A DNA stretch of 64,000 nucleotides from an uncultured virus (IMG/VR IMGVR_UViG_3300029964_000032) (IMGVR_UViG_3300029964_000032), one strand, 5' to 3'. Numbered from the stretch's first letter, positions 1 through 64,000 are shown. Notes: generated by a model not told the origin, from the letters alone. Made by a program: numbers and translations.

Positions 1-26
1 TAAGATAAGCCCTCGTAACTAACGAG

Positions 27-68
27 TTAGGCGGTAAGTCTCTGATAATAAAGAGGCTTGCCGCCTAA
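27..68 (+). terminator. Stem-loop upstream of integrase (terminator or att-associated hairpin)
   Basis: TTAGGCGGTAAGTCTC (27-42) pairs with GAGGCTTGCCGCCTAA (53-68) with two G-U pairs; T-rich tract follows. Confidence 0.6.
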
Positions 69-125
69 ATTGTTTTTGGTGGGTCTGCACGTTCTGCACA
101 CTAATCATGCAGAATTTGTAGGCTT

Positions 126-178
126 TGCTTACAAAAACTGACACAAACTTTGGTGGTCGTGCTTACAAGTGCTTACAA
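126..178 (+). repeat. Three direct repeats TGCTTACAA, candidate integrase arm-type binding sites
   Basis: Exact copies at 126-134, 160-168 and 170-178, just upstream of the integrase ATG; function is inferred. Confidence 0.55.
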
Positions 179-214
179 ACGATTTTTGATGAACAACAAA
201 ATAGAATTGAAATT

Positions 215-1711
215 ATGGCTCTATTCAAAGCAACGGTAAGAACGCCACGAAAGGACGGCTTCTACCAAGTGTACATCCGGGTGATGCAGAACCGCAAACC
301 CGGCTACATCAAGACAGACAAGGTTATTACCAAGAAACAGCTTGATCGAGAAGGGAATATTAGCGACCCATTTGTGACGGAATATTGCGCAAGGCGCATA
401 TTGAGGTTTAGTGAGCTGCTTAACAGGGTGGACTGCACAAGGTGGACGGTCAGGCAGATCATCGAGTATGTGACGAAGGAGGACGAGGACTTGTGCTTCT
501 CTGACTATGCTGCACTTCACATAGACCGTATGATTGACAATGGACAGGTGCGGAACGCCAAGAACTACAAACTGGCGTTGCAGCACATGGAGAGGTTTGC
601 AGGTACCAACAGGCTTATGTTCGGACAGCTGACATCGACATTCGTGAACCGATGGATAGCTACGTTGGAGCAGACGCACAGGGCAAAGGAAATGTACCCT
701 GTGTGCATAAGGCAAGTGTTCAGAGCTGCCATCAAGGAATACAACGACTACGACAACGGCATCATCCGTATCAGGACGAACCCTTGGGGCAAGGTGAAGA
801 TACCACAGGCGGACCGCTCGACAAAGATTGCCATCAGCCCGGAGGAATGCCGACTGTTCTTTGCTGCACCATTGCCGGAAACGAAGTTCATTGACCCGGT
901 GCCAGAGATTGGGCGTGACGTGGCCAAGATGATACTTTGCCTTGCAGGTATCAACACGGTTGACCTGTTCGAAATGCCAAGGGACGGCTATCACAACGGA
1001 ATATTATGCTACAACCGGGCGAAGACGAAGAAGGTACGCACGGATGATGCGTATATCGAGATGCGCGTGGAGCCGATTATCCAGCCATTGGTGGAGAAGT
1101 ACAAATCGCACGATCCAAACGACAAGTACTTTTTCAACTTCCATGAAAGGTTTTGTGACAGTGACTCTTTCTGTGCTTGTGTGAACAAAGGCATCAAGAT
1201 GGTTTGTGAGAGTATGGGCATCCCGAAAGCGAAGCAGTACAAGGCATACACGTTCCGGCACACATGGGGAACAGTGGCGCAGAACGACTGCAAAGCATCC
1301 ATTGACGAGGTTGCATTTGCCATGAACCACTCTCATGGGCGCACCATCACACGAGGTTATATCAAGTTGGACTTCACACCAGCGTGGGAACTCAACGCTA
1401 AAGTGATTGACTTCATCTTCTTCAGCACACGCAGGAGCAAGCAGGGAATGGCGCGAGACGTTGACGAACGGAAGGACGCTTTGTTCCGCATAGCACCGAA
1501 GTACATGATATATGCCCGGGCCTACTTCCGTGGTGAGGTTCTGGCCGAGGTGAGCGACATCGGCTTCAGCAACATTGACGGGATAATATCACGGCTGGCG
1601 GCGAAGCTGCCGGACAGCATCCCGGAAAGATGTGCAGTTCAATTCAGAATTAAAAACATTGACACGGAACGTGAGGCGGTGTATGAACGCACCAAAGGTA
1701 AGGGCTTTTAA
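215..1711 (+). CDS. int: Tyrosine recombinase / phage integrase (Bacteroidota type)
   Basis: N-terminal arm-binding region (DGFYQVYIRV), SAM-like core, catalytic YTFRHTW...AMNHS...TRGY; ATG 215 preferred over TTG 125. Confidence 0.92.
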   Translation: MALFKATVRTPRKDGFYQVYIRVMQNRKPGYIKTDKVITKKQLDREGNISDPFVTEYCARRILRFSELLNRVDCTRWTVRQIIEYVTKEDEDLCFSDYAALHIDRMIDNGQVRNAKNYKLALQHMERFAGTNRLMFGQLTSTFVNRWIATLEQTHRAKEMYPVCIRQVFRAAIKEYNDYDNGIIRIRTNPWGKVKIPQADRSTKIAISPEECRLFFAAPLPETKFIDPVPEIGRDVAKMILCLAGINTVDLFEMPRDGYHNGILCYNRAKTKKVRTDDAYIEMRVEPIIQPLVEKYKSHDPNDKYFFNFHERFCDSDSFCACVNKGIKMVCESMGIPKAKQYKAYTFRHTWGTVAQNDCKASIDEVAFAMNHSHGRTITRGYIKLDFTPAWELNAKVIDFIFFSTRRSKQGMARDVDERKDALFRIAPKYMIYARAYFRGEVLAEVSDIGFSNIDGIISRLAAKLPDSIPERCAVQFRIKNIDTEREAVYERTKGKGF

Positions 1712-1920
1712 TTTTTTGTCCGGCTTTGCAATTGCAAGGTCGGACATTTTCATTTTGTAGTATCTCAGAAAGTAAAAAAGAACTTCAAACTCGAAGTCTT
1801 TTTGTCGTCGTTGTTGTCGTATTATACGACGTAAGGAGTATAATATATATCTATATTCCTTTATCCTTTATCCTTTATGTTTATATAACATTCGTTATAT
1901 CTATACGCGCGCGCGAGGAA

Positions 1921-2300
1921 AACCCCATAGGGGATATTATTTGTGTCGAGTTTTCTTCTTTTGAAAAACCCCTATGGGGTTTCTAAAATAACCCCATAGG
2001 GGTTTTTATTCGCTGTAACATCTTAAATATCAACGAATAACGGCATTTTATGTTTTTCGCTTTTTGTCATAGTTCATTAGGGTTTAAGCATGTTCTTTAC
2101 AATTCGTTTCAGTGGAGTTTTCTGTTTTAAGTCGTTGATTACTTGGAAAATTATGTAGTTGCCGAGGGGTTTATTTACGGTTGATTTTCATGCAGTTAAA
2201 AAAACGGGTAAGGGGTTTTATAAATAACCCCATAGGGGTTTTTGTCTTGCGTTTTTAATAACCCCTTAGGGGTTTCTGAAATAACCCCATAGGGGTTTTT
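1921..2300. repeat. Six copies of palindrome AACCCC-WWW-GGGG(TT) in an AT-rich non-coding region; candidate replication origin or packaging site
   Basis: Copies near 1921, 1967, 1990, 2226, 2260 and 2283, plus half sites near 2165 and 2211. Confidence 0.85.
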
Positions 2301-2318
2301 GTTGAAGAGTTTGGGAAT

Positions 2319-2348
2319 AAAAAACGACCCATCCTCACGGACAGGTCG
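2319..2348 (-). terminator. Intrinsic terminator downstream of terS
   Basis: CGACC...GGTCG stem with GTGA loop on the minus strand, followed by a U-run (A-run 2319-2324 on +). Confidence 0.6.
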
Positions 2349-2412
2349 AAGCCTAAAAAACTATGAGTAAACAAAATGAGTCGGTCTAAAAGTAGATGAA
2401 ATAGAGACTGGC

Positions 2413-2754
2413 TTAATCGTCCTCGTCGTCGTCATCATCTTCTTCCTCGCCACAAAGAACGCGCAGCTTGTCTTCGATTGTGCGTACGCTGACGTGTGCG
2501 TTCATGTCAACGTCGATAGCCTTCATCTTTGGCGTGTGGAACTCCAGCAAGCGAAGTTCGGCGTTTACGCGATCGTCAGGCGCAAGCATCATCATGTCGC
2601 AATCGAAGTCTGACATTGTGCGCTTCTTACCGTCGTCGCCAACTATTTCCTTGGGTTCGAAGTATGCCAAGGAATGTGTTTTGATGAACCCTTTAATCGG
2701 GTTCTCCTTGTTTGGTGTGCCCTTTTTCCTGCCACCGGTCTTCATTCCCTTCAT
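2413..2754 (-). CDS. Probable terminase small subunit
   Basis: N-terminal KTGGRKKGTPNK motif typical of TerS-like proteins; acidic tail; ATG 2754 lies downstream of TATCTTTG promoter. Confidence 0.6.
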   Translation of the reverse strand: MKGMKTGGRKKGTPNKENPIKGFIKTHSLAYFEPKEIVGDDGKKRTMSDFDCDMMMLAPDDRVNAELRLLEFHTPKMKAIDVDMNAHVSVRTIEDKLRVLCGEEEDDDDDEDD

Positions 2755-2786
2755 ATTGAATATGTTTTGTGTTGCGCCGTTGGCGC

Positions 2787-2846
2787 AAAAGTTAAAAGTA
2801 CTGGGCAAAGATACATTACTAATTTAGCGCACGAATTATAACTTTT
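2787..2846. promoter_or_regulatory. Overlapping divergent promoters with shared upstream motif
   Basis: Plus strand: AAAAGTTAAA (G at 2791) and TAATTTAG 2820-2827. Minus strand: AAAAGTTATA (G at 2842) and TATCTTTG 2813-2806. Confidence 0.65.
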
Positions 2847-2861
2847 GAAACATAAAACGAT

Positions 2862-3359
2862 ATGGGACTAATTGGTAGCATAGCAGGAGGCGCACTCGGA
2901 GCAGCCGGCAGCATCTTTGGCGGCATCAGCGCAAGTAAGGCGATGAGACGAGTGAAGAAGAACCTCCAAGCACAGAAGGAGGCCAACCAGAACTGGTATG
3001 ACCGTCGTTATAACGAGGATGCGACGCAGAGGGCGGACGCTCAGCGCATACTCACCCAGACGGAGGAGAGCATCAGGAACCGCAACCGACAGGCGGCAGG
3101 TGCCCAAGCCGTGATGGGTGGTACTGACGAGAGCACAGCAGCAGCCAAGGCCGCGAACGCACAAGCATTGGCTGCTGCAACGTCGCAGATAGCTGTTAAT
3201 GCGGAGAACCGCAAAGACCAGATTGAGCAAACCTATCAGCAGCGCGACTCGCAGATCAACGAAGCGTTGAACAATTTGGAGATTAACAAGGCACAAGCCA
3301 TCAGTCAAGCCGTGCAGGGCGTAGCCAAAGCAGGTGCAGGGATTGCTGGAGCCTTCTAA
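2862..3359 (+). CDS. Probable internal virion / DNA ejection (pilot-like) protein
   Basis: Gly/Ala-rich hydrophobic N-terminus (MGLIGSIAGGALGAAGSIFGG), Gln/Ala coiled coil; first gene of the ejection cluster. Confidence 0.6.
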   Translation: MGLIGSIAGGALGAAGSIFGGISASKAMRRVKKNLQAQKEANQNWYDRRYNEDATQRADAQRILTQTEESIRNRNRQAAGAQAVMGGTDESTAAAKAANAQALAAATSQIAVNAENRKDQIEQTYQQRDSQINEALNNLEINKAQAISQAVQGVAKAGAGIAGAF

Positions 3360-3370
3360 AAACATTCGAC

Positions 3371-4567
3371 ATGAGTAATTGGACAGAAGAACAGCAGGAA
3401 CAGTACGAGCAGGGCAATGATGGTGGATATACCCCACCTAAAGGTTCGCTTGACTGGGCCGAGCAGCCTACACAGCCAGAGCCAGCACCGAAAGGGACGG
3501 AGGCATGGACCGAGCAGAACAGCGGAGGCAATGCACCGGAGCCGTCGGAGTCGAAAGAACCACCAAAGACAGATGTGGCACCACCTGCCGACAAGCCAGC
3601 CGGTGTGTCGCCACACAACGACACGATGGGCTACGACCAGCAGATAGCAGCCTTGCAGGAAGCCGCTAACCGCGTGAAGCCGGAAACCGAGGAGGAACGC
3701 AAGAAGAGAGAACGCAGAGAGAAGTCAGCGAAGATTGTTTCAGCTGTCAGCGACGGTCTGCAAGCGTTGAGCAACCTTTTCTTCACTACTCGCGGTGCTC
3801 CTAACATGTATGACCACAAGGAGGCAAGCCAGCTCACGCCATTGCAGGAGAAACTGGAGAAGCTGAAAGCTGAACGACAAGCCAACGCGGACAAATACCT
3901 CCAGTATTCACTCAAAATCGGTGACGCACAGAATGAGCGTGCCAAGACCTTGCGAGAGATGGAAGCTGAGCAGGAAAAGCAAAAATTGGCACGTGAAAAG
4001 GCACAACGTGAGCAAGAAGAGCACGGATGGCTTGCGGCATTGCAGCCAGACAAGCAGCGTGAGCAAGCTGGTAAGGCTACTAAAGCCGAACAGGAGGCTG
4101 TTACCGCCAAGGCAGAAGCGGACAATGCTCCTGATCTCTACAAGGCAAAGGTTGATACCGAAAAGGCACGAGGTGAGGCACAGAGAGCGTCGGCTGCATC
4201 AAGCCGGGCAGCGGCTACAGACCATTATGCTTCGGCAAGAGCGCACGACCGCTCCAACAACGACGAGTTCAGTGCATGGGACGAGAATGGACGCGAACAC
4301 AAGTTCAGAACGGCAGCAGCTGCGGAGGCTTTTGCCAAACAGCACGGCACATTCGAGGAGACCGATGTCACCTCTACAAGCACAACTGACAGCGAGACCA
4401 ACGGCAAGTCCACTACTACCTACAAGAAGAAAAGTGGCTATGCCAAGCGCGTAGTTCCCGATAATACGCCCCCAAGCAGAAGACGCGGAGGCAATAAAGA
4501 TAATACACCACCAAGCAGAAGACGCGGAGGCAATAAAGATAATACACCACCAAGCAGAAGAAGATAA
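3371..4567 (+). CDS. Probable internal virion/ejection protein, coiled coil
   Basis: 398-aa ORF; stop overlaps start of the giant gene (TAATG). Confidence 0.6.
   Translation: MSNWTEEQQEQYEQGNDGGYTPPKGSLDWAEQPTQPEPAPKGTEAWTEQNSGGNAPEPSESKEPPKTDVAPPADKPAGVSPHNDTMGYDQQIAALQEAANRVKPETEEERKKRERREKSAKIVSAVSDGLQALSNLFFTTRGAPNMYDHKEASQLTPLQEKLEKLKAERQANADKYLQYSLKIGDAQNERAKTLREMEAEQEKQKLAREKAQREQEEHGWLAALQPDKQREQAGKATKAEQEAVTAKAEADNAPDLYKAKVDTEKARGEAQRASAASSRAAATDHYASARAHDRSNNDEFSAWDENGREHKFRTAAAAEAFAKQHGTFEETDVTSTSTTDSETNGKSTTTYKKKSGYAKRVVPDNTPPSRRRGGNKDNTPPSRRRGGNKDNTPPSRRR
4460..4561 (+). repeat. 39-bp tandem repeat x2.6 encoding DNTPPSRRRGGNK
   Basis: Units at 4460, 4499 and 4538 (partial). Confidence 0.95.
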
Positions 4568-7500
4568 TGGCACAAGTAAACGATAATGACGACATCAAGT
4601 GGCTCTACGGCAAACTGAAAGCCAAGGGCTACAATATTGGCAGTGAAGCAGAGTTCAAGTCTTCGCTTGCCAACGGTGAAGACCGCAAGTGGTATTACGA
4701 GAAGGCCAAGGGCATGGGGCTTGACATGGGCAGCATGGCCGACTTCGAGAGTATGTATGCACCAAAGGCGGCACCGGCACCCAAGAGGGAAGCCCCATCT
4801 TCTGGACAGCGGAGGCCAGCCTCAGCCGTTTCGGCATCCCCGGAACAGCCAAAGCAGCAGAAGCCGAAGGGCACGCCTATGACGGAGCAGGACAAAATCC
4901 GCATGAGCTTGCAGATGGGCCAGATGAAGCAGCAGGTGCAGCAGGGCATTGCCAACACCAATGCCAAGATTGGTCGCATGATGGAGCCGTTGACACAGAA
5001 AGGACGCGAGCGACGCAGACTTGGAGAGTTCCAAGCGCGTATGGCTGGCACTCCTACTCATGTCGTCGGCTTCAACACCGCATCCCCGGCTCCAGCAAGT
5101 AGTGGCGCACGTGGCGGCAGTCGGCAGAAGCCGGTGCAGAGCGAGCAGTCGCCTCAGCCATACGGCGTGAAGTATGAGAACGGCAAGGCGAAAACCCAGT
5201 GGGTATTGCCCGACGGTACGCTCACTACATCACTTATAGAGGCCAACCAAGCCGAGTATGAGGCAAGAACGGCACGTCTCGCCCACCAATTCCAAAACCG
5301 TATGAAGGAGAACGGACTTGACCCTAACAAGCCCGAGGACGTTCGCAAACAGGCGCAGCTGGACTATGAGGCTCCTATGCGAAAGGCCATTGAAGACGAG
5401 TGGCAGCGTGCCGAAGCCGAGGACAGAGCGGCTGATGAGGCGTACCGCAAGGATATGGAACGTGCTGAAGGTGGCAGTTTCTGGAATAGGTTGAAGAAAT
5501 CTATCACTCCTCTTGGTCCCGATGGTATGCCATTGCGACGAGGTGACGAGACTTTGCGCGACATCAAACGAGCAGCCAAGCGTCAGGACACGTTCAATCT
5601 GGAGAAGATGGCGCAGTCGGTGTTGCAGAATATGCCACAGGAGTATAAGGATAATCAGATGCTGAACTACAGCCGCTATTTCCGCGAGCATCCGTCGGAG
5701 CTGAAAGGCAGAACGGTGTCGCAAGCTGCAAAGGAAGCCCTGCAAGGCGAGGTGTACCACGCTACGTATGAGCGTGCAGTGCAAGCACGAATGCCTAAGA
5801 GTAAGACGGAGTTCCTTCTTCGCAAGGTTGCAGACCAGCCTTTCTTCTCACAGACGATTGCCGACAATATGGCAGCACGTCTATTCTCCCACTCCATCGG
5901 AACAGAGGCCGCCGACATGGACGCGATGAGCAGATATGGCACAGATCATCGTGCGCTCGACATCACTGGTACCGTTTTGAATATGGCTATTGACCCGACT
6001 ACCTATATTTCGGGTGGTGTTGGTAGCTTTGCAGGTAAACAAGCCTTGAAACTGAGTGGCAAAATGGCACTTAAAGGCGCAAGCAAGGAAGCTGCAGAGC
6101 GTTACGTCGGTCGTACACTTGCCGGACGTATGGTTGCAGGAGTGGCCGCAGGTTCTGCCAACTTCGGTACATTCGAGGGCTTGAAGAACATGCAGCAGCA
6201 GATGAGGCTGGGCGGAACATTGAACCCGGAAACTGGCGAGTATGAGTTTTCAGCTGGCGACATGTTGAAGGCGACCGGGCACGGCATGTTGCTCGGTTCG
6301 GTTACCGGTACCCTATCTCCAGTGTTGGGCAATGTGTCTGACAAGTTGGTGAAGGCCACCGAGAGCACGGCTGGCAAGGTGGGCATCCGTGCAGGAGAGC
6401 TTATGACCTCTACTGTTGCCGAGGGAACTATTTTTGCCACTCCCGAATGGATCGAGAACGCACAGTTAGCAGACGACGACCCAAGAAAGCGCAAGGCTAT
6501 GGACATCTGGACGGACAACATGGCTATGATGTTGGGCTTCAAGGTAAGCCACGGCATCAAGTCGGCACCACAGGTTATTGCCGGTCTTCGTCCTATAGCT
6601 GAGCCTAAGACCATGGAGGAGCGCAACCGCAACCGAAGAAGTTTTGCAGAGAGACTACGTAAGCGCATGGATGCGAGTCCGCGTGACCTCGACTTCACCA
6701 AGGAGGAACGTGAGGAACTCAGACGCAACGGATATGGTGACCTTGCATCGCTCTTCACTCGCACACCTAAGCAGCCGACAAAACCAAAAGCCAAGCCGAC
6801 AAGACCAAAAGCCAAGCCGACCATGACGGACGGCAAAACCATGACCTTTGACGTTGACTACCAACATGCAGAGGCCAAGCGTGTGAGCAATCCGGAGTTT
6901 GACGGCTACGAAGCTATGGAACGCCTCATGCAGGACCCGAACGTCAGTCAGAGCGCAAGAGCGAAGGCATATTATATCCTCACTGGACGTATGTTGCCGA
7001 TGGGCACCGTCACTGGTTATACAACCAATAAGGATGCAAACGGCGTGACAGTACAGGCTATGACCGCACAAGGTGAGGTTGTAACGAGCCGTCACTTCAA
7101 GACCGAGGAAGAGGCAAAGAAGGAGGAGGCCAACATCATGCGTCAGGCAGAGCTTAACAGTGTGGACGTTGGTGAACGCTACAAGGAAGCAGCCGCCAAT
7201 GCCAAGGTTGTGCAAGCCGCAGTTGAGTCTGTTGCACCCGGTGCCGATTTTGCCACTGTTATGCGCAACTACAAGGCTGTGAAGGAGGGCGACAAGGATG
7301 CTATTGCGGCCTATGGCAAGATGGTTGAGGATATAGACCGCGCCATTGAAGCCAACAAGACAATGGCAGACGGTGAACGTCCGGAAGCCATCCGCGCATC
7401 AATCAAGGAGGAAACCGGCGTGGACGTTGACGCTACACTACGCAAGGAGCCGAAAAACCGCACCGAAGAGGAGCAAGCAGCTGTAGAAGACTATATCAAG

Positions 7501-10500
7501 CGTTTGTTCCCAGAACAGAAGAGCGAGGAGGCAGGAGCCAGCGCAGAGGCAGAGCAGCCTATGTCGGAGGCAGAGTCAGCCGCCGCAGCCGCATACGACC
7601 AAGCACGTCTGCTTTGGGATAAGGTGGAGAAAGGCGATACCGACGCTAAGGCCGAGGTAGATGCCATTACTTTGCGTATGCAGGAGGCTTACCAGATGTG
7701 TGAGGATGCCTTCGGTGCTGACGCTGAAATGCGCATTGCAGAAATAAACGAAGACCCTTGGCCGCTTGTCAACAATCCGGAACTAAGCGAAGACCAGCAG
7801 GACGCTGTACTCTATTATGTCAATGCCAAGGCAGCAATGGAGGGCGTTATGGACGCTTCTAATGAAGCCGCCGACGGCAAGCGCAAGGAGGTTGAAGCCA
7901 ATGTGGAGCGACACACCCATAAGGATATGGGCGTTGTTCAGCCTGCAACCATGAAGGTTGACGACAAGTCGGTGTACGTTGTCAAGGGCAATGTCGTGAT
8001 GCTCCCCGATGGTTCCGGCATTGACGTGCGCAATTCGGATCAGAGTATTGTTATCTGTGATGCAGAGACTGGCGAGTATAAGTTTGCCAGCCCGGACCAG
8101 CTGTTCTCTCTTGGTGAGGCTATCGACCCACAGACAGAACTCGATGAGGCATACGCCAACATTCAAGCCGAGCACGAAGCCGTGCTTGGTGTACCAGAAA
8201 ACGGTGAAAACGTACAGGGAAACGGTGAAAACGTACCAAATTCGGCTGAAAACGTATCACAGCTTACCGATGAGCAGTTGCAACAGTACGCCCATAGTGC
8301 CTTCAATGAAGCCACACAGAGCAACGGTATCACTATTCCGCAAGAGCAAGCCGAGCAGTTGCAGCAGCACAACCAACAGATGCTGGAGCAGGAACAACAG
8401 CGCAAGGAAGAGGAGGCAAACCGACAGCCTACCGCATTGGAGCGTGTACCCATCAACGAGGAAACCGGTGAACCTATGTTTGAGAAGGCAGACCGCGAGA
8501 CAGCCCTTGATGCTCTCAACGAGGTTACTGGAGGCAATGATGAAAATACTACTGCCATCGTGAGAGCGCAAGTGGAACAGGCGACTAAGGCACTTGAAGC
8601 GTTGAAGAAGAAGGAACCCACAAAGAAAGCTCCTTCTCTGAAAGGTTCACCAATGGCAATGGTAAAGGCGCAGCAGGAAGCAGAGGCCAACTACAACACC
8701 GCCATGGAAGAGTATAACGCCCAAGTAGCCGCAGCAGAAGAGAACTTGAACGCATGGTCGCGCATCAACTCCCTTATGAATGACAGAAAGCGTGCCATCC
8801 GTGAGCAGCAGGAGGCAGAGCGCAAGGTTCGCGAGGAAAAGCTACACGCCGAAGCCGTTGCACGTTTGGAGGAAGACAAGCGCATTGCCGCTGAGAAAGC
8901 AGCCGAGCAAGAGGCCGTCGGCACTCATGCCGTGAACCCGAAGATAAAAGCAAAGTGGGACGGAGCCACCAAGGTTGAGGGCAATCCTAATGCTATCACC
9001 CTTGCAGATGGTTCTACAATCCGTGGTCACTACGTCCTCACTGAGGCAGGAGCAGCCACAGCCAGCCATGACGTGAACAATGCCTACGAGCCTACTGAAG
9101 GTTTCCCGGTTGATGAGAATGGTGAGAGCGTGAATGACCGTGACTACAAGCGTGACAAAGACGCGCAGCGCATTGTAAGGGATATGGCCGACAGCTACGA
9201 CAGCAGAGCTTTGCAGACACCAGTCATTGTCAGCAAGGACGGCGTTGTGCTTTCGGGCAACAACCGCACTATGTCGGGCGAGATTGCAGCAAAGAACGGC
9301 ACAGACAAGGCGTATGTGGACCACTTGCGCGAGTTTGGATCCATGTTCGGTTTCACTCCCGAGCAGATAGACGGCATGCAACATCCGCGTGTTGTCTTTG
9401 TTCCAGATGAGGAACTGCCATACGATGCAAGTACGTTTGCACGTTTCAACGCAGAACAGCAGAAGAAGCAGAGCAAGCCTGAGCACGCCGTGAAACTTGG
9501 CAAGATTGTTCCTGACAATGTGTTCACAAGCATAACCAATGACATCAGTCGCTTTGACCGCATGTCTGACTACTATGCCGACGACAAATCAGTGGCTTCT
9601 GCCATCAGTCAGTTGTTGGATGCAGGAGTTATTAACGAAATGCAGTTACCAGAGCTTCGCACTGGCAATGCTTTGTCGGCAGCAGGTAAGGAACTTATCG
9701 AGAACACACTTATAGGCAAGGTCTTCCAGACTTCGCCCGATGCCGTGCGCCAGATTATCAGCACACCGACACTTCGTCAGTCTGTTGTTATGGGCTTGAA
9801 CGAGATTGCCAACAACCGCACACTTGCCAAGAGCGGCTATGACCTTAGCAAGGAATTGGCAGCAGCCGTTGATCTTGTGAGTCGTGCCAAGTCTGACTCG
9901 CCCGAGATCTATAAGGAAGGTATGCCGGTATCTCCTTACGGCAGACAGCAGGGTCTGTTTGACGACGAATACGGAGACAGTCGTGTAACTGATGGCGTTA
10001 CGTTGCTCCTTGCCGACCTGCTAAACAGCGGAAAGCCGAGCGACTTGCGCAAGGTTCTCTCTACATACAATAACGAGGCTGCATCATCTGCTGCAGGTCA
10101 GATAGACATGTTCAGCGGAGACGTGACCTCCAAGGAAGAAATTCTCAAAAACGTAAACGAATATTTCAGAAATGCTACACCAAAAGAACAACAAGCCCTC
10201 ATCGACGCAGCCGTTGCAGAACGCAAACGGAGAGCAGAAGCCGCAGAGCCAGCTGGAGGAGACGAGGCAAGCGAACAAGCTACGGTTGTTGCTGGGAGCG
10301 ATGCAGAGCCTCAACAGCCAGTCGTAGCCAGTGAAAAACCAGTTAAGGGTAACGAACCCGATGCCGACGCATTGGCGAAGGAAGCCGAGGATAAACTGAG
10401 CGAGCGCATCACCGATACAGAAGACGAGTGGACGGAGCCAAGCGAATATGGAGAAATCTACAAGCATCGTATGTTCGTTGATGGCAAGGAAGTTATCAAG

Positions 10501-13500
10501 GTTGACGCTCCTGACAAGAGCAAGAATTATCCCGGAACCTATTATGAGATTGACGGCAAGCAGTTTGGCGACCTCTACGAAGTAGCCAACTATATTGACG
10601 GCAATGAGCAGCCGTTGTCTGCCAAGATTGAAGCAGCCTCTGCCGAAGTGAACACCGACCCCACCGAGGCACAAAAGGAAGCCGGCAACTATAAGAAGGG
10701 ACATGTGCAAGTTGGAACGTTTGACATCACCATTGAGCAGCCGCAGGGCAGCGTGCGTAAGGGCACTGATGCTGACGGCAAGCAGTGGGAAAGCAAGATG
10801 AACAACACTTACGGCTACATTCGTGGCGCAGTGGGTGTTGACGGCGACCACATTGACGTGTTCCTCTCCAATGATATTGACGGTTGGAACGGACGCAAGG
10901 TGTATGTTGTGGACCAGTACAACCCCGACGGCAGCTTTGACGAGCATAAGGTCATGCTTGGTTTCAATGATGCAGACGAGGCTAAGGGCGACTACCTTGC
11001 CAATTACGAGCAGGGCTGGGAGAATGGCCGCAGAATTGACATTACCGGCGTGAACCTCGAAGACTTTGAAAAGTGGATAGAGTCGAGCAAGCGTAAGACT
11101 AAGCCTTTTGGCGAGTACTCGTCGGTGAAGAAGGACGTTGTGGAAATCAATACACCAGAAGAAGCCGGCTATTCCATCACTCCTTCAACCTACACCAATA
11201 AGAAGGGCAAGACGAGCGATGTTTCTCTCCTTACCTTTGGCCATGACTTGACAGCCGACCAAGAGCGTGCCGTCAAGGAGTTTGCCAAAGAGCGTACAGG
11301 TGAGGGACGCTTTGCCCCTGCACGCGGTTGGAAAGACCGTGAGAGCGGTGGTTGGATGTTCCGTAGCGAAGAGGACGCACGCAAGGCCGCTGAAATGGTT
11401 GGTAATGAGGAAGCCGTTGCAGACAACCAGCCAATGACAGCACAGGAACTTCGCGATGCCGTGGAGCCGAAGAAGCCAACGACAAGTAAGAAGACCGCAA
11501 GCAAGAAACCTGCAAACCGCGTAGAGAGCGTGCCAACAGAAGAACCAATAGAGCCGGAGAAGCCTAAGTATGAGGTCAGTGACGAGGAAATGAACGGATT
11601 GATGAATGACATTCGTGATATTCTCGGTATTGGTGACGACGAGGGCGATGCCGGGTTTAAGTTCCGTGAGCCGGACGAACTGACCGCAGAGCAGCGTCAG
11701 AAGCTCATGTCAGTCGGTCAACGTCTGGCCATGGCCATGGTTGAGCGTGGCAATGAGTCGTTTGGCAACTATGCCTCCATGATGGTTAAGGCATTGGGCG
11801 ACAAGGTTCGCCCTTGGTTAAAGGCTTTCTATGGAGGGCTGGAGTATGTTCCCGGCTATGACAAATACGCCCTCACTCCATACGAAGAGGTAAAAGCCTT
11901 TGACGTGGAGAATTTCGACAAGCCTACCAAGGACGTAATGGCACAAGCCAACATGATAGTAGAGGAAGGCAAGGCACAAGTGGCCGCAGAAAAAGCAAAC
12001 AATGAATTAAAGGCAACAAGAAATGAGCAACGAAAAGAAACCGAAAAGCAGACAGCAGCAAATACAGATGCTGTTGCAGCAGAAGCAAAGTCTGTTGCAA
12101 GCGAAGCAACGGCTCTCGCAGAAACTTCAAGCGACGAGCAAGCCCTCACCGGAGCAGCAGAGCGAGTAGATGAAACCCTCGACAAGGTAAATGAGCAGCT
12201 TGCCCTGCTTGGCTACTATGAGGCTGACGAGGTGGAGAAGGACTACAACGAGGCATACGGCTACATGCGTAATGCCGAGAAGAAGGCCGTCAAGGATGCA
12301 GCCAACCTTGCAAGCCAGTTGATTTCTGATTTGAACCTTAGCCACTATGAGGCTTCTCACTCAAAGCAGACGGATAAGAAAGGCAATCGTAAGAAAAAGC
12401 CACTTGCAGTTTCCAACATTTCACCTATTGGAGGTGATGTGTCTATACACCTGCCATTAGAAGAAGGACGCGAGCTGTATCTGACAATAGGCGTTGAGCC
12501 AAGAGCAGCCAAGGGTGTAGATGGCTTTGGAGGCAGCGACCTTGAAGTTACTCACATCATGTTCCGTGTTGACCATCCTGAAGGCACCGGCAATGACCGC
12601 TACGGTAGAAATGTCTTCGTTGACAGCAATGTTACGTATTCTGACCTTCTGAAGCAGGTGCAGCGTGAAGCCTACAAATATCTTATAGGTAGTGGCGTGA
12701 CCAATGAAGGAGAGTATGCAGCAGGTGACAAGGTGCAGTATTCAACCGATGGTGGCCGCACATGGACTGATGCAGTTGTAGTGCAGCCTAACGATGAGGG
12801 CGGCATCCGCATTGACACCGGCCTTGCTCCTGTCATGTGGGTTAATGCTCACCCGGACCAGTTGCGCCATAAGCCGAGCGAGTCAGCCGAGCCGAAGCAT
12901 GAAGCCGTTGGCGACTTCTACGAAGACGGCATCAATGAGGACGCAGTTGCGGCATTGCCAGAAGACACTGCCATACAGCTCCATGTTGTTGACATTCTCA
13001 ATCCGGGCATGACTGACCATTCGATGAAATCGAAGATCGAGAGCCTCAACACGTTGCTCCCTAAAATTTCAGACAAGAAATTGTCTGAACTCGACAAGGA
13101 GTATGGCGACGACAAGGATATGGGCACCCATATCAAGGCAGAGGTGGCGAGACGTGAAAACGAGGGTATCTTCAAAAAAGCGGAGCGCATTGCCAAGGAA
13201 GCCAAGACGGAGCGCGAGAAAACGCCTGTAGATAATAATGGCTTCGGAATATACCAAAAAGCCTATGATGATTTTATAGACGGAATAGAACACAAGGGTA
13301 TGCTTCCGAATGTCAAGGCTTTGAAGAATATGGTTACTAAAGCCAAACGCAGATTGGGTGTTCTTGAAAAGGGTGCAGCTGTTGGTATTAAGAATGATGA
13401 AGATTTGAAACGTCATGAAAAGGCCGTACATGAACTCATAAACATGCGAGACGCATATCAAGCCATGCTTGATTATGTAAACAAACGAATGAAAACTTCA

Positions 13501-16500
13501 GAAGTGAAGACATCAAAAGTTAAACCAGAGCAGCCAGTAGGTGATTTGTTTGCCGGGTTGTTCGATGAACCAAATAATAATGAAACAGCAGACAGCAATA
13601 GCAGTAGCCCAAGCCAAACAGTGGCTGGAGCAGAACGCCCGGACACCGTGGGCATTGATGAAACTGGAACTGATGGAGCAGAACGCACCACAGCAGTTGC
13701 AGGAACTGACGGAGAGCGGTCAACTGATGCAAGCCGTGAAAACGGACGAGAAGCAGCTGACGGAGCAGTACATGGAACTGATGAGGTCGGGGGAATACAA
13801 CCACCAGTCGGAAATCGGGGACGTGATGAGAGCACAGCTGATGGAACAGTTTCCAACGGAGCCACAGATGAGCGTGGACGAGTTGCTGGACCGCGCACTG
13901 TTCAGACAGGAGAGATTGACGGAGGAGGAAAAGAACTTTCTTCGGGAGAACCTGCCAGCTCCACTGGCGAGGGAAGTAGACCTTCTGCCGTAAAGAAGCA
14001 GCGTACACCTGTACGCAAGTTTACAAATAACTTCCATTATGGCACAGACGGCAATGAAGCCGACAACTACACTCCTGCACAGCGTTTGGAGGGCAACGTG
14101 TCAGCCATTGAGGTAATAGCCAAACTCTTCAAAGAGGGACGTAAGGCCACTGATGAAGAAAAGCAGATACTTTCTCGTTTCCGTGGTTGGGGACAGATAG
14201 ACCAGTTGAGCAAGTTCTATTCTGTTGACCAAATGCGTAGGGACACCTACGGCAATTCGCCATACCGCAGACTTGCAAATGCAATCGACACGCTTGACCC
14301 AGACGGCAAGAAAGGCGTGTTTGCAGGTATCAAGCGAGCCGCCCTATCGTCATACTATACCCCGACTAAGATTGCAAGTGCGATGAACTCTTTCCTTTCG
14401 CTTGCAGGTTTCAAAGGCGGCACTTTCCTCGATCCTTCAATGGGCAACGGCATCTTTGAGGGAACACTTCCCAAAGACATTCAAGAGCGCACAATGATAA
14501 CTGGCGTTGAACTTGACTGGCTTTCGGGACAGATTTCACGCGCCCTTTATCCAGATGCTGATGTGCGCATTTGTGGCTTTGAGAAGTCGGAACTCACACC
14601 GAACTCGCAAGATGTGGTGACAAGTAACGTGCCATTTGGTGACATCGAAGTAAACGACCCGACATGGAAGAACGACAACAGCCCTGTTAAGCGGTCGGCA
14701 CAGAAGAGAATTCACAACTACTATGCTGTGAAGATGCTCGAACTTACACGCCCCGGCGGAATTGTTGCCATGATGACAAGTCCTGCCGTGATGGACACGC
14801 AGAGCAACCAGCATATCCGTAGATACATAGCCGAGCAGGGCGAGTTCCTCGGAGCTGTCAGACTGCCCGACAACACATTCCAAGGCACAGGCGCAATGGC
14901 CGACATCATCTATATCCGCAAGTGGAAGGATGAAGAGGACGCTCAGAAGACACGCGAGAACCCTGACTATGCGGCACGTGAGCAAGCATTTTTGTCTTCC
15001 GCTGAGACCACTGCACCCAACAAGCGCAATGGTGAGAAGCAAAAGGTGTCGCACAATGCCTACTATGCGAGCAACCGCAAGAACATGATTGGCGACGTAG
15101 TGGCAGGTAATCAATACAATGACAAGAGTTTCGGCTTACATAGCGAACTGACCACCGATCAGATAGCCAAGGAAGTTGAGAAAGCAGTAAAGCGTATTGT
15201 TGGTGACCGCAAGGGAATGCTCTTTGACACCACACGCACATCACGCGAGGTTAAACAAGCCGTTCGTGAGGAGTACAAGGGTGATGGTAACTGGGTAAGT
15301 ACTGGCAACCTTGTCATTCAAGACGGCAAGGTCGGTGTGCTGACAGCTACCAAGAATGAGTATGGCGAGGTGACAAGGGTGTTTGAGGAGCAGCCACAGC
15401 TGGCTAAGCAGAAGAAGCGTATCATTGCCATGGGAGAGGTACGTACCGCCATGAAAGAACTCATTGCAGGGCAGATTGATGGACTTTCGGACACGAAGCT
15501 CAACATGCTACGTGCCAAGCTTAAACGAGCCTACGAGGAGTTCGTCAGCAAATACGGCAAGTTGCAGGACACCGACAACACTGTTGTCCTGAGTGACATT
15601 GACGGCTATACACTGCAAGCACTTGAAGTATGGAAAGGCGGCAAGTTCCAAGGGCTGTCCGACATCTTCACCAAGAACACCATCAAGCCAGCCCTCAAAC
15701 TTGAAGATGCCAAGACACCGCAGGAAGCCATAACCACCTCATTGGCAGAATATGGTGAAATCCGTGGCGAGTATATCAAAAAAGCATTGGGCGCAGACTG
15801 GTTTGAGCAGTGTGGTGACCTTGTTTTCAAGGAACCTAATGCCACAGACCGTTATGTAACACGCGATGAATACCTCAGTGGCGATGTTGTAGCCAAATTG
15901 GATGAGGCAAAGACCGCAGCTGCAACAGATCCGACCTTTGAACGCAATGTCAAGGAGTTGGAACAGGTGCAGCCAGCCACTATACCATTCGACGACATCA
16001 CAATACACCTTGGTGCGCGATGGATACCGCAAGAAGTACTCAACGATTTTGTGAAAGAGACCCTTGGATTGCACGCATCGTCTTCACGCAACTATGAGTG
16101 GGTTGATGGTGAGCGTAGGGAAATCATCAAGAGTGGCGTAGTGTATGTCCCGGAAACAGACACCTTTGAAATCAATATCGAAGCAAAGGAACTCGGAGGA
16201 CAGGCAGATGATTGGAAGACTGCCGACAAGAGTGTCAAGGAGATATTCCAAGCAGCCCTTGAAGACAAGGACTTCCGTATTGTGCGTAAGGACAAGGACG
16301 GCAACACATGGATTGACCAAGAGGCTACCGAACTTGCCAACAGCAAGGTGGCAGACCTCAGAGAGCATTTTGAGCAATGGTTGCCCGGTGATGATGCCAG
16401 AGTACAGACGATGGAGAGAGCCTATAATGACCGCTTCAACCGCATTGTGCTCCGCAAGTGGGATGGTTCACACCTCAACGTGCCCGGATTGATGGGCAAG

Positions 16501-19500
16501 GAACTCCGTCCGCATCAGAAAGATGCCGTATGGATGCTCATCAATAATCGAGGAGGTATCGTTGACCATATCGTAGGTGCAGGTAAAACACTTGTAATGC
16601 AGTCAGCTATTATGGAAATGCGCAGAATGGGCATAGCCAAGAAACCTATGATTGTGGCATTGAAGTCAACTGTGCCACAGATAGCACGCGAGTTCAAGGA
16701 GGCATATCCTACCGCACGTGTGCTTGCACCATCAGAAAAGGACTTCAGCACCGAGAACCGCAAGAAGTTCTTCGCCAATATCTCGCTCAATGATTATGAC
16801 TGTATCATCGTGAGTCATGAGCAATATTGCAAGATACCGCACTCCGAGGAGGCAGAAGGCGATGTAGTGAATGAGCAGCTGGCACAGCTCGATGCCATGA
16901 TAGAATACCTTTATGGCACAGGAGACAAGAGCCAGCTCACCAAGCGACAGATAAAATCGCTTGAAAAACGTAGACAGAACCTGCATGCCAAGTTGGAGAA
17001 ACGACTTGACCGCAGCACCGACCGCGAGTTTTGCTTTGAGAACATGGGTATTGACTATCTGTTCGTGGACGAGTGCCATCAGTTCAAATCATTGCCCTAT
17101 GTCACCAGTTACCAAAACGTGGCAGGACTGGGCGAAGCATCAGGTTCAAACAAAGCCGTTGCCCTGCTGACAGGCATCCGTCACTTGCAGAAGATGCACC
17201 AAGGTGACAAGGGTACAGTATTCCTTTCGGGAACGACCATCACCAACTCTCTTGTTGAGATATACAACCTGCTCAACTATTTGCGTCCGCGCAAATTGGA
17301 GCAGTTGGGTATGCCGACCTTTGACGCATGGGCAAGCACCTTTGCCGTACATTCGTCAGAGTTAGAAGCCGGTGTTTCCAACGAGTTTAAGATGAAAGAC
17401 CGTTTCCGCTATTTCGACAATGTTCCAGAATTGTCGCAGCTCTATGCAGAGATTGCCGATGTGCGCAACGACTACAACCTGCAACTGCCAAAGCCAAAGG
17501 TGGACGGCAAAACGGTGATTGTACCACAGTCAGATGCCGTGGCCGAGATAAACCGCGAGGTTGTGAATATGCTTCAGACCAAGGACGGCAGCTATTTCGG
17601 TATTCATCCGAAAGACCCGAAGAAATTCCCATGGGGACTTGTCGCATCAGGCATATCGGCAAAAGCAGCAGTCAGTCCGCGTCTTGTATTCCCGGAAATG
17701 GACGATAGTGTCGGTAAGATTTCCTATTGCTGTGACAACATCAAGAAGTCGTATGACGAAATGAAGGAGCAAAAAGGCGTGCAGCTTGTGTTCTGTGAAC
17801 TCGGTGTTCCAACCAAGGGTAAGGAATACGATGCCTATCATGACATTATCAACCGACTGACAAAAGACTACGGCATACCCCGTGAAGAGATAGCCTACAT
17901 TCAGCAGGTGAAGAACGATACTGAAAAGGAAGCATTGTTCCAAAAGGTGCGTGACGGCAAAATACGCATTCTCATTGGAGGTACACGAAACATGGGTACC
18001 GGTGTGAATGTACAGACACGCATCACCGACCTGCACATGCTGACCGTGCCATGGCAACCTGCCGACTTGGAGCAGTGTATTGGCCGTGGTAGCAGACAGG
18101 GCAATGTTGTGGCTCACGATTTCCTCAATAATAAGGTACGTGTACACTACTATGCTACTGAGGGAAGTCTTGACTTATACAAGTATCAATTGCTTGACGC
18201 GAAGGGCAAGATGTTCACACAGTTCAAGATGGGAACCATATCTGGCGAGCGCAGCTTTGATGAGGGCGATGCTGACGAAAACGGCAATATAGACCCTGCA
18301 CAGATGGTTGCTTTGCTTTCGGGCAATCCAATTATCTTTGAAAAGTCAAAGCAAGACAAGCTGGTGAAGAAGTTGAAGTCACTTTACAACGGCTTCTTGC
18401 GTGACCAACAGCGCAAGAGACAGAACTACGAGACGGTGACGAAGAAGGTTGATAACCTGAAACGCCTTATCTCGTTAAGCGACAGTGATGTGCATGACCT
18501 GCAAAGAGAGGACTTCAAACCAGACGAAAAAGGCACATATCCCTCAAAGGTCAAGGTGTGCGTAGAAGGTTCTTATTATGGACAGGACTTTGACAAACCA
18601 AAGGAAGCTGGCCAGTATATCCTCGAACAACTGAAGAACAACAAGAAAGTGGTGCTTGCAGGCTTCGGTCAGCGTGCCGATGTCGTGTTTGTAACAGGCG
18701 ATGATTTGTTGTCTTCACACTACGAGGTGCAGCTTGGAGGAAACAACGCATGGAGCATCCGTTACACAAAGCGAATGCCACAAGACCCGACACAGGCAGG
18801 TCTTGTATTCCGCAGTCTGTTGGAGCAGATCATCCATAACAATGAAGTGTACCATCGCGAGTATGACACCAACAGCGAAATGTTGAAGACCATGCCTAAG
18901 GGTGATGCGCCATTCCCCAAGCAGAAAGAACTTGATGAAGCCATTGCCAAGCAGAAAGAACTCGATGCCGAGTACAACAAACTTGGACAATCGGAAGAAG
19001 ACAAGACCAAGTTCCGTTTGCTTGATGCTGACGACCCTAAGGCAATGGAGCTGGAGTCTTTGCCAGAGAGTGAGTTGGTTCCTGTTTACCGTAATGTGCA
19101 AGCCTTTGAGGATGATGCACTGGGTTCACCTATGGCATTTACCGATGCCGAGACAGGCGAGCGCAGAACATTGGAAGGCAGACGTTGGAACTATTCTGCA
19201 CCTCCAAAGGTGGAACTCACCGAGGAGCAGCAGCGCAAGCTGGACGAACTCAACAAGATTGGCTACATCATGGTTGACGGCAAAAAGAGTACAGAGTTGC
19301 AGATCAATGACGGTTTGAAATTCGTGAAGCCTAAGACCAAGGAGGCACAGTTGCAGTACTTCCTGAAGAAAAACCCCGAAGACAAGGGCTTGTGGGCAGC
19401 ATACGACCCATACGACCATGCCATCGAAACACCTTTGAACACGCAGTTTGGCGAGGCATACAAGAGACCTAATCTTGTTGTGGTACGCAGCCTCATCCCG

Positions 19501-22500
19501 AAATCGGAGATAGACGAGCCGTTCCACGCAGACTATGCTCTGTTGCCTACCGGTGCCCATCAGTGGAACAATGGCCGCATGCTGTATCTTTCACGCTGGA
19601 GCAAGATAGACAAGGTGCTCACCCGTGAGGAGGAAGCTAAGCTCATTGACGAGTACTGGAAGAAGCATCCGGGAAAGCGTGAGGAGCTGAAGACCCACCG
19701 TGACTACAACCGCTTTGTGCCACAAGTGCGCAGAGAGTTGGAGAAGATGGGTTACCGCTTTGAACTTGACGGCAAGGAGTTGACACCGGAGGAGAGTCTT
19801 GCACTCGACAAGCAGAACTGGGAGAGCCGCGATATTATCCCCGGACGCGAAGGACACACGCCATTCGTCAGCAACGAAGACATAGCACGCATCAATGCGA
19901 AGATGGCCGGCAAGTGGGTAGGCGAACCGAAGGAAGCAATGGAAAGTGCGATGAGCGAGAGAGTGACCGAACTGTCCGAACGTCTGCATACTCCAGTGCG
20001 CATCATCCGTACAGAGGAAGAAGTGGCTGCATTACCTTCCGTGCGCCAGCGCAGAATGAAGGGTAGCTTCAATCCTATGACTGGCGAGGTGACTATTGTT
20101 GTTCCCAACAATGCTAACATGGCAGACGTTGAGAATACGTTTGTGCATGAGGTTGTGGGTCACGATGGTTTGCGCGTGCTGTTCCCTGATGAGGCTAAGC
20201 TGAACAATGCCCTTGATGAACTCTATCGTGTGTCTAAGGACGAGATACGCGGTACCATTGACCGCATGGCGCAGAAGATGTACGATGCCGAGGTGGACCG
20301 CATACGTGAGAAGAAACGCAAGGAGCATGTAGCCAATGGTGAGGATGCCAACGCTTCATACTATGCAGATATGGCAGCAGCACATGCCGAGGCCGGAAAG
20401 AAGCGTGAGCAGTTCAAGCGTGATGCAACAGAGGAATATGGTGCCGACCTTGCCGGACGTATCGGTGAGAAAGGCTTCGAGAAGATGAGTGCCGAAGAAC
20501 TTACGTTCTGGGGCAAACTGAAAGCCATGCTCCAAAAGGCTCTACAAAAATTGTTGGACGGATTGAAAATCCCCGGCAAGAGGAAGTGGGGTGATAAGGA
20601 CTGGGCGTTTGTTCTGCATGAGGCATACAAGCGTAAGAAGAATGGTGGTAAGCCTACTGTGTTCGATGCTGCTGATACTGAGGTTATGCGCAGGAAGACA
20701 GGTTTCGGTGATACTAAGTTCAGTGATGGGTATAAAAAAAGTGCCCAACCCAATGAGGCAGCACTTAAGCACTTAGAGCCTATTGATGTTGAACACGCTG
20801 CAAAGGTACAGCAAAAACGCGAGAAAGCCAAAGAAGCACTTGAAAATGTTGCAAAAACATACAAGAATACAACTGATAGCAAGGGCTTTATATCGGACTT
20901 AAGCAATAGTCTTGGTCTGACAAGAGGCAGAACAGGAAGCGGTTATGGCTTATTTGAAACACCGGATGGCAAGATATTTACCATCAGAGTGAGCAATCAT
21001 AATATCAATGCTGCAAATGTCGGTGATGAACCTGTCGAAAGCATTGTTATCAAGACAAAACGTAGTCCAAACAGATTTCATGCTGAAGAAGGGAAATTTG
21101 CTAATGAGTATGTTTACTTCAAGGAAGACATACGCAAGGCACCAACAGGGACATTAAGTTCCATTGCTGAAAGTATTTCTGAATTGCTTGACACTGGCGA
21201 GTATCGCGACAAAACCGGGCTTGCAAAGGACAATCATAGTCCAGAAACAGACCCAGATGGCGGCATTATGTTCCGCGACGGTGATATGGGACTTGAAGAA
21301 ACCATCACTAAGATGAAGGTTGAGGCAAGCCAAGCCAACGCCGACAACTGGCAAGCCAAGCAGGATGCAATGAGAGCCATCGGTGGCAATCTTAACAAGT
21401 TGCGTCAGGCAATGGCACGTCAGAGAGAGTATGACTTATCAACTGTCAAGAGCATAACAGACCTTGCCAAGGTGTTGCTTGAAAACGGATTGCTCGATGA
21501 TCTGAGCAAGTATGAGACAAAGCGCATCCTCTCAGCCGTGAACAATGTACATGGCAAGCAGGACGTAAGTGATTACGTTCAGAAGGTTATGGACATCATG
21601 GTTGACAACCAGCTACGCATGGGAGCTAACCAGCTGGGCAAACTCCTTTCCATCCGTGGAAGCCGCATTGACGCGCGAGGTATTGAGGTGCAAGGACAGC
21701 TTGACCCGGAAGGCCAGCGTATAGCGCAGGTGGTTAGGAAAGCCACTTCCTTACCAAAGGAGAACATAGAGGAGCGTATTGCAGACTGCACCAATCGTAT
21801 GAGTAGTGACGACAATGCCGTAGCCGAGGAAGCAGCCATCGAGTACAACGGTCTGTTGCTTGCCCATCAGTTTGTAGAGGACATTACCGAAAGCAAGGCT
21901 GAGGAAAAGGCTCTTCGTGAAAGCATTAAGGAAGCCAAGGCCGACTTGGATGCAGGAACGATGGAAGCCGATGCTTACCGTGAATACGTGGAGTCAACCA
22001 ACGATGCCATCCGTCAGAATAAGATAGAGCGAGCCGAAGCCTACCGCAGCATCGTGGAGCAAGTAGGCGGTGTTCTTGGTGGCAGCGTTGAGCGAGCTAA
22101 GGCATGGCGTGAGGCAGAGAAGCAGCGCGTTGAGACCATCCATCACAATGCCAACTCCGATATGACCGGAAGACCCAATGACGAGCATCATAAGGAAAGC
22201 AAGGCACAGAAGATAGCCAATAACAGTATAGTGCGCTTTGTTCTTGCACCTTTAGGCACGTTCGACCAGATGCTGAGAATGTTCGGTAAGAAAAGCGTGA
22301 ACGGTGAGGGCTACTTGTGGAACCGCTATATGCGTGGATGGGTTGAGGCTACCGAAAAGGAATACACCGGTTATCAGAACGCCTTGAAGACGCTCGACGA
22401 GAAGGTTAGCGACGTGTTCGGCAAGAAGATGAAATGGGGCGACCTGTTCTCTTTGGAGCGCAACCTGCCCAAAGCAACCGTTACCTTCTGGGACGGTGGC

Positions 22501-24825
22501 GAGCAGAAGGCACACGAACTGACACAAGGCAACCTTCTGTATATCTACATGGTTGACAAGATGGCAGACGGCCGCATGAAGTTGCGCCGTATGGGTATCA
22601 CCGAGGAAGATGTGGAGAACATAAAAGAATTTGTTGATCCTCGCTTCTTAGAACTTGCCGACTGGATGCAGGACGAGTTCCTTGTGGAAAAACGCAACGA
22701 GTACAACGAGGTGCATAAGCGCATGTTCGGTGCTTCAATGGCAGCGATTGAGAACTACTTCCCTTTGAAGATACTTGCCAATGCGAGAATTGAAGAAGTG
22801 GACGTAGCCGACGATACAACCGACACCGCATTACCGGCGACCTCAACCGGTAGCATCATCAAGCGCAGACGCAACAATCTTGCCCTTGACGTGATGGGAG
22901 CAGACGCATTCAGCGTTATACTCGACCACATTCAGCAGATGGAACGTTGGGCATCCTTTGCAGAGTTCAATCGCGACTTGAACACCTTGTTGTCATACAA
23001 GCGTTTCCGCAATCAAGTTATGAACATGACGAGTGTTTATGGTGGTGGCAAGACTCTATGGAAGAATTTCCGCAATGTGTGCAGTATGGCCGCAGGAGCC
23101 TACCGCCCACCAATCGCAGCCCTTGACAAGGCCGCAGTGAATGTGGCAAAGGGCGTAACGGCAGCCAAGGTTAGTTTCAGAATGTTCACGGCATTAAAGC
23201 AGTTCCTCTCTATGCCAGCTTATCTTTCTGACAGCAGCCCTGTATATCTTGCAGGAAACATTGCCAATCCGATAGGAGCTTGGAAGTGGTCAATGGAAAA
23301 CCTTCCACTCTTCGAGAAGCGTTGGAAGAGCCGCATGGCAGGAGACCCAAGACTGATGAAGAGTGAAATGGACTGGAAGATGTGGCAGAACCGCGCTGTT
23401 GAAATAGCCTCACGTATCGGTATGTCTCCTAATGCCTTTGTCGATGCACTGACAGTTGCCATAGGTGCACACTCTATGTATCAGACCAAGAAGAAGAAAT
23501 ATCTTCGTTACGGCTATGATGAAGAGACGGCAGAGAAGCGAGCCAAGCAAGACGCTACTATTCTGTTCAACCAGACACAGCAGTCGAGTGAAAGCGCGTT
23601 TCTCTCTACGATGCAGACCGACCGTTCATGGTTGAGTGTTCTGTTCACTGTGTTCAGAAACTCTTCGATGTCGTACACACGTCAGCTGTATGATGCACTC
23701 CGTAACCTCAAACACCGTTTTGAACCCGGTTACAAAGGACTCACAGAGGAGTATCTTGCCAAGCAGATGCGCAGAGACGGCATAGACCCAGACAAGGCCG
23801 ACCAGAACGCCAAGAGCGAGTATAGAAGAAGCCTGATGCGTGATATAGTCCGCGTAGGCGTGTTCGGCTATCTGTTGCAGTTTGCTTGGAACTTGGGAGC
23901 CTATCTGCCCTATCTCCTCTTAGGTGACGACAAGGACGAGAAGAGCGACATGTGGCATGACATCTTCTGCCATACCATGTTCGGCAGTATAGAAGGCTTG
24001 ACTGGAGGTGACGTGATGAGTGCTGTAGGTAATGGCTTTGCTAAAGGCGAAGGTTTGAACCTATTCTCCGCTTCAAAGGATATGCCTCTTAGTTCAGACT
24101 TGCAGAACATTGTAAACAAATGGAACAAAGACAAGGTTGCCGCCATGAACGACGTGACCAACTTGATGGTTCAGTCTGGTATAGGTGTCAATCCTCAATC
24201 GCTGACAGATGCAGTGGTTGCCATCATGGACTACTGTGGTGACGACGCAAACACCTCTCGCGAGTGTGCCCTGCTTATCACGCGCATCATCAACTGCCCA
24301 CAAAGTCAGATCGACAAGATTTACTTTGACGAGCTTAACGCAACGGCAGCAGAGGCGCAAGGCATGACCCCGGCAGAGATAGCCGAGCGATATGCCCGAT
24401 ATAAGATGCACAGAGGCGCACCGTTGACCGGATGGGCGTACACTGATGAAGCTCGCGACTCCGTAATGACTGCCCAGCAGAACCGAGTGCTTACGAAAGC
24501 CAAGGAGAAGTTGAACAGCAGAATGGAGACTGAGGAAACAAAACAGTTGCTCAGTGATTACGATGCTGTTGCCAAGCAAGAGACCGCATTGTCGAAGATA
24601 AAGAAGACGGACCGTGCAGCCTACCGCGAGGGAATGAAGCAGCTACGCCAGTCGAACGACATGCGCCAGCACATGCGCTTGAAGCGATACAAGCATGACA
24701 TAAATGAACTCACGTCGAAGTATCTACGCTGCAAGAGCGCAGAGGAACGAGACTCGATTGTCAGCACGATGTTCAGTACACGTGCGAAGATGCTTGAAGA
24801 CATCGGCAGATTGAAGCAACAATAG
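4567..24825 (+). CDS. Giant DarB-like polyvalent virion protein (ParB-like, pyrophosphatase-like, N6-adenine methyltransferase, SNF2 helicase, zincin-like domains)
   Basis: 6752-aa ORF; VIVSKDGVVLSGNNR (~9220), YGYIRGAVGVDGDHIDVF (~10810), FLDPSMGNG and SNVPFG (~14425-14640), HIVGAGKT and DECH (~16570, ~17070), HEVVGH (~20146). Confidence 0.88.
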   Translation: MAQVNDNDDIKWLYGKLKAKGYNIGSEAEFKSSLANGEDRKWYYEKAKGMGLDMGSMADFESMYAPKAAPAPKREAPSSGQRRPASAVSASPEQPKQQKPKGTPMTEQDKIRMSLQMGQMKQQVQQGIANTNAKIGRMMEPLTQKGRERRRLGEFQARMAGTPTHVVGFNTASPAPASSGARGGSRQKPVQSEQSPQPYGVKYENGKAKTQWVLPDGTLTTSLIEANQAEYEARTARLAHQFQNRMKENGLDPNKPEDVRKQAQLDYEAPMRKAIEDEWQRAEAEDRAADEAYRKDMERAEGGSFWNRLKKSITPLGPDGMPLRRGDETLRDIKRAAKRQDTFNLEKMAQSVLQNMPQEYKDNQMLNYSRYFREHPSELKGRTVSQAAKEALQGEVYHATYERAVQARMPKSKTEFLLRKVADQPFFSQTIADNMAARLFSHSIGTEAADMDAMSRYGTDHRALDITGTVLNMAIDPTTYISGGVGSFAGKQALKLSGKMALKGASKEAAERYVGRTLAGRMVAGVAAGSANFGTFEGLKNMQQQMRLGGTLNPETGEYEFSAGDMLKATGHGMLLGSVTGTLSPVLGNVSDKLVKATESTAGKVGIRAGELMTSTVAEGTIFATPEWIENAQLADDDPRKRKAMDIWTDNMAMMLGFKVSHGIKSAPQVIAGLRPIAEPKTMEERNRNRRSFAERLRKRMDASPRDLDFTKEEREELRRNGYGDLASLFTRTPKQPTKPKAKPTRPKAKPTMTDGKTMTFDVDYQHAEAKRVSNPEFDGYEAMERLMQDPNVSQSARAKAYYILTGRMLPMGTVTGYTTNKDANGVTVQAMTAQGEVVTSRHFKTEEEAKKEEANIMRQAELNSVDVGERYKEAAANAKVVQAAVESVAPGADFATVMRNYKAVKEGDKDAIAAYGKMVEDIDRAIEANKTMADGERPEAIRASIKEETGVDVDATLRKEPKNRTEEEQAAVEDYIKRLFPEQKSEEAGASAEAEQPMSEAESAAAAAYDQARLLWDKVEKGDTDAKAEVDAITLRMQEAYQMCEDAFGADAEMRIAEINEDPWPLVNNPELSEDQQDAVLYYVNAKAAMEGVMDASNEAADGKRKEVEANVERHTHKDMGVVQPATMKVDDKSVYVVKGNVVMLPDGSGIDVRNSDQSIVICDAETGEYKFASPDQLFSLGEAIDPQTELDEAYANIQAEHEAVLGVPENGENVQGNGENVPNSAENVSQLTDEQLQQYAHSAFNEATQSNGITIPQEQAEQLQQHNQQMLEQEQQRKEEEANRQPTALERVPINEETGEPMFEKADRETALDALNEVTGGNDENTTAIVRAQVEQATKALEALKKKEPTKKAPSLKGSPMAMVKAQQEAEANYNTAMEEYNAQVAAAEENLNAWSRINSLMNDRKRAIREQQEAERKVREEKLHAEAVARLEEDKRIAAEKAAEQEAVGTHAVNPKIKAKWDGATKVEGNPNAITLADGSTIRGHYVLTEAGAATASHDVNNAYEPTEGFPVDENGESVNDRDYKRDKDAQRIVRDMADSYDSRALQTPVIVSKDGVVLSGNNRTMSGEIAAKNGTDKAYVDHLREFGSMFGFTPEQIDGMQHPRVVFVPDEELPYDASTFARFNAEQQKKQSKPEHAVKLGKIVPDNVFTSITNDISRFDRMSDYYADDKSVASAISQLLDAGVINEMQLPELRTGNALSAAGKELIENTLIGKVFQTSPDAVRQIISTPTLRQSVVMGLNEIANNRTLAKSGYDLSKELAAAVDLVSRAKSDSPEIYKEGMPVSPYGRQQGLFDDEYGDSRVTDGVTLLLADLLNSGKPSDLRKVLSTYNNEAASSAAGQIDMFSGDVTSKEEILKNVNEYFRNATPKEQQALIDAAVAERKRRAEAAEPAGGDEASEQATVVAGSDAEPQQPVVASEKPVKGNEPDADALAKEAEDKLSERITDTEDEWTEPSEYGEIYKHRMFVDGKEVIKVDAPDKSKNYPGTYYEIDGKQFGDLYEVANYIDGNEQPLSAKIEAASAEVNTDPTEAQKEAGNYKKGHVQVGTFDITIEQPQGSVRKGTDADGKQWESKMNNTYGYIRGAVGVDGDHIDVFLSNDIDGWNGRKVYVVDQYNPDGSFDEHKVMLGFNDADEAKGDYLANYEQGWENGRRIDITGVNLEDFEKWIESSKRKTKPFGEYSSVKKDVVEINTPEEAGYSITPSTYTNKKGKTSDVSLLTFGHDLTADQERAVKEFAKERTGEGRFAPARGWKDRESGGWMFRSEEDARKAAEMVGNEEAVADNQPMTAQELRDAVEPKKPTTSKKTASKKPANRVESVPTEEPIEPEKPKYEVSDEEMNGLMNDIRDILGIGDDEGDAGFKFREPDELTAEQRQKLMSVGQRLAMAMVERGNESFGNYASMMVKALGDKVRPWLKAFYGGLEYVPGYDKYALTPYEEVKAFDVENFDKPTKDVMAQANMIVEEGKAQVAAEKANNELKATRNEQRKETEKQTAANTDAVAAEAKSVASEATALAETSSDEQALTGAAERVDETLDKVNEQLALLGYYEADEVEKDYNEAYGYMRNAEKKAVKDAANLASQLISDLNLSHYEASHSKQTDKKGNRKKKPLAVSNISPIGGDVSIHLPLEEGRELYLTIGVEPRAAKGVDGFGGSDLEVTHIMFRVDHPEGTGNDRYGRNVFVDSNVTYSDLLKQVQREAYKYLIGSGVTNEGEYAAGDKVQYSTDGGRTWTDAVVVQPNDEGGIRIDTGLAPVMWVNAHPDQLRHKPSESAEPKHEAVGDFYEDGINEDAVAALPEDTAIQLHVVDILNPGMTDHSMKSKIESLNTLLPKISDKKLSELDKEYGDDKDMGTHIKAEVARRENEGIFKKAERIAKEAKTEREKTPVDNNGFGIYQKAYDDFIDGIEHKGMLPNVKALKNMVTKAKRRLGVLEKGAAVGIKNDEDLKRHEKAVHELINMRDAYQAMLDYVNKRMKTSEVKTSKVKPEQPVGDLFAGLFDEPNNNETADSNSSSPSQTVAGAERPDTVGIDETGTDGAERTTAVAGTDGERSTDASRENGREAADGAVHGTDEVGGIQPPVGNRGRDESTADGTVSNGATDERGRVAGPRTVQTGEIDGGGKELSSGEPASSTGEGSRPSAVKKQRTPVRKFTNNFHYGTDGNEADNYTPAQRLEGNVSAIEVIAKLFKEGRKATDEEKQILSRFRGWGQIDQLSKFYSVDQMRRDTYGNSPYRRLANAIDTLDPDGKKGVFAGIKRAALSSYYTPTKIASAMNSFLSLAGFKGGTFLDPSMGNGIFEGTLPKDIQERTMITGVELDWLSGQISRALYPDADVRICGFEKSELTPNSQDVVTSNVPFGDIEVNDPTWKNDNSPVKRSAQKRIHNYYAVKMLELTRPGGIVAMMTSPAVMDTQSNQHIRRYIAEQGEFLGAVRLPDNTFQGTGAMADIIYIRKWKDEEDAQKTRENPDYAAREQAFLSSAETTAPNKRNGEKQKVSHNAYYASNRKNMIGDVVAGNQYNDKSFGLHSELTTDQIAKEVEKAVKRIVGDRKGMLFDTTRTSREVKQAVREEYKGDGNWVSTGNLVIQDGKVGVLTATKNEYGEVTRVFEEQPQLAKQKKRIIAMGEVRTAMKELIAGQIDGLSDTKLNMLRAKLKRAYEEFVSKYGKLQDTDNTVVLSDIDGYTLQALEVWKGGKFQGLSDIFTKNTIKPALKLEDAKTPQEAITTSLAEYGEIRGEYIKKALGADWFEQCGDLVFKEPNATDRYVTRDEYLSGDVVAKLDEAKTAAATDPTFERNVKELEQVQPATIPFDDITIHLGARWIPQEVLNDFVKETLGLHASSSRNYEWVDGERREIIKSGVVYVPETDTFEINIEAKELGGQADDWKTADKSVKEIFQAALEDKDFRIVRKDKDGNTWIDQEATELANSKVADLREHFEQWLPGDDARVQTMERAYNDRFNRIVLRKWDGSHLNVPGLMGKELRPHQKDAVWMLINNRGGIVDHIVGAGKTLVMQSAIMEMRRMGIAKKPMIVALKSTVPQIAREFKEAYPTARVLAPSEKDFSTENRKKFFANISLNDYDCIIVSHEQYCKIPHSEEAEGDVVNEQLAQLDAMIEYLYGTGDKSQLTKRQIKSLEKRRQNLHAKLEKRLDRSTDREFCFENMGIDYLFVDECHQFKSLPYVTSYQNVAGLGEASGSNKAVALLTGIRHLQKMHQGDKGTVFLSGTTITNSLVEIYNLLNYLRPRKLEQLGMPTFDAWASTFAVHSSELEAGVSNEFKMKDRFRYFDNVPELSQLYAEIADVRNDYNLQLPKPKVDGKTVIVPQSDAVAEINREVVNMLQTKDGSYFGIHPKDPKKFPWGLVASGISAKAAVSPRLVFPEMDDSVGKISYCCDNIKKSYDEMKEQKGVQLVFCELGVPTKGKEYDAYHDIINRLTKDYGIPREEIAYIQQVKNDTEKEALFQKVRDGKIRILIGGTRNMGTGVNVQTRITDLHMLTVPWQPADLEQCIGRGSRQGNVVAHDFLNNKVRVHYYATEGSLDLYKYQLLDAKGKMFTQFKMGTISGERSFDEGDADENGNIDPAQMVALLSGNPIIFEKSKQDKLVKKLKSLYNGFLRDQQRKRQNYETVTKKVDNLKRLISLSDSDVHDLQREDFKPDEKGTYPSKVKVCVEGSYYGQDFDKPKEAGQYILEQLKNNKKVVLAGFGQRADVVFVTGDDLLSSHYEVQLGGNNAWSIRYTKRMPQDPTQAGLVFRSLLEQIIHNNEVYHREYDTNSEMLKTMPKGDAPFPKQKELDEAIAKQKELDAEYNKLGQSEEDKTKFRLLDADDPKAMELESLPESELVPVYRNVQAFEDDALGSPMAFTDAETGERRTLEGRRWNYSAPPKVELTEEQQRKLDELNKIGYIMVDGKKSTELQINDGLKFVKPKTKEAQLQYFLKKNPEDKGLWAAYDPYDHAIETPLNTQFGEAYKRPNLVVVRSLIPKSEIDEPFHADYALLPTGAHQWNNGRMLYLSRWSKIDKVLTREEEAKLIDEYWKKHPGKREELKTHRDYNRFVPQVRRELEKMGYRFELDGKELTPEESLALDKQNWESRDIIPGREGHTPFVSNEDIARINAKMAGKWVGEPKEAMESAMSERVTELSERLHTPVRIIRTEEEVAALPSVRQRRMKGSFNPMTGEVTIVVPNNANMADVENTFVHEVVGHDGLRVLFPDEAKLNNALDELYRVSKDEIRGTIDRMAQKMYDAEVDRIREKKRKEHVANGEDANASYYADMAAAHAEAGKKREQFKRDATEEYGADLAGRIGEKGFEKMSAEELTFWGKLKAMLQKALQKLLDGLKIPGKRKWGDKDWAFVLHEAYKRKKNGGKPTVFDAADTEVMRRKTGFGDTKFSDGYKKSAQPNEAALKHLEPIDVEHAAKVQQKREKAKEALENVAKTYKNTTDSKGFISDLSNSLGLTRGRTGSGYGLFETPDGKIFTIRVSNHNINAANVGDEPVESIVIKTKRSPNRFHAEEGKFANEYVYFKEDIRKAPTGTLSSIAESISELLDTGEYRDKTGLAKDNHSPETDPDGGIMFRDGDMGLEETITKMKVEASQANADNWQAKQDAMRAIGGNLNKLRQAMARQREYDLSTVKSITDLAKVLLENGLLDDLSKYETKRILSAVNNVHGKQDVSDYVQKVMDIMVDNQLRMGANQLGKLLSIRGSRIDARGIEVQGQLDPEGQRIAQVVRKATSLPKENIEERIADCTNRMSSDDNAVAEEAAIEYNGLLLAHQFVEDITESKAEEKALRESIKEAKADLDAGTMEADAYREYVESTNDAIRQNKIERAEAYRSIVEQVGGVLGGSVERAKAWREAEKQRVETIHHNANSDMTGRPNDEHHKESKAQKIANNSIVRFVLAPLGTFDQMLRMFGKKSVNGEGYLWNRYMRGWVEATEKEYTGYQNALKTLDEKVSDVFGKKMKWGDLFSLERNLPKATVTFWDGGEQKAHELTQGNLLYIYMVDKMADGRMKLRRMGITEEDVENIKEFVDPRFLELADWMQDEFLVEKRNEYNEVHKRMFGASMAAIENYFPLKILANARIEEVDVADDTTDTALPATSTGSIIKRRRNNLALDVMGADAFSVILDHIQQMERWASFAEFNRDLNTLLSYKRFRNQVMNMTSVYGGGKTLWKNFRNVCSMAAGAYRPPIAALDKAAVNVAKGVTAAKVSFRMFTALKQFLSMPAYLSDSSPVYLAGNIANPIGAWKWSMENLPLFEKRWKSRMAGDPRLMKSEMDWKMWQNRAVEIASRIGMSPNAFVDALTVAIGAHSMYQTKKKKYLRYGYDEETAEKRAKQDATILFNQTQQSSESAFLSTMQTDRSWLSVLFTVFRNSSMSYTRQLYDALRNLKHRFEPGYKGLTEEYLAKQMRRDGIDPDKADQNAKSEYRRSLMRDIVRVGVFGYLLQFAWNLGAYLPYLLLGDDKDEKSDMWHDIFCHTMFGSIEGLTGGDVMSAVGNGFAKGEGLNLFSASKDMPLSSDLQNIVNKWNKDKVAAMNDVTNLMVQSGIGVNPQSLTDAVVAIMDYCGDDANTSRECALLITRIINCPQSQIDKIYFDELNATAAEAQGMTPAEIAERYARYKMHRGAPLTGWAYTDEARDSVMTAQQNRVLTKAKEKLNSRMETEETKQLLSDYDAVAKQETALSKIKKTDRAAYREGMKQLRQSNDMRQHMRLKRYKHDINELTSKYLRCKSAEERDSIVSTMFSTRAKMLEDIGRLKQQ
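13580..13993 (+). CDS. Nested out-of-frame gene (137 aa, helical, TnpV-like) inside the giant gene
   Basis: AT-rich start context CAAATAATAATG; amphipathic helical sequence while the host frame here is a low-complexity G/T/D/E/R linker. Confidence 0.65.
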   Translation: MKQQTAIAVAQAKQWLEQNARTPWALMKLELMEQNAPQQLQELTESGQLMQAVKTDEKQLTEQYMELMRSGEYNHQSEIGDVMRAQLMEQFPTEPQMSVDELLDRALFRQERLTEEEKNFLRENLPAPLAREVDLLP

Positions 24826-24869
24826 TTAAACGACAAAGGACGGTGCAAGGAATTACCTTTGCACCGTCC
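24821..24869 (+). promoter_or_regulatory. Promoter for portal gene, overlapped by an 11-bp inverted repeat
   Basis: AATAGTTAAA (G at 24825) and TACCTTTG 24854-24861; GGACGGTGCAA 24838-24848 / TTGCACCGTCC 24859-24869. Confidence 0.7.
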
Positions 24870-24883
24870 CAAATTATAAAAAT

Positions 24884-26842
24884 ATGGCAAGAAGAAAATT
24901 ACATAAGGCGAGTGCTGTCATGCCTCATGAAGGAATGGACAGCGTAGCTACAGCCAAGCACACGTTGGGCGGTAACCGTGCATTTGAGGTATTGTGGCAA
25001 GCCCAGCAGTATTGGCTTGCTATGGATACGTTCCGCAGAGACCGTGAACGTAACAAGAACTACACCTACGGACGGCAGTGGGATGACTACGTTTGTGTGA
25101 ATGGTCGGAAAATACGCGAAGAGGAACTCATCAAGAAGCAAGGTAATGTACCCTTGAAGAACAACCTCATTCGTCGTATGGTACAAGCTGTACTTGGTAT
25201 ATACCGCAGTCAAGCCAAGGAACCAACTTGTACGGCACGAGACCGCGACGAGCAGCGTTATGGCGAGACGATGAGTACCGTGTTGCAATGCAACATGCAG
25301 CTGAACCGCATGACAGAGATAAACGCACGATGTATGGAGGAGTTCCTTATATCGGGCTTTGTCGTGCAGCGTAAGTGGTATGGCTGGCGAGAAAACAAGC
25401 TGGACTGTTGGACTGACTATGTACAGCCCAACAACTTCTTCATCGATAACAACATGAGGGATTTCCGAGGTTGGGATTGCAGTTGTGTGGGCGAGGTGCA
25501 TGACATATCGTTTGAGGAATTGTGCGGACGCTTTGCCAAGGACGGAAACGATTACAACCGTCTGGCCGAGATATACAAGTTTGCCAAAGACAAATCGTAT
25601 CTCAGTGCTACTTTTGACAACTTCGGCTATCCTCTACAAGGTTATTATGACTTCCTTGTGCCATACGACACATCGAGGTGTCGTGTAATAGAAGTGTGGA
25701 GGAGAGAAAGCAAACCACGTGTCCGCTGCCATGACGTAAACAACGGCGATGTGTTCAAGATAGACATTGAGGATTTCCAAGCCCTTGTAACAGACGAAAA
25801 CAACAAGCGTTTACAAGAGGCCCGTGAGCTTGGTATGGACGAGAGCGATGTGCCGCTTATCCGTTGGGAGTGGTTTATGGATAGCTACTGGTATTATTAC
25901 ATGCTCACTCCGTTTGGTGACATTCTGGAAGAAGGCGAAACCCCATACGAGCACAAGAGCCATCCGTATGTGTTCAAAGCATATCCGTTCATCGACGGTG
26001 AGATACATAGCTTTGTCAGCAATGTAATAGACCAGCAGCGATACACAAACCGTTTGATTACGATGTACGACTGGATTATGCGAGCTTCGGCAAAAGGTGT
26101 GTTGTTGTTCCCGGAAGACTGCTTACCGAAGGGAATGTCAATGGACGACGTTGCCGACGAATGGGCACGCTTCAACGGCATCATCATGATCAGGACACCG
26201 AAGGCCGGAACGCCATTGCCTCAGCAGATAGCCAACAACTGCACACAGATAGGTATCTCAGAGTTGCTGAGCATGCAGTTGAAGTTCTTCGAAGACATAT
26301 CCGGCGTTAACGGCGCATTGCAAGGCAAGCCCGGTTATTCGGGTATGTCGGCCAGTCTGTACAATCAACAGGCACAGAACGCCTCAACGTCTCTGCTTGA
26401 CTTGCTCGACACGTTCTCTTCTTTCGTAAAAGAAGGTGCGTATAAGGACGTGAAGAACATTCAGCAGTTCTACGACACGCCACGTGTATTCAACATTGCA
26501 GGAAAGAACTCTACCATTGTGGAGTACGACCCGAAGAAGATACGCGACGTAGAGTTTGACCTTTCGATTGTGGAGAGCACAGCAACCCCAGCATACCGCG
26601 CTCTAACCAACGACATGCTTATGCAGTTGTGGGAAAAGAACGCTATCAGCGTGGAGCAGCTGTTGGAACACGGCGACTTTCCATTTGCCGACGAGTTGCT
26701 GCAGAGCATCAAGTCACAAAGGGAACAGCTGGAACAAGGCAAGGTTCCGGACGGCATTTCTCCGGAACTTGCGCAGCAGGTTCAGCAAAACGCAAACGCA
26801 TCTGCCATGCAACAGGCACAGCAGATGCTACAAGCGTCTTAA
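24884..26842 (+). CDS. Portal protein (P22-like podovirus type)
   Basis: 652 aa; NYTYGRQW, NNLIRRMV, VIDQQRYTNR, ISGVNGALQG motifs; Gln-rich C-terminus; next to terL. Confidence 0.82.
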   Translation: MARRKLHKASAVMPHEGMDSVATAKHTLGGNRAFEVLWQAQQYWLAMDTFRRDRERNKNYTYGRQWDDYVCVNGRKIREEELIKKQGNVPLKNNLIRRMVQAVLGIYRSQAKEPTCTARDRDEQRYGETMSTVLQCNMQLNRMTEINARCMEEFLISGFVVQRKWYGWRENKLDCWTDYVQPNNFFIDNNMRDFRGWDCSCVGEVHDISFEELCGRFAKDGNDYNRLAEIYKFAKDKSYLSATFDNFGYPLQGYYDFLVPYDTSRCRVIEVWRRESKPRVRCHDVNNGDVFKIDIEDFQALVTDENNKRLQEARELGMDESDVPLIRWEWFMDSYWYYYMLTPFGDILEEGETPYEHKSHPYVFKAYPFIDGEIHSFVSNVIDQQRYTNRLITMYDWIMRASAKGVLLFPEDCLPKGMSMDDVADEWARFNGIIMIRTPKAGTPLPQQIANNCTQIGISELLSMQLKFFEDISGVNGALQGKPGYSGMSASLYNQQAQNASTSLLDLLDTFSSFVKEGAYKDVKNIQQFYDTPRVFNIAGKNSTIVEYDPKKIRDVEFDLSIVESTATPAYRALTNDMLMQLWEKNAISVEQLLEHGDFPFADELLQSIKSQREQLEQGKVPDGISPELAQQVQQNANASAMQQAQQMLQAS

Positions 26843-26850
26843 TAAAACTA

Positions 26851-28980
26851 TCAGATGGAAGCCTCGGAAACGGGGCTTCTGTCTTTTCTAAGTGTACGGT
26901 TAACAATAGGAACCCATTCAGGCATATCCATTTCCCGGAAGCAGATATGCAGACCTATTGCACGTGTCATAAGCAAGTCGTCATGTTTGCCAGTAATAGC
27001 ACCATACGCACCGTTCTGTTTTCGCTCATAGGTGTTGTATTCATCCAGACAGCGTTTGTCGCGCTCGATATAGAGCCGGTCGCGTACCTCCTTGATGAGG
27101 GTAGAGATAATCATCGGCTTTGTTGACACATTGGTATGGAAGCCATATTTACGCGGTGCGCCCTCCCTTATTTCATCCTCCGACTGCTTGCGTGCATACA
27201 AGTCCGGGTATATGTCTGAAATCTGATTGAGTATATATTGCGACTGGTCGCCACCTTCCACCTGACGCTCCTTGTCGTGAGTCTCCAACGTGTTAGACTC
27301 AATGACCAGAAGAGAATTGTCGTAGAACGCCGCTATCTGTGCTGCACGCCAAGCGAGTTGGTCTATGTCGCAATGTCCGTACCACTGAGCCACCACAGAC
27401 GGCGGCTCGCTACCATCAATCATACTAAGCCTGTCGAATACCACAATAACAGACCAGTCAGCTTTATTGGAACGCCCACCCACATCGACAACGGTAAGAT
27501 AACGGTTGACAACTTCGCAGCCTTCGAATGTTTCCGGCATTGCCCATATAGAAAGCAATCCTTGTCTGTCTGCACGGAAACGGAGATTGGAAAGTGCATC
27601 CTCTCCTTCGTCTCCATCAGCATATACCTCACCGATATACTGAGGCTGCTTGCAGAACCGCTCGAACTTCTTGACACGGTATTTGTCGAACACCATAGAA
27701 CCAGAATGAACGAAAGCCTCCACATCATCAGAAGGGAACTCGGAAGCCATTACAGCAAAGTCGTCCTTACCTGCACGCTCCTCTATGTACCAGTTGATAG
27801 CCTCCAGTGTAGCCCCTTTCTCCCATAACGACCAAAGGTAGCGTCCGGACTCCTCACGATTTGACGGCACATAGGCATTCTCTCTATTTTCGTACAGCCA
27901 TTGTGCAAATTCACGCATTTCGTCAGCCGAAGCAAACTGCTTGGAATACTGCTCAATCTGAAACCACGATATAAAAAGAGCTTCATATTGTGATTTGATT
28001 GTAGGATCTGCAGCAGCCGTATATTCTGTGTGGAAGAAGTTTCCTGTTCCATTCGGTGTACTCTCCATTACGATCATCGTGAATGGTTCCAAAAGAATAC
28101 CGGAACATGCCGAACGCACGATGTCCTGCGGTGACTTACCTTCTGTCTTTTGCCACAAACCGACCTCTGACAAATGCACAAGAGAATAGGCACCGCCACG
28201 GCATCCATTAGGACGCTCAGCAGTGCCAACCTTAATCTTGCAATTGCGTTGTGGTACGCGATGAGTGGAGCCAGACTTACCTACACCAACCAACTTCGGC
28301 TCGTTCTCGGAATATGCCTCACCCAGTTTATGCAGGAACTCTACCGGGTATCTGTCAATCATGAGGTCGAACATATCCTTGATTTCGTCAGAAGCCGCTC
28401 CTTGATGTGCAATGATAAGTGAATTTAGTCCCTTTCGATGGTTGAACTGAAGCCATGCCATGTAGAGCTGTGTTGTAGTAGAACCACCCCACTGTCGAGC
28501 CTTCAACAATATTAGTCGTATAGGGAGACGAGCTTTTCTCTTCGCCTCAAAACGAGACACCAAAATACGCTGCGGATAGTAAAGCCGGAACAACACGTCC
28601 TTACCAGCCTTCTTGTTGTGGATATAGACGAGCGTAGCCGCCCAGAAAGGGAAGTCGTGTTTGAAGCGTAGTCGTATGAACTTACGCGAGACCTTGATGT
28701 AATCATCATCGTTTGGCTCAACATGGAGAACAGACGAAAGAAACTTGTCGATAGACCCAGCCTTGACAAGTTTCTTCACCATTTGTATTTTCATCATCTC
28801 TACAGGGAGCCATTGGACGGGTATGGCAAAGTCATAGATACACACTCGCACACGTTCCCCTATGGACCCTTCACCCGTGACCGGGTCGAAGTGAGCGAAC
28901 ATCACCTCATTTCGCCGGTCGTTTTCAGCGAGTAAGCGTGCAATCTCTGTATCTATCATATTGGTTGTCATACCATCCAT
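26851..28980 (-). CDS. terL: Terminase large subunit
   Basis: Walker A-like LKARQWGGST, Walker B VHLSEVG, motif III ESTPNG, nuclease VDVGG and HDDLLM. Confidence 0.93.
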   Translation of the reverse strand: MDGMTTNMIDTEIARLLAENDRRNEVMFAHFDPVTGEGSIGERVRVCIYDFAIPVQWLPVEMMKIQMVKKLVKAGSIDKFLSSVLHVEPNDDDYIKVSRKFIRLRFKHDFPFWAATLVYIHNKKAGKDVLFRLYYPQRILVSRFEAKRKARLPIRLILLKARQWGGSTTTQLYMAWLQFNHRKGLNSLIIAHQGAASDEIKDMFDLMIDRYPVEFLHKLGEAYSENEPKLVGVGKSGSTHRVPQRNCKIKVGTAERPNGCRGGAYSLVHLSEVGLWQKTEGKSPQDIVRSACSGILLEPFTMIVMESTPNGTGNFFHTEYTAAADPTIKSQYEALFISWFQIEQYSKQFASADEMREFAQWLYENRENAYVPSNREESGRYLWSLWEKGATLEAINWYIEERAGKDDFAVMASEFPSDDVEAFVHSGSMVFDKYRVKKFERFCKQPQYIGEVYADGDEGEDALSNLRFRADRQGLLSIWAMPETFEGCEVVNRYLTVVDVGGRSNKADWSVIVVFDRLSMIDGSEPPSVVAQWYGHCDIDQLAWRAAQIAAFYDNSLLVIESNTLETHDKERQVEGGDQSQYILNQISDIYPDLYARKQSEDEIREGAPRKYGFHTNVSTKPMIISTLIKEVRDRLYIERDKRCLDEYNTYERKQNGAYGAITGKHDDLLMTRAIGLHICFREMDMPEWVPIVNRTLRKDRSPVSEASI
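26858..26879 (+). terminator. Hairpin at portal/terL convergence
   Basis: GAAGCCTCG-GAAA-CGGGGCTTC followed by TGTCTTTT. Confidence 0.6.
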
Positions 28981-29368
28981 TCTTTATTCGGTAAATAAAT
29001 TCGCCCACTGTACGAGGCGTGAGATAGAATTTCGGTGCAGGTTGATTTACTATTTTCGTCACAAGTTCGTACACCGATTTGTCGGGCTGTTTCTCACGTA
29101 GTATAACGAACCTTCGGTAAATCTCCTCAAACATTTCACGCTTGTTGCTCCTCATCCTTGGCATCGATTTTCCAGCTGCCATTGCTGAAATGACAATAGC
29201 AGCCCTCTCCTCGCTCACCCAAAAGCGAGAAGCCGGAGACTGAGCGACAAGTTCGAAGATGACCGGCATCACGATGATGGATGCCTCTGCGAGTTTCTCC
29301 CGATATGCCCTCATGAGGTCGTTATTACGTTCGCGTGTAAATTCAAGAATGCTGCCAAAGTATTTCAT
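28925..29368 (-). CDS. Conserved phage protein, possible DNA-binding regulator
   Basis: Two related motifs PASRFWVS and PAPKFYLT; overlaps terL start; TAACTTTG promoter at 29397-29390. Confidence 0.6.
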   Translation of the reverse strand: MKYFGSILEFTRERNNDLMRAYREKLAEASIIVMPVIFELVAQSPASRFWVSEERAAIVISAMAAGKSMPRMRSNKREMFEEIYRRFVILREKQPDKSVYELVTKIVNQPAPKFYLTPRTVGEFIYRIKNGWYDNQYDRYRDCTLTR

Positions 29369-29412
29369 AAAAGTGCTCGATTGTTTCCTCAAAGTTACAG
29401 AAACGAGGTCAC

Positions 29413-29453
29413 AAAAGTTAAAAGTCAGTCCACATCTTATATAGGTATTTTTG
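29413..29453 (+). promoter_or_regulatory. Promoter for scaffold/capsid operon
   Basis: AAAAGTTAAA (G at 29417) and TATTTTTG 29446-29453. Confidence 0.7.
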
Positions 29454-29490
29454 CAAATGAATATGACACATTCTAAAGATTTTGAAGATA

Positions 29491-30228
29491 ATGGCTGATA
29501 ACAACGGAGTTAAGAGCAGACGCGACCAACAGTTGGAACGGCTGCGAAAGAAATATCCCGACAAGAAGTTCGAGGATGATGAGGAGATTTACGGTCAGAT
29601 TTACGACGATTACGACCAATACGAGCAGGATCTTAGCGGCTACAAGGACAGGGAAAAGGCCATGTCCGACATGTTTGCCGCTGACCCGAGAAGTGCACAG
29701 TTCCTTGCTGATATGCACAATGGTAACGACCCCTACGTCGGGCTTGTAAAAAACTTCGGCATAGAAATACAGGACGTACTTGACGATCCTGAAATGCAGG
29801 AGAAGATAGCCGAGGCCAACAAGGACTATGTGGAGCGTGTAGCCAAGTCAAGACAGCTTGACGAGGAATATGAGAAGAACATGGACGCAAGTCTTGAAAC
29901 CCTTCGTCAGTTCCAAGAAGAGCGTGGCATGAGCGACGAACAGATTGACGCTGTAGTTGATGCCGTTTTGACCGTGGTTCGTGACGGTGTAATGGGCAAG
30001 TTCTCGAAAGAGACTCTTGCAATGTTCGTGAATGCCATCAACCATGACAGCGATGTAGCCTCAGCAAGTGAAGAGGGACGTGTTGCCGGACGCAATGACA
30101 AAATTGTGGAAGGCTTGCGCAAGCGAGACAAAGGCGACGGCACTGCACCACTGAACGGCAAGAATGGCGGTGCGCCCGGCAAACAGAAATCACAAAGCAT
30201 CTTTGACATTGCCAACGAAGCCATGTAG
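29491..30228 (+). CDS. Probable capsid scaffolding protein
   Basis: Acidic helical protein directly upstream of the capsid gene. Confidence 0.6.
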   Translation: MADNNGVKSRRDQQLERLRKKYPDKKFEDDEEIYGQIYDDYDQYEQDLSGYKDREKAMSDMFAADPRSAQFLADMHNGNDPYVGLVKNFGIEIQDVLDDPEMQEKIAEANKDYVERVAKSRQLDEEYEKNMDASLETLRQFQEERGMSDEQIDAVVDAVLTVVRDGVMGKFSKETLAMFVNAINHDSDVASASEEGRVAGRNDKIVEGLRKRDKGDGTAPLNGKNGGAPGKQKSQSIFDIANEAM

Positions 30229-30230
30229 CC

Positions 30231-30401
30231 ATGAAAGGAGAAGTCGTAAAGTTTCCTCCAGAGGGCAAGAAAGTAAAGCCAACGACCGGGAGTGCAGGGT
30301 TGAGAACCCAAGTGCCGGGCGCAATGGCATCAGTAAGCAATCTCGCGAGCGCGACAGGCGGTATAGCCCCCGGCAACCTCGCACAGACCGATAGCAAATA
30401 A
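30231..30401 (+). CDS. 56-aa protein paralogous to the major capsid N-terminal arm (not in ORF track)
   Basis: MKGEVVKFPPEGKKVKPTTGSAGLRTQVPGAMASVSNLASATGGIAPGNLAQTDSK; 22/38 ungapped identities to the capsid N-terminus; starts 2 nt after the scaffold stop. Confidence 0.8.
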   Translation: MKGEVVKFPPEGKKVKPTTGSAGLRTQVPGAMASVSNLASATGGIAPGNLAQTDSK

Positions 30402-30429
30402 CATTATTCACAAATTAAAATTTTAAGAC

Positions 30430-31950
30430 ATGGACGGAGAAAACGTACCAGTAGGTGGCACTACAACCACCACCCCTGCACCCGGAACAGCCGGTGTGCA
30501 GACTCAAGTGCCGGGAGCACCCACTACCGTCAGCGGAGTGGCAGGAGCGTCTGGCGGAGTCGGTCCGGGTAACCTCATTCAGAGTGACCTCGACCAAGAA
30601 CTCTACAAGTTCAAGAGTGACGACACACCGCTTATGCAGCTCATGCTGAATGCGCGTAAGGTAAAGGTGAACTCACCCGAAGTGGAACACTACATGATTG
30701 ACGAGCCACGTTCCAGTGTGACCTCGACAACTAAGGTAACGGCAGGAACAGCCAAGCAGTTCGTGCTTCCGTTGCTCGCCAACGATGCCGAAATCCCAAG
30801 ACCTTACGGCACCCTGCTTGTAAAGGGTGTGGACGGTTATGCCGCAGACGGCAAGACAAAGACTCCGGGCAAAGACCTCATGCTATTCGTAACCGGACAA
30901 GACCCAACCACGAACAACCCGATTGTGAGAGCCGTAAACGGTCCGAAGGCAAACACGACCGATGAGAGCTGTACCACTCCGGAAATTCCAGCCGGTTCAA
31001 CACTCATCATTCTTTCCAATGCTCTCTACGAGACACAGAAGAAAGTTGACCCCGACCTCATCGTGCCACAAGCACAGATGGTTTATCTTCAGAAGCGCGG
31101 CATGAACCAGATTGTATCTGACTACTACGAAGCGCAGAAGAAGAAAATTCCGTTCGGCAAGGCCGTGATTGCAGAAGCCGCCATTACCAACTTCAAGGTG
31201 CGCGGCAACCGTACTCTCTATGCAGGTCGTAAAGGCAAGATGACTGTTCAGACCCCCGAGGTCGGTGCACAGACCATCTACTTCACCGAAGGTGTGCGCT
31301 ACCAAGTGAAGAAGGAACTCAATCACACTGGCAAGTGGACAATTGAGGAAATCATCGCTTTGGCGAAGATGGTCTTTACAGGCGAGGACGTACCCAAGAG
31401 TGTTATTGCCCTTGCTGGCAAGAACTTCTTGGAGAATATCCAGTGCATCGACTACTCGAAGCACCCTGAAATTCAAATTACTACCAAGACCAACCCTGTA
31501 GGCTGGGTGGTGACCAATTTCCACACCGTGTTTGGTGACATCGAGTTCAAGCACGATCCAACCCTTGACCGTTTGAAGTGGAGCAATTCTGCATTTATCG
31601 TTGCGCCTGACCGTCTTGTGCACTACCAGTATTCGGCAGAGCACTCGTCGAAAGACCGTGTTGAGGGCGAGGAGGCAACACGCGAGGCAATCCTTGTGTG
31701 GGATGCACTTGCACTCAAAGGCTCGTGCCATATCTGGATTAACGGTGAGGGTGACAGCGAGAACAGCACAGCTGTGCAGATCCATCTGTGGGACAGCGCG
31801 GAAGCACCTACATCACCAGTTGAGGGAGGTGTGTACTACCTGTTGCAGGATTGTCCGGGCATCAATGCCGAGGCCGTTAGCGGTCAGATGTGGCAGTATA
31901 AGAGCGAGGCATGGATTGAGTATGCAGGTGAGGTTATGGCAACCGAGTAA
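30430..31950 (+). CDS. Major capsid protein
   Basis: 506 aa after scaffold; DDTPLMQL, YFTEGVRYQV, FHTVFGDIEFKHDP motifs resembling SU10/DUF5309-type capsids; terminator follows. Confidence 0.75.
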   Translation: MDGENVPVGGTTTTTPAPGTAGVQTQVPGAPTTVSGVAGASGGVGPGNLIQSDLDQELYKFKSDDTPLMQLMLNARKVKVNSPEVEHYMIDEPRSSVTSTTKVTAGTAKQFVLPLLANDAEIPRPYGTLLVKGVDGYAADGKTKTPGKDLMLFVTGQDPTTNNPIVRAVNGPKANTTDESCTTPEIPAGSTLIILSNALYETQKKVDPDLIVPQAQMVYLQKRGMNQIVSDYYEAQKKKIPFGKAVIAEAAITNFKVRGNRTLYAGRKGKMTVQTPEVGAQTIYFTEGVRYQVKKELNHTGKWTIEEIIALAKMVFTGEDVPKSVIALAGKNFLENIQCIDYSKHPEIQITTKTNPVGWVVTNFHTVFGDIEFKHDPTLDRLKWSNSAFIVAPDRLVHYQYSAEHSSKDRVEGEEATREAILVWDALALKGSCHIWINGEGDSENSTAVQIHLWDSAEAPTSPVEGGVYYLLQDCPGINAEAVSGQMWQYKSEAWIEYAGEVMATE

Positions 31951-31987
31951 TCAGAAGTTTTAATTAAACCAATCATCAACCAAAAAG

Positions 31988-32020
31988 AGGCGGATAGGTA
32001 GCAATGCCGTCCGCCTTTAT
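31988..32020 (+). terminator. Terminator after capsid gene
   Basis: AGGCGGA...TCCGCCT stem followed by TTAT. Confidence 0.6.
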
Positions 32021-32035
32021 TATTATCATCATTCA

Positions 32036-32689
32036 ATGACAATGAAAAAGAAGAGAATAACCTACGGAGTGCACGGCATGATGGAATATCAATCTATCAT
32101 CAAGATAGGCAGAGCCACGCTCAAAGTATTGTTCACTGACGGCTCAATGACCGCCATCGGACAAAACCCTGCGAAGTACACGACAAGCGACTTCCTTGTG
32201 CAGCACGCTATTGAAAACAGTAGTGAGTTTAAGCGCGGACGCATTACGGTGGTGGACACCATTGAACTTGACGAGGAGGTACGCATTGAGCGTAATCCTG
32301 CCAAGCCAAGCACGCAGCAAGCACCATCCCCGGCAGAGGCAAAGCCAGTGACGGCAACAGCTGCCAAGGTTGAAGAACCACAAGACATAGCGGACGAGCC
32401 GACTGAGGAAACCAATGCAGTAGATGCTGCAAGTGCGGACACACCTGCTCCCGAAGTTGACATTGAACCTATCGAAGACGAGGTTCCATCTACAGAAGAA
32501 GATGCAGCCGAGCTTAGCGAGAGCGATAACGAAGACGGCCTTACAGAAGTTGAGTTCAGTACCAATCAGGAAGCCAAGGACTATCTCACGAAGACCTTTG
32601 GCGTGAAGAGTGGTACGATGAAGAACCGTGCTGACATCGTAGCCATTGGTGAGGCAAACGGAGTTAAAATCATTTTTGTAACCGAGTAA
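32036..32689 (+). CDS. Hypothetical protein with acidic Pro/Ala linker
   Basis: 217-aa ORF within the structural operon. Confidence 0.7.
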   Translation: MTMKKKRITYGVHGMMEYQSIIKIGRATLKVLFTDGSMTAIGQNPAKYTTSDFLVQHAIENSSEFKRGRITVVDTIELDEEVRIERNPAKPSTQQAPSPAEAKPVTATAAKVEEPQDIADEPTEETNAVDAASADTPAPEVDIEPIEDEVPSTEEDAAELSESDNEDGLTEVEFSTNQEAKDYLTKTFGVKSGTMKNRADIVAIGEANGVKIIFVTE

Positions 32690-32702
32690 TCACAGCGACG
32701 GT

Positions 32703-33338
32703 ATGGTGTACAAAATCGAAGTTGTGGAGCGTGACGTGCGCATTGCCATTGACGAGAACAAGACAAGCGAGCAGCTCATCAGCGATGAGGACATTGACAC
32801 CTTATCGTTGAATGACATCATCCGCTCAAAGATAGTGGAAGCCGTTCGGCGTGTAGAGTCGTCCGCTCCCGTTCACTACTTGGAAGAAGGTCACGTATTT
32901 GGTGATGCCATCTACTGGGAGGAGAACGGAAGCGGTTGGACTCTGCTGCCCGATGATTTCATGCGTCTTGTTGCCTTTCGCATGAGCGACTGGGAACGCA
33001 CCTGCTATATGGCCATATCAGCAGACGACCCATTGTATGACCTGCAATCGTCAAGATACAAGGGTATTCGTGGCAATGTCCAGAAGCCGGTGTGTGCCGT
33101 AGTGAACCGTGCCGAGGGCAAGGTGTTGGAGTTCTACAGTTGCAACAGTGAGGAAGCCTACGTGAAACGTGCCTCATACATTCCTTATCCGAGCATAGAC
33201 GAGGAGGACGGCATAGACATCAGCGAGCGTTGTTACACAGCCGTGGTCTATACTACGGCTGCATTAGTATTAACCGCCTATGGTGCGAGCGAGCAAGCAG
33301 CCGCAATGAACACCTTGGCAAAAAGCATTTTTGAATAA
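32703..33338 (+). CDS. Probable head-tail adaptor / structural protein
   Basis: 211 aa; LLPDDFMRLV motif; position; stop overlaps next start. Confidence 0.55.
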   Translation: MVYKIEVVERDVRIAIDENKTSEQLISDEDIDTLSLNDIIRSKIVEAVRRVESSAPVHYLEEGHVFGDAIYWEENGSGWTLLPDDFMRLVAFRMSDWERTCYMAISADDPLYDLQSSRYKGIRGNVQKPVCAVVNRAEGKVLEFYSCNSEEAYVKRASYIPYPSIDEEDGIDISERCYTAVVYTTAALVLTAYGASEQAAAMNTLAKSIFE

Positions 33339-36300
33339 TGAGTTCAATACCAACAAAACAGATAGATGGTGACGTTGCGGTTGGTCGTGACGTTAACATC
33401 GGCGGCAAGGCCACCATACGCGGTTCGGCAAAGGTCGGCCACAATCTGACCGTTGACGGCTGGCTTGAAGCCAAGAACATAAAAGGCCCGAACAAAGGCC
33501 TGTTCAAAACGGCGGCACAGCTACGCGAGGCTTACCCTAATCCTCATGAAGGATGGTGGGCGTTGGTGACCGTAGAAGGCAGTGCAGCGTCAGATCATCT
33601 TGGCCAACTCTATGTAGCTGACGGTGGTACATGGGTAGCGCAAGTTGACAGCAACGGTAATCCGCTGCTGAAGGGTAATCCTACGGTTGATAGCACCGAG
33701 TACATGGAAGCCGTGGAGGGAATGACAGCCGACCTCGAAGCCGTGAAGGTGGACGTTAACCAGAACAAGGAAGACGTGCGCAGCCTACGTTCTACACAGA
33801 CCACGCAAGGCGAGAGCATCAACACCCTCAACACAAAGATGGGCACAGCTCAGAGCGACATCAACACACTGAAGAAGACTGTAAGCGACAACAAGACTGA
33901 ACTTGCGAGCAGCATCAGCGGTGTGCAGAAAGACCTCACATCATTCAAGAACACCAAAGGACAGCCCAACGGACTTGCGCCGTTGGACGAACAGAACCAG
34001 ATACCTTCGCAGTATCTGCCCGACTATGTGGACGACGTGCTTGAGTTCAACGGAAGCTTCAATGACATTACTTCGCAGATGATGTCGTTAAACAAATACT
34101 CAACGGACGAGAACTGTAGCGTTGTCTTCAGCAAAGACGCTGGGGCTTTTGTGCTGAAATATACGCAGCCATCGAAAACGGAAGGTGACTTGCGCCCGAC
34201 CATCACTTACTACAACAACTGGATAGATGGTGACCTTTACGGTGAGGGCACTATGAAAGGCCGTGTGCCACACAGCGGCAAGATTTACATAGACGTTACA
34301 GCCAACAAGACTTATCGTTGGGGAGGCAGCACGCTTGTTGCAATAGGTTCGGACTTGGCATTGGGCCATACCAGTGGCACTGCATATCCCGGTGACGAGG
34401 GAGCCGAGCTAAATAGCACACTCCAGACAGCGAACATACGCATTGAGGGTATAAACATTCTTCGCTTTGATGGAGTGTGGGACGGTACCGGCAAGGCACC
34501 GAGTCGTGGTTTGTGGTATGCTCCAAGTTTGGACTACGAAGGAGAGTGGTGCTTCCGTAAGTTCGGAGGTGTTAGTACAGAGACATACGGTTATCCGGAA
34601 GAAATGTATAACACCGACAGCGTAGGACGTGCGGACCATATCTATTGTTGTGCAGACGAGTTGTTCCGTATCGTTGACAAGAAGATGCAGAGGATTGGCG
34701 GCAGCGGCAGCTCTGCCAGCATTTACAACCCGACGGTGGAGCAGGGAGGACACTACTATGTGTTGTGTGATACCGACGATACGGCCAATTCAGCTGTTCA
34801 CGCAGCGAAGGAAAATGGCAAGGCTGCAGTAGGCCTGATGATAACCTTCGCATTGAAGAAAGGCACTTGGAAGACTTACCAGTATATCGGAGCCAATACG
34901 GAAGATAATAACTGGTACGACACAGAGAACTGGAAAGACTTCGGCTCGATGGTACAGGGTTCAGAGTCGATGATAGACATTGACATCATAGCCCCTCTAC
35001 CTACAGGCTTCTACACCCTTGGCACCGCACTTGCAGCTCTGAAAACCTATCAAGAGACAACAAGTGTGAACTATCAGAAGCGCGGTTTGGTGATAAGTTA
35101 CACGACGGAAGCCAATAAGGTAGAGACCAAACAGTATCAGGGCGACTCCATCGCGGACTTCTACGAGGCCGGGCTTTGGCAGGACTTCGGCGGCGGCAGT
35201 AAACTTGTGGCGAGCGACACGATGGAAGCTGGCGGTACAGACGCTTTCTCTACAGGAGGAGCGTATAAGGTTGTGCCAACGGAGATAGAGGCTACAGAGG
35301 AAGAAGGCAGCGTATCACTGAAGCTAAAAAACAAGGCTGGCGACACCCTGTCTGAAGCCCAGTTCAGTGTGGGCACCGGTACTGGAGGTGGCGGTGGAAC
35401 TACACTTGCCATCAACTTTGAGAACGACCCCTTCTATGTCCGTGCAGGAGGTACAGCCATACTGAAAGCCGCCATCCGCAGTGTGACCCAGCTATCCGAT
35501 GGATCATCGCAGGACAACAAGATACAGAGTGTGGTGTTTATCAATCGCACGACCAAGACCACCGTAGCCTCATTCAAGCCCAATCAGGCAAGCAGTTCCT
35601 CGTTGAAGTCGTACACCTTCGAGTTTGACCTAAGCACCATTGCAGCCAGTGCTGGCAGCGTAGAGCTGCAAGCCGTAGCCACCGATGCCACCGGCAAGAC
35701 AGCCACGAGAAACGTGGAAATGATAGCCGTTGATGTGACCGTAGAGAGCAGCCAGACACTGAGCTATACGAAGAGCACCACATTGCAGGTTGGCGGTCAG
35801 AAGGTAAGTATCCCCATGTATCGTTTCCCAAACAATGCCTCAGACAAGGGTATCCAGACGAAGATAGAGATATACCGCAACGGCGTTTGGGAGACGCTGG
35901 AGAGTGTATTGGTTAAGGACACCTACACCCATAACGTGACCATCGACCCACAAGGCATGGGCCACGGCGCATATCCTCTGCGCATACAAGGGCAGGACGT
36001 AGCATCAGGACTGGAAGGTAACACGCTTCATACCGCAGTTATGGTGATAGAGCAGCGCGAGAGCGTGAGCGACTACACGAAGCCTATCATTGTGGCACGA
36101 TGGTACGACGACAGCGATGGCAAGACAAAGCTTTTCAAGACCGTCAGTTTTGACATCGCCTGTTATCAGCGAGACAACGCCAACCCAAATGTAGAGGTGA
36201 AGGTGAAGAACGAGACCGCTGACGAGACAGAAACGATTGCCAACAAGGTTATGAACCGCAGCAGTTACTACACGATAGAGAAACGTATTGTGGGTTATAA

Positions 36301-39300
36301 CGACGGTGACACATTGATCTTCGACGCAACGTGTGGCGAGGTACATCTGGCGGAGCAACTAAAAGTTGTTATTGACGGCAGTATGCTTGCCATCAGTGAG
36401 ACCGAAGGCGCATACTACAAATTGAACTTTGCCGGCAGAAGTAACGACGACATCGACAAGAGTATCAAAGCCACCTGCTCAGACGGCAGCATGGTGGAAG
36501 TGAAGGTAAACGGCAGCAACTGGTCGAGCAACGGTTTTGTCGCAGACAACTTCGGTACAGAAAAAGCAGACGGCAGAATGGCACTACGTGTGGCTGAGAA
36601 TGTGACGGCAGCATGTAGCGACACACCATTGGCAAGCAAGGACATACCCACCAACGGTATGGCACTAAGCTTTACATTCAAGGTTAAGAACATTGCCAAA
36701 CGTAATGCAAAGATTATGTGGTGTATGGGCGAGCGATTGGGTTTTGTGCTTACTGGAGAGAAATTCATTGTGACCACCGCAGGTGATAGCGATGAGGCTT
36801 TGAAAGACGTTCAGACAACCGCCGCCACCTCCTACCTTGACGACACCGTATATCGCATAGACATTGTGATAGAGCCACAAGCCAGAGCACCCTATAGCGG
36901 TGTGATGCTGTGCAAGGTGTTCCAAAACGGTGATGCTGCAGCGTGTGTTCCCATCAGCACCGTCAACGGCTTCCCTAACATTGCGGACATGATACACTTC
37001 GACGGTACAGATGCCGACCTCTACCTATACGAGGTGGTACGCTGGAACACCTACTATGACTTCATCCAAGCATTCAACAACTACATCGTGAACCTCACAG
37101 ACACGACTGCCATGCTGACCGAGTATGAGCAGAACCAAGTTATGAGCGATGTTACAGCTGAGGGCACGACGAAACCACGCCCCGATATGCAAAAGTTGTT
37201 AGACCGCGGTATCATGGTTGTGGCAATGACGCGCACTTCGGACAAGAACCTTAGCAAAGACGGTGGCGCGGTAACGGACAGCGAGATATATTATCCTGAC
37301 TACATCGAAGGTTTGAGGGACAAAAAAACGTCCGTTTTGATGGACTGGTATATTTATTTCCCCGACCGTCCGTGGGCAAACTGCGTTATTGAAGCCATCC
37401 CGACGACAAACCAAGGAACTTCGACACTTGCCTACGGTGTCAAGAATAAGAAGGGCAAGGGTAAGAAGGCGAAGAGGATTAGAATGCTCTACACAAGAGA
37501 GCAGATTAGTGAGATGTACAATGGTGATGAGACTATTCTTGCCAAGTATGACGACGCAGCAGCTCTTGCGAAGAAAAAGAAGATCCGCGTGAAGGAAGGC
37601 AGTACGCCTATACAGAACATTACCATCAAGGTTGACTACTCGGACTCTGCCGGTGCCAACAACTGTGCCATGATGGAGCTTATGAACGACACGCAGATAG
37701 CCCTTGGCAGTGACTATATGACCCCTGCACAGCGACACAACACCGACAAGAGCGAAGAACTGCATACGAGCATTGACGGTGTGACGTGTGCCCTCTTCCG
37801 TACCGACTACCGCATAGGTCAAGACAAGGGGACACAGGCCGCTACACTTCCTGAGAACGCCTACTTCCACTCGAAGGCAAACTTCAATGCCGACAAGGGT
37901 AATCCCCACTTCTTCGGTTTTGAGGACGTTAAGGGATATAATTACGGTTGCGTGAACTATGGCGACTTCAAGGAAATGGTAGCTCCGAGAGATACCACCA
38001 TTGAGACCTACAAGGCCAGTGTTCTTTCAGACACAAGCTCATTGATACCGGGCACGCTGTATATGCTGAGTGAGTTCTGTGGCCCGGAAACACGCTTCAT
38101 TGAGAACGATGGTACCGGAACCATGAAAGAGATAGGTGAGGTGGCCGTGGAAGACAGTCATGTGCTTGACAAAACACTCTCCGAGGTACAGGCAGACGAT
38201 GTTAAGAACTACGACTGGGGAACAGCCTACAAGACATCTGACGGAAAGTATGTGCAGTATAAAGGAGGAGCATGGAAGGACACCACAGGCACCATGACTT
38301 ATGACAATGCCACTAAGAAATGGAGTGTGCAAGGCCGCGTTCTGAACCCTGTGGAGTGCTACGAGTACAGGCAATATCAAGAGTTCTGTTGGCAGCAGGG
38401 CGTGAACAGTGTGGACGATATGCTAAAGACGCTGCACACCGACGATGGTGACGTTCCAGTGTGGAGCACTTATTACGAAATGCGCTACCCTGACGACGAC
38501 GATTTGAACGCCCTGTATGCGTCGGGCAAGAAAGTTCCGTACCAGCTGTATAGAGAGTTGGCCTTCTGTCAGCAGTGTAACCAGAACTTGACCGACAATG
38601 CCGAAGAGAACGCCGCCAAGAACCCTGATGGCAGCGAAAAGGTATTCAACGGAGCCGGTGCAAGCACAACCATTACCCTTGGTGGCAAAACCGTAGCCGG
38701 TACCAAGGAGAACCGCAGAAAGAAATGGCAGCAGGAAATGCACAAGTATTACTCTCCCCATTCAACTCACTGCTATGTTGTGGCGAGCGACTACAAAGCC
38801 ACTGTGGACCAGCGAGCCAAGAACATGATGATTGCTGTTTACTTGGAGACCGACGGAAGAATGCGTTACTACTTCAACCATTGGTATGACGGAGACTCAT
38901 GTGACGAGGCGGACAACGACTGCTACCTAACCATCCCTTGGGATATGGACGGAGCAGCAAGCCATCTGTATCAAGGATGGGACGGCGTAATGTTCCAACA
39001 GAGCTATGCCTTGTTTGACAGAGGCGAAGGTGTATGGCTTGATGATGCAGGCACGGAGACGCTGACTCTTCATGACACGGCGGCAAAGATGCGTGCTACG
39101 AAGACCAAGGCCGGCCTTGAAATTTTCTCTACTGACGGCTGCTACCGTTACTGGATGATAGACCGCATCTTGAAATGGCCAAAGGTGGTAAGTTCGTTTG
39201 ACGGAGAGCGCAAGTATATAGAAACAGCTACCGCTGCCGACAACCACTATCCTGCCTTGCATGGTCTGCGACTGGAGAGTCTGCCAGCCTTCCAGCGCAA

Positions 39301-41899
39301 GCGTTTCGCATACAGAGACGGCTACTTCCAGACTGGTGATCTGTTCCGCCATTTCTTCCAAGACCGTGTTATGGGACCCATCACGGTGAAGATAACGGCA
39401 GCACAGGATGGTTACTTCGCCATGGGCGTGGACTCCACCTCGTCAGCCAAGTACAGTTGCTATCTAAAGGAAGGTGAGAGTCACACCTTTACAGAGGTTG
39501 CAGCAGGAGAAGGCGGCAAGCTCATATACATCTTCGGCGCAGACAAGATAAGCGAGCTTGACATCAGCGGCTGTTCTCCTAAGAATTCAAACTGGATGCT
39601 TAGCGAGTGCACCTTACTGCGCAAGCTTGTCATTGGAGGTGAAGGATATACTCCAGCCTATACCACCGACATACTGAGCACGCTGAACTTAGGACAGATG
39701 CCTTTCTTGGAAGAGATAGACATCAGGAACACGATGATCACCGACGTGAACGCCTCGCTGTGTCCTCGTCTAAGAAAGGTGTTGGCAGAAGGCAGTCTGT
39801 TAAAGTCAATCACACTTGCAGAGAGTTCGCCTATTGATACGCTGCACCTTCCCGGTACAATGACAACTCTGTACTTCAAGAACCTTCCTAATCTGACCTA
39901 TCCCGGTGGTTTGACCATTGACGGAATGGCTAAGGTGACGAAGCTGTTTTTGGACGGAAGCCCGAAGATAGATGCCATGAAGCTGCTGCGAGAGGTAACC
40001 ACGGCCAGTGCGCTGAAGAGTGTACGCATAGCCGGCCTTGCTGCTACGGAAAGCGTAGAGCTGCTGCGAGCCATCAAGAACAATGGAGCCGTAGGCATAG
40101 ACGCAAACGGAGCAGACTATGACGAGAGCGGCCAGTGTAGCGGACTGATAGGCAGATGGATCCTGACCCTACTTTCAGAGGAGAGTGAGATTGCGGAGCT
40201 GAAGCGTTACTTCCCGAACCTTGAAGTTATAAATTCGCAATTCTCTGTCATAAAGATAGACGATGTGGTGAGCGGTGACTTCTGCGAGAAGTACAGCAAC
40301 CCCGAGAACCAGACAGGAGCCGATTACGATAAGAGCTTTGTGGCAAGCGGCCACACATTGAAGATATTGCAGGACACCCATGCTTACAAGTGTACGTACA
40401 ACTCCAAGCTGAAACAGATGGAGGGTGTGCAATTGAGCGATGCAGACTTCAATAAACTTGCTAATGGTGAGAGCTTCGATGTGAGCGACAGCGCAGGTGA
40501 AGGCTTTGACATCTTCCACCACTTGCCTCATTATTGGTACAAGGGCGTGAACGACTACAAGAACCAAGTAAAGTATCACTTTAACTCAATTACAGATAAA
40601 GAGCCGTTATCGACTGTAAACAACCGCAAGGAGGCATTGCTTTCTGAGCTGCTCTATGCAGAAAATACAGGCGTGTATGCTGACGAGGCAACAGTTGGCG
40701 AGACAGTTGGCGATAATATTATTGCCACAGCAGCCAATGCGAATGTCTACCGTATGGACGTTGAGGGCATGAAGCAGGTAAGATGGCCGGGACTTAACCA
40801 CGCTCGTCTTGGTGCCGTCTTTACGGATGCAAACGGCAAGATCGTGGGCAAGTTCATTATGATGGTGAGTCACGCTTACTTCGACTTCTCAATCGGTAAC
40901 TATGTGTTCTGCGATGTGCCAAACGGTGCCAAGTGGATATACTTCACTTCGTATCGTGACATTGGCGACATAAAGTGTCTTGCTGTTGACAGCGAGCATA
41001 TAGAAGCAATAGAACCAGAATGGACTGAGCACACCATTGGTGAGTACGACAGCCTTGTGGGAACATACCCCATCACTATTGACGGACTGAAACGACCTCG
41101 CAGCATATCAGGTGCTGTACGTTCGAAGAAAGGTGACGGCACTTCACAGACCTCTGCAGAATGGGCATACGACACAGACGGTAACCCGACCGAAATGCCG
41201 ACCGGGACAATACACTACACAGCCAAGGATTTCCAGAATAGTGCGCACATGCGCGGAGAGGGCTACCAACTCCAAGACTATGAGCAGCACAAGGAAATCA
41301 GTAACCTGTGGTGGGCGACCCATGGAACGACCGATGAGCAGTCTGTTGTGGGCAATGGTGCACATGACAGCACACTCAACAGTCGTGACGACATCGGCAT
41401 GGCGGACACATCGTATGTGGGCAACTCCATGAACTCAATCATGGGACTCAAACACTATGTGGGCTGTGATAGTGAATGGATGGACTACATTGCAGGAAAT
41501 GTGAAGAGCTACGAGACGTTCTACAAGAACCGTTGCGTGGAGACGAACGAAGATCCTGTAGATTATGTGTTCCACATCTTCGACCCGATTAAGAAGACGG
41601 AGCGAACCGTGCAGAGTGTGAACAGCAACGGCAACTGTGTAGTAAGAGTGGTGCATGGTGCCAAGTGTGACATCTTGCCAAGCAAGGTGCACCAGACAGA
41701 CACCAGCAAATACACTACACACTATGCAGCCGGAGTATGGTTCCCGGGAAGTAGAGGCCGCTGTGTTCTGCGGTCTGGCGGCGTCTCGTATGCGAGCGGC
41801 GGTCTCGCTTATGCGTACGCGAACTACGCTTCTTCGTACTCGTACACGTACTTCGGTGGTCGGCTCGCCTTCCGCGGAAAATTCGTCATAGTCGGATAA
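33338..41899 (+). CDS. 2853-aa tail fibre / receptor-binding protein, DGR target
   Basis: N-terminal coiled coil, LamG-like beta region, CotH-like and LRR-like segments, C-terminal CLec-type end (VLRSG...FGGRLAF) containing VR. Confidence 0.85.
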   Translation: MSSIPTKQIDGDVAVGRDVNIGGKATIRGSAKVGHNLTVDGWLEAKNIKGPNKGLFKTAAQLREAYPNPHEGWWALVTVEGSAASDHLGQLYVADGGTWVAQVDSNGNPLLKGNPTVDSTEYMEAVEGMTADLEAVKVDVNQNKEDVRSLRSTQTTQGESINTLNTKMGTAQSDINTLKKTVSDNKTELASSISGVQKDLTSFKNTKGQPNGLAPLDEQNQIPSQYLPDYVDDVLEFNGSFNDITSQMMSLNKYSTDENCSVVFSKDAGAFVLKYTQPSKTEGDLRPTITYYNNWIDGDLYGEGTMKGRVPHSGKIYIDVTANKTYRWGGSTLVAIGSDLALGHTSGTAYPGDEGAELNSTLQTANIRIEGINILRFDGVWDGTGKAPSRGLWYAPSLDYEGEWCFRKFGGVSTETYGYPEEMYNTDSVGRADHIYCCADELFRIVDKKMQRIGGSGSSASIYNPTVEQGGHYYVLCDTDDTANSAVHAAKENGKAAVGLMITFALKKGTWKTYQYIGANTEDNNWYDTENWKDFGSMVQGSESMIDIDIIAPLPTGFYTLGTALAALKTYQETTSVNYQKRGLVISYTTEANKVETKQYQGDSIADFYEAGLWQDFGGGSKLVASDTMEAGGTDAFSTGGAYKVVPTEIEATEEEGSVSLKLKNKAGDTLSEAQFSVGTGTGGGGGTTLAINFENDPFYVRAGGTAILKAAIRSVTQLSDGSSQDNKIQSVVFINRTTKTTVASFKPNQASSSSLKSYTFEFDLSTIAASAGSVELQAVATDATGKTATRNVEMIAVDVTVESSQTLSYTKSTTLQVGGQKVSIPMYRFPNNASDKGIQTKIEIYRNGVWETLESVLVKDTYTHNVTIDPQGMGHGAYPLRIQGQDVASGLEGNTLHTAVMVIEQRESVSDYTKPIIVARWYDDSDGKTKLFKTVSFDIACYQRDNANPNVEVKVKNETADETETIANKVMNRSSYYTIEKRIVGYNDGDTLIFDATCGEVHLAEQLKVVIDGSMLAISETEGAYYKLNFAGRSNDDIDKSIKATCSDGSMVEVKVNGSNWSSNGFVADNFGTEKADGRMALRVAENVTAACSDTPLASKDIPTNGMALSFTFKVKNIAKRNAKIMWCMGERLGFVLTGEKFIVTTAGDSDEALKDVQTTAATSYLDDTVYRIDIVIEPQARAPYSGVMLCKVFQNGDAAACVPISTVNGFPNIADMIHFDGTDADLYLYEVVRWNTYYDFIQAFNNYIVNLTDTTAMLTEYEQNQVMSDVTAEGTTKPRPDMQKLLDRGIMVVAMTRTSDKNLSKDGGAVTDSEIYYPDYIEGLRDKKTSVLMDWYIYFPDRPWANCVIEAIPTTNQGTSTLAYGVKNKKGKGKKAKRIRMLYTREQISEMYNGDETILAKYDDAAALAKKKKIRVKEGSTPIQNITIKVDYSDSAGANNCAMMELMNDTQIALGSDYMTPAQRHNTDKSEELHTSIDGVTCALFRTDYRIGQDKGTQAATLPENAYFHSKANFNADKGNPHFFGFEDVKGYNYGCVNYGDFKEMVAPRDTTIETYKASVLSDTSSLIPGTLYMLSEFCGPETRFIENDGTGTMKEIGEVAVEDSHVLDKTLSEVQADDVKNYDWGTAYKTSDGKYVQYKGGAWKDTTGTMTYDNATKKWSVQGRVLNPVECYEYRQYQEFCWQQGVNSVDDMLKTLHTDDGDVPVWSTYYEMRYPDDDDLNALYASGKKVPYQLYRELAFCQQCNQNLTDNAEENAAKNPDGSEKVFNGAGASTTITLGGKTVAGTKENRRKKWQQEMHKYYSPHSTHCYVVASDYKATVDQRAKNMMIAVYLETDGRMRYYFNHWYDGDSCDEADNDCYLTIPWDMDGAASHLYQGWDGVMFQQSYALFDRGEGVWLDDAGTETLTLHDTAAKMRATKTKAGLEIFSTDGCYRYWMIDRILKWPKVVSSFDGERKYIETATAADNHYPALHGLRLESLPAFQRKRFAYRDGYFQTGDLFRHFFQDRVMGPITVKITAAQDGYFAMGVDSTSSAKYSCYLKEGESHTFTEVAAGEGGKLIYIFGADKISELDISGCSPKNSNWMLSECTLLRKLVIGGEGYTPAYTTDILSTLNLGQMPFLEEIDIRNTMITDVNASLCPRLRKVLAEGSLLKSITLAESSPIDTLHLPGTMTTLYFKNLPNLTYPGGLTIDGMAKVTKLFLDGSPKIDAMKLLREVTTASALKSVRIAGLAATESVELLRAIKNNGAVGIDANGADYDESGQCSGLIGRWILTLLSEESEIAELKRYFPNLEVINSQFSVIKIDDVVSGDFCEKYSNPENQTGADYDKSFVASGHTLKILQDTHAYKCTYNSKLKQMEGVQLSDADFNKLANGESFDVSDSAGEGFDIFHHLPHYWYKGVNDYKNQVKYHFNSITDKEPLSTVNNRKEALLSELLYAENTGVYADEATVGETVGDNIIATAANANVYRMDVEGMKQVRWPGLNHARLGAVFTDANGKIVGKFIMMVSHAYFDFSIGNYVFCDVPNGAKWIYFTSYRDIGDIKCLAVDSEHIEAIEPEWTEHTIGEYDSLVGTYPITIDGLKRPRSISGAVRSKKGDGTSQTSAEWAYDTDGNPTEMPTGTIHYTAKDFQNSAHMRGEGYQLQDYEQHKEISNLWWATHGTTDEQSVVGNGAHDSTLNSRDDIGMADTSYVGNSMNSIMGLKHYVGCDSEWMDYIAGNVKSYETFYKNRCVETNEDPVDYVFHIFDPIKKTERTVQSVNSNGNCVVRVVHGAKCDILPSKVHQTDTSKYTTHYAAGVWFPGSRGRCVLRSGGVSYASGGLAYAYANYASSYSYTYFGGRLAFRGKFVIVG
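41757..41866 (+). repeat. DGR variable repeat (VR)
   Basis: 110-nt ungapped match to 42104-42213 with 13 mismatches, all at TR adenines. Confidence 0.97.
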
Positions 41900-41928
41900 G
41901 CGGCAAGCGAAGCCACGAAAAAAGCGTC

Positions 41929-41962
41929 AGAGGGAGAGCCGCCACAAGCGGCTGCTCCCTCT
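41929..41962 (+). promoter_or_regulatory. GC-rich hairpin downstream of VR (DGR target-recognition hairpin and/or terminator)
   Basis: AGAGGGAG-AGCCGC-CACAA-GCGGCT-G-CTCCCTCT. Confidence 0.7.
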
Positions 41963-42056
41963 CCTTGTTTGCGACCGGTGTTGAAAAAGGTAACTATCTG
42001 CGCGTAGCGCAGCGAATTTTACAACTGAGAATGAAGGTATTTTCAATTATTTATGT

Positions 42057-42064
42057 TAATTTTG
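42057..42064 (+). promoter_or_regulatory. Bacteroidota -7 promoter element upstream of TR
   Basis: TAATTTTG matches TAnnTTTG, about 40 nt before TR. Confidence 0.55.
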
Positions 42065-42103
42065 CACCGCCCTATCGCTAAGGGCAGGCAGAAAATCCCA
42101 CGC

Positions 42104-42213
42104 GCCGCTGTGTTCTGCGGTCTGGCAACAACTCGAATGCGAACAGCGGTCTCGCTTATGCGAACGCGAACAACGCTTCTTCGAACTCGAACACGAACTA
42201 CGGTGGTCGGCTC
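42104..42213 (+). ncRNA. DGR template repeat (TR)
   Basis: Ten AAY codons in the VR frame; 24 adenines; lies between target gene and RT. Confidence 0.97.
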
Positions 42214-42314
42214 AAATTCTAAGGTTAACAATAATCGGAGGCCTCTGACGTGGCACGGGATTGTCACAACCACACTCCGAGGGGTTAGAGCCTCGGCAAA
42301 AGCATAACAAAAAT

Positions 42315-43799
42315 ATGGAAAGCCGGAACACGACATTAACCACATGTGGGGAGTGCGTCAACTCCCCACAGGACAGGAAGGCTGTCAATCAACTGGAAGA
42401 CTTATTAGGACAGGTAGAAGCTCCAACTTCTATCTGTTTTCCTTTATATAACCTCATCCCGGAAATCATTTCGGACGAAAACATGGAACGCTCGTTCAAG
42501 CGTGTCATGTCGAACCTTCATAACGCCGACACGCGAAGCGGAATAAAATGGAGGGAGAAGGTTGTTATAGATGGTGTGGAATGTACTCCACGCATGGTGC
42601 GCTATATGAAGCGCAAGAAAGAAATTATTGCCGAGCTGAAAGAACAAATAGGCAATGGCACATTTCGTGTTGAGCGTCTGTCTTCGTTTGAGGTGGACGA
42701 TGGTCCGAAGAGAAGAATGGTTCAAGCGCCTCCTGTTGTGAAACGTATAGGCTGCAATGCCATCATGGAGATTGTGGAGAAACACCTTTCGCCATTGCTA
42801 ATAGAAAACACGGCAGCTTCGATAGAAGGACGCGGCCCACACGGACTATTCCACAAGATGCAGGAAGTGAGAGCCGAGAACCCCGACCTTATATATTATT
42901 ATCAAAGCGACTATGAAGGTTATTATGACCACATACTGCACGACAAGATGATTGACATCATCAAGCAGTATATCGCTGACCCTTTGCTGCTACCCATACT
43001 TATAAACTTTGTTAAGGCATTGCACCCAGAAGGTAAAGTAGGCATCAGCAAGGGACTACGCTCCTCGCAGTTCTTCGGTAACCTGTACCACAATGACATT
43101 GACCATGCCATGATAGAGGAGTGTGGAAAAGATAACTACAACCGCTTTTGTGACGACATATACATACTTGGTGACAATAAAAAAGAGTTGTGGAAACACA
43201 GAGACACACTGCACAGACTAAGTAAACCCTACAATCTGATAATCAAGCCTAGTGAAAAGGTTGCTCCAGTGAGCGCAGGAATGGATGCACTGGGTTATAT
43301 TGATTATGGTGACCACTCACGAATACGCAAGCGCACAAAGGTAAACGCTGCAAGGAAACTCGCCAAGATAAAGTCGAGAAAGCGAAGGCAACAAATTATA
43401 GGCTCGTTCAAAGGAATGGCATGTCATGCGGACTGCCAGCATTTATATTATATATTAACAGGTAAAAATATGAAGAAATTTTCAGAAATGGGCGTGACCT
43501 ATAAGCCAGCAGACGGAAAGAAGCGTTTTCCGGGCAAGGTTACACGCTTGGGTGACATCGTGAACATCCCGGTAGAAATTCACGACTACGAGACACTGGA
43601 CACGAAGTTTGGCGAAGACCGCTACTTAGTGTCGTTCAAGAACCCTGCGACACAGGAATGGGGCAAGTTCTTCACCGCTTCGGACGAGATGAAAGGCATC
43701 CTTGACCAGATAAGCGACATCGAGGATGGCTTTCCGTTTGAGACCGTCATCAAGTGCGAACAGTTTGACGGCAGCAAGCGAAAGTATAACTTCACCTAA
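42315..43799 (+). CDS. DGR reverse transcriptase with C-terminal extension
   Basis: ASIEGRGPH, YYYQSDYEGYYDHI, GISKGLRSSQFFGNLY (DGR SQ motif), RFCDD, MDALGY; start uncertain (42261, 42315 or 42483). Confidence 0.93.
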   Translation: MESRNTTLTTCGECVNSPQDRKAVNQLEDLLGQVEAPTSICFPLYNLIPEIISDENMERSFKRVMSNLHNADTRSGIKWREKVVIDGVECTPRMVRYMKRKKEIIAELKEQIGNGTFRVERLSSFEVDDGPKRRMVQAPPVVKRIGCNAIMEIVEKHLSPLLIENTAASIEGRGPHGLFHKMQEVRAENPDLIYYYQSDYEGYYDHILHDKMIDIIKQYIADPLLLPILINFVKALHPEGKVGISKGLRSSQFFGNLYHNDIDHAMIEECGKDNYNRFCDDIYILGDNKKELWKHRDTLHRLSKPYNLIIKPSEKVAPVSAGMDALGYIDYGDHSRIRKRTKVNAARKLAKIKSRKRRQQIIGSFKGMACHADCQHLYYILTGKNMKKFSEMGVTYKPADGKKRFPGKVTRLGDIVNIPVEIHDYETLDTKFGEDRYLVSFKNPATQEWGKFFTASDEMKGILDQISDIEDGFPFETVIKCEQFDGSKRKYNFT

Positions 43800-43809
43800 A
43801 GCGACTCAC

Positions 43810-43850
43810 TAAAGATAAAAGCGTGAATTGGGCTGCATACTATATCTTTG
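43810..43850 (+). promoter_or_regulatory. Promoter downstream of RT
   Basis: TAAAGATAAA (G at 43814) and TATCTTTG 43843-43850. Confidence 0.65.
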
Positions 43851-43872
43851 CCTCAACAAAATCATAGCGACA

Positions 43873-44343
43873 ATGGAAAAGATATACGGCACAACCAAAC
43901 GTCAGGACGGACTGCAACGAGTAGGCAAGAATAAATGGCTGCTCTATTTCGGTCTGTATGAAACAGAGAGCGGTACATACGAATACCGCCATACGTTCAC
44001 GCACAAGCCCACGCTTGACGAGATAAAGAAACTTGTTTGGGCTACGATAGACGCAGAGACCAAAGACAAGATTGTTAATCAGTTTGAGTATGAGGGCATC
44101 AAGGTTTGGCTCACAGACGAGAAGCAGCGTAACTTTGCCTCTATTGAGAACAACGAAAGTGTTACATTCCCACTTACGTTGAAGCTCAATGAGAAAGCCG
44201 ACGCTACACCAATCTATCATACCTTCCAGACGCGAGACGAGTTCAAGAAGTTCAGCGAGGCCGCTGCATGTTTCATTCTTGAAACCATCAGGAACGGATG
44301 GAAAGAGAAGGACAATGTAGATTGGGACGTGTTTGACATGTAA
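43873..44343 (+). CDS. Probable tail-fibre assembly/chaperone protein (DUF4376-like)
   Basis: FTHKPTLDEIK, FEYEGIKVWLTDEKQRNF, GWKEKDNVDW; position after fibre/DGR. Confidence 0.6.
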   Translation: MEKIYGTTKRQDGLQRVGKNKWLLYFGLYETESGTYEYRHTFTHKPTLDEIKKLVWATIDAETKDKIVNQFEYEGIKVWLTDEKQRNFASIENNESVTFPLTLKLNEKADATPIYHTFQTRDEFKKFSEAAACFILETIRNGWKEKDNVDWDVFDM

Positions 44344-44359
44344 TCACAACATTATCAAT

Positions 44360-44394
44360 AAGAGGAACAGGAGAAATCTTGCTCCTCTTTTTTT
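44360..44394 (+). terminator. Intrinsic terminator
   Basis: AAGAGGAACAGGA-GAAA-TCTTGCTCCTCTT followed by a T-run. Confidence 0.8.
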
Positions 44395-44401
44395 GTGCTA
44401 C

Positions 44402-44442
44402 AATAGTTAAAACGACGCTCACCGGTTAAGTCGCTAAATTTG
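44402..44442 (+). promoter_or_regulatory. Promoter for lysis/tail operon
   Basis: AATAGTTAAA (G at 44406) and TAAATTTG 44435-44442. Confidence 0.7.
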
Positions 44443-44461
44443 CCAAGAACATAAAATCATA

Positions 44462-44710
44462 ATGGCAATGAAAAAGATTATTACATGGTTAAAATCCAGC
44501 AACCGCGGCAGACATATCGTAGGCGGCGTTCTCATCGGCTTGGGAGCTGATGATACCTACTGTGCGCTGTATGCCGGAGCTGGTGTAGCCGGAGCCTTGG
44601 AACTTAAAGACAAGTTGTATGGCGGCAAATGGGATTGGGTTGACTTCGGTTGTACGATGGCCGGAGTAGTTGTAGGACGCTTGATAAGAGTAACACTGAC
44701 AGGGAAATGA
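44462..44710 (+). CDS. Small membrane protein in lysis cassette
   Basis: 82 aa, hydrophobic Gly-rich segments, ELKD...WDWVD motif. Confidence 0.65.
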   Translation: MAMKKIITWLKSSNRGRHIVGGVLIGLGADDTYCALYAGAGVAGALELKDKLYGGKWDWVDFGCTMAGVVVGRLIRVTLTGK

Positions 44711-45312
44711 ACGATGTAAGTCAAATTACGCAGGTGGCTAAAGGTATTAGCGACTATGGCATGATGGCAATAACAGCAGCCTTTTTCCTTCTCCTTTCCG
44801 CAGCTATGATGGTGGCCCTCTTCCGTTGGTTCAAGAGCATCATCGAACAGATGATGCAAGACCAGAAGGACAGTATGCACAACCTTGCCGAAGAGACACG
44901 TAAGCAGAACGACATGCTGCAAGACATATCAGAGGGTCTTCGCCCGGAGACATTGTTACGCATCCGCAACCTTACAGGTTTTGCTTTCGACCTCAGCATT
45001 GAGCAGGTGTGCCGACTTATCAAGCGTGTAAGAGAAGAGAACCACATCATAGACCACGAAGCGACAGCAGCGAAGATACGCAAGTCGTTGCTCGTTATAC
45101 ACAACGACCGCAACTCGCGCTTCGACTCTTTCACATATCGAGGTAAATCCATTTCAGAGTTTTGCAGTTCGGAATGGGTGGAGGACGTGGCGAAGATTGT
45201 TGAAGGTGAGATTTATAATGAAGATGGCGCAAACAATGCTCGTGCTTATACTAACATAAAACTTGCGTATGATAATATCAAGACAGACTTTTACCAAAGG
45301 TTGAACGCATAA
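44707..45312 (+). CDS. Probable holin-like membrane protein
   Basis: Single N-terminal TM segment (MMAITAAFFLLLSAAMMVALF) plus coiled coil, directly before endolysin; ATGA overlap with upstream gene. Confidence 0.55.
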   Translation: MNDVSQITQVAKGISDYGMMAITAAFFLLLSAAMMVALFRWFKSIIEQMMQDQKDSMHNLAEETRKQNDMLQDISEGLRPETLLRIRNLTGFAFDLSIEQVCRLIKRVREENHIIDHEATAAKIRKSLLVIHNDRNSRFDSFTYRGKSISEFCSSEWVEDVAKIVEGEIYNEDGANNARAYTNIKLAYDNIKTDFYQRLNA

Positions 45313-45373
45313 ATACAACTTTTGCGTAAAATTATATACAGATTTCTACAACTTTCTAAGCAAATTATATATT

Positions 45374-45970
45374 ATGATTAAAATTCTAATCGACAATGGG
45401 CATGGGGTGAACACCCCCGGCAAATGCAGCCCGGACAAAAGGTTGCGTGAATATGCGTATGCAAGAGAGATTGCAACGCGAGTTGTGAACGAGCTTCGCG
45501 GCATGGGCTACAATGCAGAGCGTGTTGTGGAAGAGGAGCAAGACATTGCACTGTCTGTACGCTGCAAGCGTGTAAACGACATCTGTAAGAAAGTAGGCAC
45601 CAAGAACGTGCTGCTTGTCTCGATCCACAACAATGCAGCAGGAGGCGACGGCAAATGGCATGAGGCGCGAGGCTTTTCTTCCCATGTGGGCATGAACGCA
45701 TCCGCAAAGAGCAAGGCCTTGGCGCAGTATCTTTGGAACGAAGCAATACTTCAAGGACTGAAAGGCAACCGTTGTGTGCCCTATGCCAAGTACATCGCCC
45801 AGAACCTTGCTATCTGTAGAGACACGAACTGCCCTGCAGTGTTGACGGAGAACCTTTTCCAAGACAACAAAGAAGACGTTGACCTGCTGTTGAGTGAGGA
45901 AGGCAAGGAGAAGGTGACAACCGTGCATGTGAACGCTATTGTTGAATTTATCAAAGACTATTATGGATAA
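45374..45970 (+). CDS. Endolysin, N-acetylmuramoyl-L-alanine amidase (Amidase_3)
   Basis: ILIDNGHG, LREY, LVSIHNNA, PAVLTENLF motifs. Confidence 0.92.
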   Translation: MIKILIDNGHGVNTPGKCSPDKRLREYAYAREIATRVVNELRGMGYNAERVVEEEQDIALSVRCKRVNDICKKVGTKNVLLVSIHNNAAGGDGKWHEARGFSSHVGMNASAKSKALAQYLWNEAILQGLKGNRCVPYAKYIAQNLAICRDTNCPAVLTENLFQDNKEDVDLLLSEEGKEKVTTVHVNAIVEFIKDYYG

Positions 45971-46508
45971 GAAGATTTTAGGCTTTTTGTGGGCAATGTT
46001 AGGTGTGGTTGTTGGCATCGTCTGTCTGGTGGGCATCGTGCATTGCGGAGGCTACAGCAAAGATCATGAACCTGCAGATGTGGTGCGTGACACTGTGATT
46101 GACACCATACCTTACTATAAGCCAGTACCCAAGGACAGTTTGGTGTTGACGTACAAGACCGTGACCCTTCCCAAGAGTGACAAGGCGCAGCCATCTATCC
46201 GTGCGGACACACAACCGGCAGAAAGCTGTACACAAAACGATGCGGCAGATGTGCGTGACAGTACGGAGGTTACTATCCCCATCATCCAAAAGATGTATAA
46301 AAGCAGTGACTATACGGCATGGGTGAGCGGATATGACGTGCAGCTTGACAGCATCTATGTATATCCCAAGCATGAGTATGTAACGCGCAAGATTAAGCAG
46401 CCTCCTAAGAAATGGCATATCGGTGTGACGGCAGGTTACGGCTTCGGCAAACAAGGTATGCAGCCATATATAGGCATCGGACTAACGTATTCACTAATTT
46501 CATTCTGA
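45963..46508 (+). CDS. Probable spanin-like lysis protein
   Basis: N-terminal TM segment, VVRDTVIDTI motif, C-terminal amphipathic beta strands ending YIGIGLTYSLISF; follows endolysin. Confidence 0.55.
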   Translation: MDKKILGFLWAMLGVVVGIVCLVGIVHCGGYSKDHEPADVVRDTVIDTIPYYKPVPKDSLVLTYKTVTLPKSDKAQPSIRADTQPAESCTQNDAADVRDSTEVTIPIIQKMYKSSDYTAWVSGYDVQLDSIYVYPKHEYVTRKIKQPPKKWHIGVTAGYGFGKQGMQPYIGIGLTYSLISF

Positions 46509-46509
46509 C

Positions 46510-47052
46510 ATGGAGACAATCACCGTACAGATATTCAAGGACGACGTGTATGAAGAGGTGGCAAAGGCTACCGACTACACAGGCGCGAAGCTGATAGACG
46601 GCGACGATGGAGCGCGAGACCGCATCCTCGCCACGGACAGCGACCTTTCAGATCTCGGCAGGTTTTGGGAGGAGTCGGTGCTTGCCACCAATGAGAGGCT
46701 GAAAGAGATGATCGTGAGCGGAGCTACGAAGCAGATACTTGTAACGATAACTCCTATTCCACCCATACAACAACCTAAAGATGTGGAGGCACAGAGCATC
46801 GTTGTTCCGTCGCTTGCGACGAGGACAGGCTACGAAGCCGTGCTGGAGGTGAGCAAGTCGTTTGACAAAGGGATGAAGGACAATGTACAGTCGGCCCTTC
46901 GCAACTTCTTCATTGCCTCAATCATCGCCCAGTGGTTCAAGCTGGCCAACAAGGGCGAAGCCGCTGACTACTTCAACCAAGCCGGAGAAATGATGGACGG
47001 TGCGGAACGTCTGCTATACAGCCGCAAGAGACCGACCCGTCCGAGTGACTAA
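46510..47052 (+). CDS. Probable tail ring/adaptor protein (paralog 1)
   Basis: 180 aa; C-terminal IIAQWFKLANK...YSRKRPTRP pattern shared with the next two genes. Confidence 0.55.
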   Translation: METITVQIFKDDVYEEVAKATDYTGAKLIDGDDGARDRILATDSDLSDLGRFWEESVLATNERLKEMIVSGATKQILVTITPIPPIQQPKDVEAQSIVVPSLATRTGYEAVLEVSKSFDKGMKDNVQSALRNFFIASIIAQWFKLANKGEAADYFNQAGEMMDGAERLLYSRKRPTRPSD

Positions 47053-47071
47053 CAAATAATATTTTATTTAC

Positions 47072-47587
47072 ATGGAAGGACAAGAAAAGACATTAGGTGC
47101 CAAGAAGAGCGTGACGGCAACCATCAAAATTTCGTGGCTTCTCTTCGACATCATGAACGAGACCTTCTTGCGTGGCCGTACTATCCAGAACAAGGACAAC
47201 CACAAGGAGGTGGCGAGCATGTTTGCCTCTGAGGACGAAGAAAACCGCGAGAAGATACTTCGCTCTATCAAGAAAGGCTTTGCCGAGGTGAAGACAGAAT
47301 TGTCAGACTATCTCAACGAGGACGGCACAACCACAGACAACAGCCACTATGACGGCAGCACAGACCTGACGCTTAACCTCACAATGCCGAGCAACTTCAA
47401 CGAGGCTGCAACCACCGGTGTAGGCGAGGCTATCCACGACTACCTGAAGAACTCTGCCATCGCCGAGTGGTACATGGTGACAAACAAGGCAGACGCTGAA
47501 CAGTACATTGCCCTTGCACAGAGAAGTTTGCTGAGCATCCAACAGGCAGTGAGCAAGCGTAGCCGCCCGAAGCGTCCAACAGACTAA
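47072..47587 (+). CDS. Probable tail ring/adaptor protein (paralog 2)
   Basis: 171 aa; AIAEWYMVTNK...SKRSRPKRP. Confidence 0.55.
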   Translation: MEGQEKTLGAKKSVTATIKISWLLFDIMNETFLRGRTIQNKDNHKEVASMFASEDEENREKILRSIKKGFAEVKTELSDYLNEDGTTTDNSHYDGSTDLTLNLTMPSNFNEAATTGVGEAIHDYLKNSAIAEWYMVTNKADAEQYIALAQRSLLSIQQAVSKRSRPKRPTD

Positions 47588-47599
47588 GGAGGAACGCTT

Positions 47600-48127
47600 A
47601 TGAGCTGCTGCATAGAGAATGAGGGAGCGAAGCTAAAGGTAAAGCTTACCTTCGAGCGAGAACAGCTGCTCTATGACATCAAGAACAATGCCTATGTGGA
47701 GAGCCATGTAATGGCCCCGGAAACCGAGCACGCCAAGCACATGGTGGCTGACGTTGGCGAGGAGGGCAATGTGGACCGGGTGACAAGAGTGCTGGATTTG
47801 GGTATCTCCATGTGCCGGGAAATACTTTACCCTTGGTCAAAGAAGGAAATCGTCAAACTCTGTCTTGACGACAAGCTAAAGGAGAGGGAGCAATATCATA
47901 TAAACATGAGTGTGCCCAACACTATTTCGCAAACCACGCTGACCTATGTGGAAAGGCTGATACATGAATACCTTGTGTGCCGAGGCGTGGCCGACTGGCT
48001 AAGCATAACTAATCCGTCGAAGTCGGAGACGTGGCTTGCCAAGGCTGCTGAGGCAGAGCAAGAAATACGCACCTCCATCCATTCAAGAATGGAGAGGAAG
48101 CGTATCAGGCAACATTGGTTAGGATAA
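47600..48127 (+). CDS. Probable tail ring/adaptor protein (paralog 3)
   Basis: 175 aa; GVADWLSITNP...HSRMERKR. Confidence 0.55.
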   Translation: MSCCIENEGAKLKVKLTFEREQLLYDIKNNAYVESHVMAPETEHAKHMVADVGEEGNVDRVTRVLDLGISMCREILYPWSKKEIVKLCLDDKLKEREQYHINMSVPNTISQTTLTYVERLIHEYLVCRGVADWLSITNPSKSETWLAKAAEAEQEIRTSIHSRMERKRIRQHWLG

Positions 48128-48131
48128 TAAA

Positions 48132-48170
48132 GACAAGAGCCGAGGTGCATCACGCATCCCGGCTCTTGTC
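48132..48170. terminator. Hairpin between convergent transcription units
   Basis: GACAAGAGCCG...CGGCTCTTGTC perfect 11-bp arms. Confidence 0.75.
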
Positions 48171-48226
48171 ATAGTTACCTAAAACAATCTAACCTTAATA
48201 AATAACTAAACCTAATAATATCTTCT

Positions 48227-51064
48227 TTATCTCGGCTTGTTGGTTTGTCGAGGTGTGAACTCGACTGACGCGCCGTAGATGTTTTCATCTGGTGAGAGTG
48301 TGGCTACACCGGCAATTCGGAAATACTTGTAAGGAGAGCCACGGAAGCCCTGTAGGTAATGGTCTTTACTTGACCATACAAGGTGCCAGTTCTGCAAGTC
48401 GCGCGAACCGTAGAGGGCCGTGGATACGTTCCCTTTGCGGAACAGTCCACGCTGTATGACACTGGCGACAGTCTTCAATACGTTTGCCGCTTCAAGCTTG
48501 AGAGGGCGTGTGACGTACAGGCATTTGACGGTATCCGTTATTGGGACAGAGAAGTTGAGTACAGCATTTTTTGTGTCCATGGCCAGTGCATCCGGATATG
48601 AATTGAGGTGTGAGACGATGTTAGAGAACATCATTCCCCATTGATTTGTCTTCAGCGAGAACACATAGGCGTATGTGATACCGGGCGCATAGACAATGAC
48701 GCGCTGATGAACATAGTCGTATAGCATCCGGCACTGCTTCAAAAACTTGGTGAACGATAGCGTAGGCAAGCACTTGTCTGTTGCAGGTTCATGTCCGAGC
48801 ATAGTGTGCAGCTTGTCGAACCCGGGAAGCCGGAGCGCATCGAACGGATATTCGGAGTTGATGGCTTCGGATATGCACTGTGTCTGCGAGCCGCTGATCA
48901 GCATTATGCCGCGGTCGGTTGGGAAGAGAACAGCGGAGTCGAGCTGTGTGATGCCGTCGGGATTGATGCACACGTCGCGCGTGATGGGCTGCTTGGCAGA
49001 ATAGGTGCCAGTAGACGAAACCTCTAACGCCCATACACCCTCAGAGGTGAAGGCATAGAGAGGAAACTGACCGAACTGTCCTTCAGAAAGAGCCTTTGCT
49101 GCAGAACAGATGCCCTTAATCTCTCCCGTGCCAACGGTGTTGATACCAAGTACCGGGAAGTAGAAGGGGTTGTTGACTTCGGAGGTGTAGATTTTGTTGG
49201 CAATCTCAATGGGGAAATTGTTGTCTTCGTGTGACGGATAGACAGACGGCAGCGACGTGAAGTTCTTTTCACGTACCAGTTCGTAGTCGAGGACAGCAAA
49301 GGCACCATTCAGGAACTCATGCTGTTTGAGGTCGATGGCATAACATGCAGCACTGAAATTATAGATAACCATTTTGTAGGCATTCGGATTTGGGTAGAAA
49401 ACATAACACCCCCACGAATGCTTACTCTTTTTCGTCGTTTGCGTTGAACCGCTGGTAGATACCATTTCAGAGCTACAGAATAACTGCATACCCATTCCAT
49501 AAAAACGTTCATCTGAAGCCACAGCATATTCCTGTCCGTTTTCTTTGATGTAAACCATAATGGAATAATCATCAGTAGAGAATGCCGCCATTGATATGTT
49601 TAGTGTGGAACCGTTTGGTTGCCAGTTGTAACGTCCATTGCAATATGCGAACATAGACTGGGCCAGATAGCCGGTAAATGGCTTGCGTTTGAGTCCGGAC
49701 AAGTTGAGGCGACTATTATAGACGAATGAGTAATCAGCATGCAGTTGGTCATGCGTCAGATAGTCGTCGGTCATAACCTCGCGCGTAACAAGAGACTGTA
49801 GATATTCATCATCAACGATAATGTCCTTTCGCTTGTTGTCGGCAATGGCATCTGCAATTTCAAGTGAACACAACTTGTAAAACGTTGAAGTGTTCTTGAT
49901 AGACTCTGACACCTTTCCTTCAGTGAACTCCGGCATGTGGAAAGCCGTAGAAGGATAAGAGCGGTCAGACGAATAGTACATAGCGTAGATCTTAGAATAC
50001 TCCCACTCACAGTAGTAGTCAAGAAATTCCTTAGAAGAGAACTGCCCGAGTATTTTGTCTTCTGCCTTTGTCGATGTTACGGTGTTCTTATTGTCGGCAT
50101 ACAGACGGCCAATAAACTTTGTATTGTAGTTGTCAACATCTGACATGGAAGAAATCTTTCCTTCTTGGTCGTATGTGTATATAGGCTTGGATATGAACAC
50201 ATCAATACTCTTGATAATGTCGGACCAGTCATTAAGATCGTACGAGTCGTCATTCCGTACAACCTTATAGTCGAGCGATGCGGCCATAAGCATGATGTCA
50301 CAGACAGCCTCTGTATAGCTATTCTTTCCCTTTGCCCTGTTCCACCATACAATGGGAGCTGCCTTAGTAGATGGGTTCATGAGAATGGGTGCGGAATGAT
50401 AAACAAGTGAACCGTCGTATAGACGCAAGGCATAACGGACAAAGAACGGAAAGCAGAACCGTCCTTTGTTGACAGTCTCCTGAGCAACGAACTTGTTGAC
50501 TTTCGCCATTATCTGTTCTGTGATACGAGTCTTGTTGTTCTCTGTGAACTCGTTGTAGAGTGCTCCCTCGGAAATACCATCAAAGTAAATGGTGAACGTA
50601 CTCTTGCTATCATCGGAAAGACTGAACAAACGAGGATGGCCGACAAGACCGAACGACACTTCAATATCCGGGATATGGTCGCCCAGTTTGACGTATTTGC
50701 CAGACTTCCACAAGTAATAGTAGAAGCTGCCGGACGTAAAGACGAGCAATGTATTACCTACAGCATTGAAATGAGAAACACTATATAGTGAGCCGACCTC
50801 TATGCGTTCTGTTGTGTCCTTGTCTATTGAGGCTATTTTCCCACTCTTCTCAGAATATACGATGTAGTGAGTGAAAGAGGAAGTCTTGTGTATAAACTTG
50901 ACGACCTCACCATCTTGAAGCTGCATAACTTCTGATGGCGCGAGGATAGGCTTCAAGGCACCGTCTTCTGGCAGGAGATTGATGGACACGGCAAGAGAGC
51001 CGTCGGAACATTCATAGTCTGACGGCACAGCGGAGAAGCCACTATATTTTATTTCTTGGTTCAT
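48227..51064 (-). CDS. Probable tail nozzle / DNA stabilisation protein (beta-propeller type)
   Basis: 945 aa, beta-rich; N-terminal SDYECSDGSLAVSINL and C-terminal YGSRDLQNW...YKYFRI patterns; assignment inferred. Confidence 0.55.
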   Translation of the reverse strand: MNQEIKYSGFSAVPSDYECSDGSLAVSINLLPEDGALKPILAPSEVMQLQDGEVVKFIHKTSSFTHYIVYSEKSGKIASIDKDTTERIEVGSLYSVSHFNAVGNTLLVFTSGSFYYYLWKSGKYVKLGDHIPDIEVSFGLVGHPRLFSLSDDSKSTFTIYFDGISEGALYNEFTENNKTRITEQIMAKVNKFVAQETVNKGRFCFPFFVRYALRLYDGSLVYHSAPILMNPSTKAAPIVWWNRAKGKNSYTEAVCDIMLMAASLDYKVVRNDDSYDLNDWSDIIKSIDVFISKPIYTYDQEGKISSMSDVDNYNTKFIGRLYADNKNTVTSTKAEDKILGQFSSKEFLDYYCEWEYSKIYAMYYSSDRSYPSTAFHMPEFTEGKVSESIKNTSTFYKLCSLEIADAIADNKRKDIIVDDEYLQSLVTREVMTDDYLTHDQLHADYSFVYNSRLNLSGLKRKPFTGYLAQSMFAYCNGRYNWQPNGSTLNISMAAFSTDDYSIMVYIKENGQEYAVASDERFYGMGMQLFCSSEMVSTSGSTQTTKKSKHSWGCYVFYPNPNAYKMVIYNFSAACYAIDLKQHEFLNGAFAVLDYELVREKNFTSLPSVYPSHEDNNFPIEIANKIYTSEVNNPFYFPVLGINTVGTGEIKGICSAAKALSEGQFGQFPLYAFTSEGVWALEVSSTGTYSAKQPITRDVCINPDGITQLDSAVLFPTDRGIMLISGSQTQCISEAINSEYPFDALRLPGFDKLHTMLGHEPATDKCLPTLSFTKFLKQCRMLYDYVHQRVIVYAPGITYAYVFSLKTNQWGMMFSNIVSHLNSYPDALAMDTKNAVLNFSVPITDTVKCLYVTRPLKLEAANVLKTVASVIQRGLFRKGNVSTALYGSRDLQNWHLVWSSKDHYLQGFRGSPYKYFRIAGVATLSPDENIYGASVEFTPRQTNKPR

Positions 51065-51429
51065 AACGGATGCTTAAATATTATTGGTAAAACTGTTTCG
51101 CCGTCGCGTTTCTCTGCTTGGCCTATCATGAATGAGGCACGCTGCTCTTTTATGCCGCAGTTGTCGAGCATGAGCCGTGCGAGGAGGACGGAAGACGCAC
51201 AGTAGTTGTTGGAACCTTTCTTTGTCGGGTGACACTGTGCGACATGCCGTCCTATTGCATTTTGGTGCCGGACAGCAAGCAGGTAGCACTCGCCAAGGTG
51301 GAAGGCTACGTTGATACTGTCGCCCGGCTGGAGCGAGAGTAGCCGCACGACTCTTGCCGTAATGGAAATGCGGCCATTACGGGAGAATGTTATGTCGGGG
51401 CGGCGTGTTCGTTCCAAGAGTTTAATCAT
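51061..51429 (-). CDS. Hypothetical protein
   Basis: 122 aa; NGRISITARVVRLLSLQPGDSI resembles an AbrB-like hairpin; ATGA overlap with the 945-aa gene. Confidence 0.7.
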   Translation of the reverse strand: MIKLLERTRRPDITFSRNGRISITARVVRLLSLQPGDSINVAFHLGECYLLAVRHQNAIGRHVAQCHPTKKGSNNYCASSVLLARLMLDNCGIKEQRASFMIGQAEKRDGETVLPIIFKHPL

Positions 51430-51433
51430 AATG

Positions 51434-51474
51434 CAAAGATATAGGGTTGTTGATGAAAGATGGTTTTAAGTTTA
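51434..51474 (-). promoter_or_regulatory. Promoter for 122-aa and 945-aa genes
   Basis: Minus strand TAAACTTAAAAC (variant base at 51470) and TATCTTTG 51441-51434. Confidence 0.6.
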
Positions 51475-51491
51475 GAGGGGCGTTCAATCCA

Positions 51492-51668
51492 TCATGTGAT
51501 GATGAATTGAACGTAGAAGTGAAACTCCCGGCACAACCTTGGTATTTGTGGGTAGTGCTTTGGATCCTCATTGTAGGGGAGGTATATGCACCGCTCCTTG
51601 GTGTTGCAGTGAATACCTCTCCTACGTAGCTTGTAGAGCATGTTAGCCCTGCGTTTGGGATGGCGCAT
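51492..51668 (-). CDS. Small basic hypothetical protein, 58 aa (not in ORF track)
   Basis: MRHPKRRANMLYKLRRRGIHCNTKERCIYLPYNEDPKHYPQIPRLCREFHFYVQFIIT fills the gap in the minus-strand gene run. Confidence 0.6.
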   Translation of the reverse strand: MRHPKRRANMLYKLRRRGIHCNTKERCIYLPYNEDPKHYPQIPRLCREFHFYVQFIIT

Positions 51669-52062
51669 CTTTCAAGAATTTAAGGCGCGTAGCAAGATTG
51701 CCGAGATAATTGCTCATGTTTATACGCTGGAGAGCCATGAGCCAAATCTGGTTTTCATCGCATACCTTCTCTGCCTTGCCACTTTCAAGAAAGTTGTCGA
51801 GCTTGTTGTAACGCTCCTTCAATTCGTCGTGCTCTATCTGCAAGCGGTCGATGAAGCTGTCGGCACACTTGTAGGCTTGCTCAAAGACAGACTTAGGCGA
51901 CCAAGAGTCGTAGGTGCTGCCGTCCGGATTGGTGTACTGCACGTGATAACCTTCACGCCATTCGTGGTTGTCCTCGTTCTTGCGAGCGTAACCTTTATCT
52001 ACTGCGGCCAATTCGTTCATAGGTTCGGCCTTAACCTGTTTTGTTCCGATGTAAGTTTTCAT
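51643..52062 (-). CDS. Two-domain phage protein (YIGTK...SWSPK domain plus crAss001_48-like helical domain)
   Basis: MKTYIGTKQVKAEPM...GYHVQY...SWSPKSVFEQAY then DRLQIEHDELKERYNKLDNFL. Confidence 0.7.
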   Translation of the reverse strand: MKTYIGTKQVKAEPMNELAAVDKGYARKNEDNHEWREGYHVQYTNPDGSTYDSWSPKSVFEQAYKCADSFIDRLQIEHDELKERYNKLDNFLESGKAEKVCDENQIWLMALQRINMSNYLGNLATRLKFLKDAPSQTQG

Positions 52063-52313
52063 TGTTTTATTGTTTTATGTTTACCATGACGTTTCAAACA
52101 CACTTCACATTTGATGAAAGTGTTTTTGTTGATCATCGTTTCTAATTGATGCTGCCTTTCGTGTTCCATCTTTGATAAGAACTTAGCATCGCTAAATCCT
52201 TTCTTGTAACCATCGAAGTAGCCCTGCTCTTTTCCTTTGTCTTTGCCTAATTGCCAAGCGAGCAGGAGAAAGAAAGCGACGAGAAGGGCTATTGTCCATA
52301 TAGCTGCTATCAT
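52059..52313 (-). CDS. Small membrane-anchored hypothetical protein
   Basis: N-terminal TM segment; GYFDGYKKG motif; ATGA overlaps. Confidence 0.65.
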   Translation of the reverse strand: MIAAIWTIALLVAFFLLLAWQLGKDKGKEQGYFDGYKKGFSDAKFLSKMEHERQHQLETMINKNTFIKCEVCLKRHGKHKTIKQ

Positions 52314-52603
52314 CGTCTTGCCTTTCTTTTGCGTTTAGGGTTACGGATTGGGTACAGCCCGTCCTCATCATCGTGCCACCAGTTGTAGCCGTATCCGTGT
52401 TCGACGCGCCCTCCGGGATAGGAGCGTGAGTAGATGAGGACACGTCCCCACTTGTCCATGACATAGCAGGTGCTGTAGTTCTTGCCTCTTATTGACAGGC
52501 TCCAGTGTTCGCGGATGCGAAGGTAGAGGTACATGGCCTTGTTGGTAAGGCGTTGAGGCATTACCTTGTAGTTGTCGATTTTTCGTGCAATTCTTCTTTT
52601 CAT
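52310..52603 (-). CDS. Small basic hypothetical protein
   Basis: 97 aa; ATGA overlaps on both sides. Confidence 0.65.
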   Translation of the reverse strand: MKRRIARKIDNYKVMPQRLTNKAMYLYLRIREHWSLSIRGKNYSTCYVMDKWGRVLIYSRSYPGGRVEHGYGYNWWHDDEDGLYPIRNPKRKRKARR

Positions 52604-52818
52604 ACGAATTTGTTTCTTGAAAGTTTTTCTTTATAATAGAATGGCTTAATCTTGCCGTCCGCTACGCCATTCCAATAGTAGCGGAGAGCCTTTTTAATTT
52701 GCGGTTGGCGGTATGTTGCACACCACTGGAGAGCACGGTCGAACCATGCGCTGCTCATGCGGTCGATTGGGGTGTACTTTACCATGCGGACTATTTTCCG
52801 GGCTTGTCGTGAGCGCAT
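52600..52818 (-). CDS. Small basic hypothetical protein
   Basis: 72 aa starting MRSRQARKI. Confidence 0.6.
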   Translation of the reverse strand: MRSRQARKIVRMVKYTPIDRMSSAWFDRALQWCATYRQPQIKKALRYYWNGVADGKIKPFYYKEKLSRNKFV

Positions 52819-53036
52819 CCTTTCTCCTCCTTTTTGTCGGAATAATCGACCTTTAATACAAATTTTCTGCCAATATATTCTTTTCTACCCCGAAGATCTT
52901 TGAGTGTCAGACCTTTTGGAACTTTAATATGCTTACACATATATAGTGACACTCTAAGGTTTTTGACATCGACATTTTTTGAACGATGGTCTGTAATTTC
53001 GATGCAGCGCATTGTCAGCTTATAAACTTTATTCAT
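52791..53036 (-). CDS. Hypothetical protein, AT-rich
   Basis: 81-aa ORF in the minus-strand run. Confidence 0.5.
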   Translation of the reverse strand: MNKVYKLTMRCIEITDHRSKNVDVKNLRVSLYMCKHIKVPKGLTLKDLRGRKEYIGRKFVLKVDYSDKKEEKGCAHDKPGK

Positions 53037-53079
53037 TGCTTATGACCACTAATTTATAACCATATTTTAGAGTTGTATC

Positions 53080-53691
53080 TTATTTTACAAGATAAAAATT
53101 GTAAACGAAAACCCAAGGGTTGCTCTCCCATGTGCCCTTGCCGCTGATTTTGTCTATCAGGGCAGCGTAGGCTTCTTTCGCTGTTCTGAACGAGGAGTTG
53201 GCAAGACCGTGATACCAATACGTCGTGCCTTCAAGCCCTACGTTGTCGTCACGCCAAATGCCTTCTTTTAGGCAATCTTCTTCGCTGATGTCTTGCAGAC
53301 GTTCTACGCGGATGTTGGTAATGCGAATATGATGGGGCATAAGGTCTGCACGGACAAACATCTTGTTGTTGCACCCTCTCTCGTATTTGATGCACTCCAA
53401 AGGCATTCCGTTTTTGCCACAAAGACGGTAAAATTCATCGTTCTTTATCAAATCTTCGTATTTCTGGGCGATGGCTATGGTTTCGCCTATTTTATAGTGG
53501 GCGGTTTTAAACCTGTTGTTGCAAAGCGTAAGCAGAGCCTGCCCATTGTCGAGCTTTTTGAGTTGAAAATCTTCACCATCAAACACAACAAACCCGTTTT
53601 GCGTATAGACTATTCTTCTTGTCTGCGTCTTTCGACCGTCAAGTACGGCTTGTGTTAAGCCGCACTCGTCGTTGAACATTATCTTTTTCAT
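53080..53691 (-). CDS. ASCH/PUA-like phage protein
   Basis: AVLDGRKTQTRR, IRVERLQDISEEDCLKEG, WESNPWVFVYNF. Confidence 0.8.
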   Translation of the reverse strand: MKKIMFNDECGLTQAVLDGRKTQTRRIVYTQNGFVVFDGEDFQLKKLDNGQALLTLCNNRFKTAHYKIGETIAIAQKYEDLIKNDEFYRLCGKNGMPLECIKYERGCNNKMFVRADLMPHHIRITNIRVERLQDISEEDCLKEGIWRDDNVGLEGTTYWYHGLANSSFRTAKEAYAALIDKISGKGTWESNPWVFVYNFYLVK

Positions 53692-53724
53692 AAAAATATT
53701 ATTAATAAGTTTGAGTATTTAAAT

Positions 53725-53913
53725 CTATCGTCCGAGCGGCTCTGGAGGTATCGCACGACTAAATTTGCGTACGATACGCTCGGCACGGCGTATGCGTTCG
53801 TCAATGAGTGTTAGTAGAAGCACGTTAGAAGGACGCACGTCATATCTATTCCAATAGTTAGCCGTTCTACGCCCTGATCTCTTGATGATTTTTCTCGCTT
53901 GCCGAAGTTTCAT
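53725..53913 (-). CDS. Small basic hypothetical protein
   Basis: Starts MKLRQARKI at ATG 53913. Confidence 0.6.
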   Translation of the reverse strand: MKLRQARKIIKRSGRRTANYWNRYDVRPSNVLLLTLIDERIRRAERIVRKFSRAIPPEPLGR

Positions 53914-53915
53914 AT

Positions 53916-54374
53916 TTATACTTTTAGTTCTGCGTTCAACCCCAACGCCCAAAGGATATGTTGAAGTTCGTGGATGTATTTAATTTTTCGTAACAGAGCA
54001 TAATCGTACAAACTACAATACTTAATGAAAACGACCCAATTACCACTTTTCCGCTCTACCGCCAAATATCTCGCAAGAGAATACTCCTCGTTATCAAGAG
54101 GCTTTGTATAGTATTCACCAACGGCTTCTTCCTTAAAATCATTTTTGTTGAGTATTTCGGGTGTAACGGGTATGCCTTCGACATTGCAACACCAAACGCC
54201 CCAAGGACCGTCGTCGTCATCGTTGATAGCACTTAGACTGACAACTCCTTTTTTATCATTAAAAACTTTTAGGGGATTTATATCAGAAACAACGCACATT
54301 GTGCCTTTCGGAAACGCGCAATCGCGACTCACCCTTACAAAGTCGCCTGTTCTTAGGTCTTCTGCTTTAATCAT
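53916..54374 (-). CDS. Hypothetical phage protein
   Basis: EDLRTGDFV...IPVTPEILNKN...IKYIHELQH pattern. Confidence 0.75.
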   Translation of the reverse strand: MIKAEDLRTGDFVRVSRDCAFPKGTMCVVSDINPLKVFNDKKGVVSLSAINDDDDGPWGVWCCNVEGIPVTPEILNKNDFKEEAVGEYYTKPLDNEEYSLARYLAVERKSGNWVVFIKYCSLYDYALLRKIKYIHELQHILWALGLNAELKV

Positions 54375-54655
54375 TTGTCGCCTCCTTTGTTTTGGAATGG
54401 TTTATCTGGAAGCAAACACCAGTATTTCCACTTGTATTCAGCTTTGTTTGGTACAGGCAATCCCATTTCGTTATACATAGGTGACGGATTGTCAATGTTG
54501 GCAATTCGCTTACAAGCATTGCGTAACAAGGCTTGGAATTTATCTGTAGCTTCTTTTGTCTTGCGGAATGTTAAACGAGTGAAACCACGTTCGCTAAGAA
54601 GTACTATCTCTTTGTTGAACGGTGGCAATTCGTCTGAAAGTTTAATCCATTTCAT
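54371..54655 (-). CDS. DUF551-like hypothetical protein
   Basis: MKWIKLSDELP...KYWCLLP. Confidence 0.65.
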   Translation of the reverse strand: MKWIKLSDELPPFNKEIVLLSERGFTRLTFRKTKEATDKFQALLRNACKRIANIDNPSPMYNEMGLPVPNKAEYKWKYWCLLPDKPFQNKGGDK

Positions 54656-55053
54656 ACTGTACCTCCTTTCTTCACCATTTCGGGATTGTCGTAGATGTTT
54701 CCAACAACCTCAACATCGCCTTCATAATCGTTGACAACGACTCCGTATAACGACCATGTGCTTGTGCTTACTGGATCGGCATACACTACATCAAAACAGT
54801 AACCGCGAACACCATCAACAACATGACCGATAACTCTGCCATTGTGTGCGAGAATGTCACCGCCATAAATCTCATGGTTGTTCTTGTCTCTTAGCCCAGT
54901 ATCCATGCCGAGTGTCTTTTCTTGTATTGTAACGCAGCCATTCTCAAAGTCTGCATATTCAAAAATAGCTGGTTGTCTACCCATCCAAACCAAGTCACCA
55001 TGTACCCAACGGCCACTACCAACGGCTTTGCCGCGAAAATCAATTGTTCTCAT
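54652..55053 (-). CDS. YopX family protein
   Basis: IDFRGK, TGLRDKNNHEIYGGDI, EVVGNIYDNPE. Confidence 0.88.
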   Translation of the reverse strand: MRTIDFRGKAVGSGRWVHGDLVWMGRQPAIFEYADFENGCVTIQEKTLGMDTGLRDKNNHEIYGGDILAHNGRVIGHVVDGVRGYCFDVVYADPVSTSTWSLYGVVVNDYEGDVEVVGNIYDNPEMVKKGGTV

Positions 55054-55435
55054 TGTCTGTCTCTTTCTTTTTTAGTTCTTTGATAAGTGTATCTGCGAAG
55101 CGTATAGCTTCACGGCAGCAGCCTTCGAGAGTCTTATATTCAAAGCCGTTGATTGGCGAGTGGTCAGCTCTTGCCGCATTGCCATCGTCGGTGTAGATGG
55201 CAGGGAGCATGGTCTTTGCTATGTCGTAGCGGCGTTGTTCCCAGTTTACGTTACGGTCAGCTCGCCCCATGTAAGCCCAGTATAAATCAAGGTTCTTGTC
55301 ATAGCTATTCTTTGAGTCGAGAATGAAACCGTTAAACTCTGCGACTACACGACTTCCTGATAGTTTGGCGGTGTGTAATACTAATTTGACAGCATCTTCA
55401 ATGCTCGTCATTGATTTAATCTCTATTGTTTCCAT
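55040..55435 (-). CDS. Hypothetical phage protein
   Basis: NWEQRRYDIAK...FADTLIKELK pattern. Confidence 0.7.
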   Translation of the reverse strand: METIEIKSMTSIEDAVKLVLHTAKLSGSRVVAEFNGFILDSKNSYDKNLDLYWAYMGRADRNVNWEQRRYDIAKTMLPAIYTDDGNAARADHSPINGFEYKTLEGCCREAIRFADTLIKELKKKETDNENN

Positions 55436-55438
55436 AAA

Positions 55439-56305
55439 TTATCTTCTACTTTTTCCGGGTAATGGAATTACGTTGTATGTTTTGAAGCGATCCACAAGTC
55501 GGCCGTAGCCGTCATTGCGCTTGAACCGCTTTTCAAGCTCCTTGTTGTCAAGGTTCGTAGTCAGGTGGGCGAACTTACCGAACTGCGTCCAAATCTCGTT
55601 GCGAGCGTGAAGGAACTCATCAGTGAGCAACCCGGTGTCCATGCCGAAGAACGTGCGGTCCTGTATGCCGATGTCGTTGAGGCACACATTTTCGGGTTTG
55701 CACTGGAAGCCCTTGCTTTCCTCCTCAAAGTAAGTGAAGCGGTCGAGGTTGTTGTGGATGGTGTAGTAGTTGACCATCTGTGTGACCGACACGTTGTGAA
55801 AGAAGCGAGGGTTCTTAGTGAGCCGCAAATACTCGCTGAATATCTGCATGAGGAGCGTTTTGCCAACACCTACACTGCCCTGTATAAGGAGGTTCTTGTG
55901 TAGCTTGTAGCCACGTTCGGGGAACACTTCTTCAGCCAGAGGGCAGTTATTGAAGTAGAGCAAGAGGAAGCGCAGCACCTGCTTGTTGTCATCGTCAACG
56001 ATGAACTTGCGGCGTTGAGGAGCCAGCACAACAGAGTTGGCGATATAGACAAGGAAGCTGGAGTGTGCACTATATACGTTAGGGTCGGCAAGGTTGTACG
56101 CCTGTGCTCTCGCCTTTTCGCTCTCTCGCCGTAGGTTGAGTGCGCATTGGTGCAGGGTGAGCCACGGTGCATCCTTCTCGCGTTCGTTCTTGCGAAGAAC
56201 GGAAAGGACGGCAGCGTCCCAGTCTTTGTTGCCGGTAGGCTGACGGCCATACTTGGCAAGTTCTGCGATTAGGCATTGTGGATATTGAGCCATAGTTTCA
56301 GACAT
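55439..56305 (-). CDS. DnaC/IstB-like AAA+ ATPase (helicase loader)
   Basis: Walker A GSVGVGKT, LNDIG, TTNL, RLVDRF, GKSRR. Confidence 0.85.
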   Translation of the reverse strand: MSETMAQYPQCLIAELAKYGRQPTGNKDWDAAVLSVLRKNEREKDAPWLTLHQCALNLRRESEKARAQAYNLADPNVYSAHSSFLVYIANSVVLAPQRRKFIVDDDNKQVLRFLLLYFNNCPLAEEVFPERGYKLHKNLLIQGSVGVGKTLLMQIFSEYLRLTKNPRFFHNVSVTQMVNYYTIHNNLDRFTYFEEESKGFQCKPENVCLNDIGIQDRTFFGMDTGLLTDEFLHARNEIWTQFGKFAHLTTNLDNKELEKRFKRNDGYGRLVDRFKTYNVIPLPGKSRR

Positions 56306-56311
56306 TAAAGG

Positions 56312-56914
56312 TTAGACATCTTGCCCACCGAAGCCGCCATTGAACTCGTATGACGGAGGTGGCAGCTCTTGTGCGTCTTCCGGCTCGGCATGTGAAGTGT
56401 ACGCCTTGCGCATCCACGAACAGAAGTGACGTTTGGCATCATTGATATTGTCGTGAGGTTTACCCTCATACTCGCAACGGCAGTGGTTGAGGAAGGAGTC
56501 GAGGCGTTTGCCAAGCTCGTCCTCGCGTATGTGGAACTGCATACATACCGGTTCGTTCCAAGAACGATCGGCACGCATTTCTTCAATCTCCTGTTCCAGC
56601 GTGAGCGTGTAGCCGGGCGTGACGTTGGGCTTGTCTGAAATGGCAGACGAGACAGCTCTATCCTTAGCAGGGCGACCGCCAAGTTTGCCGAACTTCTTGC
56701 CCTTCTTGCCGCCCTCAGAGCGTGCGTTGTTGGCATCCATCACTGGCTTGATAAGGATGAAGACACCCTTGGCAATGTCGGATAGTCCTTTAGGCTCCTT
56801 TCCGTTAAGGGCATACTCCACGATAGCCGGGTATATCTCGGCCTGTACCTCGGAGGGCATACACTTGATAGCCTCAAGGAAACTGCGATAGAATATAAAA
56901 CTGTCTCGTGCCAT
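56312..56914 (-). CDS. Replication initiator-like protein (DUF6291-type N-terminus)
   Basis: RDSFIFYRSFLEAI...EYALNG...GKLGGRP; AKRHFCSW C-terminal domain; directly upstream of DnaC-like gene. Confidence 0.75.
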   Translation of the reverse strand: MARDSFIFYRSFLEAIKCMPSEVQAEIYPAIVEYALNGKEPKGLSDIAKGVFILIKPVMDANNARSEGGKKGKKFGKLGGRPAKDRAVSSAISDKPNVTPGYTLTLEQEIEEMRADRSWNEPVCMQFHIREDELGKRLDSFLNHCRCEYEGKPHDNINDAKRHFCSWMRKAYTSHAEPEDAQELPPPSYEFNGGFGGQDV

Positions 56915-56919
56915 ATAAA

Positions 56920-57303
56920 TCAAACCTCTTTAATGCGGATGCCATGCACATGCAGCATGAGTTTCCGCTTGATGATATACTCCTTTGTTCTGACTCCCTT
57001 TGTGTCTTCCACGACGGTCTGCCCAGTAGCCTTGTCGGTATAAACGAAATCGGCTACATAAGAGCAGGGGCGTTCGAGAAGAACACGTGTAGGACGATTT
57101 TTGAAATCTTTGCCACACTCGCCGTATTGTGCAGGTATCAACAGGTATGATACCTGCTCCCGAAGGTCGGAGATAAGTCCGGCACGCTGCATCATGCGTA
57201 GTTCGCCAGCTCGGTAGTGCTCTTTCTTGGATGCGTGGGAGCCTACGCGCTTGTTGCCGTACTTATTCCGGCCTTGGAAGGCAAAGGATGAAAACTTAGC
57301 CAT
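56920..57303 (-). CDS. DUF1064-like PD-(D/E)XK endonuclease
   Basis: NKYGNK, SKKE, YVADFVY, VVEDTKG, YIIKRKLM. Confidence 0.85.
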   Translation of the reverse strand: MAKFSSFAFQGRNKYGNKRVGSHASKKEHYRAGELRMMQRAGLISDLREQVSYLLIPAQYGECGKDFKNRPTRVLLERPCSYVADFVYTDKATGQTVVEDTKGVRTKEYIIKRKLMLHVHGIRIKEV

Positions 57304-57748
57304 TACTGCTTGTAGTATTAACCATGTAGCGGAACAAGTCCATTATTTTAGTTTCGTCAAGCGTGGCAATCTCGTAGTCAACGAATGAGGTTTTCATGTG
57401 TTGAACAACCACCGTGTGGGCATTGTTGATGTCGGAAGCCTTTACAATGAAGTAAACCGCCTGTTTCTTTTCCTTGGATGTTTTCTCGTCATAGGTTACG
57501 AACATCAACTTTGCCTTGAACCACTTGTCGGCAGAGTCAGCACCATTCTCGACAATCTCTGAGTAGTTGGTGCGCTTGATAGTGACCACATCGAAGTCGC
57601 CCGAAATGTACGGCTCCATTTCCTTCGTGATGCGTCCCTCTGCTTCGGCAAACGAGCAAGCATCGACAAGGTACAACTCTGTGACTTTCTTAGACATTCC
57701 ATTCGCCATAGTCCGCTCGTAACGGACACCACATTCATATAGCATCAT
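57296..57748 (-). CDS. DUF4494-like protein
   Basis: KKVTELYLVDACSFAEAE...ETKIMD. Confidence 0.8.
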   Translation of the reverse strand: MMLYECGVRYERTMANGMSKKVTELYLVDACSFAEAEGRITKEMEPYISGDFDVVTIKRTNYSEIVENGADSADKWFKAKLMFVTYDEKTSKEKKQAVYFIVKASDINNAHTVVVQHMKTSFVDYEIATLDETKIMDLFRYMVNTTSSNG

Positions 57749-58038
57749 AGTGTGGCCTCCTTTCCTTCGTTGATCGCCTTTACCAGTTCCTTGCTTGCAC
57801 GGAGCTTGACAGACGTGTGGGCCGGGATAACCAGAGGCTTGCCGGACTTGAAGTTGCGTGCTGTGCGCTCGGCTACCTCAACCGGGGTGAAGGTGCCGAA
57901 GCCACGGATAACAACCACTTCACCCTTGGCGAGTGCTTCCTTGATAACTCTGAGTGTGCCGTCGATGGCTTTCACTGTTGTTGAGAGGTGCAGTTTCTCT
58001 GATACTGATACCTCACGTGCCAATTCATTCTTTGTCAT
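57745..58038 (-). CDS. hup: HU family DNA-binding protein
   Basis: MTKNEL...IRGFGTF...RTARNFKSG...IPA. Confidence 0.9.
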   Translation of the reverse strand: MTKNELAREVSVSEKLHLSTTVKAIDGTLRVIKEALAKGEVVVIRGFGTFTPVEVAERTARNFKSGKPLVIPAHTSVKLRASKELVKAINEGKEATL

Positions 58039-58055
58039 GATAGATAAAATTGAGT

Positions 58056-58271
58056 TTATAATGTTTTTGCTATATTGTTTTCGCCTGTCATAGGTATGCG
58101 CAGGTCGAGAACGTCTTTGTCTGTTGCGAGTCGCCACCGGCACTCTGTCAATTCATTCTTCTGTTCGTCGATGAATTTTTCGCTTACCTCCACCTTCAGC
58201 GCATGGATGAATGGGAAGATCTTGATGATGGCGTAACGCCCGGTTAGATTTTGGCTTATAACCTGTCTCAT
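58056..58271 (-). CDS. Hypothetical protein
   Basis: 71 aa; ATGA overlap with upstream gene. Confidence 0.6.
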   Translation of the reverse strand: MRQVISQNLTGRYAIIKIFPFIHALKVEVSEKFIDEQKNELTECRWRLATDKDVLDLRIPMTGENNIAKTL

Positions 58272-58420
58272 TTTATTTTCTTTTTTAATTTTTGGGTGAG
58301 TTGTCTAATACACCATGCACGGCATGAATTGCGCAGACCGTGCTGTTTATCGTAGAGAGCGGCCGCATCATCGAGATACTTGATAATGCGCTGCAGGTCG
58401 GTCTTACATAGGTCAGCCAT
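58268..58420 (-). CDS. Small hypothetical protein
   Basis: MADLCKTDLQRIIKYL..., overlaps helicase stop. Confidence 0.6.
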   Translation of the reverse strand: MADLCKTDLQRIIKYLDDAAALYDKQHGLRNSCRAWCIRQLTQKLKKKIK

Positions 58421-59876
58421 CGTCGTCCGGATTAAGGAAGAGTGACGTAAGCTGGTCGAAGTACATTTCATCCTGTGGAATGTCGTCGTCGGTAGCCATT
58501 ATCTGGTTGGCGATGGACTTCTTCTTGTGGATGATGGCATAGAGGGTGCGGTCGATGGTTCCACGGCCAAGGAGGTAGTAACACGTCACGTTGTCCTTTT
58601 GTCCTATACGGTGTGCGCGGTCTTCGCATTGACAGCAGTCGGCATAAGTCCATGGGAACTCAACGAAAGCCACGTTTGACGATGCCGTGAGTGTTAGACC
58701 CACACCAGCTGCCTTTATGGAGCAGACAATTAGCTGTGCTTTCCCGGACTGGAACGCATCGACGGCAGCTTGTTTCATCATCATGGAGTCGCGCCCGGTA
58801 ACAGATACAGCCTTTGGAAACGCCTTTTTTATCTCGTCCACAATCTCATGCAGAGAGCAGAAGAGAATGAGTGGCTTTCCGTTGGCGAGGAATGTGCGCG
58901 TGAAGTCGATGGCTTGTTTCACCTTGCCTTTGGCAGAGAGCGAGCGCAGCGTCATGAACTTAACAAGAGCCTCCATGCGCATCTTGCGTCGTATGTCGAT
59001 GTCGTCGCACTCGGTATATGTGCGCAGGTATTCTGCAAGGTCGGCTTCTGCAAGCATATACTCGTCGCGGTTGCTGATGTCAACGATAAGGTCGGTGCGC
59101 GTCTTGTCTGGTAGTTGGGTGAGTACTTTGGCCTTTTCGCGACGGATCATGCAGCGTGCATAGAGTTCTGCAGAGAGCCGGTCGAGGTTGCGCGGTGCGT
59201 CGTCTTCGTCTTTACCTCGTCTCTCCTTGCTTATCTCGCCACCGCCATACTCGGCAAGGAACTTGGCGCGTCCGCCAAACTCAGACAAGCGTCCCATTAT
59301 GGAGAGCTGCGCTATGAGATCGGCAGGACGATTGACAACTGGCGTACCAGACAGCAATATGCGATACTCCTTGCCCTCAGCAATGCCACGCGCGAAGATG
59401 GTCTGCTGTGCTGATGGGTCTTTCACGCGGTGGCTCTCGTCAATTATGATAGAACGAAACAGTTTGATGTCGGGCGTAAAAACCACATCTTTCAGCCGGA
59501 ACCCACCACGTGAGCCTCCCTTGATGTCCCACACGAAGTATTTGCGCAGAGACTCGTAGTTGACGACCGCCACCTGCTGCATGCCCATCCGGAGAAGATA
59601 AGGCCATGTGGTAAGCACGGAATTGTCGAGCACAAGGGCTTTCTTGTTGGTGAATTTCTCGAACTCGCGCTGCCAGTTGATTTTGAGCGAGGACGGACAG
59701 ACCACAAGGCAAGGGTAAGCATTGGCACAGTCAACGACACCGATGCTTTGCAGCGTCTTTCCCAAGCCCGGCTCATCGCCGATTAAAAATCGGTGCCAGC
59801 GCAGCCCGGCAAGTATGCCCTCCTTCTGATAGTCGTAAGGCTCGACGCGAAGGTTATGTTTCAGAGTTTCAGCCAT
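58413..59876 (-). CDS. SNF2-family helicase
   Basis: GDEPGLGKT, IIDESH, LLSGTP, AAGVGLTL, QCEDRAHRIGQ. Confidence 0.93.
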   Translation of the reverse strand: MAETLKHNLRVEPYDYQKEGILAGLRWHRFLIGDEPGLGKTLQSIGVVDCANAYPCLVVCPSSLKINWQREFEKFTNKKALVLDNSVLTTWPYLLRMGMQQVAVVNYESLRKYFVWDIKGGSRGGFRLKDVVFTPDIKLFRSIIIDESHRVKDPSAQQTIFARGIAEGKEYRILLSGTPVVNRPADLIAQLSIMGRLSEFGGRAKFLAEYGGGEISKERRGKDEDDAPRNLDRLSAELYARCMIRREKAKVLTQLPDKTRTDLIVDISNRDEYMLAEADLAEYLRTYTECDDIDIRRKMRMEALVKFMTLRSLSAKGKVKQAIDFTRTFLANGKPLILFCSLHEIVDEIKKAFPKAVSVTGRDSMMMKQAAVDAFQSGKAQLIVCSIKAAGVGLTLTASSNVAFVEFPWTYADCCQCEDRAHRIGQKDNVTCYYLLGRGTIDRTLYAIIHKKKSIANQIMATDDDIPQDEMYFDQLTSLFLNPDDDG

Positions 59877-60129
59877 ACGCATTGATTGTGTGTTTTGATA
59901 TCGTTATGTCGTAGCCATGTATGTATGCTTGCTTGCGCAAATCGGCGCATGAGAGCATGCAATGGCGAGCTTCCTTTGAGCGAGCGGCCATGCCTGAAGA
60001 AGAACGTACCCCCCCAACCATGCCACCGCATGTATATCCGTAAGAGCCAGAGAACACAGCGAACGGACACATACGTCTGAGGCGTTTGAGCAGCTGGATT
60101 TGTGCTGTCTGTGATAATTTCTTTTTCAT
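59869..60129 (-). CDS. Hypothetical basic protein
   Basis: Starts MKKKLSQ at ATG 60129; fills gap in operon. Confidence 0.6.
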   Translation of the reverse strand: MKKKLSQTAQIQLLKRLRRMCPFAVFSGSYGYTCGGMVGGVRSSSGMAARSKEARHCMLSCADLRKQAYIHGYDITISKHTINAYG

Positions 60130-60139
60130 ACTTTGTCTG

Positions 60140-60808
60140 TTACATAAGGTTGAAAGCCCAATATTGGAAGGCAAGTTCTTCGTACTTCTCGCGTCCGCGA
60201 TTGTAGATGTCGTCGCCACGGTTGATGAACTTCTTGAAAATGTTGCAGTTCTTTTTGCTGATTGCGTAGATGAAGTCGCGGTCGGAATGGGCGATGTCCA
60301 TGTACCATGCCCTGCTACGGTCCCAATCGAAGAAATCTACAGCATTGTCGAACTCCGCTTGTGTTGAGGCGAATGTCGTTTTCAGATCGCCGCCGAAGTT
60401 GGCCATTGGCAACCACCAGTCCCATTTGCAGCGTGTGTCCAGATGGAAGGTAAATCCCCCATTGCTGAACTCCTGCTGCTTGTTGACCATGAAGCGTTGT
60501 GTATCGGCATGTTCGAGCACCTTAGCGAGAAATGGGTCTCGTCGTGCTTCTGCACGCAGTGCACGCTGCATTTCGCGAGCGTGGAGGAACTCCTCCTCTG
60601 AACATTGTTCGCCGTCGATGGTCATGTGCAGGAAGTCAACACGCGAGGGTTCGGTGATGATGGCATCGACGATAGACCCGAAGCGGAAAGCAGCCTCCTT
60701 GTCACCGAACTGCATGTGAGGGTGCAGCAGGTTCTTCAGTTCGGTGAGGTCAGAATTGCTGACCTCACTTCTCTGATAGTATTCGTCCGGGTTGTTAATC
60801 TTCGTCAT
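60140..60808 (-). CDS. PD-(D/E)XK exonuclease (RecE/ExoVIII, DUF3799-like)
   Basis: YYQRSEVSNSDL, FRFGS, RCKWD, GGDLKTT; near RecT. Confidence 0.8.
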   Translation of the reverse strand: MTKINNPDEYYQRSEVSNSDLTELKNLLHPHMQFGDKEAAFRFGSIVDAIITEPSRVDFLHMTIDGEQCSEEEFLHAREMQRALRAEARRDPFLAKVLEHADTQRFMVNKQQEFSNGGFTFHLDTRCKWDWWLPMANFGGDLKTTFASTQAEFDNAVDFFDWDRSRAWYMDIAHSDRDFIYAISKKNCNIFKKFINRGDDIYNRGREKYEELAFQYWAFNLM

Positions 60809-61106
60809 AATCGTCGTAATCAGGTTCATATTCAACTTCGCCCTCACCGTCGCACACCTCGCAGGTTTCCTTTTTGCCCTTGATACAGTACTTGTGCTGG
60901 GCAAATAGCCTCTTCTTCCGTTTCGGGAAGCATATTCCATGTTTCTTCGGAACATTCTGTTTCGTAGTCTGCCTCAAAGTCGTAGGCGTACCAATGATAG
61001 CCCTTGCCGCCACATGCAGCACATTCACCATCGTAGGCTCTCGTTCATTCCAAGGTGCGCGTGGGTCAGACTCCGCACCGGCAGGATAATAACCACTCTC
61101 GTACAT
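60795..61106 (-). CDS. Zinc-finger protein with an apparent compensated double frameshift
   Basis: YPAGAESDPRAPWN N-terminus and CEVCDGEG C-terminus in frame; partner CAACGGKG lies in another frame. Confidence 0.65.
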   Translation of the reverse strand: MYESGYYPAGAESDPRAPWNEREPTMVNVLHVAARAIIGTPTTLRQTTKQNVPKKHGICFPKRKKRLFAQHKYCIKGKKETCEVCDGEGEVEYEPDYDDYDED

Positions 61107-61112
61107 AACTGT

Positions 61113-62333
61113 TTATTTAGCTTTTACTTCCTCATCATAGGAAACTGATGTTGAACTGATAAACTCCGGGTGGTCCTTGTCGTTAGCCACCTTCTCGCAG
61201 AACGTGATCTGCTTCTTGAATATCTTGGCGAGGTCTTCGACCGACATAAACTGTCCCTCCTTGGACCACCACATAGATACGGCAGCGAGAACGCCCTGTG
61301 CGTCGTGGAAGTGAATACGCTTCTTGACAGAGGTCTTCGGTTGGTAGCCAGCCGGAGAAACAACCGCTTGCTGACCGAATAGGTTGCCAATCTCGGAAGC
61401 CTCGGCTTGCATCTTCTTCTTGGCTGCTTCCTCTTCCTCCTTGCGCTTGCGCTCAGCCTCGATACGTGCGGCTTCGGCTTGCTCACGTGCTTTCAGATCA
61501 GCAGCCATGCGTGCCTTCTCTTCCTCGTTAGCCTTCTGCATACGTTGCAGCTCTGCTTTCTTTGATGGCAACATGTCGATGATGGAGTCACGGTATTCGG
61601 CTACCTCGAACTGAAACTGCTCACGGAACTGTTGCATGAGCTTGGAAAGGATGGAAGAACGAATGCCCGGCAGCTGGTCTCTCATGTCGGCAATTTCAGC
61701 CGGGATAAAGACAGTGGAGGTCAGTGTGTTTCCATATTCAGCCGGAAGAGTGACAGGATATTCACGGATAGTCTTGCACTGTGCTTCGTAGTTTTCGAGG
61801 TTCAGACCGCTGTTGAGCTTTGTCAGCTCGTTTGTGGCATTGGTCGTATATACATTGAACTGACGCTTGAAGTCGTCCTCCACGTCCTGCTTGTAGCGGC
61901 TGAGAGCCTGTTCGCGCTGCTGACGGATAATCTCTTCACGGCGGCGGCGTTCTTCCTCTTCACGCTTTCGTGCTGCATAGGCATTGCGCTCCTGCTGGAT
62001 TTGATAAGGGATAGAGCCGGTCTTGTTAGGATCGACAGAATTTTCCATGCCAGTGAACTCGGAACGTATCTGGTCGAATATCTTGGTGATGGCTGAACGG
62101 TTGGTGTTCATCTTCTTCACCGTGTTGCGAGCCTTGTTGATGTAGTTGGCGCACTGCATATCCAGTTCATCGTTCATGCCGTTGGCCTTGATTTGTGCAA
62201 GGAGTTTCTGGCCATACTCGCTGCAACGCTTGGACGAGGTTGTGTTGTCCTTGTATATCTGTGGCGCGGATTGCGCTATCATCTGTACGTTCTCTTTGCG
62301 TACGATGGTGAGGTCTGTTGTCTGTTCGCTCAT
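61113..62333 (-). CDS. Coiled-coil hypothetical protein in recombination module
   Basis: About 406 aa, Glu/Arg/Lys-rich, between RecT and exonuclease. Confidence 0.8.
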   Translation of the reverse strand: MSEQTTDLTIVRKENVQMIAQSAPQIYKDNTTSSKRCSEYGQKLLAQIKANGMNDELDMQCANYINKARNTVKKMNTNRSAITKIFDQIRSEFTGMENSVDPNKTGSIPYQIQQERNAYAARKREEEERRRREEIIRQQREQALSRYKQDVEDDFKRQFNVYTTNATNELTKLNSGLNLENYEAQCKTIREYPVTLPAEYGNTLTSTVFIPAEIADMRDQLPGIRSSILSKLMQQFREQFQFEVAEYRDSIIDMLPSKKAELQRMQKANEEEKARMAADLKAREQAEAARIEAERKRKEEEEAAKKKMQAEASEIGNLFGQQAVVSPAGYQPKTSVKKRIHFHDAQGVLAAVSMWWSKEGQFMSVEDLAKIFKKQITFCEKVANDKDHPEFISSTSVSYDEEVKAK

Positions 62334-62352
62334 TGTTGTAAGTATTATAGGG

Positions 62353-63345
62353 TTAGAATGTATCATCGTCGTTGGCGGCAGGGTCAACGGTTACTCCTGC
62401 AGACGTGTCGGTCTGAGGTGTGAAGTCCTGCTTCTCTTGGATAATCTCGCCAGTGGTGGTGTCAACCTTCTCGCCATCACCGGTAACGCCGTAGATGGCA
62501 TCAGTGATTTCTGTCTCGTCAACCTGCTGTGACTCCAACTGCGTAGCACGACCGACACGTGCCTTCGGATAGGTCTTGAAGGCGTGCTTAATGCACTTGG
62601 CAACGAGGAAGCCGGGGTCAATCTGTCCGCCTTGTGCTTTGTAGAGTGCATTGGGTTTGCCATTCTCCCACGCCTTGGTCTGATAATTGTACTTGCCGTT
62701 CTGACGAGCGGAGTAGTTGGAGAGGCGTGCCCAGTCTTCTGGCAACATGACAGCATAGTCGGCAGAACCATCGGCGCGTGTGATCTTCATGAAGCAAGCA
62801 ACGATACGACCGGTGGTGTGGGGAAGACGGCATGTGTAGTTGACGAATTTTTGTCCGTCGCGTTCGCCATACTCGAAGCTGTCCTCTTCGTACACGATAA
62901 CCGGGTTGTCGGCGTGGCGTATCTGGCCGCAGCGTGCACGAAGCACCAGCTCGCCATATCCGGACACGGTGAGCATGCAGTGTGTCTCGTACTTGTTTTT
63001 CTTCTGTCCGTTGTCATAGTAGCTGTCAACGGCGACGGAGCGAGCGAGGAGGTAGGCTTGCGCCTTGGTGCCGGGGTCGAGGGTGAGTCCGGAAATTGCC
63101 ACGTCGAGGAAAGCTGTGAAGAGCGAGAACTTTGTGCACGTCTTGCGCATGTCCTCTTTCTCAGAAAGCAGACGGTTGAAGTTGCGTGACTCGCGCTCGT
63201 AGGCTGCTTCGCCTGATGTTCCAGTGGATGGTGTCCACATTGCCTCGTAAATCTGGATGAACTTGTCGCGTACATTGTCATTGCGAACAATCCCTGTAGG
63301 TTCCATTGCGTTGATTTGATCAACTGTAAGTTCTATTTTACTCAT
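62353..63345 (-). CDS. recT: RecT-family single-strand annealing protein
   Basis: LDVAISGLTLDP...QAYL...LTVSGYGEL...IVYEEDSF...KCIKHAFK. Confidence 0.8.
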   Translation of the reverse strand: MSKIELTVDQINAMEPTGIVRNDNVRDKFIQIYEAMWTPSTGTSGEAAYERESRNFNRLLSEKEDMRKTCTKFSLFTAFLDVAISGLTLDPGTKAQAYLLARSVAVDSYYDNGQKKNKYETHCMLTVSGYGELVLRARCGQIRHADNPVIVYEEDSFEYGERDGQKFVNYTCRLPHTTGRIVACFMKITRADGSADYAVMLPEDWARLSNYSARQNGKYNYQTKAWENGKPNALYKAQGGQIDPGFLVAKCIKHAFKTYPKARVGRATQLESQQVDETEITDAIYGVTGDGEKVDTTTGEIIQEKQDFTPQTDTSAGVTVDPAANDDDTF

Positions 63346-63387
63346 AGTGTTAAAAATTAAAAGATGAATATTATTTGTTTGTCTGTG

Positions 63388-63520
63388 AGCCGCAGGTGGG
63401 AGTCGAACCGCACTAATGCACTCCGTGAGCATATTTGAGCCTTGTACTTCGGCTGTAACATGCCTTCTGTGGTTCCCGTTGCGCCGGGTGCCCTTTCCGA
63501 TTAAGCATTCTATCTGCGGC
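63388..63520 (-). ncRNA. tRNA-like RNA with enlarged central domain
   Basis: 7-bp acceptor stem GCCGCAG/CTGCGGC, T-loop GGTTCGACTCC, D-arm-like GCTTAATCGGAAAGGGC; no canonical anticodon arm; no encoded CCA. Confidence 0.55.
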
Positions 63521-63528
63521 AGTTGAGG

Positions 63529-63801
63529 CTACTTGTCAAGGTAGTCTTGTTGTATCCTCTGCAAGAGCCGCAGGTCGGCTGTACGGTATTCGACTTTGCC
63601 CGGACGCTTGTAGGCAAGGACTTTGCCCTGCTTGCGCCACCGCTCCACATTGCCACGACCGAACATCTGAAAAGCTTTGTTCTGGCTGATGAACTCGGGG
63701 TCGTTGGCATCCTGCTTAATCATGTGGACCACCTTTGCGGCCACATCATTGAGGAAGGTGGAGTAGCGTACGTACTTGTCGGGGAAGTTGAGGAAGTCCA
63801 T
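63529..63801 (-). CDS. Excisionase-like / HTH DNA-binding protein
   Basis: FISQNKAFQMFGRGNVERWRKQGKV...VEYRTADL. Confidence 0.6.
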   Translation of the reverse strand: MDFLNFPDKYVRYSTFLNDVAAKVVHMIKQDANDPEFISQNKAFQMFGRGNVERWRKQGKVLAYKRPGKVEYRTADLRLLQRIQQDYLDK

Positions 63802-64000
63802 TATAGTTCGCCCTCCTGTCGGCTCATTGGGTTTGGGGTCTCGTCGGCTTCATCGCACAGCTTGTCGAAGAACTGAAGCAACCAGTCATGCTTGCGCCAC
63901 TTGTTGAAGAGAAAGATGGTGAGAGCAAGCAGCAGGAAACCGAGGGCCTTGTCGAGGATAAGGTGGAAGAGGTACGCGAAGAAACTGTTGTCTTGCTCCT
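63801..64000 (-). CDS. Partial membrane protein (5' end outside window)
   Basis: Open frame ...FFAYLFHLILDKALGFLLLALTIFLFNKWRK...EGEL stop, overlapping the next ATG. Confidence 0.6.
   Translation of the reverse strand, partial: EQDNSFFAYLFHLILDKALGFLLLALTIFLFNKWRKHDWLLQFFDKLCDEADETPNPMSRQEGEL

Follow-up and report, generated by a model that had tools for sequence, protein, structure and literature searches.

A short reading frame stands between the scaffold-like gene and the major capsid gene in the head module of the phage described here, and its product resembles the beginning of the major capsid protein (MCP). Is this frame a gene in its own right, how did it come to resemble the capsid gene, and what might its product do in the head? 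The DNA under study is a stretch of 64,000 nucleotides (henceforth the window) that is essentially the entire genome of a temperate phage, and the source is a gut Bacteroidales phage. Membership of Quimbyviridae was considered for this phage and not established; the available text of the source describes members of that family as resembling myoviruses and having genomes near 75 kb (PMC8008677).

Table 1. Features in and around the head module (positions counted from the first nucleotide of the window)
Feature	Position	Strand	Remarks
Portal gene	24884-26842		Pfam P22_portal, E=3.7e-45
Large terminase	26851-28980	minus	PHROG 2
Small divergent gene	between large terminase and scaffold-like gene
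Scaffold-like gene	29491..30228	+	244 aa from ATG 29491; phrog_22323 (unknown function)
S, small ORF	30231..30401	+	56 aa; ATG start, TAA stop
Spacer from S stop to MCP start	30402..30429	+	28 nt, AT-rich
MCP codons 1-55	30430..30594	+	N-terminal domain duplicated by S
Major capsid protein (MCP)	30430..31950	+	506 aa; PF17236 SU10_MCP

Genes flanking the small frame

The small frame (henceforth S) has the intact start and stop that a first-pass annotation of this DNA had claimed for it, and its ATG lies 2 nt downstream of the TAG of the scaffold-like gene (30226-30228), in agreement with the tight coupling to the scaffold stop claimed at the same time. We use the name scaffold for the upstream neighbor solely on account of its position and composition: it encodes an acidic protein (net charge -18), 248 residues long if its frame is opened at TTG 29482, whose profile gave nothing significant against PDB sequences (matches only at E of 0.14 or above). 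The MCP passes the gathering threshold of PF17236 (37.7 bits vs 24.1, E=2.1e-9) over residues 264-399 only, and its profile met only chance kinase matches among PDB sequences (E about 0.03). S has no match in Pfam, PHROG, NCBIfam or PADLOC, and S, the MCP and the scaffold-like protein together hit 0 families among the PADLOC models. A word that we take to be the Bacteroides -7-type promoter consensus occurs at 29446-29453, upstream of the scaffold-like gene, and does not recur from there to the MCP gene; since this word is not enriched in the window (34 seen vs 31.9 expected), we put no weight on it.

Likeness of S to the capsid N-terminus

The likeness that drew attention to S, 22 identities in 38 ungapped positions shared with the MCP, was exact on recount, as were the peptides quoted for it. 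Among 2000 composition-preserving shuffles of S the best 38-residue window reached at most 14 identities, and none (0/2000) reached 22. BLASTP of S against the MCP aligned 18 of 31 residues as identical (pairwise E=6e-5), and a profile built from 21 S sequences and run over all six frames of the 64 kb found S itself at E=2e-31 and the MCP N-terminus at E=8e-17. The same six frames held no third copy of the motif, the next best place scoring E=1.5. Alignment of 70 S sequences with 24 MCPs by hhalign gave a probability of 99.45% (E=4e-22) and was colinear from residue 1 of both proteins, the homology spanning the whole S ORF from Met1 (M-x-G-E-x-V...) to its end against MCP residues 1-55. The copied part of the MCP gene therefore runs from its start codon through codon 55 and reaches beyond the 38-residue stretch: the likeness first noticed is real, but its stated extent was too narrow. 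By this significant colinear homology S is a paralog of the MCP N-terminus.

The core of the MCP N-terminal domain (N-domain) reads G-S/T-A-G-L/V-x-T/S-Q-V-P-G-x3-T-V-S-x2-A-x-A-T/S-G-G-I/V-x2-G-N-L/F. We defined the S family as stand-alone ORFs of 50-66 aa that carry G-S-A-G-L-x-T-Q-x-P-G...T-V-S...A-T-G-G-I..G and lie between a scaffold-like gene and an MCP gene, and the ORF of the window belongs to it (E=2e-31 against the family profile). Ten residues (G20, G23, G30, T34, V35, A39, A41, G43, G44, and G48) are at least 90% conserved in S and in the MCP copy alike, and S/T21, A22, T/S26, Q27, S36, and T/S42 are also kept equally in both. The two copies differ in the linker at positions 9-19, which is rich in K, R, and P in S vs T, P, and G in the MCP, and in mean net charge, +2.5 for S (56 distinct sequences) vs -4.6 for the MCP arm (82 distinct arms). 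In the window itself the net charge of S is about +4 and that of the whole MCP -13. Thus the two copies carry opposite charge on the same core motif.

Conservation, selection and history of S

With the MCP as query, IMG/VR yielded 77 loci; 72 of them, together with the window, gave 73 scaffold-MCP junctions from close and middle-distance relatives. S is intact in 69 of them, with a conserved start codon and a length of 53-66 aa; among these 69, 46 versions are distinct at the nucleotide level and 35 at the protein level, and many of the contigs come from one large data set, so that they are not independent samples. One of the other four junctions (L035) has S frameshifted by a one-base change in a C-run, while L036, with an identical MCP, has S intact; the remaining three (L075, L077, and L078) have no S, just a spacer of about 60-80 nt. 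In lineages without S the scaffold gene is followed by the MCP gene after a spacer of 28-77 nt. Close relatives thus keep the gene, and its absence is limited to some of the more distant lineages.

The S start lies close to the scaffold stop in each of the 69 intact loci: 54 have a gap of 2-5 nt, in 11 the two genes overlap by 4 nt, and the other 4 have a gap of 11 or 24 nt. Of these loci, 42 have S in the -1 frame relative to the scaffold gene, 26 have it in the same frame, and one has it in +1, and the spacer between S and the MCP gene (9-54 nt in the relatives) occurs in all three phases. Because the frame of S varies with respect to both neighbors, recoding into a fusion is not conserved, and we reject the idea that S is joined to a neighbor by readthrough or frameshifting. 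The ORFs of 87-137 aa in five further loci (L082, L087, L116, L124, and L115) are likewise not fusions; they are extended by upstream starts and overlap the 3' end of the scaffold gene in another frame.

Selection on S acts at the protein level. The median dN/dS by the Nei-Gojobori method is 0.22, and a codon model (GY+F3X4) gave an omega of 0.143 for S (46 sequences) vs 0.155 for the first 53 codons of the MCP gene (38 sequences). Fixing omega at 1 on the same tree lowered lnL from -3156.6 to -3353.1, about 196 units, a gap that is somewhat exaggerated by kappa having been fixed as well in that run. Protein collections hold many members of the family: a word-index search found 63 S clusters at 90% identity, all of 52-74 aa and none of them named, and an exhaustive profile search of 1.84 billion representative proteins returned 157 clusters (50% identity) at E<=1e-3. 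Most of the 157 are stand-alone proteins of 42-90 aa (typically about 50-60), about ten are MCPs of 486-541 aa matched in their first 36-82 residues, and the matches of intermediate length that we inspected are truncated or frameshifted MCP fragments. No fusion of S to another protein was seen among the 157 clusters. An 895-residue protein (P0064, with 8 matches) was set aside as an unrelated repeat protein that has only the 11-residue TVSNVASATGG in common with S.

RNA libraries of four studies hold assembled contigs that include S, two of which run from the scaffold gene through S into the MCP gene (30113-30941 and 30031-31100); the contigs mark presence in RNA libraries, where DNA carry-over is possible, and speak neither to transcript ends nor to translation. 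The earlier proposal that S is maintained as a peptide holds up, with S intact in 69 of 73 junctions, an omega of 0.14, 157 protein clusters, and no conserved fusion frame. Taken together, the comparisons argue that S is a real, separately translated reading frame under purifying selection. It founds an unannotated small-protein family of 157 clusters at 50% identity, for which there is no Pfam, PHROG, or NCBIfam model. The home of this family is the head module of temperate phages, in assemblies of Prevotella, Muribaculaceae, and Bacteroidaceae and in gut and other metagenomes.

Two further scans with the MCP brought in more distant relatives and, after removal of duplicates, left 122 distinct MCPs. 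S is present in 90 of these lineages of viral contigs (a count that includes the frameshifted L035 and L115, whose ORF is lengthened by an upstream start) and absent in 32, and the arm motif is kept by all 122 MCPs. On an MCP tree computed with FastTree after removal of the N-terminal columns, the presence of S demands at least 5 gains or losses. Bacterial genome assemblies gave a similar picture: of 80 loci, 20 were truncated or unusable, and S was found in 32 of the 60 evaluable ones and lacking in 28. The titles of these assemblies are mostly of Bacteroidales (Prevotella, Prevotellamassilia timonensis Marseille-P2831T, Muribaculaceae, and Bacteroidaceae). A few bins are labelled otherwise, which may reflect binning errors.

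Even where MCP identity has fallen to about 45-60%, S is still intact. Loci that have S and loci that lack it share the same flanking head genes, and the occurrence of S does not correlate with that of the other head genes compared (two genes downstream of the MCP gene). Since some more distant lineages lack it, S is an accessory, dispensable gene; missing from about a quarter to half of lineages, it is therefore not needed for the basic architecture.

How the two copies came to coexist can be read from their identities. S matches the MCP arm encoded in the same genome (0.467) no better than it matches all arms taken together (0.463), and mean pair identity is 59% among S sequences and 68% among arms. 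In a joint tree 87 of 89 S sequences fall in one clade (SH-like support 96), apart from 122 arms, and the well-supported branches demand no more than one origin of S. These patterns fit a single old duplication followed by separate purifying selection on each copy without gene conversion. S thus arose when the 5' end of the MCP gene, comprising the start codon and about 55 codons, was duplicated in tandem long ago, probably only once. Without concerted evolution, the likeness must have been kept by selection acting on each copy. S is a clean natural case of a capsid-gene fragment long kept as a separate gene beside the full-length copy.

Neither the N-terminal motif nor S occurs in three isolated Bacteroides phages whose MCP is related. 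In BS-TP4, BF1-TP2, and BKO1-TP3 the head-module gene order matches that of the window and the body of the MCP (PF17236, formerly DUF5309) is homologous at 24-28% identity, from residue 48-54 onward; the N-domain is therefore a trait of one MCP subfamily. The annotations of BS-TP4 and BF1-TP2 have the scaffold-like gene joined directly to the MCP gene, with no S between them. BS-TP4 is a temperate phage of Bacteroides salyersiae with a diversity-generating retroelement (DGR), and the available text of the paper that describes it makes no mention of an S-like gene (PMC12694917).

Possible roles of S in the head

A compact shape is predicted for S. AlphaFold2, given an alignment of 70 sequences, returned a model with short strands and a helix at residues 35-42 (mean pLDDT 88.3, pTM 0.57), a pLDDT that may be over-confident for a Gly-rich 56-mer with little regular secondary structure. 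The model suggests an autonomous mini-domain rather than a floppy or disordered arm, and because it is compact and confident, 'arm' may be the wrong picture for S; the canonical N-arm of the HK97 fold is extended and non-globular, lies directly before the E-loop and spine helix, and is ordered via inter-subunit contacts only. The model of the MCP, built from 24 rather similar sequences, is poor, averaging a pLDDT of 51.5 and staying below 50 over residues 1-93, and its S-equivalent region has a pLDDT of about 30 vs 88.3 for S alone. The only Foldseek match of this low-confidence model below E=1e-3 was its best, the capsid of Vibrio phage VP1 (E=9e-4, TM 0.14-0.17), and the matches listed below it were mostly noise. 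For S itself, Foldseek gave 0 matches in the PDB, none of 48,161 chains reached Z>=2 in VIA-wide, and the best match in BFVD had E=6; the S profile had 0 matches at E<=10 among PDB sequences, and the ESM Atlas gave no match at 0.9 or above. Known decoration folds (gpD-like, Soc, Ig-like, and others) were not matched by S in the PDB, VIA-wide, or BFVD.

Several known head proteins share traits with S. In T4 the vertex protein gp24 is a paralog of the MCP gp23, has the full-length HK97 fold, and forms the pentons. S is likewise a duplicate of the MCP gene that adjoins it, and as gp24 is used in the same shell, so would S be under our proposal. Unlike gp24, S corresponds to no more than the first 55 residues, too little to build a capsomer; with 56 aa that align to MCP residues 1-55 only, a full-length MCP paralog of the gp24 type is ruled out. 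Like the genes of decoration or cement proteins such as lambda gpD and phage 21 SHP, S is a head gene that is small, dispensable, and patchily distributed. In contrast to these proteins it derives from the MCP, and it has no sequence or fold likeness to them. CpmB of the SaPIs, encoded by a phage parasite, mimics the C-terminus of the helper-phage scaffold; S may resemble it as a small protein that reuses a short capsid-assembly module in trans, but S copies the MCP N-terminus instead of a scaffold motif and is the phage's own gene. Picornavirus VP4 and the HK97 delta domain are N-terminal pieces of capsid proteins released by proteolysis. Like them S is an N-terminal capsid-protein part present as a separate small polypeptide, and it too would have a role of its own in assembly or in the particle, but it comes from a separate gene and the MCP keeps its own copy.

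We conclude that S probably has a part in the construction or stabilization of the phage head. Whatever partner it binds, S marks MCP residues 1-55 as an autonomous functional module, and it offers a structural handle on head building in a non-model Bacteroidales phage. A relative with S, whose MCP is 92% identical to that of the window, lies in the genome assembly of Prevotellamassilia timonensis Marseille-P2831T and may make the question experimentally tractable; another S-bearing relative is found in Muribaculaceae Isolate-002. Two related readings of the mechanism stand foremost, an accessory subunit of the head, which we rank first, and a modulator of the assembly phase, its main rival.

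Our tentative preference, held with less than even confidence, is that S is a virion-associated, dispensable accessory subunit, like a plug or cement, that acts in trans. Since selection has preserved the core independently in the two copies, S would fold like the N-terminal mini-domain of the MCP and bind the same receptor surface in the head. Being untethered, it could occupy N-domain sites in trans, either those left empty by the MCP-borne domains or additional ones, and its lineage-specific basic linker might help adhesion to the acidic shell or to DNA. The scaffold-S-MCP operon would yield S by termination-reinitiation at the scaffold stop. The patchy presence of S (90/122 MCP lineages, with at least 5 changes, and 32/60 loci of bacterial assemblies) would be typical of decoration proteins, and the contrast in charge (S +2.5, MCP arm -4.6, MCP -13, scaffold -18) is consistent with such a subunit, as are the predicted autonomous fold of S and the unchanged flanking head genes. 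In lambda, the decoration gene D lies between those of the scaffold Nu3 and the MCP E, as S lies between scaffold and MCP genes. Against an accessory subunit, the predicted model of S matches no decoration protein or other fold in the PDB, VIA-wide, or BFVD, S has been lost from about a quarter to half of lineages, and the recombinant loci L040 and L045 fit a scaffold-linked role at least as well.

These two loci bear on the main rival, in which S would be a soluble mimic of the N-domain that acts during assembly and is not retained in the virion. It might compete, for example, for the C-terminal tail of the scaffold, capping the scaffold before assembly or aiding its exit; we consider this possible but rather unlikely. 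Compared with the window, L040 and L045 have a scaffold at 48-49% identity and an S at 50%, both as divergent as in distant clades, an MCP body at 80-81%, and an arm that is intermediate at 61-63%. This points to a single recombination event, which moved S together with the scaffold gene and apart from the MCP body. That S tracks the scaffold would suit the modulator, as would the S start abutting the scaffold stop in 69 of 69 intact loci, which suggests output tied to the scaffold. Against the modulator, this recombination is a single event, and adjacency alone explains the co-inheritance.

The scaffold tail provides a second clue. The motif S-[IMV]-F-x-[LIV]-A-x-x-A stands at the C-terminus of 19 of 19 scaffold-like proteins aligned, with F237, A240, and A243 invariant; all 19 pair with an N-domain-bearing MCP and 18 come from S-bearing loci. 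By contrast, the scaffold of BS-TP4 shares 68% identity with its L040 counterpart over 225 residues and then has a different tail, as does the scaffold of BF1-TP2, and the MCPs of both phages are without the N-domain. The scaffold tail therefore co-varies with MCP type. In P22 the coat N-arm binds the scaffold C-terminus, and here an acidic tail would be better matched by the basic S than by the MCP copy, which is itself acidic. The co-variation is compatible with binding of the tail to the N-domain and equally with binding to the MCP body; the bodies of the two MCP types differ too (24% identity). We know of no phage-encoded natural example of such a modulator. S would then be a phage-encoded mimic of the N-domain of its own MCP. 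By competing for a lattice site or for the tail of the scaffold, it would set when the scaffold engages or is released, or would curb off-pathway assembly, a role we view as doubtful though worth weighing. If true, it would amount to a built-in head-assembly regulator made from a capsid-gene fragment. As far as our literature search extends, this class is not known to have been described for tailed phages; within the text available to it, the full-text search found no free-standing paralog of an MCP N-terminus.

Improbable, by comparison with both the accessory subunit and the modulator, is a counter-defense decoy in which S mimics the MCP N-terminus so as to saturate or block a host immune sensor. 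Capsid-sensing defenses exist in other hosts, counter-defense genes, too, typically show such a patchy distribution (here at least 5 gains or losses), and selection keeps the likeness to an abundant late protein. S, however, occupies a fixed place between the scaffold and MCP genes of the late head operon in all S-bearing loci and would therefore be made alongside its supposed target, not ahead of it. Capsid-triggered sensors would be set off by a mimic, not blocked, and the high conservation of S (omega 0.14) carries no sign of arms-race diversification, nor did PADLOC return any match.

It is very improbable that the frame serves only as a translational relay that passes ribosomes from scaffold to MCP and yields a functionless peptide. 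Its close abutment on the scaffold stop and the short AT-rich spacer before the MCP gene would suit such a relay, but purifying selection on its amino acids (omega 0.143) is concentrated at the same motif positions as in the MCP, a fold is predicted with confidence, and S-less lineages manage with a direct 28-77 nt spacer. A decaying, functionless remnant of the duplication, which the L035 frameshift and the absence of S from 32 of 122 lineages might suggest, is already contradicted by the conservation data, and we give it next to no credence: S is intact to about 45-60% MCP identity with an omega of 0.14, its start codon and length of 52-66 aa are conserved, and L036, with the same MCP as L035, keeps the ORF intact.

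Mosaicism of the head module

In two relatives of the window, L040 and L045, the head module is mosaic. The scaffold-like protein (labeled by position and composition) and S, the free-standing paralog of the first 55 residues of the major capsid protein (MCP), each share ~49% identity with those of the window, while the MCP shares 61-63% identity at its N-terminus and 80-81% over its body. A recombination joint close to where the MCP gene begins is the likely explanation of this pattern in L040 and L045. Comparing L040 with Bacteroides phage BS-TP4 (L001) revealed signs of a further exchange. Their scaffold-like proteins (L040:2204-2938 and L001:6004-6795) are 68% identical over 225 residues, the C-terminal tails are unrelated, and the MCPs paired with them are only 24% identical, which points to a swap of modules whose breakpoint lies immediately ahead of the scaffold tail.

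Variants of S

We found S broken at L035:2953-3123, where a run of C differs in length by one base, and intact in L036, a locus with an identical MCP. The interruption in L035 reflects either an error of assembly or a loss that happened very recently. Among the entries of the protein collection, P0065 (78 aa) is an S variant with two stretches matched by the S-family profile. The N-terminal part of S is partially duplicated internally in this entry; the variant may be genuine, or it may be a chimera created during assembly.

Neighboring genes, possible integration and a retroelement

The gene downstream of MCP is present in every one of the 108 relatives whose sequence extends far enough past MCP to tell. 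Its product has conserved ends and an acidic, low-complexity middle rich in A, P and E, and its sole match is a PHROG of unknown function. Just upstream of the portal gene lies a 6752-aa ORF whose product resembles the giant multi-enzyme proteins termed "polyvalent"; a similar gene occurs in BS-TP4 (record positions 1511-17686).

Further features of the window
Feature	Position	Strand	Remarks
Integrase-like ORF	125-1711	+	Phage_int_SAM_5; window's start
Single giant ORF, 6752 aa	4567-24825	+	Pfam: InPase (E=4.7e-52), N6_Mtase, ddrB-like ParB domain, SNF2/Helicase_C
217-aa gene after MCP	32036-32689	+	PHROG 23743
Variable repeat, 110 nt	41757-41866		3' end of 2853-aa gene (33338-41899)
Template repeat, 110 nt	42104-42213		Adjoins reverse transcriptase gene
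Reverse transcriptase gene	42261-43799		

One relative (L169, MCP 92% identical) may be an integrated prophage of a named strain, since the scaffold that encloses it, from Prevotellamassilia timonensis Marseille-P2831T, is 1.23 Mb long. Finally, the two 110-nt repeats are 88% identical, and every mismatch in the shared stretch is an A in the copy beside the reverse transcriptase gene and another base in the copy within the 2853-aa gene. Together, the repeat pair and the reverse transcriptase gene constitute a diversity-generating retroelement.
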